From Gracilinanus agilis (taxonomy: Eukaryota), in the NCBI RefSeq assembly GCF_016433145.1, contig NC_058131.1, forward strand, positions 557,251,395 to 557,315,394: a stretch of DNA of 64,000 nt, read 5' to 3'. Position numbers and translations under genes: made by a program. Numbering within the stretch: the stretch's first letter is position 1; each line of letters begins with the position of its first letter. Of the stretch, positions 1 through 64,000 are shown piece by piece. The notes beneath the pieces were generated by a model. It worked only from the letters and a program-made list of their open reading frames with translations, was not told the origin of the DNA and made no database searches.

Positions 1-1230
1 CTTTTGTGAGTAGGCCATGGCCAGGAAACAGGAGACAAAATGGAGGCGGCAATTTTGAATGCTTACAAGCGCGTGGTCTAATGATTTTATCTATCAACAT
101 GGCTTTAATTAAAATACTAATTTATATATTTATACAAGCATCTATCATTTTTAATATTAATAGGGGCTAGAAAAGCTGAAGGCACAAAAACCCAAGTGGA
201 GAGGCTGGGGGTGGGAGGTGGCTAGACAAGCGGCTAAATGAGGCTTGAAAACCCATGTGGAGGAGGGGTGCATAGAAGCTCTCCTCTGTTAAAAGTCCTT
301 AATGTCTAAGAGGAAACACACCTAGGCTTCCCTTTAGGAGGCTAATTATTGTCTAAGAGGAAACACACCCAGAGCAGCTAAGTAAGGACTGTTCTCAATG
401 AGAAAGAGGTGGGGTTATACTTTCCAAGCTCCAAGCAGCAGCAGCAGCAGCTCCAGGCACTGTGATGGATTGGGAATTTTGGGAAGAGAAGCTCTGGGTC
501 CAGGGAGGGTCAGGCGGGCAGCTGGCAATGGAAAAGTCAGCAGCAGCATTGAGCCCAGGGAGGGTCAGGCTAGAGGGGCTGGCACTGGCGTCCAAGAAGA
601 TCATGAATGGCAGACAGGAATACGCTGCTGGAGCTATCAGCAAAAGCATGGCTTTGGGTAGCAAAATAACGTTCCCCTTTCCCCTAAAAGTCACTCCAAG
701 TAACTGAGCAAGATGGCCAAAAATAAAAACACAAAAATGACAAATACAGGTCCAAAGCTCCGGAAAAAATTTGGAATTCTCTCAGAGTTCTGCCTATGGG
801 GGAGGTGAAAAGAAAAAGCAAAAACACAAAGCTGGCAGAAGTAGGTCAGCCATGGCAGAAACATGGCTTGTTAGGCCATCTGAAAAAAATGAGAGTTCTT
901 TTCCAAACTTCAACTGGTTGTCATCAATATAAAAAAATAAAATGAATATAAAAGGATAGATTTAAAAATATTATGGTTTTAAAAGATTTATTGGTAGCTA
1001 TTAGAAAAATGAAGCCACGAGCCATGTTGAGTCAGTTTAAAAGATGCGTGCCCTTGCCTCCTCTCCCCCATCCTGGATCAGCTCCAAGCCACCAAAGAGA
1101 GCATGCCAATCCAGCCACTCAGTCTTTATCCTTCTGTCTACGTTATTACATAACTGTCTTATGTCACCCCGCAAGACAGGAAGCCAGTGAGCTCATGGGA
1201 AATGTAGTTTCAAAGACTCCTAAACTTCCA
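1..1230 (-). mobile_element. Probable degraded LTR retroelement (LTR plus leader/gag-like part)
   Basis: Segment ~880-1230 has a minus-strand AATAAA and a TG terminus. Pro/Ser-rich minus ORF remnant and internal 20-bp direct repeat (303-322, 350-369). Family not identified. Confidence 0.35.
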
Positions 1231-1289
1231 CAGGAAATTTAGATCAGAGAGCTCAAAATTTCAATAACACAGTCCCAAATAGATCTTAA

Positions 1290-1760
1290 AAAGAGAGGAA
1301 AGAAGCTATTTATGGAAAAATGTTTATAACAGCACTTTTTGTGGTGGCAAAGAATTAGAAATTGAGGGAATGTCCATCAATTGGGAAATGGCTGAACAGG
1401 TTCTGGCATATGACTGTATTTGAATATTACTGTCTTATAAGAAATTATGTGAAGGATTATTTAAGAAAGACCTAGAAAGACTTACATGAACCGATGCAAA
1501 ATCAAATGAGAACAGTGTACACAGTAACAGCAATAGAATGTGACGAACATTTATGAACAACTTAGCTATTCCCAAGAAAATCCTTAATTACACATGATGA
1601 AAACTGTCATCTGCCTTCAGAAAGAGCTTATGGAGTCTGAATGCAGACTGAGACATACGATATTTCACTTTATTTCTTCACTTTTCTTTCATTGGTTGGA
1701 GTTTTCTTTCACAAAAGGACTAATAAGGAAAGCTGTTTTACACTATTACACCTATAATAT
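1290..1760 (+). mobile_element. LINE-1 3' fragment (ORF2 end and 3'UTR)
   Basis: Typical L1 ORF2 terminal sequence (acagcactttttgtggtggcaaagaatt...tgtccatcaattggg). Confidence 0.7.
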
Positions 1761-2035
1761 CTAACAGATTGCTTGCTATCATGGTGTGTAATTAGAATTT
1801 TTGTACCCCCAGACTCCATTTCCCAGAATCTCACTTTCCTCCTCACATTACATCCTTACGTTTTGGAGATAAAGTTTCTGTAACCCCACCTCTGGCTCTC
1901 TTTTTCCATTAACATGATTGGGAAAACTTCCCTTTACTCAGGCTTTTACTTTTGTCTTTTTTATTTCCTCTACTTCAAGTGATTATTAATAAATCTTATA
2001 AAATACAATACTTGGAATTATTGGATATTAATTTT

Positions 2036-2240
2036 TTTTGTTTGTTTTTGTTTTTGTTTTTGTTTTTTTTAATTTTAAACCCTTAACTTCTGTGTATTGA
2101 CTTATAGGTGGAAGATTGGCAAGGGTAGGCAATGGGGGTCAAGTGACTTGCCCAGGGTCACACAGCTGGGAAGTGTCTGAGGCCGGATTTGAACCTAGGA
2201 CCTCCTGTCTCCAAGCCTGGCTTTCAATCCAGCTGCCCCT
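2036..2240 (-). mobile_element. Young opossum-type tRNA-derived SINE with TSD
   Basis: Head ggggcagctg, A-rich tail, TSD ggatattaatttt at 2023-2035 and 2241-2253. Confidence 0.9.
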
Positions 2241-2352
2241 GGATATTAATTTTAATCTTACATTTTTTGGAGAGCCACTATAGAAGATAGAATCCTTGAA
2301 TTTTTTTAAGAAAGACTTTGAAAAAAGGATAGGGAGCAGATAAATTTTGCTC

Positions 2353-2513
2353 CTATGGTAGCTTCTGGACTGCAGAAGAGGTGGGAAGTGGCTTTTCGAA
2401 GTGCTGGGTTTTTGTTTTTTTTTTCTGTTTTTTGCTGATTGCCCACCCTGGGGCTCCTGACCAAAAAGGATAAGCCACTTCCCACCTCTTCTGCAGTCCA
2501 GAAGCTACCATAG
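2353..2513. repeat. Perfect 42-bp inverted repeat with 77-nt spacer
   Basis: 2353-2394 (ctatggtagcttctggactgcagaagaggtgggaagtggctt) is the exact reverse complement of 2472-2513. Confidence 0.95.
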
Positions 2514-3369
2514 TCCTCACCTGATTGCCCAAGGGTTGGAGAGCCATTTAGAAGCAACTTGTTTTTTCTGTGTGGAGGGTGAGGTATAAATCCCCTTCCC
2601 TCCCCACCACCATGTGAGTCTCAAGCCTATGCTAGCTGCTTTTCAGCAGGGGAACACAGTGTGGAGTGGCCAATCCACACTATCCACCCCAATTCCAGCT
2701 TGAATAACCCAGGGAGGCTTCCATGCTCCTGGCTGTGGGGGTGGGGACTGAGGTATCATGTGACCCCTGGTGTTTTTACCCCTAGTGGAAAAGGGAAGGA
2801 AAGTTACTCTTCCAAACCTCTTAACTTTAGCCAGTACATACTAGGGTAGTGCCACCTACAGACAGGAAGTAGAATTGCAATCATGGCCCACTCTGAAAGA
2901 GCAATGCATTATAGCTTTAGTATGTCTTTTCTTACTACCATTCATGGGTGTACTGCTTGAATACTTTGCAGTTGATTGAGTAATCTCCAGAGTCAGAGGG
3001 GAGATTCATCTCCCTATCCCTTTTGCCATTTTGGCCTGCCCAGTTTCTGCAACACATCCAATATGGAGTTTGTCCACACTATGCTCAGTGCAGGTATGGG
3101 GAATCCCAGAGGTGTGACCAAAGGAATCTAGATGGATGATGATACTTGGGAGGGGAAGTGAACCTTAAAGAATCTGGAGGTGAATTTTAAGCCTTTTCAT
3201 ACCCCATTGCTTTATTGATGTTAACTGTTTCAGTTTGTTCCCCTTCAAATAATGAAGAAGTCTCTGTAATACAGTTATCAGAATTGGAGAAAAGGACTCT
3301 TGGATTGATTGCTCACATCCTGTCACATATATTATATTTGCTGATTGTTTGTTTTAAGATTTAATTTTG

Positions 3370-3568
3370 AGGGGCAGCTGGGTAGCTCAGTGGATTGAGA
3401 GCCAGGCCTAGAGACAGGAGGTCCTAGGTTCAAATCCAGCCTCAGAGACTTCCCAGCTGTGTGACCCTGGGCAAGTCACTTGACCCCCATTGCCTACCCT
3501 TACCACTCTTCCACCTATAAGTCAATACACAGAAGTTAAGGGTTTAAAATGAAAAAAAAAGAAAAAAA
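3370..3568 (+). mobile_element. Young opossum-type SINE with TSD
   Basis: Full head with A/B boxes, poly-A tail, TSD aagatttaattttg at 3356-3369 and 3569-3582. Confidence 0.92.
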
Positions 3569-4484
3569 AAGATTTAATTTTGTTTTTTAAGTTCACATAT
3601 TAATCTAATCTAATATCTTCTGTTATACTGTCATTTTTAGCTACTGTGTTTTGGCCATTAGCTATATGTTCTGTTACATTGTCTTTATTTGTACCTCCCC
3701 CTATGACTGGACTGGAGAAAATACCATTATAAAGGTCCATAAACAAGTTGGATAAACCCTTTTCTGTAGCAAAACCATAGGTCCTTATAGATTTGTCACC
3801 ATATCCATTAGGATCACATGTTGCCTAAACAGCCTTTTGTTCCTTTTTGCCTTTGTTAATTGTCACATAGATGATGATGGATGCACTCCATCAAACTGGT
3901 TACAACCTGTGGAGAATTTAATGACCTAAAATTTTAAATTGATTTTAAGGGATCTTCAGAAGTGATTTTTCAGGACATCTAGTAGCACCATTACTTCTGA
4001 CTGATCATTTGCCTACCTTTGACTTGTGTGTAACAAGAGGTAAGGGTCCATTTAGTATCTGAAGTGAAATGCAATAGCACTATTGTATTCCCCACCTCTG
4101 CATTTATTAAAAATGTAATGAATGAGACATCGGAAGTGATTCTTACTTTTGTAGTCCTTGCCTCCACATTGCAATGGATTGGACATATAAAGACATGCTC
4201 TTTATGACTGTTACAGTCTTATACCAGAGGAGGAAGGTCTCCCAAGAAGCTTGGTTACCCCACGATGGGTTATAATCTCCTCCGGAAGGTGGGAAGGTTT
4301 TCCCAGGGGACTTTGTAACCCCTAGATGGGTTTTTATATTTGTACTCTTTAGCTTACTCTACCCTTCCACCAGAATGATCTAGATTTAGACCCAAGAGGT
4401 TTTCATCAGCAGTTCAGAGGTTTTTCTGATTTCTCCTGCCACATTTTGGAATGATGGCCATAAGTGTTAGAAATATCTTTTCCA

Positions 4485-4694
4485 TGGGGGCAGCTGGGTA
4501 GCTCAGTGGATTGAGAGTCAGGCCTAGAGATGGGAGGTCCTAGGTTCAAATCTGACCTCAGACACTTCCCAGCTGTGTGACCCTGGGCAAGTCACTTGAC
4601 CCCCATTGCCTACCCTTACCACTCTTCTGCCTTGGAGCCAATACACAGTATTGACTTCAAGACGGAAGGTAAGGGTTTAAAAAATAAAAAAAAA
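4485..4694 (+). mobile_element. Opossum-type SINE with 16-bp TSD
   Basis: TSD agaaatatcttttcca at 4469-4484 and 4695-4710. Confidence 0.92.
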
Positions 4695-5029
4695 AGAAAT
4701 ATCTTTTCCAAGATTGAAAGATTAGCTAGATCTGGAGAACTTTTGACAAGTATCCATGAGCTTCAAAGGTTTGGTTTTTTTTTTAAATGTCACACAGCAA
4801 CTCATGTGAATCCTAATGATAATGGGTTTGTTTGCTATTGTCATTAACTAGGTTCTTGTGATTTGGGGGATTTTGGTACTTCTTTGAATGTGCATTAGCT
4901 GTACTACTGTTTTAAAAAGCTGTTACTTGGTGAAAATCATGCGCATTCACACTGTGGATCATGGCCAAGTTAAAAAGGAAATGGATCTCATTTTTGGGTG
5001 AGAAACTTTTGTATTCTGTTAGCCCTATA

Positions 5030-5880
5030 GTTGTCTCTTCAGGCTCTTACCTTATAACTCTCCTCCCTTTGAAGGCCAAATTCCTAAAAAATTGGTCTAT
5101 TCTTGTTGTCTCCATTTTCTCATTTCTCAAATCTTTGTAGTCTGACTTCTGATTCTACCATTTTGCTGGAAATTGCTTTCTTCAAAATTATCAATGATCT
5201 CTGCTGATAAGTTCAAGGGTCCTTTCTTAGTTCTTTACTTGATCTCTCTTTGACTTTTGACTCTAGATCAACTATCCTCTCTTCCTTTCTATGATGCTAT
5301 ACTCTTTTGGTGTATTTAACTGGTCCTTGGTGTTCTTTGCTGTATCACCATTCATATTCTACCCATGAGGACCTGATGCCCCTCAAATATGTGATAGAGT
5401 TAATTAGGTAAGAATAACAGGATTGCTATGAAGCAGTGTTAAGGCCCAATTAAGGACGGAAATGTGGACTGAAGTCATAAGACTGAATGAAATGGATCAA
5501 GAGCCAGTCCTGGATTCTATTCTCTTTCTCTTTCCTTCTATAATCTCTGCCTCTTTAACATTTGACAGTGTTGATTATATTCTTTTCTTGAAATATTCTT
5601 CACCCCTGGTCTCTCAAACAATATGTTATTCTGGATTGTCTTCCTTTCCAACTGCTTCTTTTCAGTCTTCTCTTCCTACTTTTGCTTCTTATCTGTGGGT
5701 TATTGCCAAGATTTTATCTTTAGAATTCTCTGCTCTTATCTCTTATATTCTCCCTTGGAAGATTTTCTTTGTTCAACTTTCACCTTATTAACAATAACAA
5801 CTAAATCTACATCTCAAGACTTAACCTGGAACCTGAACTTCAGCATACTTTCAACAGGTTGCATTTCCAGCATGTTTTTC
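5030..5880 (+). mobile_element. LINE-2 fragments
   Basis: Pyrimidine-rich L2 ORF2-like sequence (atcaatgatctc...cttgatctctct; ctacatctc...cctggaacct). Confidence 0.55.
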
Positions 5881-6024
5881 TTTTTCAATGAGAAGGTGGT
5901 GAAAGAAATAGGGAGGGACAGGAACTAACAATTGCTGTTTTGACCTTCAGTCCTGTCCAACACTTGGAGACTCCATTTGGAGTTTTCTTGACAAAGATAC
6001 TAGAATGGTTTGCTATAGGGTTGT

Positions 6025-6055
<31 letters not shown>

Positions 6056-6109
6056 AAAGGGGGGCATTAAAGCATTTTTTAAATGTCTAGAAAAGAACAA
6101 AAGAAAGGA

Positions 6110-6295
6110 GAGAAGGAAACACCAACAAGATGCATTCGAAAGTTATATGGTGACTTTATTACATATTTAAAAGGAAAAGCATGTTGTACATAATAGATTT
6201 GCAGTTTCATGTACAATCCACTTTTTAAAAATTCTACTTCATTATGGAAATGCTTGATTTATTTCTTATGTGCAGAATAAAAAAAGAAAAATGAA
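6110..6295 (+). mobile_element. Old LINE-1 3' tail fragment
   Basis: Marsupial L1-like 3'UTR ending in aataaaaaaag. Confidence 0.45.
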
Positions 6296-6759
6296 GGCAT
6301 ATCTCTGGAGCACCTTTGAAATAACTATTTGCCTTTGACTAACTGGATGAGTATCTTGGCCCCTTTCTCTTTCCCCTCTCAGAAAATAGATATCAGGAAA
6401 ATTTCAGGGAAAAGGACTAAAGGGGGGACTCCCATGCATCTCTCATGAACTCCAAATGATCCTTCTATCCACCTGTTACAAACCCAGCCAAGGAGTCTTA
6501 AGTGAAAAATGTTTCTTTCTACTTACCTCACAATCTATCACAGAATCTGGGCATGATGCCAGTTTAGATTATTTAGCGCATCTTCCATCCTCTAAACCCC
6601 AACTTCCACTGTAGGTTCTTCTAATTTCATCTTTGCCTTACTTTCCCCTAACATGATCTCCCTGTCCAGCCCCTGCTCCCCCTCCTCCTGATACATATAC
6701 ATTTACTTCTATCAGTAACTATTCTGAAGTTCATTCTTGGACTTTGACTCTTCATAGAA

Positions 6760-6930
6760 TCATAAATGTAAAGCCAGAAGGCATTTTAGAGATCTTCTCA
6801 TTTTGTAAATGAGAAAACTAATGATCAGAAATGTTAAGTGATTTGCTCAAAGTCACACAGTTAGTAAGTATCAGAGTCAGGATTTGAAGCCAGGATATCC
6901 TGACTCCAAATCCAGCACTCTATCCACTGC
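6760..6930 (-). mobile_element. MIR/CORE-SINE fragment
   Basis: Core motif ttttgtaaatgagaaaact...agtcacacag...ggatttgaa. Similar fragments lie near 10850, 11050, 11290, 18430, 33780, 47180, 47570 and 59640. Confidence 0.65.
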
Positions 6931-7469
6931 CCAGTATGGCTTTACATCTTAACACTCCTAGTCAAGAGCTGTTCTGCTTGAAACCTCAACCTTGTTGGAA
7001 CCTAGAAGTGCCCAAGAGGGAAAATTAATGGTTGAGATATGGAAACACAACACTGAGCCTAAGGGTCAATTTAAGGAATGACCTGGTCTGGTCAGGACGA
7101 TATAGACAGCTTGAGGCATGGACAATCAAAAAAGGGAATTATCTAGCAAGGTGAAGGGGAAAGAAGAAGAGAAAAGCTTCTTTGTAGCCCCTTTCCAACT
7201 TTCATCAAATTTTCCTCCCAATTCTTTCTAATCCTTCCCCAGGCTACATTTATTGCCCTCACAAACCCACACAACTCCCTTAAAATTGTAGATGTTGATT
7301 CCTTTATCTATAAAATGAGGATCTCTAAATTCCCTTCTAGTTCTAAATCTTAGGAATATAAGATGCCATGGCCTGTGCCATACATCAGCCTATTGGTAGG
7401 TCATAAGCCTTGATGGAGTTGTCCAAAGTTCCTTTTCCCCTCACTTAGATGTTCTTTACCACCTTTCCT

Positions 7470-7672
7470 CAGGGGTTCTTAACCTGGGGTTCCAGAACTC
7501 CATTTAAAAAAATATTTTGATAATTGCATTTCAATATAATTGGTTTCCTTTATATTCCTATGTATTTTATATTGTATACAGTAAATTAAAAATATTATTC
7601 TTAGAAGGGGTCCACAGGTGTCATCAGACTGCCAAAGGGATTCATGACACAAAAAACCATTAAGAACCCCTA
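7470..7672. mobile_element. Old hAT/Charlie-type MITE
   Basis: TIRs caggggttcttaac ... attaagaaccccta (12/14 match), AT-rich interior. Confidence 0.7.
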
Positions 7673-7860
7673 ATATAAATAAAGGCTTTCCTCCTCCTCA
7701 TCTGACCTATTAGTTTTCTTCCCTCAAGTGTTTTTCTTCTCTTCCCCCACATCCTTACTCTCTACATGCTGTTTGTCCATTTTTTCTTCTTGTTGTTCCA
7801 CTCCTTTCTCTGCCCCACTAGGGATTAAAGTCTGAGCTAAGTCAGCTCCTGGGTTTGCAG

Positions 7861-10800
7861 CTACACAGGAGATAGACGAAGGACACAGGCAGACATCTCA
7901 GCTCGAGGCCGGGGCAAGGTTCCCAGGCAAAGCCAGCGGCCTAGGCCAGGGCAGTAGGCATGGATTAGGTGGGAGAGAGCATATGTTTGATGGCTATAGC
8001 CCCCCAAAACTAATATCTCCCCTTGAAGAGAGACTCCAGCAGCTCCCACATGAGGGGAGGGCAAAGGTTCCAGGCCCATCCATGTATCAGTCCTCGGTTC
8101 ATAGGTCTCAAAACTCAGCAGGTCCCCAGTCTCACCCAGACCTCCTGCTACGTAGAGACGTCCACCCAGTGCCACCATGATATGACCTGCCCGAGGGGTC
8201 TTCATGGGACTCAACAAGGTCCATGATGGCTTACGAGTAGGGCTGTAGTTAAAAAGAGAGGCCAGGTATTGACCAGTCTCATTGCAGCCTCCACTCACAT
8301 AGACCTGACCATCCAACACAGAGGCAGCATGTGCAAAGCAAGGTGTGGGGAGAGGTGGTGATGTCCTGTAGGAAGAATAAAGGACCATCTCAGTGGAGAA
8401 GGGCAGCTGATGTGCTCAACTTCCTGATGATATCTGGGCCTCCTTTTCCCTGCCTAATGGTAGGCCCTTCTAGCCCCCCTCATGCTTTTGACCATCTTGG
8501 GTCAGTTAAATGTTATGGATGTGGGTCATCTGGGCATCCCATTATTCCCAACAGAGACAGAAAGCACAAAGAACAGAACAAGAAGATTCTTGCTCAGGAA
8601 GGGATTGGGCTAGATAACCTCTGAGTTCTCTTACAACTCTGAGATTCTATAGGTCTAAGAACTGAGAAGACAGTTTCCTATCTGTGCATTTTGACAGTAA
8701 AGTAATAAAAGACCATTTTTGTGTGGGCATGAAGTGGCTGTAGTTTTAGGAGAGGCCTGGCTCCTCTCCATCACCAATCTCTTTGGAACATAGTGGGCAT
8801 TTAATAAAAGTTTGCTGCTTGCTCTCCCCTCTTTTGCTCACCTCCAGGCATCAAGCTTGGGATCGTAGGCCTCCACCGAATCCAAGGCCGCCCCTTTATC
8901 TCTCCCACCCAAGGCATAAAGATTTCCATCATGAGCCACCAGTGGGAAGAAGCATCGTGCCTGACCCATTGGAGCCAACTCTTCCCACTTACCTTGGCCA
9001 GGTGCCCACCTATGAACACACACAGGAAAGAGAGATGGTTAGACTTAGCTCTGGTACTTACATACTTATAGGCTGCTCTTGAAAGTCTTGCCTTCCCTCC
9101 TTGAGTTTTGCCCTCCAGATCTGGCACCCAACAGATTTTTGGTACTTTGTTGCTTTCAACTTCACCCAAAAAGGCCTCCCATGGAAATCCTCTGCCAGGC
9201 AGGTATAGCTAGAGGATGGAGAACTTTGGGGATATCTGGCTACTGCCACGAGGTTTCTACCTGGCAGAAGTAGCCCCAGTAGACAGGGTAAGACAACGAG
9301 GTACCAAAGACTGCACTGTGCCCCCACTTCCTCTCCTCTCCCATACCTGAGGACTGAAGCCAAGGTGTCTGAGTGGCTGTAGTAATGCTGCCCTCCACAC
9401 ACGTAGAGTTCATTCCCAGTGAGACTGGCAGCACCATGCCGGAAGCGCCCGGGAGGGGGCAAGGCAGGTAGCTTACCCCATTCCACCGTGTGGACCAGCC
9501 CCACGCCGCTGCAGAAGGCCCGTGCCCACCACACGCCTCGGGAGGGCTGACTCTGAGCTAAGTCGGGCGTGAGCCCATCCCCGCCAACCACCACCAGTGC
9601 CCGGGCGGGCTCCCGCCTCCTTTCTCGGCCTGGCACCTCTGCCTCTACCAGAATCTGATGCAGCAAGGATGAGGGCAGAGGCAGGGGCAGTCCGGCAGCT
9701 CTCACTCGCCGCAGCTCCCGGGTGGACATGCGACCAAAACGGACACAGCGAAGCAGAGGCTCGGCTTCAGGCTCTCTGCCAGTGGGATCTGCTGCCAACC
9801 ATCGCCATACAGCCTCGAAGGCCTCGAACTCTTGCTGTATGTGCAGCTCATCACTGGCCAGGAGGTTGAGCAGGCAGGGAGCAGGCAGGTCTGGGAAGGT
9901 AGGGCAGGAGGCCACGGCAGGCAGATGGGTGAGGAGGTAGTAGTGGGCTTTGTCCCAGAGTCTCTCCAGTCCTGGGACTTCGGCCACAGGAAGCAAGGCT
10001 AAGCATCGGAGAGGGCTGAGGCCCCGAGCCAAGGCTCTCTGGCACAGGGCCAAGCAGGAGCCGCTCTGGTACTGCAGGGCAGTCTGAGTAGCCCTCAGGA
10101 GGCCTGTCCAGTTTGTTTGCAGGGCCCCCGAGTAGGCAAAGGAGACGAGGAGCTGTAGGTCTGGGGCAGTGACTGTACGCAGAACAACAGCTGAGCCCTG
10201 GGATTCCCGCATCCCACTCAAAAGCATCGCCCCGAAGAACTCGCTCCCACAGACCAGAGCCACGCGGTGAACTGTGGGTACAGGAAATTTGGAAGGACAT
10301 GGAGTCAGAACAGATGCCAGGCCCCACCCTGACCCTGACAGCTTTACCTGTTTTCAGCACCTGCCTTTTATACTGTCTACTACAGCTATCCCAGGCCAGC
10401 TACAGAGTCTAATCTGTCACTTGGAACAGAACGTTATTCTTTTTTATATTTAATATAATTTCTCACTGACAGTAATTGCTACAAGGTCCAGGAGATGTGG
10501 CTGAAAAGACTCAGATAAGACCAACAACTCTGCCCACTCCTTGCACCTTGTGAAGATGGCTCTTTGCTTGGTAGCTGGTGCTGCCGTCACCCTAGGGCCT
10601 CTAGCTATTTTGCTTAGTTCTGCAATCAAACCTTTGTTTGGCACGTTGCCTGCCTCCTGGGGATTGATTGCTACACTCCAGGCTCATCTGTCTGCCTGTC
10701 TCTCTGGTTGCCCAAAAGTGCAGAGGGAGAAAACATGGCTCGAACTTCTGCTTTGGTGCAGATTAATAATAGAATTTTTATATCAAGTAGTCTTTAGTTT

Positions 10801-13800
10801 GAAGTGCTTTCAGATACCTTACCTTATGTGATCCTCACATCAGTGACAGATAATAAGATTACCATTTTTCAGATGAGAAAACTCAAAAATCAGAAAAATT
10901 TTCCTAGCTAACAATGGACAAGGTCAGGGTTAGAACTCTGGTCTCTTGACTCCAAATCCAATTCTATTTGTACAATTATACACTGGTTCTCCTTCTCCAA
11001 TGCCATTTCTTCCATCTGCCTAACTAGTAGTGTATAGGCTAGCATGTTAGAGCTGACTCAGAAGAGACCCTGATTTGAATCGCATCTCCAACACTTAGTA
11101 GCTGTGTGACCCTGGGCAGGTCATTTAATGTCTCTGAGCTTCAGCTTCCTCCTCTGTAAAATGGGTATAATATTGTATTCTACTACCTCTCCCTAAAGGT
11201 GAAGAAAATGCTTTGTGAGCTATACTGCTCTAGAATAGTGCTTTGAGTTCAAATAATGCATTGATCCTCACAATAACCTGAGTAGGGTAGGCTTTGTTAT
11301 TATTCCCATTCCCTGAGTCTGAAAAGAATTGATTGACTCACCCAGGATCCCATAGTTACTGCATATCTCAAGAAGGATTTGAACTCAGGTCTTCTTAACT
11401 CTAGGTCCTGAGCTCTATCCACTACAAACCCATAATTTCCTCACTGGCTATTGTTAATAGAGACCATCTTAGTTCATTTCCCATCTCTTCTTCTCTCCCA
11501 TTCTGAAAATGAAGAAACTGAGGTTTAGATTAAGTAAGTAGGTACGGCCAAGTTCAAGAAATGATATAGTATTTGAGCAAGTTTCCTTTGGGTTTGACAT
11601 ACAGCAGCTTCTTGGGTAGTGTGCCAGTATCTTTTCTGCATTCATTAAAACTGTTTGCAGTGAGCATTACTTCAATGCCAGTAAGTCTGTCCCATTCCAG
11701 GACCTCACTGCTGATAATCCTGTCCTATTCAGTTGGATTCATGAGACACGCTGCTGAAACTGCTCAGGGAATCAAATGGGACTTAGACCTATTGCAGGTG
11801 CTAGGAACACAGCCACACAGATTCAGTAGATCTTAGTAACTTTGAGGGCTGGCTCTTTCCTTTTGTCACTGGCCTTTAATGCTTTGGTACAGCACCTTAC
11901 ATCTACTGGGCACTTAATTATTGGATCAGACTGCAATACCATTGCTTTAAAGACCACTATATTACACAGATGTAGCTCACCTACAATTTTCTTCTGAAAG
12001 CCGTGGAATATAATGAAAAGCGGCAGACTGGCCACCAGAAAACCTGAGTTCTTGGTTTGTCTTGGTTCTGCCATTAAGTCTTTGCATGGTTCTAAGCCCC
12101 TAAATTGCCTTTTCCTTAAGAACCTCCGTTTTCTCACTTGGAAAATAAATTTGAACTAGATGATGTCTAAGACCCTTTCTACCTCTCAGTTCTATTACTT
12201 TGGATCCTGGCACCAGATTTTTTGGTCCTTTGGAACCTGGACCAAGCATTAAGGGCCAGGGACAAATGAAAGATCCAGCTTTCAAGATCTACCGAGGCCT
12301 GGGTGGCTGTGTTTCTGGTATTGGCCATAGCTATAAGTGTCACATCTGACTTGAGTCAGCAGCATTCCTCTCCTTGGCTGAACAGAAAAAAAATTAATTC
12401 ACATTTGACTTGTTTTGCCACTGGCTCCACTGGTAATAAGGAATGAGTCAGAAAGACTGTCATCTTGATTGCCAGGGCATTTTGGAATAAGAGCTTTAGG
12501 CTCATAGTAAACTGAATTCAAAGAAGGACAACCTACTTAGCAAATGTGAGATACCAGGTCTGCCAATGGGTGTCAAGCATATTTGTGTCAATTGATATTC
12601 ACTTGTTCCTTCCACTAGTACTGTGTCCCACCAGAGCATGGTCAGACCAACGAGGACAAGGTCTTGGGTTTATCCCCAATTGGCTGCTACTTGTATCTCC
12701 TGCCACAGATTGTACTAATAACTCCAGCCAGCTGTCCTGTAAATGAATATTGTTTATTTCAAGAGAGGACAGGGTTAGAGAGAGTGCAGGGTCAGTGTAA
12801 ATCTATCACCACTATGGGAAAAACAACTCAAAGCACATGTTCTATTTGACAGTAAATCCTGTGCTGCTTACCTTCATACATGGAGAGCACAAGGAATTTA
12901 TAAATAGACAAAAAGTCCATAATACCCTTGCAATTCATTTGCATCCAAGTTCCACTTTAATCCTTTTAATTTAGGAACTTTTTTTTAGGATTGAGAGCCA
13001 AGAGGGAGGTCCTCAGTTCAAATTTTGACTTTAGCCACTAGCTGTGTGACCCTGGGTAAATCACTTAACCCTCATTGCTTAGCCTTTATCCCTCTTGTTG
13101 ACTCTAAGATGGAACTCTGTAGGTAACTATCCTTGCCTCTCCTCATTTTTGCCTCATCTACCTCCCTCTCTCTCTCTGCCCACTTACCCTTCAGGTGGCA
13201 GTCCTCTGCTTCCAGATCCAGGTCACAGCCAATACCCTCATGATAGAGCTGCTTGATGCTACCCAGGTTCTCTCTCAACTCCTCGGCCTTATCTGGTCCC
13301 TGCTGCTCCTTGTCTCCTTGATTCTGGTCCAGACTCCTTACAGCAGCAGCTGCTACCCGAGGAGACCCCAGTACCTCCGCCGCGGCCAGTACATCCTCCA
13401 ACTTGGCGGGACCTACTACCCCCTCATAGGCGAAGGTCAGCACAGCCTCCCAGCCCTGGCGGGCTATATCGAGCTGTACGGGGGGCCGTGGGCCCCCATT
13501 CCCCATCAGGCGGGAGCGAAAGAGGCTGCTGACTGAAGCCAAGACCACCCCATGCACCGCGTACCTTCGACCCTGCACTAATATCTCTTCATCTAGCAGC
13601 AGGCTCAAGTCCCGAAGCCTTCGAGCTTCTGCAAAGAATTGAGCTGGGTGCTCATCACTCACTAGCATCTCCAGTTCCCCTTCATTCTTCTCCTCTTCCT
13701 CCTCCAGGGACAACGAGGGAGAAGGAAGATCCTCCGGGACTGAGGCCGGGTGGCCCGGTTCTTCCAGAGGGAAGGCGAGTAGACCCGAGTCCTCGTCTGG

Positions 13801-13920
13801 GGAGGAGGACCAGGAGGGACTTCGTCGGACTGGTAAAGGGAGGCTGGGGTTGTCCTTCTTGGAGTGAGGAGAAATTAGTCCCTCCTCTCGGGGGCAGATC
13901 ACCGTGCCTGGGGAGCTCAT
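7861..13920 (-). CDS. KLHL33: Kelch-like protein 33, long form with two BTB domains, BACK and Kelch repeats (776 aa)
   Basis: complement(join(7861..8365,8842..9009,9347..10271,13188..13920)) = 2331 nt. All introns are GT-AG with consistent phases, and the ORF ends in TAG at 7861-7863. Motifs: BTB (VHRVALVCGSEFFGAML), BACK, Kelch repeats (LYVCGG, LYALGG, VYVSGG, LYVAGG). Sits next to OSGEP as in human. Confidence 0.92.
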
Positions 13921-14287
13921 GGCCCAGAACTAGCTGGGTCTGAGGAAAGGTGGGAGAGGAAGGAAATTAGATGCCTGTCAAAGTTTGCTACTTCTCTCTC
14001 TTGGGTTTATAGGGAAAAGCACTTCTGTCCCTGTCACCACTCACCAGGTTCCCAAAGTGCCAAACCCAGTACTTCAGGCTTTGCTACCCTCCCGTCGCTC
14101 CCACCTCAGGACAGTTCCCTCTTTTCAGCGTTTTTGTGGGAGCTAGGCTGTCACACAGCAAGAAGGAGGTAATTTCCGAGTTCCAAGGAGACAGAGAGCG
14201 ATATAGGGACCCTTCCTGGTGCTGAGGACTCCAGTCTTTGTCCAACCACTGCCCTCCTCCTCTCTGCTCCAGGGACCCTGGACTTAC

Positions 14288-14400
14288 TCAGTCTCTATGG
14301 CTGCTCCCCCACGCCACTCCCAAGCTCCCCCATCCTCCTCACCTGGGTGCTGGGCTTTGCCTCTGACCCCCAGGGAGAGGAAACTTGTGGGGCTACTCTA
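14288..14400 (-). other. KLHL33: Probable non-coding first exon of KLHL33
   Basis: Minus-strand donor ga|gtaagt at 14288/14287. A strong acceptor (ctaat branch point, polypyrimidine tract, cag) opens the ATG exon at 13939. TATA-like element ~25-30 nt upstream. The 5' end is approximate. Confidence 0.55.
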
Positions 14401-14419
14401 GCCAGCCGCCCTGCATGAG

Positions 14420-14429
14420 CTAATTATAG
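14420..14429. promoter_or_regulatory. MEF2 consensus site (CTAATTATAG) overlapping a TATA-like element of KLHL33
   Basis: Exact match to CTA(A/T)4TAG. Reads CTATAATTAG on the KLHL33 strand just upstream of the inferred first exon. Confidence 0.55.
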
Positions 14430-17400
14430 ACAGGTAAGGGACTGAGGTTGTGGCTGCCTGGGCCCGGAGGACACCCAATCCCCAGAGCCCCGTCCCCAGA
14501 TGACCTCTGTTCCACTTGTGGATAGTGGAGCTATACAGAGAAAACTCAGTGGCAGATCGGGGCTAAAGGAGGAGGGGTGAGAAGAGCCCAAGAAAGCCAA
14601 CTGAGCTTGGGGCAGTAGAAGGAAGAGCAAAGGAAGTCTAGTCTGAGGAGGAGCTGAGCAGGAACAGAGATGAGGTATTTAGGGGCAATCCCCTAAGATT
14701 TTGACCATTGACTTTTCTGTTCTCTATAAAGCTAAGGTCCAAGAGGAAACAAGGCTTCTGAACAGTGGAAACAGAAGCGGGCTTTATACTGGGGGTGGAC
14801 CAGGAGCCTGAGAGACTGAGGGAGGCACATAGAGAGCAAGAGTCAGGGCTGCAGATTGAAAATGATCCATTTCCAAGGTGTTGTGAGAGAGGGACAGGGT
14901 GCTCTAAAGCCCTCTAACTGTTGAAATGTTTAAATATTGTGCCTCCTACTCCCATCCATGATTGACTGGCTCTTGGAATAGGGATTGATGTGTGGGGCAT
15001 AACTGCAATTTTAACCCCAGGAATTAGTCCTGAGATTGTCTGAGGCTCAAGACATTAGGATTCCTAGGCTATACCCTCTGGGATCTTCTCCCAAGAGCTC
15101 CTCTTTGAAATCCTTCTGCAGCTTCAGAGATGGAGCTCTTGGGGTTGTGAAATTCTACCCCAATCCCCCACAAAATTCTCTGGGTCAGAAATCCCAGAGA
15201 AGTGGGTTTGGGAAGGGGCAGTGATGCTCTGCCCTCACTTTTACATAGTTGGAGGGCAGGAGGACAAGCTGAAGGTTGCTAAGGGCGGACTCTGTGGCCT
15301 AGGATAAAAGGGTAGAACTGACCTATCAGACTGACCTGACAGACACAGAAGGTGACTTCCAGGGTGATGAGTACCTGGTGGTGGGGGAGGTAGTAACCTG
15401 AGTAACTGTCCAGATTCTAAGTCACAGATTGGCCTAGACTCCCCATCTGACTGTCTAGTGTCTGCAGCCCCAACACCAGTGGTTTGCTTCCTTGACCTGA
15501 TTACCTTCACCAGTCTTGGAGGCCAGAGCATCATAGCCCTGCACTGAACCAGCAAAGGAAATGAATTCTGTGATCCTCAAGGCAGTCAGGTCATCTTGGA
15601 CACCAGGGCCAAGGATCTCTGGTGAAAGATAGTGGCAATTTCTTCTCTCTGCATCAACCTTTCCTTCTCTACCCCACTCTTTCTCACCACTGCACACTCC
15701 CATGGCTTCTCCAAGTTGGAATCAAAAGTCTTGGGCACCCACCTGGAGAAGAAGGGACCTCTAAGTCCACCTCTAGCCTACAGGATTCTAGACACTAGGC
15801 CCCCATGTGAGTTTTACACCAACTCTGCAATTCCTGGATGTCTCTAATGAAGCCAGCCCTCACTGGTAGACTTTCAGTAGCCTGGCTCAGGTGAGAATTC
15901 CCAAATCTCACCTTCACATGTCTAGACCTCTCTAACTCCATTCTTCTTCCTTATACCCAATAAGATACAAGTTCCTTAAAAAACCCTCATTTCACACCCA
16001 CTTCAGTCCTATTAATCTCCTACCCTCCTTTTTAACCCTGTTTCCCCACTTAAATTCCTGTTCTCACTGGAGGATCCTTCCCTTATCCTCTCCAAGAGAT
16101 AATGAATTCTTTTCTCCTAAATGAAGCTGATTGTAGACAATGACACCCAGAGGACCCCTGAGCAAAGCCAACTCCTGGTTCAGAGGGGTGGGTATATGCC
16201 TTCTCAGGTTGAGGAACCAGTGGCTAACTTCTTATCTGAAGAACTGAGAGAGGAACCTAAACAGAAAGATGAAGGGCAGGAAAGTGCTGAAACTGGTGAC
16301 CAAGCTAACAAGGACCCCATATGCTTTGGTTGGGTCATGGGAGTCATGATAAGGGGCTGGAGAAGGCAGTGTAGGGAATGAAGAGGACTGAAGAAACATG
16401 GAGGGGATAAAAAAAAAAGCAATGGGCTGCAGGAAATTTGGGATCAAGAGGAGCAAGATGGCCTATAGGGAAATTGCCAGACTGGACCTGGGAGATAAAT
16501 TCTTGGGAGAAGATTATTCATCTATCACTGGGATTTTCTCCCCCTAAGAAGCAATGCATGCTCAACATTTGGAGTGTCATCCTCTTCCTTTGACTATCTT
16601 GGATCACAGCCCAGAATGGCATAGGTATGAATCAACAGAAGGACTTCGACAGAGTAAAAGAGATACAGTTAAGAGGAAAGGGTGTCTGGGTATTCGAATC
16701 CAGAGATATTAATTAAGACTCTCCCAGGACTCACGTGGGCCATAATTTTCCTTTCCACCTTGGTCACCACCATCACTGGCTTGTCCATCTCAGCCATTTC
16801 CACCAATGGCAAAGTCAAACCTGGTAAGTTTGATCTCCTCTTCCTCCTTCTTCCATTCTCTCCTCCCCATAGCCAATCCCTCCTCTCATCTGTGGATCTG
16901 CCAATTCCACTGAAGATAGTAATCTAAATTCAACTCTGGACAGCCCATACCAGCCCAACTTCTTTCCTACCATCCCTAGATTTGGGGAGGAGTTGCTTCT
17001 TGGTTCCTGACCAATCTTTTCTTCACTCTGTCACTAGGAGGCACTTACTTCTTAATCTCTTGAAGTCTGAGTCCAGAGCTTGGAGGCTCCATTGGCCTCA
17101 TCTTCACCTTTGCAAGTGTTGTGGCTGTGGCTATGCATACAGTGGGCTTTGCTGAGACTTTCTGTGACCTTCTCTGGGTATGGCCCCCAATCCCACTCCC
17201 TCCCATCTCCTACTCCTGACCTGTTTTTCCAGAAGTGCATCTCTCCTTGACAGAGAACATCCTGGGCTTCTTCTCCTGGGGTGCCCTGACTTTCCCTATT
17301 TCAAGGACTGCCTGTGAACCTCTCCATGCCTTTCCTCTCTTTTCCCATTCCTGCCCATCCTAGGAACATGGAATGCAGCTTTAGCAGATCGAGCTAGAGA

Positions 17401-17630
17401 ACCAATTGAGGATCGAGGGTGTTATGACTGTGATAGTCTTGCTAGCTGTCTCACTGGCTGGAATGGAATGGGAGTCCAAGGCAGGCACACTAGGACTTAT
17501 TGGAGTAGGATTCAGAGAACAGGATGGGAGATGCAAGAGCTGAGGGGAAAGCCCATAGGTGAATGCAGAAAGAGCTAGGCTTAAAATGGGGGCACTTCTT
17601 AAAAAAGAAGGAAATTTAGAGAATCTAGAA

Positions 17631-17838
17631 CAGGGGTCGGTAACCTTTTTGGCCGTGAGAGCCATAAATGCCACATTTTTAAAAATGTGATTTCGTGAGA
17701 GCCATACAGTGCTCACAGTGTGCGCTCCTGTAACAGCACCTGAAAAAAAAATGGATTTTATGGCTCCTGTAGAAAGAGCCATATCTGACCCTCAAAAGAG
17801 CCAGATATGGCTCAAGAGCCATACGTTGCCGACCCCTG
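17631..17838. mobile_element. hAT/Charlie-type MITE (208 bp) in intron 6 of the SLC12 relic
   Basis: TIRs caggggtcggtaac / gttgccgacccctg (13/14 match). 8-bp TSD atctagaa / atctaaaa with a TCTAGA-type target. Confidence 0.9.
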
Positions 17839-18841
17839 ATCTAAAAAGAATAGTAAATACAGAGCCTTGGGGAAATAAAATGGAGACTTCTAAACAAGAG
17901 ACCTGTGGTGGAAGGAGGTAGGACATCTCTCCATAGTCTTAAGGCTGATCTCTTTCCAGCGGGAGGGAACCCATTAAATCTCAGGAATTCTTCTGACCAG
18001 TATCCTTAAAGCCTGATGTTTGTCAATGTGAGGTCTTATTAGAGGGACACTGAATGAAGAAGAGTTATAATGGAATTTAAATGAAGCTGTTTATTGGGGG
18101 GAAGCAAAAGTATTGCTTACCTCATCCTAACATTTCTGACCTCTTTTTATATACTTCCTTTTGTCACGATCTTCCAGGCCCAAATTATTTTTTTCTTCTT
18201 TATTATCCTCTCTTTCATCAATTATTTCATTGGGACTCTGTTTCCTGCAAACCCCACCCAATAAGCTACCAGCTTCTTTGGGTACCAAGGTAAGGTGAAA
18301 AGGAAGGGGACTAGGAGATATGAAGGAAGAGAAATGCTTACAGGGTTGTTCAGTCCTCCTGGTTTGAAGTAAATCACTAGAACTAAGCTGGGTTAGAGGA
18401 AAACAGTACTAGAGGCCATTAGGTGGTAGTGGATAACTTGCTGGGCCTAGAGTCAGGAAGACCTGAATTTGAATCCTGCCTTAAACATTTGCTATCTGTG
18501 TGACCCTGGACACTTAACTTCCCTTCCTTTAATTTCTTCATTTGTAAGATGAAAGGGTTGGACTCCATGACCTCTAAGGTCCCTTCCAATCCTAAATCTA
18601 TGAGTCTGTGACTTATTAGGTGAAGGGATGCCAAAGGATACTGGGCTAAAGTTTTCCTTATAGCCTTATTCCTGCTTTTCCCTGGCCTTCTCTCTAAGGA
18701 ACATTTTCCTAGGCAATCTTGTCCCACAATATCGAGGTCCAGAAGGCAGCTTCTTTGGAATGTTTTCCATCTTTTTCCCTTCAGCCACAGGGATCTTGGC
18801 TGGAGCTAATATCTCTGGGTACCTCAAAGTGAGCTGGGGCC

Positions 18842-18974
18842 NNNNNNNNNNNNNNNNNNNNNNNNNNNNNNNNNNNNNNNNNNNNNNNNNNNNNNNNNNN
18901 NNNNNNNNNNNNNNNNNNNNNNNNNNNNNNNNNNNNNNNNNNNNNNNNNNNNNNNNNNNNNNNNNNNNNNNNNN
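18842..18974. other. Assembly gap (133 N) in intron 8 of the SLC12 relic
   Basis: Run of N. Confidence 1.
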
Positions 18975-20298
18975 TTACTTTCCTTTTGCTTCCAGGACCC
19001 AACCATGGCCATCACCAAAGGGACCCTACTTGCCATCTTTTGGACTATCCTTTCTTACCTGAGCATCACAGCTACTATTGGTAAGAACCTCCTCACTTAT
19101 CTCTCCTCCAGAAATGCCTGATCCTTATTTGGTTCAGTCTCTGAGAGGAAACAAAGAGGCTGGAATGAAGAGGATGTAATGAACAGAAGTATAATGAGCA
19201 GAACTACTGATTACTCAGTCAATGAATGTATATTCATATCTGTCAACTAATTATTGATTTTCATATAATCTTACAGTGTTCTTTGGTGACTAAAATGCAG
19301 ACACACTGAGGCTGCGCCATCTGGGCAGTAATATTGAAAAAGAAATTCCTGTTCTGGGAGTAGCTTGGATCTTGTTGTATCTAGTCTGCACTGCTGCCCT
19401 TAGATAGGGACCCCTTCCTGGGAAGGGATCTGTATCCTCAGCTTCCTTCTCAGGCTCCTGTGTGCTTCAAGATGCTTCAGGGAACACAACAGATATGAAT
19501 GTGGGGAACAAGAGCTATTTGGGACTAGAGTGTCCATATGGCTGGGACTTCAGTAACTGTCGGGAGCTTGGCTCCTGTACCTATGAATTGTCTAACCACT
19601 ATCAGGTGAATGAGAGGAGGTAAAGAGATGCTCAGCTGAGGATACAATTCTAAGATAGGTGAGTAACAGCAGTTCTTCTGGTCCAAGGACTTTGGGGAAA
19701 GCCAAGAAGAGGAGGGGATAAGGAGAGAATGATTGGTTAAGAACTTCAATTTCTATTCCTGACCAATCTCATTTCTCTAAACTATGAGCCTGGTGTCTGC
19801 CTTCAGTCTTCTGATGTCTGCTGGAATCTTCAGTGCTACCCTCTCTTCTGCTCTCTCCTGCTTTATCTCTGCTCCCAAAGTCTTCCAGGTCAGTCAGCAC
19901 TTTGGAAAGGCCAAGAAAAATGGGAAATGTGTGACTGATGGGGTCAGTCAGGTAGGGACCAGCTGTTGGCACACTTTAGGGATGTGCCTCCCTGCTACAG
20001 TGTTCTTGAGTTGGAGCTGTGACTCAGAGACAAAGGGTCAAATTAAAGATGCAGAAAAAGGATAAGGGTAAAGATGGCTCCAGATGACTGTTCCTTAAAA
20101 CAAAACAATACCAAAAACCTGAGGCCCTTATGTATGCAGGATTAATCAATAAATGAATGACTTCACCAGGACTGAGACAGAATTGGTGAGATTTCTCTTC
20201 CCCATAAACTCCACAGACTTCTTGTCCCCTCAAAGCTGCCCAGGAAATTCACTCTATTCTGATTTACCTGTCTGAAAATGTTTAGTCCTTCCCTCCCA

Positions 20299-20543
20299 CC
20301 ACTGGTGTGAGGTAAATGTTTAACAATCAGCTCTCCAAAAACTTTTTAAAAAATGTACAATGTGACACACAAATTTAATCTTATTATTAACATTTTCTGT
20401 ATGACTTTCTTAAGTCTAGAAAAATCAAAGAAACAATCTATTAAGCCCAGCATTTGCCAGTTTCAAAGGTATAAATGTTCACATTGAAAATTTAATAGTA
20501 AGCTCTCAGGAACTTATAGGAACCTGTACTAGTATACCATTGG
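20299..20543. mobile_element. Degraded non-autonomous DNA transposon
   Basis: Imperfect TIRs ccactggtgtg...tataccattgg, AT-rich core. Confidence 0.45.
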
Positions 20544-21749
20544 CTCCTACTCTTCTATCATATTCCTTTAAAATGCCTCTTGGCCTAGAGTCCTGTACAT
20601 CCTTGGCACTCTGATTCCCTAGCCTCTCTATAACACCTCCCCCATGCCATGAACTGGTCTTTGCTTTTCTCCTTTTCTAAACACTGAAAAAGAAGGAGGC
20701 ATGAGTGTTCTGTTTTCCTCACCATCTGGGGCCCCCAGTCCAGGCTCTTGCTAAACCACTCTTTCAGTGTCTGTGCCAGGACAAGCTGTATCTTCTTCTT
20801 TGGCTTCTTTGGGAAGGGATATGGCAAGAACAATGAGCCACTGCATGGGTACTTGCTCACCTTCATCGTTGCTGTAGGCTTTATTCTCATTGGTAAACAT
20901 TTCTCCTCATCCTATCAAGGCTCCAGATATTGCTTTGTTCCCCCTTCTATGTAGCTTATTCCTCTCACATGCTTCCCTTCCACAAGGGATCCACAAGATT
21001 ATTTTCTTAAATGCTAGGGAACTGGAGAAAAGGGCAATAGGGGTAGTGGATGAGGAAGGGACTGTGCAAAGCACTTTAATAATATTATCTGATTTGAAGG
21101 AAGGAGTATAAATCCTGGAGAACTTGATGGAGGAATGTGTAATTCCTGTGTCCCTCATTTCGGATGCTCTCACTACATTTTCTCATTTCTTCCTTAAAGC
21201 TAAGCTGAATGCTATTGCTCTTATCATCTCCAACTTCTTCCTCTGTTCCTATGGCCCTTGTCAACTTCAGTTGCTTCCATGCTTCACTCACCCACTTACC
21301 TGGTAACTACAAGGGCAGGCTTGGGAATCTCTTTGACTGGGGAAAGAATTTGGGAGGTGGACATTGAGAGGAGGGTAGTGGGAAAAGAACCAGAAGCCAA
21401 TGGGTAGTCAGTGGTTGGAATGGAAACTTGGAGTCTGAGGAATGGTTGGGGATTAAAGGTGAGGGACAGCTTATGATCTCCTTTCTGGCCCAGGTTGGCA
21501 CCCCTCTTTCCATGGTATGTTCCTTGGCTATCCCTTCTGGGCTTCCTGCTCTGCCTGTTCATCATGTTTCTCCTCACCTGGTGGGCAGCACTGATAGCTG
21601 TATTACTCATTCTTCTTCTGCTACTGTACAGCTTCTACAAGAAGCCTGGTAAGGAAGGGTGTGGAGAGAGGTAGGAGTGGAAGAGAGCATGAACCAAGAG
21701 AGGAGAAGAGCAGAGGGTACTCCCAGTATAGGACACCCCCCCCCGAACT

Positions 21750-21752
21750 GTG

Positions 21753-21804
<52 letters not shown>
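21750..21804. repeat. (TG)n microsatellite
   Basis: Direct inspection. Confidence 0.95.
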
Positions 21805-21806
<2 letters not shown>

Positions 21807-21986
21807 AAAGTGGGGTTGGACGACCAAATCTAGTTAGCTGTCTACATTTGTAAAAACCTTTCTTAGCTTGAGGGCCTGAAGGACAAAAACTGGCAGGTAT
21901 TTTTGGCCTGGAACCATAGTTTGCCAAGCCCGGGGCCAGAGAGAAGTAGCATCTGAGCCTCCCCCTCCTTAGGAGTGAGAGACCTT

Positions 21987-22202
21987 GGAAGCAGCTGGGT
22001 AGCTCAATGGATTGAGAGCCAGACCTAGAGAGAGGAGGTCCCAGGTTAAAATTTGGCCTCAAGATACTTCCTAGCTGGATGATCCTGGGCAAGACACTTA
22101 ACCCCCTTTACCTAACCCTTACTGCTCTTCTGCCTTGGAACCAATACACAGTATTGATTCCAAGATGGAAGGTAAGGATTTAAAAAAAGGAAAAAAAAAA
22201 AA
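21987..22202 (+). mobile_element. Opossum-type SINE with TSD in intron 14 of the SLC12 relic
   Basis: TSD gagtgagagacctt (21973-21986) / gagcgagagacctt (22203-22216). Confidence 0.88.
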
Positions 22203-23319
22203 GAGCGAGAGACCTTACTGCCTTCCTTGGCATTGCTGTTCTAGTTCCCCTGCTTCATCCTATATCGGTTAGTTCTCTGACCATTTAACCCATATTCATA
22301 GATGTGAATTGGGGTTCCTCAGTCCAGGCTAGCACCTACCACATGGCTCTGACCTACTCAGTAAGCCTGACCAGTGATCACGTCAAGAACTTTCGGTGAG
22401 ATACTCCTTGACCAGGCAGAGGTACTAAATTGTAGAGAATCTGTGGGGGAGAAAAGGGGAGATAACAGAGTAGGGAATTATCAGGGAGAGAAAGACTCTA
22501 GTAGGAGTAATCCATGACCATTTAATAACAGAGGGAAAGGGGAAAGGATGAGGGAAGACAGAGGACACCAGGATTCCAAGCCTTATCTTAACCTGTTTTA
22601 AGAGTAGGGATGAGCTCTAGAGAAAGATGGATGTGGGTCAAAGCATACTGTCTTTCCCATCCATGTATTTATGGTGTTTAGTTTGGGGTTTGGGGTTAGT
22701 ATGGTTTTTCAACAATGATCAATATGTAAGTGTGTTTTGCATTAAAATTTTTAAAATAAGGGTAAGGAAGAGTCCTTAGGTTTCTCTCCACATCTTTCTA
22801 AAGTTAACCATGGATAGAAGAAATAGCTGATTAGTTATCTTAATGCCATTCCTGCTGTCCTTTCTTCAGCCTTCAGTGTTTGGTGCTGACTGGACCACTC
22901 AGTCAAAGACTAGTACTGGTGGATTTTGTGGGTGCTTTTACCAAGAATATCAGATTTATGATCCGTGGTGTTGTGAGGAAGATTAGGTAGTAATTAATTA
23001 AGTATTAAGGATGTACCTAGCAGGAAGGTTGGAGCATTCCAAGATGGAATGAAGGAGCAGGAAGGTGCTTGTGCTCTGAGAGAGACTCCATTAGGAGTTG
23101 GCACAAACTGTTGTTAGCCCTGGGAGATCTCAGAGTAAAGGACACCCTACATCCTGATTTCCCTGGGATCCTGAGTGGTGGTGATTTCAAACAAATGGAC
23201 AAGAACTACAGAGCAGCACCAAGAAGAGGAGAAGTTTGGGATCTGGTGGACAGCATCTCAAGCACACTCTCTACTTGGGTACCTTGGCTTTTGACATCCT
23301 GAGATCATCTGTGGATTAC

Positions 23320-23756
23320 TGTGAGAAACCCCAAAGCCACCCTCAGCCCTTAGATGTGCTAGTCAAGCCTGGCAGGAACCAGATCTGATGCAGCCTCCCA
23401 GAGACTCCATTACTGCTCCTTTGGCCCTGTCTGCTTAGATCACTAAGATTAGAGTAGAGAAGTCCTCCCCTTACCCTGTGGTTTTGCCCTTTAGGTTTTA
23501 AGTATAGAAATCCCTTTCCCACCTTTTAGTTAAACATAATTAAACCTGTTAAAACCTTTTACCTTGCCTGCTGGTTTCTAGACTCTGGCCTAGGGAAAGC
23601 TGAGTGACAGTTGAGGCCAACTGCCATTCCTGTGTTAATCCAGTGAATTCTGGTCTCCCCATCCTGGTCCAGTCTCTCCTACTACCCAGAGTGTGTACCC
23701 ACAACCATTTAGATTTATTGTAACATCCCTGGTGCCCTCCATTATCTATTTTCACA
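23320..23756 (+). mobile_element. LTR-like segment in intron 16 of the SLC12 relic
   Basis: tgtgagaa...ttttcaca termini and an ATTAAA signal. No clean TSD. Confidence 0.4.
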
Positions 23757-26700
23757 GTAGGAATGTAGTCTTGGTAAGTGGAAACATGGGGAGATTAGAA
23801 ATACTGCCTAAAAGGTGTCAAGAGCACTGGGAGTGGGGGCGAGGGAGGGAGGAAGGAAGGTAAGTTTGATCATATAACTTGGGAAAACTTAGGTGGAAAT
23901 TTATTGTTTTTATTATTATTTTTGTTATTATTATAATTGGTATTTTTTAAAGGTCAGGGTATAACAATAACTTTGTTTCTAGGGAAACAAGACAAATATT
24001 TGTCATCTGAGCTCAGGTCAGTGGGGATTGGGATAGATTAAAATCAGGAAACCTCCTGACCTCTAATCTCTGCTGGCCCCTTGGGAGACTCATTCATTCA
24101 GGCATTCAGGATTCAGAGGACCATGTGAAGTGGTTCAATATATGGAAGATTCGTTCCTTTTACATAGCTATCTCTTCACCAGAGCTTCAGGCTGGGACAG
24201 AGTCTCATGCAGGTGAGTGCTAAGGACCAAAACTCTCACCTATTTGTATACCTACCATCTCTCTCATCCCCACCATACTGCCTCCCACATTCCTTCATCC
24301 ATCTTTTTATTACCTCTTCTCCTAGGTCTCAGGTCTGGGCAGGCTGAAGTCTTATGGGTTAGTATTGGGATGTAAGCATGATTGGCAGGAGATGTCCACA
24401 CTAAGTGGGCATCATACAGTGAGTGTGGGAGGAAGGGGTCCCAACTATACACCCTCCATTCAGTGTGGTGGGAAGGGAGAGATGGGACTTGGAGACAGGA
24501 AATAGTAGAGGATGTGATCATGGTGATCCTCCAGGCCAATGAAAAGGTGGTGACCCCAGGGAAGGGTGATCCCTTCAGGTCCTATCCCCTCAGTAATTAC
24601 TTCTCCTTCCCCATTAGTGATGCTTTTGATTACAACTATGGAGTCTGCCTTCTGAGAATACTAGGGGGACTGAGTGTGACTCCTCGTCGCCGAGTCCATG
24701 ATAAATTGGGGAGGTCAGGGATTGGAAGGTGAGAGATAAGTAATTAAGGGATTAGATATGGAATAAAAAGAGTATATTCTGGGTAGCACAATGAGCAGGA
24801 CTCAGGGTGGAAAGGAACCAGATACTAGGATTCAAACAAAGTGGATTTGTTACCGTATCTTCAGTCTGTCTATATATTAGGCTTTCCTAGGACTGATTTT
24901 GGGGGAGGGAAAGGAAATTTTAAGTGCACTTGTTGGAAACTCAGGTGGGAGAGATTTGGGTCAAGTGACTTGGGGTATAACTAAGGCTTAGTATGGTCAG
25001 GAAGTACAGTCTCTGAATTTGCTTTGAAGTTCTTCCAAATTCTACGGCCCACACATTCTTATCTCTCCAACCCATACTTGGGAGTCGCCCAAACAGTACA
25101 CAGAAACACTCCTTCATTTTAGGGAATCTGGCTATTCATAAGTATAGGAGTGGGGTGGGGAAGAAAAAGTTTAGGGAGGTGACCAAGATCTTTTTCTTCT
25201 GCTCTCCTCTACCTGCCCTTCCACCAGTGAATCTCGTGTTTTTGGACTCTGAAGGAACAGATGCCTTGGAGAAAGGGGAAGGGGCCACTAAATACAGAGA
25301 AGGTAATAAGGTAGAGGGAATAGCAGTGGGCAAGGAGAAGGGAACTTATACAAGAAGGAGATGCCAGGGTTAAAGAAGGGGAAAAATATACAATTGTGAC
25401 TCCATAATCCACTAGGATAGAAAGTGTAGGGGGTGTCTTTCCCAGAAAGTTAATTCCTTTGGGAGAAAGGGAAATCCATGGGGCTGGATTGAGGGTAATC
25501 AATCAGTTGGGGGGGGTAGTCTCAGTTTCTCCCCACCTGCCCCCTTTTGGGCAGCACCACTAGACCAGCAGTCCTGAACCCTGTTCCAGTCCAAGTAGGG
25601 CAACTGGACAGTGGACATATACTGGCTGAGTGATGATGGAGGTAGGGATCCTAGGACCCTCATTCCACCCCCCTAATTCCTACCTCCTTGGGAGGGTGAT
25701 TCTGAGAATGAGATGAGCTAGTCAAAGGGAAGTACAGAAATAAGTTTTCTGTCTGATGAGCTCAGCCCTTAAAATCCAAAGACAGGTCTAGGAGTTTCAG
25801 AGGGGGATTCCCAATGACAGGAAACAAAGCTAGTCTCATTTCTTACATTGCTTCCCAGACCAATCTCTTCTCTATCTTAGATCCCCTTCACATTTTATCT
25901 TTTATCCAACTTCCCTCATTTCTATTCTATATTGGAGTTGGAAGGATGTGCTGTGGAGAAAAGGGGTAACTGTCTATCCTCCTCTTTCTTTACAGGGTTG
26001 ACAGTACTGATCCCCTACTTGCTGACTCACTGGAAGAAGTGGACTAAATGCCCTTTTCATGTTTTTGTGAGCAGCCCTCCCGGATGCCTAGAGGAGAAGC
26101 ACAGAGTGAGCAAGGCACAAGGGAGACGTGAAGATGGCTCAGGGTCAGGGGCTAGCTCTAGACCTTCACTGTATGACTGGAAGTATATAACAACAGGAGT
26201 GGTAGTGAGTTAAAGCTATTCATACAATATACTCTCCATTATCTCCCCTTCTGCTAGGATCCACTCTCTCCTCAGCAGATTCCATCTAGGCTTCCAGGAG
26301 GTGGAAGTGCTTCCTGAACTCACAGGCAAACCAAAGGAGAAAAGGTGAGGACCACCCCCACTACTCTACTGTATTTTCTTTCTTGCCGTACCTTCTTTCA
26401 CACAACTGAGAGGCTTAACCTGCCATAATCAGATGGCCCACAACTTAACCAGAGCTGCTGAGTAGGAAGACAGAGGTTGAGATGCTCAAACAGGGTTTTA
26501 AAAAACATGACTAAAGCACCAGGGACTAACCAGAGGGAAACAGAGTAGCTTTTAATGTTCAATGGGATGGTTAGGGCTGAGTTGACTGAAGTGGGAGAGG
26601 TACAAGATTAGTGAAACAGTGCAAAGAACAAAACACTGATGCTCTGTGGTCCTGGGAAGTCTGTGGGATGGCAATGACTACATTTGCTTTGGGCTAGGCC

Positions 26701-27475
26701 TGAGCTTTCTTTGCATCTGTAGTCAAAATGCATTTGAAGACCTGGTGGCCTCACAATGGCTACAGGAGTCACCATTAGAGGGAGAGCTGGACTCAATCCC
26801 CGATATCAATTCTGCTTCTCTAGGGAGCATATCTGAGCAGGAGTTGCAGGCTAATCAAAGGAAGTAGGGTCCAAGAGTTAATCAGCATGGTTGTAACACA
26901 GTGACCAGCTCATCCCTGACCCATTTACGTCTCCCCTCCTTGCAGTCTGAATGTCAGATGTGTCTTCTTGAAGTCCTGCAGCAATATTCCCAGAAGGCTG
27001 CCCTTATTATGAATTTAGGAAGACCCCCAAATAGCAAAGGAAATAGATTCCAGGACCCAGGGTGGGGAATCCCTAATCACCAAGGAAGCCTGAATATGTA
27101 GTCTTACTTTTTGACACTCCATATCACAATAAGAGCCTGCCTGTGGCCCCAAGATCAGTCTGTCCTGGGGCTCTGTACATGGCACGGCTGGAGATGTTGT
27201 CTTGGGGCTTAGCTGCCCCCATAGTCTTTATCTGTGGAAACCAACAGGACACACTTACTCTATACTGCCAGTGACAGCTGCAGACAAAGGAGGGAAGAGA
27301 AGGCCCAGGGAACTACAGGGCCCCAGCTACAGGATTTTTGAATTTCCAGTGAAGCCTTGGGCAAAGGCTCAGCTCTCCATAAAGTAGGGGCTCTCCTTTC
27401 CCTCCCAAGCACCCAAATAGGGTATATAACACTAAAAAGGGGTTCCCTCTTCCAGACATCCCCTACCTCAAAAGT

Positions 27476-27481
27476 AATAAA
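27476..27481 (+). terminator. Candidate poly(A) signal of the SLC12 relic
   Basis: AATAAA ~200 nt after the terminal TGA (27272-27274). Confidence 0.35.
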
Positions 27482-27856
27482 AAAATTTTTTTAACTATTT
27501 AGGGCCAATATGCAGTGATGACATCCTCACTCTCCACTTACACAGTTGGCTCCGTTCCTCCCAAATAGGACTTCAATAAATGTTTGTTGAACATGTCTTC
27601 AGAAATATCCAGGAAAGGCAGTTTAATCTCCCTCAGTTCTCAGATTTACATACAACCATGTTTATTGCTAAATTTGTGTCAAACCATCTTTTTTTGCATT
27701 TTCAATTCATTTCCTTTCTCATCTTGAAGAAGTTGACCATCACCTTTTCTAGTCAACACTTTTATTTAGTGCACCTCTTTGTACCCGGCATGGGACAATT
27801 CACTTGGGTTCTAAAAAATCCATGTGAGCAACAGGCACAGAAAAAAACGAACATGT

Positions 27857-27862
27857 TTTATT
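27857..27862 (-). terminator. Candidate OSGEP poly(A) signal
   Basis: AATAAA on the minus strand ~135 nt downstream of the stop codon. Confidence 0.5.
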
Positions 27863-27996
27863 GCTCAATCATGAAGCTCAGCTTTCTAGAAAAGATAGTG
27901 GGGAACATACTCTGAAACCAATTATGTGGCCAGAAAACAGGAAAATTCCACAGATTTTTCTTGGTGTCACCCCCAAGTGAACTTCTCCTCACTGGG

Positions 27997-34431
<6,435 letters not shown>

Positions 34432-35453
34432 GGTTGGAATTGTGGGGTCAGAGGTCACGGAGGTCCATGGAGGTCCCCCCTCACCGCACGCCCCACCGAC
34501 AGAGCCGCCTCGGCTGGGAGAGTGGTCTCAGAACGCAGAGGGGGCCTACCGGAACGAGACTAGAGTAAGAGAGACGCTGCCTGCGAACTCAGCCATTAAC
34601 GGCGGAGTTCCTTTGCTCCCGCCCCCGTCGCTATAGCGACCGGTCCAAAGACACCCCCCCCACCACCATCTCTCGTAACCTGTGTCATGTGGGGTCTGCC
34701 CTAGCTACTGCCGGTGAGGGTAATTCGGCGTCTTTTTCTCTGACCTATCACCAAGGCACTGCGTCTCCTCTACGCCCTCCTGCACTCTTCTTGCCCTTCT
34801 CTTCATTCGACGGTCTTTAGTTGCTGCTTGAAGAATGGAGTCGAATGTAAGGCACTAAGATAGACAGCCCCCAAGTTGAGAGGACCTCCCAGGAGATACG
34901 TATTCGAGTCACATGGAGGGGCGGGCTCGACGCAACCCGACTCAACCTATCCCCGCCGGTTCCTTAACGCGGAAGTCCAAGATCCCGGACCGTGTGACCA
35001 AGACCAACTAACCCACGTGGGAGAATCGCGCCTTCTGCTCTTTGTGTTTGGGGTAGGAAAGATTTTCTTTTTTCTAAGTCGAGTTCACCTCGGGGTATAT
35101 CCTCGGAGCTCCTGGCTTTAGGCGGTATTTTAAAGGCAGCTGTAGAAGTGTCCGCAAGGCCGAGGAGGTGGTCCCAAGGATTTCTGTATGAAGTTGATAG
35201 GCTGGGGCTTGGGAAATTACAGAGGCTGGGAATCCTGGGATGTTTGGGAAGGAGGAAGGGAGAACGGAGGGAAGGAAAGGATTTCAAAAGCCGAATAACA
35301 AGGAGGGGAATCTATAGAGGAAGGCCCTTTCTTGCTTCCTCCGTCATCAAGCTTAAGCATCATTATCCTTATCCTTATGTCCACAGGGCCAGTATTCTCT
35401 TACGTTGGGCTACAGGGAGCTTGAGCCGAGGGGCGTTGTTCTGGGCCAGAAGG

Positions 35454-37015
35454 ATGCCAAAGCGAGGGAAGAAGGAAGTATCAGTGAAGGATGGGATCAG
35501 TGAGGAGGAGTCAGAAACTAAAGGTAATTTGATGGTTTTCATTTGTTTATCCTCCCCAGGAGTCAGAGGCCTAAGTGGTGGGAGATTTTAGTTTACATTA
35601 TCAGGTTTATGTGGATCTCCATAAATGGGAAACGGTGGCAGAGTAGGTTTCCATTGGGTGGGTCTCTTGGTCAGCTGGGTTTCATAGACCACTTGAGGGA
35701 AAAGTAGCCCCTATCCTTGAGAAACCTGTCTTTCTATTTCCAATAAAACACTTAACAGAGCCTGAGCCTAAGAAGACTAAGAAGGGTGCAAAAGAGAAGG
35801 ATGCAGCTGGAGAAGGATCTGCCTTGTATGAGGACCCCCCAGACAAGAAAACCTCACCTAGTGGCAAATCTTCTACCCTCAAGATTTGTTCTTGGAATGT
35901 GGATGGGCTTCGGGCCTGGATCAAGAAAAAGGGTTTGGATGTGAGTATGGCTCTGAGAGAAAAAAAAAAACAACTTTTACTTTGGGGTTTCAAAATTACT
36001 GATTTGCTTTTGGGAATCTAGTCGTATGCTCAGTTTTAAGATGAAATATTTCCCCCTTAAAATGCCAATACCTATTCAGGGAAATTTAGGCTGTAGGATG
36101 AAATGAGTTGTGGGGGATGAAGTAAGACAAGCAGCTCCTTGCATTCCAACGTGACTTGTATTCCTTTCTTTTTGGACAGTGGGTAAAGGACGAAGCCCCT
36201 GACATCCTTTGCCTCCAAGAGACCAAATGTTCAGAGAGCAAGTTGCCACCTGAGCTTCAGGACTTGCCTGGTCTTACCTACCAGTACTGGTCATCACCCA
36301 ACGATAAAGAAGGATACAGTGGTGTGGGTCTTCTTTCTCGCCAGTGCCCACTCAGTGTCACATATGGCATTGGTGAGTTTATTGCCCCTGACCCCTATGG
36401 CTTCCAAAGCCTGGGTGTGTTTAAACATTCTCCAACCTCACTTCCATTTTTTTTTAATGTTTTATTTCTATATGGGTTTGTTGTATCCATTCTGTAGGTG
36501 AAGAGGAGCATGATCAGGAGGGTCGGGTGATAGTGGCGGAGTTTGAGGCATTTGTGCTGGTGACAGCCTATGTGCCCAATGCAGGACGGGGACTGGTTCG
36601 TCTGGAATACCGACAACGATGGGATGAAGCATTTCGCAAGTTTTTGAAGGGGCTAAATGCCAAAAAGCCACTTGTGCTCTGTGGAGACCTCAATGTGGCC
36701 CATGAAGAGATTGACTTGCGTAACCCCAAAGGGAACAAGAAAAATGCTGGTTTTACTCCACAGGAAAGACAAGGTTTTGGGGAACTACTCCAGGCAGTGC
36801 CATTAACTGATAGTTTCCGTCATCTCTATCCAGAGGCCGCTTATGCTTACACTTTTTGGACCTACATGATGAATGCCAGAGCCAAGAATGTTGGCTGGCG
36901 GCTTGACTACTTTTTATTGTCCCAGGCCTTACTCCCTGCCCTGTGTGATAGTAAGATTCGGTCCAAAGCCCTAGGTAGTGACCATTGTCCCATCACCCTC
37001 TTGCTGGCATTGTAA
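35454..37015 (+). CDS. APEX1: DNA-(apurinic/apyrimidinic site) endonuclease 1 / Ref-1, 320 aa
   Basis: join(35454..35523,35759..35940,36180..36372,36498..37015) = 963 nt. [53 protein letters not shown]. The ATG exon acceptor is at 35387. Confidence 0.97.
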
Positions 37016-37112
37016 TTTGATTTAAACTAGGTTCTTAAGCTCCCAGAAATCCAAGACTGTTTCTTTAATTTTGAGAATGCTATCATTGACTAGTTTTTGA
37101 AATATCTCTGAG

Positions 37113-37118
37113 AATAAA
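37113..37118 (+). terminator. APEX1 poly(A) signal
   Basis: AATAAA ~100 nt after the stop, followed by GT/T-rich sequence. Confidence 0.65.
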
Positions 37119-37252
37119 GAACTGTAGAGGTCCAGCCTTGTTGTTTTTTATGTTCTATTCATAAGAAAGGGCTGGAATCTATTACCTCTTTTCCTCTCCC
37201 TACCCCCACTCAAAAAAGGTGACACGAGGAATAAGGTAGAGTCACAATTTCA

Positions 37253-37258
37253 TTTATT
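37253..37258 (-). terminator. PIP4P1 poly(A) signal
   Basis: AATAAA on the minus strand, ~670 nt downstream of the PIP4P1 stop. Confidence 0.6.
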
Positions 37259-37928
37259 TACAAGCACAGGATGAGCCCCTGATCCCCAAAGACAGACAAA
37301 CCGGTCATAACCGGCAAAAGAGGAAAGACTTGGGGAGAGGGAACACAGATTGGGGAACATACCCCACAGTTAAATAGCTATATACATATCCGTTCCCATG
37401 GTACTGTACAGAGCAGCGGCTGACCCCACCCCCACAGGGCATGGAAAGGGGTGGGGGAGGAGGCCAAGAGGGCAGCCAGATTAGTTACCCCCCGGTGAAG
37501 TGCAATAGCAGCAGCAAGGTCCTGGGGGTGGGTGGGTGCAAAAGGGAGAAGGGAACTCCCCAGGGCTTCCTACCCCTACCCTGCCCTGGAATGTTTGAGG
37601 GACAGGAATGGCCCCTTATAAGAGTATGAAGGAAGGAAAAGAGCTATAACCATTTTCCATAACTTGGGGTAAGGATACTTTATCTTCCACTTTACCCCAA
37701 ACACAGGTAGCCCTCAGAAGGGACTAAGCAGCCAGCAGTGGCCCGCCCACCCACCCTTCTAATCTTGTTTGTCTTTGAGGGCCCAGATCCTTCCCATCTC
37801 TTCCCTACAGAGGAGGGCAACGGCCTGGCTCCTCTTATGGAAGCCATGGGGACATTCCCTTTCCTGTCTGTAGTGTCTCTGTCCCCACTAGAGAGGGGCC
37901 AGGCACAGTTAGTGGGTCATCTTGGGGC

Positions 37929-40774
37929 TCAAGAATAGTTCTGGACGGGATGGCTGACCTTCATACAGGCCCAATAGAGAGCCCGGCCCAGACAGAGCAC
38001 AGCCAACAGGATGACAAATGCCCAAGCTGCATAGATACCCCCATACTGTCGGGCATGCTTCCATGTGCCAAACTAGGAGAAGAATATGGAAAAAGGAAGA
38101 AAAGGGATCAGTATAAATCTCTAATCAAACACTGGAACCAAGCTGGCTTTGGCTACCCTCCCTTACCCCTAATCCACAGGCAGTTATTGCAGAAATGAGA
38201 CAAAACCCTCCAGTGATGTTCAACTCCCATCTACAAAAGTAGCTATTACCACTTGGACATGTAGCTCACCACTTTACACTCTCTGGAAAAGATTATCCAC
38301 TCTCACTTAAGACATAATCAGTTTGCAACTTGAAATTTGTTCCTAACACCTGCCCTGCTCTGTGGAGAAAAACTTTCCCACTCAACCCTGAAGACTTCAA
38401 TCTCTCATCAGCTTCCCTTTATCAGCTAAACCCCCGAGTTTTTTGTATTCAACTATTCTTTCCTTATAAAAATTTGATTCTAGTGATGAACTTGAGAAAG
38501 TATAAAATAGAAAGATGAAAAGTGAATGATCAGATGATATAGAGCTAGTTACTCACTGCTAAGCCTGTGGCAGTAACAGCCAATAATAGCCCAAGTAGGA
38601 AGCAACAAATGCATCTCTTCCTGGGATATCTTCTCCCAATGGATGACCTGTGAAGGTAAAAGCATAGGTGACAAGCCTGTCATAACTGCAATTCTTAAAT
38701 TACAGTTCTCCATCACACCCTCTCATAATGAGGTCTATGATATCAATTCCAACTCACTTACACTTTCTTGCAGTGGGGGCAACGTGCCAAAGTTCGACCT
38801 GTAAACTCCGTCCACTACAGAGAAAACAGAATGAGGAGTCAGTTTATGGTAGGGGCAAAAAGAAAAAGGCTTTGTAAGGTCAGTTTTTTGAGAGATCCCC
38901 ATAGAAAACGCATGGATTGAATAGGGGAAAAAACAAAAAAAGGGCAAAGGTGGTGTACCTGACCTTCCCCACCTTCCACTACACCCACAAGAATATATAT
39001 ATTATCATAAATGTCTCCAGTTCTTTCCCAACCTGTCACATCCTTCCTCACCAGAAAGGTATTCTTGCAATGGCCACAGTTGACGCTGACACCTACAGGT
39101 TGTGGTTCTGGACTCAGAGGTCCTGGGTGTACTGGACCCAAATTGATGATTCTTTTACTATCCAGGAGAAAAAGGATACCGTGTAGGACCCATCAAATCC
39201 CAATAACTGTTCCCATCCCTCTTCAGAGATCACCTGGAGAGTATCTACCTGCTTCCTCATACAAGATTGTTTGCCTTCCTATCCTAAACTGATATTTCTT
39301 GAGGGAGAAATGTGTCCTAGGCCTCAGGTCACTAAACCTATTAGTCCTACATATAATCCACTAGTCCCAGAAAGCCTATCTCCCCCCCCCCACCCCAATC
39401 TTTTATTCAGGGATCCTAGGAAGCTGGCTGGTTAGATAAAAATCTGAATCATCCCAGAGAAAGTTCTTCATTGTTTCCTGAACTCCTCCCTGTAGAATCT
39501 TGTTCTACCACTATCCCCTTCTTCAGGTCTACTATTTCTGCCCACACAATCCTTTACCCTTAACTTCCCTACAACTTTAGTCTCCATCCCTCCTCATTTG
39601 GCTTTCCCAGTTCTCTGCTCTCACCAGGTGGGCCGAGGGCAGGCAATCCGCTGGGAAGTCACTTTGCAGATGAGGAGACAGTTACAGGGGCACCGAACAT
39701 ACTTCTTCCCAGGTGGAGCATTCTTGATTGGCTAAGGAATAATAGGGAGGTGAGCACCAAAAGCCCTGTACTCAATCCCTCCCAAACATACCTTTTGAGG
39801 AGGGCCCAAGAGCAATAATCCAGGAAGCTGGTAGGGATCCTGATTAGAAAGAAAAGAAGGTACACTGGGGAGAATGGAAAAGGACCATAGAAAGTTGGGG
39901 CGAACTTAAGTTATAGATGCAGAAACCAGGGGCAAACCAGAGATGAATAAGAAGTTGAATGATTGTGGGACTTACTTTGGGTAGTGTTGGGAGGGATAGA
40001 AGGGAGGAAAGGTGTCTGGATTTGTGTAATTCCTGGGATTTATATACAGCAATCAGGAAAAATTTTAGATCTAAAGTTAGTCAACTAAAAATTCCAGGAT
40101 AATGAAACTCACTGTGGCTTCGTTGCAGTTGCCACACTTAACAACATGTTGGTGCATCTTGCCTTCCACGTTGATGGGGAAATTGCAGACTCGGCATGTG
40201 ATCACGGGGGCACTGCCACTGTCTGGACTGGTCAGGGGTGAGTATGGGGGTGGGTCCTCCCCAGGCAACACAGCTGGATGCCCCTCCTGGAATGAAGGGA
40301 ACGCTGCAGAAGTAGAGAAAGAGTAGGTCACTCATGATCATCCACATGCTACTCCTGCATCTGCCTTAGATCCCTGCCCTATTTACCTAGGTCAGGGTAA
40401 CTCTTAACCTCTCTGTCACCAGTCAATGCCCTCCTTACAAAGGGCCCGCCCATCCCTGCCCAAGACTCCGCCTCTTGCTAAGACAACGAGCCCCACCCCC
40501 TTACCCTTCCCACGGGTCGGGCCAGAGGGTCACAGACCTACAAGTAGGCTCCGGATCGTCCCCTTCAGTCCCCAGTGGTTGGCCCAGACCTGTAAGCGGG
40601 TCCTAGCTCACCTTGAGGCGGGGCATGTTTCCCAGATCCATACGGAGGCGCTGAGGGAACCAGGCCTCCCCCGGCGCCGGCCCCGCCCCCGCCGGGCCCC
40701 ACCAGCCCGTTGCCGCTGGCGCTGCCGTCGTTGGGCTCCGAGAGCAGCGGGGAGCGCTCTCCGTCCGCCGCCAT
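37929..40774 (-). CDS. PIP4P1: Type 1 phosphatidylinositol 4,5-bisphosphate 4-phosphatase (TMEM55B), 284 aa
   Basis: complement(join(37929..38072,38557..38647,38762..38814,39052..39157,39625..39731,40113..40303,40612..40774)) = 855 nt, all introns [28 protein letters not shown] motif, Cys-rich region, two C-terminal TM segments. Confidence 0.96.
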
Positions 40775-41450
40775 GGCTGCCACCGCCCACTCTGGTTCGG
40801 GACCCGGCTCACTCCGCCGGTGTCGCCGCCGCCGCTGCTACCGGGTCCCCTAGGCGCCTGCGCTCCACGCGCCAAGCCCTCTTGCCCCCACTCCACTTCA
40901 CTCCCGGGTGGACGCCCCTTTCCGTCCCGCCGCTGCACGTGATGGTGAAATCAGCAAGTTCACCAGGATCTCATTGGTAGAGACGGGCCTTTTCCCTAGT
41001 CCCATGACAGTCTCTGTCCCTATTCATTGGTGTCTGTTTGCTGACAGCTGCTGCCACGTGATCTGGAAAGCCCTGCGGAAGTTTCATGTGACTAGAGAAT
41101 CATCTAGCCATTGGTGCCACAGGCCATCACGCTACCGCCGGGCCACGGGGAGGCGCCCGCCCGGTTTCGCCTTTACTCTCGGCACGTGTTCAAAAAAGTC
41201 GCTCTCAGATTAGTTGCTGTCCCAGCTCCCTGAGCACGTGATGACTGCTTTTCCCTAGTTGGCTGAAACCTTCTAACCTTGTGACGAGGACTCGTACATT
41301 TCGCTTCCTTCCCAGTAGAAGTACTCAGTTCCTAGTACATAATGCTGTGCTCTCATTGGCTGCTGACTCTCCCTTTCCTGTGATCTAGAGCACGTAGTGT
41401 CTGGGGTTGGGGTTTAGCGCCGGAACTCGGCGCAAGAGGGCGTGGCCAAG
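40400..41450 (-). promoter_or_regulatory. CpG island/promoter of PIP4P1 with clustered E-boxes and CCAAT boxes
   Basis: CACGTG at 40936, 41055, 41183 and 41235. TCATGTGAC at 41084. ATTGG at 40973, 41026, 41110 and 41355. Confidence 0.75.
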
Positions 41451-43124
41451 AAGAGTCTGAGAGCTTAGTGGAAAGTGGGGTTCGCTGAGCTCAAGTTGTT
41501 GTGGTTATCCACAGAGTCCCTAGATCTTTCAGCAGTTGGTTCTGGTGTTTGTGTGTTCCTCAAAGCTCCCGACTGGAATGGCTCAGCACTTAAAAAATGT
41601 ATTTTTTGAGACCAAATAAGGAGTTGGTGGCCAAAGGAGAACTTGAACCCACGCCCTCTTGACTGCATTTATCTATTCTTGACTTTCCTATTTGTTCGTT
41701 TGTATGCTCTTGTGGAAAGAGATCTTTCTTACCTAAACTTTTAATCCCCCCTTTCCATCCCACCTCTATACACATTGTTACTCTCCTTCCTCACTTTTAT
41801 AATTCTTAATTTTCTTTAAAGTTCAATTTAAAACACCACCTCCTACATGAAGCCTTTCATGATTATCCATCTGATAGTGAAAATGTTTTGCAAGTATTAT
41901 GTATGCAAAAGTGCTTTGCAAACCATAAGGGGCAATATAAATATCGTTAGCATTATCATTATTATACCTATACATTGTCAACCCGCTATATTCCTGAGTT
42001 GTCTGACCTCTTCTAACCAGAGTAGAACTGAGTGAGAAACACTAGAAACCGAGGAAGAAGCAACGAGTATTTTAAAGTATTCTCAGAAGAAGAGCCTGAA
42101 TGCGGTAAGGCTCATTAGTTAAAGAAATTACCCTGCTTATATTGTTTAAAAGATGAGGAAGGGGGGCAACCCGAAATTATTGCATGAGGGACAAATGTAA
42201 TAGCAAATCCTTGACTAACTCCTTGGAGTAACTTTTGGGGTCTGGAAGAGATTAGGCTGATAAATTATCTTATCTGGAAATCTCTAAAAGCCCCCTCCTG
42301 GTGAGATGATGATCGGTTTATCAGAAAGGTTCCCAGGATTGTTCTCAGTCCAGGCCCTTTTGGTGCAGTTAAGGCAGTATTCAATTGTTAGGGTCCCATT
42401 TCTCCAGTTTAGTTTATAGTTGCAAAGGATTAATGTTATGTATCAGAAATTCCTGGAAGATGGAGTCTTGAGCAAATGCAACTAATTATTATAGTCTGTA
42501 TTCCTTTCACTTTCTCAACCTGTCTCTAGCAGAATTGCAAAAGGGAGGGCAGGGACAGCTTTACTTTTTGTATCGCTACTCACAGCTGTGCAGAGTGATT
42601 GGTCAATAGTAAGAGCTTAATAAATTGATTGATTGTGCTCTATCAAATGTGTGATTACCAAGAGTTTTTTGAATTACTATTCCTTGTCATCTGCACAAAC
42701 ACCAAAATACTTGTTGGTTGAGTTGCTGAAGGTCTAGTGCTTATCCAGTGTTGTTTGGGGGAAAATTATGCTGAGCAGGAGAACAATACAGTGGAACAAA
42801 AGCGGCAATGGGGGCAAAGGAGTTAGCTCTAAAGCCTTTCTTTTACACTACGTAACCTTGTATAAGTAATCGCCCTCTGCCTCAGTCTTCTCATATGTAA
42901 AATAAAGGTGTTTAACTAGGTGGACTCTTAAGATCTCTTTCAGCTATAGATCTGAGATGAGCATTTGAACTGAATTTTAAAGCATAGTTTCAATAGTTAA
43001 GAGATCATTCTTAGGATTAGAAGTTAAAATGGACTTTATAGATCATCTAATTCAAATTCCTCGTGTTTCACCCTCTTCCAGCTAGAAGTAATCGTAGAAG
43101 GCAAAAAAAAAAATAAGTAAATCA

Positions 43125-43460
43125 AGTCAACAAACATTTATTAAGTGCCTACTAGGTGCTGGGTACTGTGCTAAACAGGCCCTCTGAATTAGAATGGAAA
43201 CTTGTAGGGGGAAGCAACTCTTTCTTGTGTCATCTGCAAGGCAGAAAATATGCATTGGGTTTTAAATGCCAAGCTGCTGAGTTTATATTTTGTCCAAGAG
43301 GCCATAGGGAACCACAAAAGAGTTTTGAGTAGAGAAGTAACTTGGTTAGACCTGACCTTTAAGGAAATTATTTTGGCAGCATTGTGAGGCATGGATTTGA
43401 GGAGGCTGTGGACAGAAACACAACAATCATTTAAGAGACTGGAAAATACTCTAGGCGCTG
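43125..43460 (-). mobile_element. LINE-2 3' fragment
   Basis: L2 tail agtcaacaaacatttattaagtgcctact. Confidence 0.6.
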
Positions 43461-43772
43461 GAAGAGGCAACTAGATTGAAGTCCAGCCTCAGACACTTCT
43501 CTATGATGTCACTAAAACTATGCATCAGTTTCTTCCATTGTAAAATGGGGCTAATAATAGCACCTACTTTCTGGGTTGTTGTAAAAATCAGATGAGACAA
43601 TATTTGTATTTAGTGCAGTGCTTGACATATAGCAGGAGGTGAATGCCTTTTCTCTCCCCTGGCAGTAATATCATCAGTATCTGTGATCTGTGTTATATAG
43701 ACCCTAAGTGGACTTATAACAAGATCCTTTTGGTATTTGAGTATCATAGATCATCAATGGATCACTCAATAT

Positions 43773-43777
<5 letters not shown>

Positions 43778-43839
<62 letters not shown>
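43778..43839. repeat. (GA)n microsatellite
   Basis: Direct inspection. A shorter (GA)n lies at ~6023-6055. Confidence 0.95.
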
Positions 43840-43842
<3 letters not shown>

Positions 43843-45442
43843 GAAACAGGCTCTAGTCTCAAGAAGCCTTGACTCATTTAGGGGAACATTCATTTAGTAT
43901 CCGTAAATGAATGGGTAATCTAATCAATGCTAAAAGAATTTTGCTGGAAAAAGATAGATCTGTCTCCTTCACTTTCCCATTCCATTGTCTAAAATTTCTA
44001 TTTAACAAGGAATCTCTTTCTCACATCTACTTCTACTATTGCTGTTCTGTACATGTCCTCTGAACCTTTACTGTTATCACAAGACAGGGTAAGATCTCAT
44101 TGCTCAAATGATCAAACTCTTCATTCTCACTTATTCAACAATGTATTAAGTACCTATCATGTATGAGTTATTATTATTCCTGCCCTCCCCCAGAGAAGCA
44201 CAGTGAATGAGCGGTTCACCTCTGCCTAAAAGGAATTTTCAAAGATAACTCCTTCACAAAAAACTCCAAAGCAAGTGGAATTCTAAAGACAGAGACTAAA
44301 ACTGGGGGAAGAGATATAGCACCTCCATCCCAGCTGGATATCTATGCTTTTCTGAGAATGTGTCTACCTCATTATTCTTGGGATTTTTCCTTTCTTCCCA
44401 AAGTTTTGGCTTCTGAAGCTTCATCTATGGCAGCTAGATGGCATAGTGGAGAAAATATTAGACTTGGAGCAAAGAAAACTTCTTACAAACTTACTAGCTC
44501 TGAGAGCCTAAGTTTCTGTTGTGAGAAAACACACCAAAGTTTGTAACAGGATCTCACCCAAAGAACCAGAGGTTCAGAACTCTGTTCAGTCCAGAGCATG
44601 AAAGTGTTTATTGAAAGATCTTTTAGGCAGTGAAATAGCCTAGGCTCATTAAATAGCTCCTAAGCAGTGGATCAGGGTTTGCATGTTTATTAAGGATTTG
44701 AGGGCTTGTCAACTCCCATTCTAGGGAAATCTCCATCTTTCCACAGAATAGTTTACCCTGGGTGTTCTGGGGCATTCTAGGCGGGAAATCCTGGGCAATG
44801 GACATAGAGGAGGAGGGAGGTGCAGATTGAGGGGTGTTTTGGAGTCTGACACACATCATAGGTGAATTTAAGGACACCAAAATGGGAATAAGGAGCATAT
44901 GCAAGTTAGAGTGATTCCCCTGGCCTGCCAGAGTCTTTATTTAGCATGTCATATGTTCCCTCCATTGTCCCACTTGCCATCATTTGTCAACTTAGGAGTC
45001 TCCCAACCCTCCTGGAATGCCTTTATCTAGGTGAGGAACATTGGGATGATACAGTATAGTGCAAGACCACTATAGGTGATTAATGTCCAATAGTACAGAA
45101 CTTAATCTAAGTACAGAACAATATAAGACCAGTACAGGTGATTAATAATACACAATAGCTAAATGATTAGTAATACAGATTTTTTAATTTATACTTAACT
45201 AGTGCTAACTGGTGAAAAATACAAGATTCCAGACCATGAGGGTCACTCCCCACTTCCATAATTTTGTCATCAATAAAATGGATTATGAGGATCCAATGAG
45301 ATCTGGAAAACACATTGTAAACTATAACCTGCTGTATAAATGTTACATATTTATATATGTTAGCTATTGTTATTCTCAAACTGTGCTGAGGACCATAGCT
45401 CCTGGCTTGGGAAGGAGGACTAGGTTAAAAATGTGGAGAGGA

Positions 45443-45638
45443 GGAGGCAGCTGGGTAGCTCAGTAGATTGAGAGCCAAGCCTAGAGAGGAGGTCCTAGGT
45501 TCAAATCTGACCTCAGACACTTCCCAGCTGTGTGACCCTGGGCAAGTCATTTAAGCCCCATTGCCTAGCCCTTACCACTCTTCTGCCTTAGAACCAATAC
45601 AACTGGTTCTAAGGCAGAAGGTAAAGATTTTTTTAAAA
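45443..45638 (+). mobile_element. Opossum-type SINE with a perfect 3' hairpin
   Basis: SINE head, 17-bp perfect stem at 45580-45596 / 45604-45620, TSD-like gtggagagg on both sides. Confidence 0.85.
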
Positions 45639-45654
45639 AAAGTGGAGAGGCATA

Positions 45655-45960
45655 GCAGCAATACTGTATGATGATCAACTGTGAATGACTTAGCTATTGT
45701 CAGTGATACAATGATCCAAGTCAGTCCCAAAGGACTCATGGTGAAAAACACCATCCACCTCCAGAGAAAGAACTAATGGAGTCTGAATGCAGACTGAAGC
45801 ATACCATATTTACTTTCTTCATTTTTTTGGTCTGAGTTTTCCAGAAAATGATTCATATGGAAACATATGACTACATGTGTAAAATTTATATTAAATTGCT
45901 TAACATTGGGGAGTGGAGAATGAGAGAATTTGGAACTCAAAATTTAAAAAAAAAAAAAAA
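45655..45960 (+). mobile_element. LINE-1 3'UTR fragment
   Basis: Homologous to the 1500-1750 L1 fragment (atggagtctgaatgcagactga). Confidence 0.65.
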
Positions 45961-46009
45961 AAGACAACCTCTGAATGTTAAAAATTGTTTAAAAATGTGA
46001 TGGGGAGGG

Positions 46010-46125
46010 GATGGGCAACTGGGTGGCTTAGTGGATTGAAAGCCAGGCCCAGAGATGGGAGGTCCTAGGTTTAAATCTGACCTCAGATACTTCCTAGCAA
46101 GTCACTTAACCCCCATTGCCTAAAA
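46010..46125 (+). mobile_element. Truncated opossum-type SINE
   Basis: SINE head and B box with an internal deletion. Confidence 0.7.
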
Positions 46126-49100
46126 AGAAAAGAAAGATGGAGGAAGGGAGGGAGGGGGGTAGGAAGAGATGATTCCTGGAACCTGTTTGTCACAGAAAGG
46201 AGGAAATGCTCCCCTTGGGCTAGGAATTCTTTTTCCTCTGCTTTTTTAGCATTTTTTGCCTTAGGAAAGGTCATTTCCATTTCGGGTGGGAGCTAGACTG
46301 TGGAAGTTAGCAGTACCTCAGTTTCTGCTTTCGGGTGACACTGTCTCATCCCTTATTTGCATTTTTTTCCTTCAGAGTTTTGCCCTCTAAAGCTGCTTTA
46401 AGTTTTCCACCTGAGGTGGAATGATTGTATGAGGGGGCTGGAGGTGGGTTGAGCTTGGAGCCAAGGTATAAGGAATGACTATGGGACAATATCATTGCTT
46501 AACTGTTTGTCTTGACAATAGGAATCTGAGAGACTAGATTTCAAAAATTGGCAGAAAAGAGTGCTGTCCCTTTTCCCATTCAAACCTGGATCTCTTTCCT
46601 CTGTAAAATGAGTGGGTTGGACGATTTTAATAGCTATAGTCTTTGACTGGTTTGTGGGCTTTATGGTCTGACTTAACCTCAGCTTAATTTTAGTAAGAAA
46701 TATATGAGCCTTCTCTATAGGGCTCTTTCTGGGGACTAGATTTCCTCCTGTATAAAACTAAATTGGACTAGATAATCCCTAGAGTCCCTTCCTGATACAT
46801 CCTGAAGTTGATTTGGGGAATGGGGATAATGCTACAGGCCCTTTTTCTTTCCCCAAAGAATCTAGTTCTATTGCTATTAAAGGTCCTTAAGAGGCCATCT
46901 AGTCCTACTTTACATTTGTGGAAAGTGAGATCAAAGACGGAGGAAAAAAATTTAAGTATCAAAGTAAGATTTGAAACCAGGTCCTCTGACTCCAAATTAA
47001 ATTCCCTTTTTATAATACAATACCTGTTCATTTCTGCCTTTACCCCCAGGAATCTGCCTTCTTGCATGTCGAATATGAAGAAACAACCTATCTTCTTGAG
47101 AGCTGGAACTGTTTCGTTTTTATTTTTGTATTTCCAAAGCCCAGCATAGAAACTGTCAGACAGTAGGTGTTAATAGGGCAGCTTAGTGGAGCTGAAGGTA
47201 GAACCTTGGAGCCACATTCAGAAAGACTTAAGTTTAAATTCAGTTCTAGGCCTTTCTACCTTCGTGGCCCTGGGGAAAAAAATCACTTAACTTTAGTTTT
47301 GGTATCTGTGAAATGGGAATTACAATGGGGATAATAATAGCACCTATATCCCAGAGTTATTACAAGGATCCAGTGAAATAGTAATCATAAAGTGCTTAGC
47401 ACTGTGTCTGGCACATAGTGCTTTGTAAATGTTAGCTATTATTATTATTATTAATGTTTGCTATGGGTTGGTTATTCAGTTGTTTTCAGCCATATTGGAT
47501 TCTTCTTGACTCCATTTAGGATTTTCTTGGCAGAAAGTGATAAGTAGTAACTTCCCAGTGAGTGGTTTGCCATGTCCTTCTCCAGCCCATTTTACAGATA
47601 AAGAAACTGAGGCAAACAGAAATAAATCATGTGCCCAGAATCACAAAGCTAGTAAATGTTAGAGGCCAGATTTAAACTCAGGAAGATGAATCTTCCTGAC
47701 TCCAGGCCTGGCATTTTATCCACTATACCACCAAGCAGCCCTGATTAATTGATGACTAGGAGCTAAGATTCCTTTAAATAGGAAGCTATCAAAAGCTTTT
47801 CCTCTGGAGGATGTGAGAGGATAGGTAGGCTCCTAGTAGATTCCTTCTCACTCTCTTCTTCCACAGCATTGTATCTTCCCTCCTCAAATGAGGGTGCTTT
47901 TTTTTTCAGGCTGAAATTTGTGATGTTATAACCCTAACCCAGATACAAAAATTCCTGAGCTTCTCAGTCAAAACTGCATTAATGAGAAGTTCTCTTTGTC
48001 CTCATAACAAGGTCCAAAGGGCAGGTCTCTTTATAGAAAGATTCTATAGACTCGTAAAATTGATAAGAGATTTCTTCCATAAATATGTGATAAGTGGTAC
48101 TTTAGAGTGGAACAAAGAGCAATGGAAAGCAGATTACTTTTGCCTGAGGTAGCAGGCCAGTTTTCAAGGAGGAGGAGATGACAATTCAACAGTTGAAGAT
48201 CAGCTTCAACAATTAAATGAATTAACATTTACTGGATATCTTATAAATGCAACTGTGTACATGTGTATCAAGTAAGGGGACCAAAATGCAGTAGCAGCAG
48301 CAGAAATGACATTGTATAACATGGCCCTACAGTAAGCAGGAGAACTTTCCAATCTCAGGAAGCTGCCACTGAGGAGTTAATATTCCAGTTCAGACAAGCC
48401 AAAAGTTTCTGATAAGTTAAAAACAAAAACTGAGCAGGGTTTATTAATACAAGATCATAATAAGACATTCTAAAATATACCAAATGTTACAGAAAGGAAA
48501 TGATAAAAGCATTCAGAGGAATAGGATGGGAAAAGTTAGTTGCAAATAAAGTTTACCATAGAGGATTTAGTTAGTGTTGGAGGTGGCTCAAGATTGGGGA
48601 ACATTTGAACAGGTGGAAAGGAATAAGGACATTCTAGATAGGAAGACTATAAACAAAGGCACAGAAACCATAAACTGTAAGACCTCTTTATACCAATCTG
48701 ACCCAATTTAGGACAACTTTGCCTTAAAAAGAACAGTGCTGTATTAAGAACCCTTTATCTGTATAGCAGTTTTAGCTTTTGGAATCTGTACCATTAAAGT
48801 GTGGTTATAAAGATTAGCCTTCTCCTTATCTGGATTAGTTTACTTAAGAAGACTTAAGAAGAAAGAAAATAGACCTAAGGAAAACTAAATTCAGTAATGT
48901 CAAACAAATGGAGATGATTCCCAGCAGGCTACATATTGACTTAGAAAGCCACAAGTAAGCATTATATTGTATTTTTATTTATTTTGTTAAACATTTCTCA
49001 ATTACATATTAATCTGTTTTTGTGCTGAGGACTTTTGATGGCCTCTTGTGGCCAGGGAGAGTTTGATCTCTCTGGACTAGATAATCCAAAAGATCTCTTC

Positions 49101-51399
49101 CAATTCTAGCATTTTAAGATTCCATTCCACTCTATTCAACACATATTTAAAAACTGCTTACTAATTAAATGTAAGGTACATAGGCACTGGAGAGATACAA
49201 ATACAATGTAACAGTCTATCCTTCTAGGATTTAATATTCTACTAGATTCTGTCATTCAGGGACCTGCAAGATTGAGAGTGGGGGTGGGCTGGGGAGGGGA
49301 TGAAGTAAAGAGCTACAAGGCCAGACTCCTATCATTGGTAAAGCAATGAAAGATGAGTTGGAAAACGAGTAGACTGTGCATTTGGTGGGAAGCATAATGA
49401 AAGTACACTTTCCTGATCCATGAGGAAGTAGCTATGATGCTTTCCACGTATCTCCTTCCTCTCTTGTAGCTTCCATTACATTCATTCCAGACACACTGAT
49501 TACTTCCTGCTTTTTGTGAGATTTTGCTGTCACCAGATCCCACTTGCTATCATTTCTTGTCTCCTGAAGCAAGAGAAAATAAAAATAACACACCCAATGT
49601 CCATTCTTAATTACTTTCCTCCTAGCACTCCTAGATGTGACTGAGTGTGCACATGTGTATCCAGTGAGGGCATTAAAATGCCACTGCAGCAGCAGAAATG
49701 ACATTGTAGAACATGGCCTCGAAGTAGGCAGAACTTTCTGATCTCCGGAAGCTATTTTTGCAATGAGACTTTGCCCGATTTGGGGCTCTGTTACCTCATG
49801 GCCCACTATTTGTGCCAGGTCTCTTCCTGTTATCTGTTGGGGATTCCTCCAGGCTGGAGATATATTTTGGTGTGTTTCCTGGAGTATAACTTTTGAGATC
49901 AAGGCTTTTTGGGATATCTTCCAACCTTTATCCCCTTCTCCCATGCAAGTTGTGGCTTAGGCAGGGATCTAAAACTCTTAAACAGGGCAATAGAAGTGAG
50001 GCATATGATAGAAAAAGCGCCTGGAATAGGGATTGGTGAGGCAAGATTTGAAAAGAAAACCTTGATATCTAGGGGGAGCAGAATGTAAAGTGAGATCCCA
50101 GGTGAAGGGTTAAGGAATCCCTTCTCTAGAACCTATAATCTAAAAAACCTTAGAGGACCACTTCTAGGAATATCAATGGCTCATAGGAGCTATGATCTCT
50201 GAGGACACTCTCTCTACACTGAGTTTGAAATAGTGGACTACTAAGACCCTGTCCTTCTCTGTCTCTTGTTGTTCCTTTTCTGTTTTGAGAAAGGAGATGA
50301 GGGAGTGTGTGGTGAGCAGACAGTGCTTCAAGAAAGAAGGGTAGTAAAAGGGTAATATAAGGTATAATTACCCTAATGAGAGTGATTGTTTGGTTCCTGA
50401 ATTCTGGCCAGAAGCTAGAGACTTCCCAGAGAAGTGGTTTCTAATTACCTCTTGTAGGAAGGAGTCTGGGTGGTAAACTCACTGGAGAAGATGTCACAAA
50501 TGTCTTGACATTTTCAATATTCTATTCCTGCCAATATGCTAAGCCAAGTGCTTCCTTTGAAGGGAGAAAAGAGAGACTGATATAGGCCAAACAGTGAGAG
50601 GAATGAGAATAGATAAAGTGCCTAGTGGCTATGGAGAAATAAAGAGAGATATGATTTGACAAATTGTATTCAGGGACTAGCATAAAGATAGGAATGGACA
50701 AAAGAGAAAGGAATGGAAGTGAAAATAAGGGTAGAAACAAAGAAAGGACAGGCCCAGGAACCGGCTGAGAATGGGTATAGAGACAGAGGGGATAGACAGG
50801 ATTGTACCCAGAAGTATCAGCAATGGCATAAGGCAAAAGTACAATTTTGGGTCCAGGAAAGGGAAATGGTGTTCTGGGCGATGAGATTAGAGAAAACAAA
50901 GGCTTATTAAGGTGGAGGTTTCATGGAATATGTTTTAGGAGTTGTGAAGGATAAGTTTTAATCAACAAGTAACTAAGCAGGTGTGAATCATTGTGGGTGA
51001 GGATATCAGAGCATGGATAAAACTGGTACTTCCAATGAAGGAACTCTAATTCTAGGGCATAGTCCTCTCTCCAGAATTATGAATCAAAACCAAAACCAAT
51101 ACCTAGTATTTCATGATTTTCCATTCACACACATCTCCTACCATTACATGTTTTTCATGTTTCAAATTCTGTAAAGACATAGACATCCTGGCCTCCAGAC
51201 CTCTCGACATTTTCCTATTCTTATCCTACATAGTCTGGCTATGGATCCTAGAATTCTTAGTCTCCCTGGCCCTCCCCCCACCCCTTTACACCCACAACCC
51301 TTTATACCATTAGGATGTGCATCTTGTCATAGTTGTGGAGTATTATGTGTGGGTAGTCTGCTTTGTGGGACCCTTCCCCCCTTTCCTATCTCATAGGAG

Positions 51400-52088
51400 A
51401 GCGCTCACTCCCAGTTTCCTTTGCGGGATCTTCATCTAGTTCACACCTACTAATTACTAACTATGGACGTCCCCGAGGATCTATCCTGGGGCCCTTTTCT
51501 CTTTTCTCTCCATACTATCACCTTCGGTGATCTCAGCTCCCAGGGATTTAATTGTTATGTCTATGAGGGTCATTCTTAGATCTCTGGATCCAATTCTAGT
51601 CTCTCTGGTACTCCAGTCCAGCCTCACCCAAAGTTTGAGGAAGCTGGACTCATTATCTTTACCCTCACAAACTTCCCTCTTACCAACTTTCCTATGATTG
51701 TGGAGGGCACTATCATTCTTCACCCAGGCTGGAATCACTTGTGTGCACCCCATATATCTAATCTATCGGGGAGTCTCATCTACCTTCACAACCTTACTCT
51801 TATACAACCCCTTCTCTTCATTCATTTAGGCACTACCTACGGAGAGAACCTCATCTCCTCACCTATATTATTGCAACAGCCTTTGGGGTTGGCACCTTGC
51901 TTCCAGTCTTTTCCCTACTCCAATACATTCATTCCCCTCCCCTTCCCTATACCAGAGCCTTCTCTCTGCGATTATCTTTTCCTTTACATTACGTGTATCT
52001 TAAAAGGGATGGACCTTATTTTTGCCTCAGTTGTTTAACCTGGTGTTTGGCATTTAGTAAATATTTAATAAATGCTTGTTGACTGACA
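51400..52088 (+). mobile_element. LINE-2 3' portion
   Basis: RT motif remnant (GxPxGSILGP) at ~51465-51495 and the L2 tail taataaatgcttgttgactgac. Confidence 0.75.
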
Positions 52089-52639
52089 TGCCCATCTCTT
52101 ACAGGGCTAGTTATGATTTAGAGTTGGAAGGGACCTTAGAAGTCACTTAGTGCAATTCTCCCCTTTATTTTACAAATGAAAAAACTTGGGTGAATCCTGG
52201 TGACTTGCCCAAAGTCACTCTGGTAGTCACTAACAGAATGTGAGTGGTTTGTGATGCTCCACAGGGGCTGAATGTGGTCTAGGCATTGAGGCTGGACCCC
52301 AACAGGGAATGTTGACCTCTCCTGGGTGCTGGCCTGGCATAGGCCACCTCCCAGCTCTCTTTTAATGTTCAAATCTCATAAAAATGAATGCATGACAGAG
52401 CTATAAACTTTCTCCACTCAGGTTAAAAGGGAAAAGAGGTCTGCTGGCAGATTATTGCCCCGCAGGACAAAAAAGGGAAGCACTTTCTATTTCTTGAACC
52501 ATCTCGATAAAAGTTAATTCATTTATTCCTTCCAGGTTCTTCTCCCTTCCTCCCCTCCTCCCCTTCCAAACAAACACCGGGACGTTATACTTGGCCTAGT
52601 GATTGAATCAAGCTTGGTCTCCAAGGAGACCAGCCAGCT

Positions 52640-52800
52640 CTTGCGTTTGCAACAGCCATTGGCTGGGGACCTTACGGGCTGGGGCTTAAAGCCACGAGCG
52701 AGTGAGTTATGTGCAACTCCTAGCTGACTGGGGCATTCGGAGCTCAGTGGAGCGGAGCCGAGGAGAGTAGACAGAAGCCGAGTGGAGCAGGACACCACGA
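52640..52800 (+). promoter_or_regulatory. PNP proximal promoter/5'UTR
   Basis: Local CpG enrichment, inverted CCAAT (ATTGG 52658-52662) and TATA-like CTTAAAG (52685-52691) upstream of a Kozak ATG (gccATGG) at 52808. Confidence 0.55.
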
Positions 52801-52807
52801 GGGAGCC

Positions 52808-55800
52808 ATGGAGAATGAGTGAGTCAGCCCTTGAGCCCCCCAGGAAGACAGGGGAGGGGTTATAGGTGTCAGGGAGACCCGAGAGGCTGGATGGAAGGGA
52901 TCCAGGGGCAGAGAGGAGCCCTTTGAAGTCAGGGTGGAGCGCATGGCACGACCGAGGCCTGGCACTGGGCCCAGCAGCAAAGGGACAGATCCCTGAGGAA
53001 GATGTGGGGCTTTGTGCTCCCACCCTCTCTCTCCAGCATGTGGAGCTGGGGATGGGGAGATGCGGCTGGAGAGTCACGGATGGGGAAGGCGGGGGTTCTG
53101 ACCTGGGCAGGGAGCCTGGAAGCAGACCTTTAAATGTAGGAAGTTTAGCTTGGGGCCAGTCTCTGTCCAAAACAGGAGTTAACTGATTGAGTAACTTTAC
53201 CTGCTCCAACCCTGTGCCCAGGCACACCCATCCACACACCCTTCCCACCATTACGACCTTGCCTGTTCTCACCTCACCTCCCCGGGCATAAAATAAGTTC
53301 TGCTGGGGCCTTCACAGTGTCTAAAGACCCAGGGATCTCCATGTCCCCGTGGAGAAGAGGCTCCAGACTTCTCTGGGATGTATCCCGGGAAACTGACTGG
53401 GAGCAGGAGAGATCTTTTGGAGGGACAAAGATTTCATTTGTGTTTTTTGAGTCTAGGGGCCCGCTGGAAGGAAAGTGAGAGACAGGAACTTGGCTCCCTA
53501 AGAAATGGCACAGGAAATGGGTCTCTTGGACACCTTGGCAGCTGGACTAGAGGATCTCCCTGGATCTGAGAAACATGAAAAGCAATTCATTTACAAATGG
53601 GAAATCTGAGGGGTAGGAGTAGGTAGTGGGCTGCTGAGTCACATTTCTTCCGGCTCTTCTCCCCTCCACTGAATTTGAATGCCTGTGTGCCTCCTCCCTT
53701 CCTTTGGGACTTCTTAGTGGGATGGCTTTTTCTTTGAGAAGGAAATGAGTATTTTGGCGCCTGGGCCCCTGAGCTCTTGCCAAGGGGCTGCTCAGGGGTG
53801 ATGAATAACGTAGTGGAAAGTAGGATGGATTTGGAAGAGAAAATATGATCTATATCCTGATTTTGCTCTACCCTCTTGCTACCACTGAGAACTGCCTTGG
53901 TTTGTGCAGTGAGAAAGTGAAAGGCCCTTCCAGCCCTGAACTTGTGATACTATCATTCTCTGCCAGTTTCTGGGAGACTTTAGGATGTAGTGAATTATTT
54001 GAAACCCTCCACCCTTTCCTCTTCACATCGCTTTTGATGTACGGGCTTTTTTCTTCTTTCTCTATTTGGTTTCCTGATTTCTCTCTTCCAGCACCACTCC
54101 ATGGCCTTGGGGTTTCAGTCCTATCTTGCCCTTTCTGACCATTCTTTACTGTCTAGTTCCTTCCCAAAGCTATCAGGACTATGAAGTCATTGCTCCAGTT
54201 TCCTGGGTTCTAATTTTGAGTTCGATAATCCTTTGGAGACTTTGTTGGTTGTTGCTGCTTAGAGCACTTTCCCTCCTTTTCCTTTTCACCACTTCACCTT
54301 CTGTCATGGTCTGGAGAAGAAGATAGCGAGAAAGCAGAACTTGGAACTCGGACGCTTTCTAGAGTGTTACTGCCTTTAGAATGGTCCCTAAAACTTGAGA
54401 AGATATGAGGCTGCTTGCCCCTTCTTTGAGGGTTCATATGCTCCTAGATCTCAGGGTAGGCAGGGACCTCAGAAGCCACCTAATCTAGTTCAACCCCATG
54501 GTTTTACAAAAGGAAGAAACTTGGGGCCTAGAGAGGGTAAGTGACATGGCTGGCTGGTGTATGTGTGTGTCTGTGAAAGTAATACTTTTTGTGGTGGTGC
54601 TTCTTAAGGTTAACATTAGCTAAAGGGGGGACTCTCCAGGTCCAGGGGAAATGCATATCTGGCTTCTTCCGTCATTTTTTTTTTTTTAAAGGAAAGGAAG
54701 GAAGAATTGATGGGCACATAAATGATTAAAAAAAAAAAACTTGATTAGTGCTTTACCCACTTTCACATTAATATACCTTCAACCAATTTCTGTTGGGAAT
54801 TATGACAGATATTACAATCTTTATAATTGAAGAAAATGAGACAGTTTGAGTAATTTGCTGAACATCACTACAACTAGGAACCATAACTCGGATCCTGGTG
54901 CTCTTATAACCTCTGTGGACTCTAAATGACCAGGAACTTCTGTGTCTATTGGCAAGAGCTCTGATCCCCAGTGCTAAAACTCTCAATTCCTTCCCCAAGA
55001 CAAAGTCATCTTGATCTGGAGAGGTGGCCATGGGCGTTCTGAAATAACTGATTGGGAGAAGAGCTGAAGCAATAAGACTTGTTTCTGATCCCTCTACTTT
55101 CCCAGCCCTCACCTCCTCACTACTCATTTGTTAATGAATGCTTGATTCTGGAAGATTCCCTGATCTCTGCATATTAATTAGGCTCTCCTTTCTTTAATTT
55201 TCATTGCCCCTTTCAATTTAATGTCTTTTTTCTTTCCCAGGTTCAAGTATGAGGATTATAAGAAAACAGCTGAGTGGCTTTTAGCCCATACTGAACATCG
55301 GCCCCAAATAGCTGTGATCTGTGGTTCTGGATTGGGGGGTTTGGCAAATAGAGTGACCCAACTGCAGGCCTTTGACTACAGTGAGATACCCAACTTTCCT
55401 CAGAGCACAGGTACTGATTAAACTGATACTGAGCAGCAGAAAACTTGTTCTGGGAAACTGGGTGGGATATAGAGAAAAAAGTCCAAAGGTATGGGGAAAA
55501 AATGTTTTCATATAACTAGAGGCAAGTCCTTATGGTTCCAGTATTAGATTATTGTCTTCTAATCCTCTAATCTAAAAAGGTATCAAGAGACTTACAAATC
55601 ATCAAAATTAGGAGAGATCATTGCCAGGTTCTGGGGGGCATGGTTTGCTAAAACTCAGTTCCCAGGTGTCAGAAAACATTGCCACCAATGCAAGGCACAT
55701 ACAGGATATGTGGAAAAACCTTTCATGTTTTATGGAATAGACATATTTATTTCCATGTATATTTGACTTCTTGCTTAATGCACATATAAATCATGTTCCT

Positions 55801-58800
55801 AAATTCTCTTCCCTTCTAATTTACTCTAGCCTGGCTGTTATTCTCTATTGCTTTAGTCATAGGCCCTGGAGGCATATAGCTTTACATCTCTACAGCTCTG
55901 TTTAGGATATCCAAAAGATTTAGCTACAGCTTTAAGCCACTAAAGTTATTAAATACGTAGGTATATAATATATTGCTATTTTAAAATACATAAGCTCCTT
56001 TACATGTTATGTATTTGTGAAAGCATTTAAACAGATATATACCTCCATAGGCAGGACATGCATGCTCAAGACCAGAATCAGACTGGCCCTCCGACTTGGG
56101 CAGACCTATGACAGGGAGTAGTTGCTCATGTTTTTCTGAGAAATGAGAATGAGCTCATTCCAGTCTAGCTGTCTAGACTGCTTGGCAAGAAGTTGGAGGT
56201 GCAGAGAATTTTAAAGAAGTAGTGTAGAATATATTTGGTGTTTATTAATGTCTTAGATTCCTTATCTCCTTGGAGGATCTTGGAGAAGCTATAATTAAGG
56301 ACTATTTGCTTAAATCTTGAAAATAAAAGGAGTCCAGGGAAATGGCAAGAAAAAAATAACAGGTATGTAATGAGAGGTCATGCAAAAAAATGCACCATAA
56401 CTAATATGGACAATAAAGTTAGCTCATATTTTTTTTTTCTTATATACTCTGTGAGTGCCACTGGCACTTCTGACCACTTCTGCCCTACTTGGGTCCTGAT
56501 TGATTAGTCTTTGTGTTGCTTTTTTCAAAATGGCTCTATCCCAACTTTAAAAAAAAAATCTTATTTGTGAACTTAACAATCATTATCAAATAGATATTTT
56601 TCAGCATACCAAGAGGGTAAGAAAAGAGGATTAGAAACTGAGTTTATGGGCAGGTAGATGGTTCAATAGATTAAGAGCCAGGCCTAGAAATACAGAGGTC
56701 CTGGGTTCAGATGTGATCAAGAAACTTCTTAGCTGTGTGACCCTGGAGACACTTAAACTCCAATGCCTAACCCTGACTACTCTTCTGCCTTGAAATTGAT
56801 ACTTAATATTGATTCTAAGACAGAGAAAGAGTCAGGGTTTATATATGTGTGTGTGTGTATTTTTTTTTTTTTTTTTTTTTTTTTGTATTTTAAACCCTTA
56901 ACTTCTGTGTATTGACTGATAGGTGGAAGAGTGGTAAGGGTAGGCAATGGGGGTCAAGTGACTTGCCCAGGGTCACACAGCTGGGAAGTGTCTGAGACCG
57001 GATTTGAACCTAGGACCTCCCGTCTCTAGGCCTGGCTCTCAATCCACTGAGCTACCCAGCTGCCCCTGTATTTTTTTTTTAATTGGTATATGAGTAAGCA
57101 ATGAGGTTAAGTGATTCCCAAGGTTCATACAGCTAAGAAATATCTTGATCTGATTTGAACCCAGGACCCTCCCATCTTTGGGCATGGTCCTCAATCCACT
57201 GAACTGTCTATCCCCAATTTACAGTTTAAAAAAAGACACATTTAGCAAAATGGTAACAATTGCTCTTTACTTTCCCTTTGGTACTTTTTTCCTCTGAATT
57301 AAAAAAAAGTTTATTAGTACTCTTTTCCCTCCGGTATCATTACCCACCTTTTCCCCCAACCTCCACCTCCAATTAGAAGCCCTTCTAAACCCCCTTCTTG
57401 AGTATACCCCAACTCCTGGGCCATTTTATTCCCAGAGGTGTAGGTTGGCCACTTTTTATTAGAAATGGCATTTAAGAGACTGATTTATATTTTATATATA
57501 TATATTCATATATATATATGATAAATTATTATTGTATATATAATATAATAATATAAAATAGCTATTATATGAGGAGAGACCAGAAAACTAGTCCTTTGGC
57601 CTATTCCTTACCAATGGGTCTTTCATTCTCTGCCCTTTTCATTCTACCCTGATTTGTCCCCCTCTTGAGTTCTGAGGCTTCTTGGTTGGCAGCTGAGGCA
57701 GCAGAATAACTGAGAACCAGTATAATAGCATCCTATACCAGAGACATTCTTACCCTCTATCATGGGGTCTCAATCCTGGAAGATATTGAGTAGTACATAG
57801 CTCATATTTTTCATTTTTCCTGAGGGTGGTCATAAACCCTGAGGGAGCTGTTCAGTTCCTGTCCCTTCAGAGGACCAGATAATGAGAAGCAACAACCCCT
57901 GTTGAATTCATCCCGATTCTCTTTTCCCCACGTAGTACCAGGTCACGCAGGGCGATTGGTATTTGGATACTTAAATGACAAATGCTGTGTGATGATGCAG
58001 GGCCGATTCCACATGTATGAAGGCTATCCGCTTTCGAAGGTAAGTTTGATGCCTAGACACAGGGGGGTGATTCCTTTTAGAAAGGGAGAGAAATTTCATT
58101 AAACACAAACCTTTTCCTGACTACGTTATTATTGGGTCAGTTCCTGTTTCCTCAGCCACGTATTAATCTTTAGAGATTGGCTCATTACTTTTAACTATGA
58201 GATACTTTTGGCATGTAGATGTTGGCATAATAAGAATCTGGGCATTTGAAAGCACAGTCAGGCAAAAGGACTGAGCTTATGTCAGGAAGGCTTTGTACCT
58301 TTATCATTTTAGGGGGTGGCCGGGAGAGAATGTGTCTAAAGCAGTGGTTCCCAAACTTTTTTGGCCTATCGCCCTCTTTCCAGAAAAAATATTACTTAGC
58401 GCCCCTGGAAATTAAATTTTTTTTTTAATAGCAATTAATAGGAAAGATAAATGTGCATGTGGCCATCACCACTTTCCTGGATCACTGCAGCACCCACCAG
58501 GGGGTGGTAGTGCCCACTTTGGGAATCACTGGTCTAAATCTCTAGGGGAATATGTCATGGTTATAAGATTAAGCTTCCTATTTGTGCTCCCTCTCCATGA
58601 CAGTATAGTTTCTATCCTCTATTTGACATAGTGGCAAGAATATTGGATTTGGAGTGCTCCCTGTATGACCTTAGGTGAATCACTTAACCTGCCTTGTGCC
58701 TCAATTTCTCTGGCTATAAAATAGAAAGGCTAGACAAAAATATCTTAAGATCCTTTCCAGGCCTTTTTTTGCCTCTCTTTTTCTCCCTATCTCTTTCTCA

Positions 58801-60772
58801 TGTTATCTTTTACTTTGAGGCTTTTGTCGATTAAAATTCCTGGGTCCCTGATATTTATCCTTTTGACTCTTCAGGTGGCATTCCCTGTGAGAGTTTTCCA
58901 ACTTATGAATGTGCACACATTAATTGTCACCAATGCTGCTGGTGGACTGAACCCTGAGTATGAAGTTGGGGATGTTATGCTGATCCGAGACCATATCAAC
59001 TTGGCAGGTCTCAGTGGCCAAAATCCACTCAGAGGACCCAATGATAAAAGGTATGTGGACTTCATTCTTAGAGGATAGAGCCAAAAGTCATTTTCTGCAC
59101 TTTGATGGTCAGAGGAAGTGATGCTGACCAGTTCCCATTCATTTTCAGATTTGGAGAAAGGTTTCCTCCCATGTCTGACGCTTATGACCGAATTTTGAGA
59201 CAGAAAGCCCATGGCATCTGGAAACAAATGGATCAAGAACGACCACTACATGAAGGAACTTATGTTATGGTGGGAGGCCCCAGCTTTGAAACCATCGCAG
59301 AGTGTCGGTTTCTGCAGAAAATAGGGGCTGATGCTGTGGGTAAGTAGGGAGTCCTGGTAGAATTCTGCCTGCAGAGGAGATTGGAGTTAAATCCTGAAGA
59401 GCTGAAAAGGAAACTGAAGGTTCCATTTAGATTAGTTATTTAGATAAATGCATGATTGGGGGGGGGGGGATGGAATAACAGTATCTCTAACTTTTTCTTA
59501 TCAACTAAATTTTGAATGTTAAAAGTCAGTGCTTGACTTAATACTTATTGGTTTAATATCTGTTCATCTGTGAAGAAAGCTAAAGTTTTACAAACCAGTG
59601 TGTTTATCAGTGTATAAAATCAAGAGATTTCCCCAGACTGTTCTAAGCATTTTACAAATATTTGATCCTCAAAACAACCTTGCAAGGGGGGTGCTATTAT
59701 CTTCATTTTACAATTGAGGAAATTGATGCAAACAGGTTAAGTGACTTACCGACAGTCACTCAGCTAGTGTCTTGAGGTTGTATTTGAATTCAGGTCTTCC
59801 TGATTAGGACTGCCAGCTTCCTCTGTAGACAAACTTTTAAGAGCTTACTGTGTGTCCTTTCCTCAAAGAGCTCCCTTTTAAAAATTCTTAGTTATTTCTA
59901 AGACAGTAAAGTTAAAAGATAGAAGGGCAAGGACTAGGGGAATGTGGTTAAGTGACTTGCTTAGGATCACAAAGCTAGGACCTGTCTGAGGTCAGATTTT
60001 CCATGTCCTCCAAAATCCAGGCCTGGTACTATATCCACAACACATTCTTATTTTATTTGGGATCAGACAAGTTGGATTAAAATTTCAGTTCTTTACTACT
60101 ACCTGTGTGTGAACTTGGGCAAGCTGTTTTATCTGTAAAATGAGGGGTGTGGATATTAAGCAGTTTTTAAGGTTCCTCCCATCTCTAAAAGAGATCCCCA
60201 TCTATGAAAGGAACTCAAATTTTAGTGAGGGAAGACCTCACCCTCCACCCCCATACATAAAGGAGATTGTACCCTTACTGATCATTGAAACTTAAAAACT
60301 GAAATCAGCCATTTCATATCAAGAATTCCAAACTCCAGCAGAACACTCCCTTTCAAGAAATATCACAAAAACCTAAGAGAAATTGTTGATAACTGTCCCT
60401 TTATGGGGCTTGCCAGGTTGGTGGTCCTAATAGTTTCTCTACTCTACTATGACCTCTCTTGGAAAATGGGCTTGATCTGGTCAGGACAGCCCTGAACTGG
60501 TGATGAGGCCTTTGTCTTGACACAGCTCCCTTTCTTTCCCCACAACAGGCATGAGCACGGTACCAGAAGTGATAGTGGCTAGGCATTGTGGCCTTCGGGT
60601 CTTTGGATTCTCCCTTATTACAAACAAATCAATATTGGACTATGAAACCCACGAGACTGCCAATCATGAAGAGGTACTGATGGCTGGGCAGCAGGCTGCC
60701 AAGAAGTTGGAACAATTTGTCTGTATTCTTGTGGAAAACATGCAGCCACCATCATTGGAAAAGACTTTTTGA
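52808..60772 (+). CDS. PNP: Purine nucleoside phosphorylase, 291 aa
   Basis: join(52808..52818,55241..55410,57936..58039,58875..59050,59149..59339,60549..60772) = 876 nt, all introns [51 protein letters not shown]. Confidence 0.97.
56648..56842 (+). mobile_element. Diverged opossum-type SINE in PNP intron 2
   Basis: Homologous to the SINE consensus seen elsewhere in the window. Confidence 0.75.
56861..57066 (-). mobile_element. Young opossum-type SINE in PNP intron 2
   Basis: Near-identical to the copies at 2036 and 3370. Poly-T on the plus strand, TSD tgtattttt. Confidence 0.9.
58342..58531. mobile_element. hAT/Charlie-type MITE (190 bp) in PNP intron 3
   Basis: TIRs cagtggttcccaaa / tttgggaatcactg (13/14 match). 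8-bp TSD gtctaaag / gtctaaat. Confidence 0.9.
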
Positions 60773-61176
60773 CCTCTCCTTCCCTGCTGCCTCTATTTCA
60801 TTCCAGATTGTGGCCAGGTTTAATCCTTGCTGAGCCACTTAGCTCCCTTCCTTAAGGTGTTGGTAGAAGAAATGTGGGTATTATATCAACTTAACCTATT
60901 AGACCCCCTTCCTAATGTTATCTAATTCTCTTTTTTATTCCTTTGGTCCCTTCCCTCTAAAGCTGGATCATTCCATTGTAGCTCCTAACCCACAGCCAAC
61001 ATTCTTCATTCCACCTCTAGTGGATGTGAGGATTAAGTCCACATTGCACTAAAGCTGCTGCTAATATTTTGAAAGGACTACTACTCTTATATTCCCTGGG
61101 GCATATTCTCTGCCATCCTATGACTTCTGAGACTTTGGTCCCAGACCAGTGTGTTTTACAAATAGTACTATGCAGG

Positions 61177-61182
61177 AATAAA
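61177..61182 (+). terminator. Candidate PNP poly(A) signal (alternative AATAAA near 61460)
   Basis: AATAAA ~400 nt after the stop. Confidence 0.45.
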
Positions 61183-61689
61183 AAGATAGCCAGACAGAAA
61201 TGTTTTTGCTTTTCTGTGCAGGGTGGGGATAAATATAGTTTAAGCTCTAAGAATATTGTATAAAAATATGTATTGAAGTATGACGATGACAAGGATAGCC
61301 TACTTTCTCAGTTAATAGTGTATTTCAGAAGTTGTATATTAGTAAATTGTGCTCAGGGCATTAACAGGTAAGACAAGGAGCTGTGTTTTCTTTTATGTAG
61401 GGCTGATTTATAACAAGTAGACACATTAAGTGCCACTGTTAGGCTTTTTCAGAGATAAAATAAATAAAAGGTAGTTCTACTGTCCAAAGGCATTTGGTTG
61501 GTAGGGGGATATGAGATACATATACAATACAGTAGAATATAGTGCAACATTTAAGAGCCAGGAAAAAAAAGTTGGGAGGTTACTCAGGCAATTGATCAAC
61601 AGAAAAAAGGAGTTCAAAGTCCCACAGGCAACTACCAATCCAGGTGTAGAAACCAAGAACACATACTGAGAAGAGGAATCAGGAATTAT

Positions 61690-62400
61690 CTTCTTTCTTA
61701 GGATTCCTTAAGGGGGAGGATAGTGTGGATAAGGCTAATGGGTCTTAAATGCCTTGTTAAGGAATGTGGGTTAAACATTTTCAGTGAGGGAGACAGATGG
61801 GCAAAGTAATAGGAAATAGTGCGTTGGGAGGATGACTAGCAGCACCCCCAAATTAGAACAGAGCATCAGTTTCAAAACTTGGACAATAGTCCAACTGGTG
61901 GCCTAAACTATGCTGGTGTCAGTATTAATGGAAAAGAGTAATACAGTCAAGAGATGGCAAAGGTAGAATCCATAAGACTTGGCAACTAATTTGGGAGTTT
62001 GGGAGAAAGTTAAAAAAATGATTCCAAAGATTCTGGCCTTCAGAAAGTTGGAAAATAATGGTGCTATTAAATAGAAATTAGGAAGAATGGTGAATTTTAT
62101 GGGGAAAAGGAATGAATTGTTTTGAACTTGTCTAGTTGTGGTTGTATAGCAAGCAGATAAGAGATATATGCAGGAATGATCAGAACTGGAGATAGATTTG
62201 TGATATGTTTGTATAGGTCAACAGTTCTGGGAATAGATAAGGCTAAGAATGAAAGGTTCATGTGGTGGAGGTAAGGCAAGGATAGAACCAAGTTAATAGT
62301 TAATGGGGTGGGAAATGGTCTTAGAAAAGTCCCATTCGGTTTGGCAATTAGGAAGTCTGGTAACTTTAGAGAATAGTTTCATAAGAGTGTGAGTAGTAGC
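61690..62400 (-). mobile_element. Degraded LINE-2 fragment
   Basis: Purine-rich antisense L2-like sequence. Confidence 0.45.
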
Positions 62401-64000
62401 CATCAGATTACAGAGGTTTGGGTAAACAAGTGGTCAGGAAGCAGCTAAACAATGTTCTTGGCCTTCTGAATTTTAACCAATGAACTAGGGTTTTCCTATA
62501 TGTATAGCATTGTGACTACTAGGATGAAACAAAGGAAGGTATTGTGCTTCCCGGATAGCCTTCTCCCCCCCAGGACAAGTAGCCCTTCATGCTACCTTAT
62601 GGTAGGTCAGAACCTCTACTCTGGTGCCTCTGGTTCCTAGCCAGTGCCCTATGTTCTCTGACCCCTTTCTCTAGAAAAACATACTTTTTTCAGGTAGCTA
62701 TTAATAGGAGGAAATGGTTTTATTTCTAAAGGAAAATTTCACAAAGTAAATGGTAGGTCTATATAGGAGTTAATATTCTGGGTTGGACTCCAAAACCATG
62801 TCTATCAGGATGTCTGACTTTCTTACTTAGCTATGCCCAGCACATAGGTAGCCGGTGCCATGTTGTCACAATTCATATAATCTGCCATTAGCATCTGCTT
62901 TTACTTTTGACAGAATTAAGCAATTCTGGACCGAGACTACCTTCTGCATTTCTCTTTTTAAGATAAGCACCCAACTGTAACTTTATTTTAATTGGAGAAA
63001 AGGCTCAAATTTAGGATCCCTATTAGGGTGGATAAAATTAAACCAAGAGCTGGATTTGGACCAGGAACTTATTAGCCTGTTCTGTATCTTTTAGTACTAT
63101 GGTTCAGCTCATTGGTAGCACTAAAAAGTTGGAACCACACAACCTGAGAATTAAGGATCCAAGAGTGTCTGGTGGCTTATCAGGACTAAACATAGCGTTA
63201 TTATTAGTAAATATAATTTGCAGTATTTGATGGGAAGACAGGTCAAATAGAGGTTCGCAGATGTCCTATTTACAAAGCTCAGCTAGGACTTGTACTCTGC
63301 TTGGTAGTATGTTGAACACTGGAGTAAAATGACTACTCAATTTCACTTTGATTTAGAAGTTGAATTATTTTGTGGTGTCCCAGCAATATCAGAAGCCAAC
63401 ATGTGAAGGTAGGGAGAGTAAAAATTAACCTTGGGAGAGGTTTATAGTTAAATTCCATGCCTTTTGTCTCGCTATTCCCTATGCTTTAAATGTCCTAAGA
63501 AACAATTCCTCTCTGCCCTTCATCCTGTTTAACCCCTTTAAAAAATGCTTTTTTAAAAAAGGTTTACCTCTTTTTAAAAAAAATGCCACCTTCAAGAAAC
63601 CTAATTTAAAATTCCAATAAGAAATGAACTTGAATAGCTCTTTGTACTTGATCTATAGTTCTGTTTATGTTTTGTGTGTATTTCATATCCTAAATGATTG
63701 TACACTATGAGAATAATTGCCTTAATTACATTTTATATATCACCTAGTTTAATAAATGGTCACTAAATAACTGGAAAATCGTAACTCAAATTTCTGCTTT
63801 ACAAAGTACTTTTCTCACACCAATCAATCAATAAATTCTGTATGCATTTTTTCATGCTTTATTGTGTATACTGCTTTGTCCTAGGTATTGGGGTGCCATA
63901 GGGAATTGGGAAGAAAAAACTGAACAATGAAGTGAATTGTGCATTTCCAGAGCAGTCTTACAAATACAAAATAACAGCTTGAACCCGTAAGGTGTGGGAC

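What the first reader, a model, noticed from the sequence alone, without database searches (positions are those of the whole stretch)
15620..27274. Complete 26-exon fossil of a second Na+/Cl- cotransporter gene (SLC12A10/NCC2) between KLHL33 and OSGEP
Seen: 26 collinear exon remnants cover the whole SLC12 protein, from the N-terminal regulatory region to the terminal YCQ*. Many match my recalled SLC12A3 exon sizes exactly (76, 96, 140, 112, 131, 85, 108, 112, 83, 87, 68 nt). Stops: TAA/TGA 15845-15850, TGA 16591, TGA 17061, TAG 17382, TAA 18262, TAG 25596. Frameshifts: exon 12 (+1), 13 (+1), 14 (-1), 17 (-2), 18 (~-14), 22 (-2), 24 (-1). Knowledge: slc12a10/ncc2 is a gill and epithelial salt transporter in fish, reported intact in amphibians, reptiles and a few mammals and lost in most. 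Inference: this is the marsupial copy, dead but complete enough to rebuild the ancestral protein and date the loss. The ORF track shows only fragments of it.
Basis: partly seen in the sequence, partly recalled or inferred. Interest (0 to 1): 0.88.

Follow-up and report, generated by a model that had tools for sequence, protein, structure and literature searches.

The report
Dead second salt-transporter gene (SLC12A10)
This opossum-like genome keeps, between KLHL33 and OSGEP, a complete but broken copy of the second Na-Cl cotransporter gene SLC12A10/NCC2; the gene is already known to be dead in most mammals, and here it seems to have died late.

Summary
Window 15.7-27.3 kb (+) carries all 26 exons of a Na-coupled SLC12 gene in order. 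Exon sizes and phases match intact NCC2 genes of turtle, echidna and donkey.

I count 8 in-frame stops, 8 frameshifting indels, 2 in-frame deletions and 6 destroyed splice sites. A separate run of about 30x depth (X1) reproduces every lesion with no indel differences.

The N gap (18842-18974) lies wholly inside intron 8, between an intact donor and acceptor, and removes no coding sequence.

Orthology is firm:
- The gene order KLHL33 | NCC2 | OSGEP | APEX1 | PIP4P1 is the same as in echidna, donkey and turtle.
- In an ML tree the sequence sits in the SLC12A10 clade, sister to eutherian NCC2.
- Forcing it into SLC12A3 is rejected (AU p about 1e-75).

Pseudogenisation of slc12a10 in most mammals was published by Motoshima et al. 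2023, so the kind is known.

Two additions:
- Branch dN/dS is only about 0.10, so the gene stayed constrained for most of the marsupial branch. It probably died roughly 10-25 My ago, independently of the eutherian losses.
- RNA-like runs splice several dead exons and join exon 23 to an exon 7.9 kb downstream, near the OSGEP/APEX1 promoter.

The parts
7841..13920 (-). KLHL33 (upstream flank; BTB, BACK and Kelch exons)
   Evidence: tblastx to donkey and turtle KLHL33, up to 77% identity. Pfam BTB, BACK and Kelch hits.
15739..15865 (+). E1 remnant: the N-terminal regulatory motif region, with tandem stops TAA 15845 and TGA 15848. Donor GT is kept. No start codon is recognisable.
   Evidence: Spliced alignment to platypus, turtle, caecilian and Xenopus N-termini. 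X1 contig is identical.
16214..16348 (+). E2 (variable acidic linker, ends ...FGWVMGVM). Donor GT>AT at 16349.
16549..16624 (+). E3, 76 nt, TGA at 16591
16728..16823 (+). E4, 96 nt, no lesion
17038..17177 (+). E5, 140 nt, TGA at 17061
17364..17480 (+). E6, 117 nt, TAG at 17382. GC donor, shared with donkey.
18178..18289 (+). E7, 112 nt, TAA at 18262
18698..18828 (+). E8, 131 nt, coding part intact. Acceptor AG>AA at 18696-18697. GT donor at 18829.
   Evidence: (AA_permease 185-217)
18842..18974 (.). Assembly gap (133 N) inside intron 8. No coding sequence is affected. Not filled.
   Evidence: Intron 8 is 79-87 nt in donkey, echidna and turtle.
18996..19080 (+). E9, 85 nt, no lesion
19454..19605 (+). 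E10, 152 nt (extracellular loop with conserved cysteines), no lesion
19781..19888 (+). E11, 108 nt. Acceptor AG>AA at 19779-19780.
20768..20892 (+). E12, 125 nt: +1 insertion near 20801
   Evidence: Skipped in the RNA-like contigs.
21200..21302 (+). E13, 103 nt: +1 insertion near 21253
21494..21648 (+). E14, 155 nt: -1 deletion near 21511
22302..22395 (+). E15, 94 nt: in-frame 6-nt deletion
22870..22972 (+). E16, 103 nt: 9 nt shorter at the 3' end (in frame)
24088..24212 (+). E17, 125 nt: +4 (TCAT duplication at about 24091-24098) and a 2-nt deletion at about 24197
   Evidence: X1 contig has no indel.
24326..24418 (+). E18, 93 nt: 14-nt deletion
24618..24700 (+). E19, 83 nt. Donor GT>AT at 24701.
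25228..25302 (+). E20, 75 nt (variable linker)
25555..25641 (+). E21, 87 nt: TGA at 25575 and TAG at 25596
25996..26105 (+). E22, 110 nt: 2-nt deletion near 26100
   Evidence: SLC12 246-271
26258..26344 (+). E23, 87 nt, no lesion
26723..26864 (+). E24, 142 nt (as in donkey). Donor GT>TA at 26865.
26946..27013 (+). E25, 68 nt. Donor GT>TT at 27014.
27134..27274 (+). E26: first base of the exon lost (-1). Ends ...LTLYCQ then TGA at 27272-27274.
   Evidence: SLC12 375-418/418, 39.9 bits
27997..34431 (-). OSGEP (downstream flank)
   Evidence: tblastx. PDB 6gwj_K (annotated as 'Probable tRNA N6-adenosine threonylcarbamoyltransferase'; I take it to be human OSGEP), E 2e-34.
34247..34278 (+). Start of a downstream exon (after AG) that RNA-like contigs join to E23
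35811..37015 (+). APEX1
37929..40306 (-). PIP4P1/TMEM55B

Best explanation
This is the orthologous copy of SLC12A10 (NCC2, also called NCC-beta) in a marsupial, reportedly an opossum. SLC12A10 is the second vertebrate Na-Cl cotransporter gene. Here it is a unitary, unprocessed pseudogene at its ancestral place between KLHL33 and OSGEP.

All 26 exons and their introns are retained, but the reading frame is broken at least 22 times: 8 stops, 8 frameshifts and 6 lost splice sites. The first break is already in exon 1, so no transporter can be made.

Because equids and monotremes keep an open gene, the therian ancestor had a working one. This loss is therefore independent of the eutherian losses (inference by parsimony).

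The low dN/dS on this branch indicates that the gene was maintained by selection for most of the time since the marsupial-eutherian split. It decayed only recently, with a neutral distance of roughly 0.03-0.06 substitutions per site, on the order of 10-25 My. This date is a rough inference.

The locus is still transcribed at a low level, and its surviving splice sites are used. This gives exon-skipping, non-coding RNAs.
For: - Exon structure: collinear 26-exon alignment with conserved sizes and phases.
- Domains: Pfam AA_permease and SLC12 pieces lie in order. PDB hits are to SLC12A3 and SLC12A2.
- Synteny: same order and orientation as echidna, donkey and turtle.
- Identity: 71-72% to monotreme NCC2 and 68-69% to equid NCC2, against 57-59% to opossum and mouse SLC12A3.
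- ML tree: inside mammalian NCC2 (100/100), sister to the eutherian copies (99/95).
- AU tests reject membership of SLC12A3.
- Lesions are reproduced without any indel difference in contigs of run X1, depth about 30.
- Branch estimates: dS 0.44, dN 0.045, omega 0.10 with bootstrap range 0.07-0.14. Position-2 changes are 6.3% against 30.8% at position 3.
- GT..AG joints at seven predicted exon borders appear in runs X2 and X3.
- No marsupial NCC2-like protein appears among the best hits of donkey NCC2, while monotreme copies rank at the top.
Against: - Exon 1 is only partly recognisable and no start codon was found.
- The organism is coded. 'Opossum' rests on an earlier unchecked note and on the tree position.
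- X1 may come from the same individual as the assembly, although its 5 SNPs suggest it does not.
- dS is near saturation in the pairwise comparisons and base composition differs strongly (GC3 0.55 against 0.88). The date is therefore crude.
- The absence of any annotated marsupial NCC2 protein fits an older, shared loss better than a late one.
- An intact copy elsewhere in this genome cannot be excluded from one window.
Confidence: 0.95

Rival explanations
1. The gene is intact, and the stops and frameshifts are assembly or sequencing errors.
For: There is an assembly gap in the locus. One-base indels (E12, E13, E14, E26) are the typical error type of long-read assemblies.
Against: Contigs of run X1 (depth about 30) cover every exon with 0 indels and only 5 SNPs. 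Lesions include 14-, 9-, 6- and 4-nt events, 8 stops and 6 splice-site changes. The gap is intronic.
Confidence: 0.01
2. It is a decayed recent duplicate of SLC12A3 (NCC1), not the NCC2 ortholog.
For: Databases label most NCC2 genes 'solute carrier family 12 member 3-like'. Single exons score about equally against SLC12A3 and SLC12A2 in the PDB.
Against: The tree and AU tests reject it. It shares synteny with intact NCC2 genes. Identity is higher to NCC2 than to the opossum's own SLC12A3. The E6 GC donor and the 142-nt E24 are shared with donkey NCC2.
Confidence: 0.01
3. The protein-coding gene is dead, but the locus has been taken over as a functional non-coding transcription unit. Surviving NCC2 exons would serve as exons of a spliced RNA that runs on towards the OSGEP/APEX1 promoter region, either as a regulatory lncRNA or as an alternative upstream start of APEX1 transcripts. 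This does not exclude the main explanation.
For: Two runs (X2, X3) hold contigs with canonical joints: E11>E13, E13>E14, E17>E18, E18(cryptic donor)>E20, E20>E22, E22>E23, and E23>34247. One contig of 2316 nt has about 1500 nt beyond the last joint.
Against: The run kind is not on record. Depth over most of the pseudogene is only 2-6, and intronic pieces are covered too, as expected of transcriptional noise or pre-mRNA. Contigs are not single molecules. The remainder of the 2316-nt contig was not seen. There is no conservation test.
Confidence: 0.12
4. The loss is old, dating to the stem marsupial or earlier, and is shared by all marsupials.
For: No marsupial NCC2-like protein appears among the database hits. 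The locus carries 22 lesions.
Against: Omega on the branch is 0.10, with a bootstrap range of 0.07-0.14. Death 80 My ago on a branch of about 160 My would give at least 0.5. Changes at otherwise invariant residues are no more frequent than in donkey (12.7% against 12.1%). The numbers of stops and indels fit a neutral distance of about 0.05.
Confidence: 0.15

Closest known systems
SLC12A10 / NCC2 (NCC-beta) of horse, donkey, platypus and echidna
   Same: Same locus (KLHL33 or TEP1 | NCC2 | OSGEP), same exon sizes and phases, 68-72% amino-acid identity, same clade.
   Different: Those genes have open reading frames. This one has 8 stops, 8 frameshifts and 6 dead splice sites.
slc12a10 pseudogenes reported in most mammals (Motoshima et al. 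2023, Physiol Genomics 55:113; quoted in PMC11381001 and PMC11145369)
   Same: A unitary pseudogene at the same chromosomal locus. The pangolin and Hipposideros gene models P0003, P0010 and P0002 are translations of such copies and group with this one.
   Different: This copy keeps all 26 exons and shows low branch dN/dS, so it looks younger. Whether that paper covered this species could not be checked, because the paper is not held.
SLC12A3 (NCC, the thiazide-sensitive cotransporter)
   Same: Same subfamily and 26-exon plan, 57-59% identity, same Pfam domains.
   Different: It is a different paralog clade and locus. The opossum's own SLC12A3 (P0276) is a separate, intact gene.

Membership tests
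SLC12A10/NCC2 orthologs | Groups with named slc12a10 sequences and not with SLC12A3 in a phylogeny | tested here: met
   ML tree: NCC2 clade 96/99, mammalian NCC2 100/100. AU test rejects SLC12A3 placement, p 2e-75.
SLC12A10/NCC2 orthologs | Conserved position between KLHL33/TEP1 and OSGEP-APEX1 | tested here: met
   (echidna, donkey, turtle loci). (window flanks).
SLC12A10/NCC2 orthologs | 26 coding exons with conserved sizes and intron phases | tested here: met
   Exon 1 is only partly recognisable.
SLC12A10/NCC2 orthologs | Open reading frame encoding a 12-TM AA_permease domain plus the SLC12 C-terminal domain | tested here: not met
   8 in-frame stops and 8 frameshifts. Domain pieces are present only as fragments.
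Unitary (unprocessed) pseudogene | Introns retained at the orthologous locus, not a retrocopy | tested here: met
   25 introns lie at the conserved positions.
Unitary (unprocessed) pseudogene | Disabling lesions are real and not assembly artefacts | tested here: met
   X1 contigs are identical across all exons, with 0 indels.
Unitary (unprocessed) pseudogene | No intact copy elsewhere in the genome | not testable with these tools
   Only one window is available. Indirect evidence: no marsupial NCC2-like protein among the database hits.
Transcribed pseudogene / exapted non-coding exons | Spliced RNA molecules containing the dead exons | tested here: inconclusive
   GT..AG joints appear in contigs of two runs of unrecorded kind. 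No reads or strand information were available.

The most novel reading that the evidence does not exclude
NCC2 was kept under purifying selection in the opossum lineage for roughly 85-95% of the time since the marsupial-eutherian split and died only some 10-25 My ago. Marsupial losses would then be recent and lineage-specific: other didelphids or Australidelphians lost the gene independently, or a few may still have it. In addition, the surviving exons are now spliced into a non-coding RNA that joins exon 23 to an exon beside the OSGEP/APEX1 promoter.
Probability: 0.4. Interest if true: 0.45.

Novelty: new member of a known kind. Interest (0 to 1): 0.3.

Why it matters
SLC12A10 is the fish gill salt-uptake transporter. 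In tetrapods its role is unclear, with ovary and gonad expression reported in gar, frog, turtle and horse.

A well-preserved marsupial copy adds a third mammalian lineage to monotremes and equids, which helps reconstruct the mammalian ancestor. It also shows that the gene was useful to marsupials until late, which bears on why mammals gave it up repeatedly.

As a single annotation fact it is modest, because the general pattern is already published.

Tried and rejected
- The one whole-library HMMER search with exon 14 returned mostly short fragments and pseudogene-derived models.
- The first homolog search with P0085 gave only teleost SLC12A3 and cost one of three searches.
- Motoshima et al. 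2023 (PMC9988527) is not held. Citing papers gave no marsupial detail.
- Local tblastn dropped many exons, so I replaced it with my own spliced aligner.
- Pairwise dS is near saturation (pS 0.6-0.7) and skewed by composition. I therefore used a parsimony-node estimate and treat the date as rough.
- The 5' loose end of the RNA-like contig (before 23849) matches nothing in the window. It lies in a purine-rich stretch next to a high-copy repeat, so its origin is unresolved.
- No start codon could be found for exon 1.
- I did not read or use the contig letters that extend into the N gap.
Full report
**Observation**

Stop-free frame segments in 15.6-27.3 kb (+) contain unmistakable SLC12 motifs. 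Two exons alone hit SLC12A3 and SLC12A2 structures (E 4e-11 and 2e-9).

I obtained intact reference proteins through three searches:
- horse and donkey SLC12A10;
- echidna and platypus 'SLC12A3-like';
- turtle, lizard, amphibian, coelacanth, bichir and teleost slc12a10;
- SLC12A3, including Monodelphis;
- NKCC1 and NKCC2.

I then fetched the genomic loci of echidna, donkey and loggerhead NCC2.

A spliced protein-to-genome aligner that I wrote reproduced the three reference gene structures exactly. The turtle gene has 26 coding exons.

On the window, echidna NCC2 aligns with score 2762, against 213 for the reversed sequence. Nucleotide alignments of each exon with its flanks, against turtle, echidna and donkey, give the lesion list.

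**Lesions**

- In-frame stops (8): 15845, 15848, 16591, 17061, 17382, 18262, 25575, 25596.
- Frameshifts (8): E12 +1, E13 +1, E14 -1, E17 +4 and -2, E18 -14, E22 -2, E26 -1 (first base lost).
- In-frame deletions (2): E15 -6, E16 -9.
- Splice sites lost (6): E2 donor AT, E8 acceptor AA, E11 acceptor AA, E19 donor AT, E24 donor TA, E25 donor TT.
- No lesion: E4, E9, E10, E20, E23.

Only the conserved 3' part of exon 1 is recognisable (the N-terminal regulatory motif, 15739-15865). No initiator codon was found.

E24 is not shifted. One stop (25575) was missed. The splice-site losses were not listed.

**The gap**

E8 (131 nt, full length) ends at 18828, followed by GTGAGC. The N run starts at 18842. 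After it come a polypyrimidine tract and AG, and E9 (85 nt, full length) starts at 18996 in the expected phase.

Intron 8 is 79-87 nt in the three reference genes. The gap is therefore intronic and removes no coding sequence. It was not filled.

**Are the lesions real?**

Run X1 behaves like a DNA run, with even depth of about 30. Its contigs cover 15500-18841 and 18975-27300 apart from repeats. They show no indel and five single-base differences: 17029, 19361 and 20732 are intronic, 24140 is in E17 and 26291 is in E23. Every stop, frameshift and splice change is reproduced.

**What it is**

The flanks are as follows:
- KLHL33 (BTB, BACK and Kelch exons, minus strand, 7.8-13.9 kb);
- OSGEP (minus strand, 28.0-34.4 kb; best PDB match 6gwj_K, which I take to be human OSGEP);
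- APEX1 (plus strand, 35.8-37.0 kb);
- PIP4P1/TMEM55B (minus strand).

This is the same order and orientation as around the intact gene in echidna, donkey and turtle.

The conceptual translation was kept in scratch only, with X at every break. Its identities are:

| Compared with | Identity |
|---|---|
| Monotreme NCC2 | 71-72% |
| Equid NCC2 | 68-69% |
| Turtle NCC2 | 60% |
| Opossum and mouse SLC12A3 | 57-59% |

In an ML tree of 49 sequences rooted on NKCC, SLC12A3 and SLC12A10 form two supported clades. The window lies in mammalian NCC2 (100/100) and is sister to pangolin plus equids (99/95), with monotremes outside them. Monodelphis SLC12A3 lies in the other clade.

Forcing the window into the SLC12A3 clade, or into mammalian SLC12A3, costs 330 and 400 log-likelihood units (AU p 2e-75 and 2e-45). 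One caveat: frames were chosen with echidna as the guide, although the residues themselves come from the window.

The tree position fits a marsupial.

**When did it die?**

Equids and monotremes have open genes, so the therian ancestor did too. This loss is therefore independent of the eutherian ones.

The estimate uses 765 aligned codons. The therian-node codon could be inferred by parsimony for 596 of them.

| Branch | dS | dN | omega |
|---|---|---|---|
| Window | 0.44 | 0.045 | 0.10 (bootstrap 0.07-0.14) |
| Donkey | 0.21 | 0.048 | 0.23 |

At sites invariant in the other three species, the window differs at 6.3% of second codon positions but at 30.8% of third positions.

A gene dead for half of the branch would show omega of at least 0.5. 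The neutral distance since death is therefore at most about 0.045-0.06. That range fits the eight stops, since about 6 are expected at 0.05 given that 4.2% of substitutions are nonsense. It also fits the ten indels.

This points to a loss on the order of 10-25 My ago. The date is rough for three reasons: dS is close to saturation in the pairwise comparisons, GC3 differs strongly (0.55 against 0.88), and only one marsupial sequence was available.

One fact points the other way. No marsupial NCC2-like protein appears in the database hits.

**Transcription**

Two small runs (X2, X3) have patchy cover and canonical GT..AG joints. They join E11 to E13 (skipping the frameshifted E12), and E13 to E14. 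An E17 extended 240 nt upstream is joined to E18. A cryptic donor inside E18 is joined to E20, E20 to E22 (skipping E21 with its two stops), and E22 to E23.

They also join E23 (26344|GT) to AG|34247 on the plus strand. That site is 65 nt from OSGEP exon 1 and upstream of APEX1.

These joints confirm seven predicted exon borders. They also show that the dead locus is transcribed and spliced into non-coding products.

**Comparison and novelty**

Motoshima et al. 2023 reported that slc12a10 is present in fishes, amphibians, non-avian reptiles, platypus and horse, and is pseudogenised or deleted in birds and most mammals. Pseudogenes at the same locus were found in various mammals (quoted in PMC11381001 section 4.1 and in the introduction of PMC11145369). 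I could not read the paper itself.

The kind is therefore known. This is a new, or possibly already listed, member.

**Verdict**

Novelty and interest are modest.

Noticed in passing
window 19768-26344 and 34247-34278 (+): RNA-like contigs in runs X2 and X3 splice the dead NCC2 exons with exon skipping. They join E23 to an exon starting at 34247, next to OSGEP exon 1 and upstream of APEX1. This may be a read-through or alternative upstream transcript.
   Followed up: partly
window 17481-17482; L002 11485-11486: The exon 6 donor is GC instead of GT in both the window and the donkey gene, while echidna and turtle have GT. This is likely a shared therian feature.
   Followed up: partly
L001 18494-18535: The echidna NCC2 gene model contains a 42-nt 'intron' with a CC acceptor inside exon 24. 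It looks like an annotation device rather than a real intron.
   Followed up: no
P0002, P0003, P0010 (Hipposideros larvatus, Manis pentadactyla, Smutsia gigantea): Deposited 'hypothetical protein' and 'SLC12A3' models of 331-485 aa are translations of decayed NCC2 copies. The Smutsia model groups with equid NCC2 on a very long branch.
   Followed up: partly
L002 15408-15433: The donkey NCC2 isoform X1 replaces exons 15-16 by a 26-nt exon and lacks exon 20. From my recollection of the Motoshima et al. 2023 abstract (the paper itself is not held), horse slc12a10 has many truncated splice forms, which this would fit.
   Followed up: no
window 17490-17887, 21991-22187, 22976-23960: Intronic high-copy repeats, with summed word depth in X1 up to millions. 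There is also a (GT)n microsatellite at about 21746-21812 in intron 14.
   Followed up: no
window 18456-18841 and 18975-20340: Independent X1 contigs also end about 40 nt inside the assembly gap from each side and do not join, so the gap region is hard to assemble in that run too. The letters were not read.
   Followed up: no
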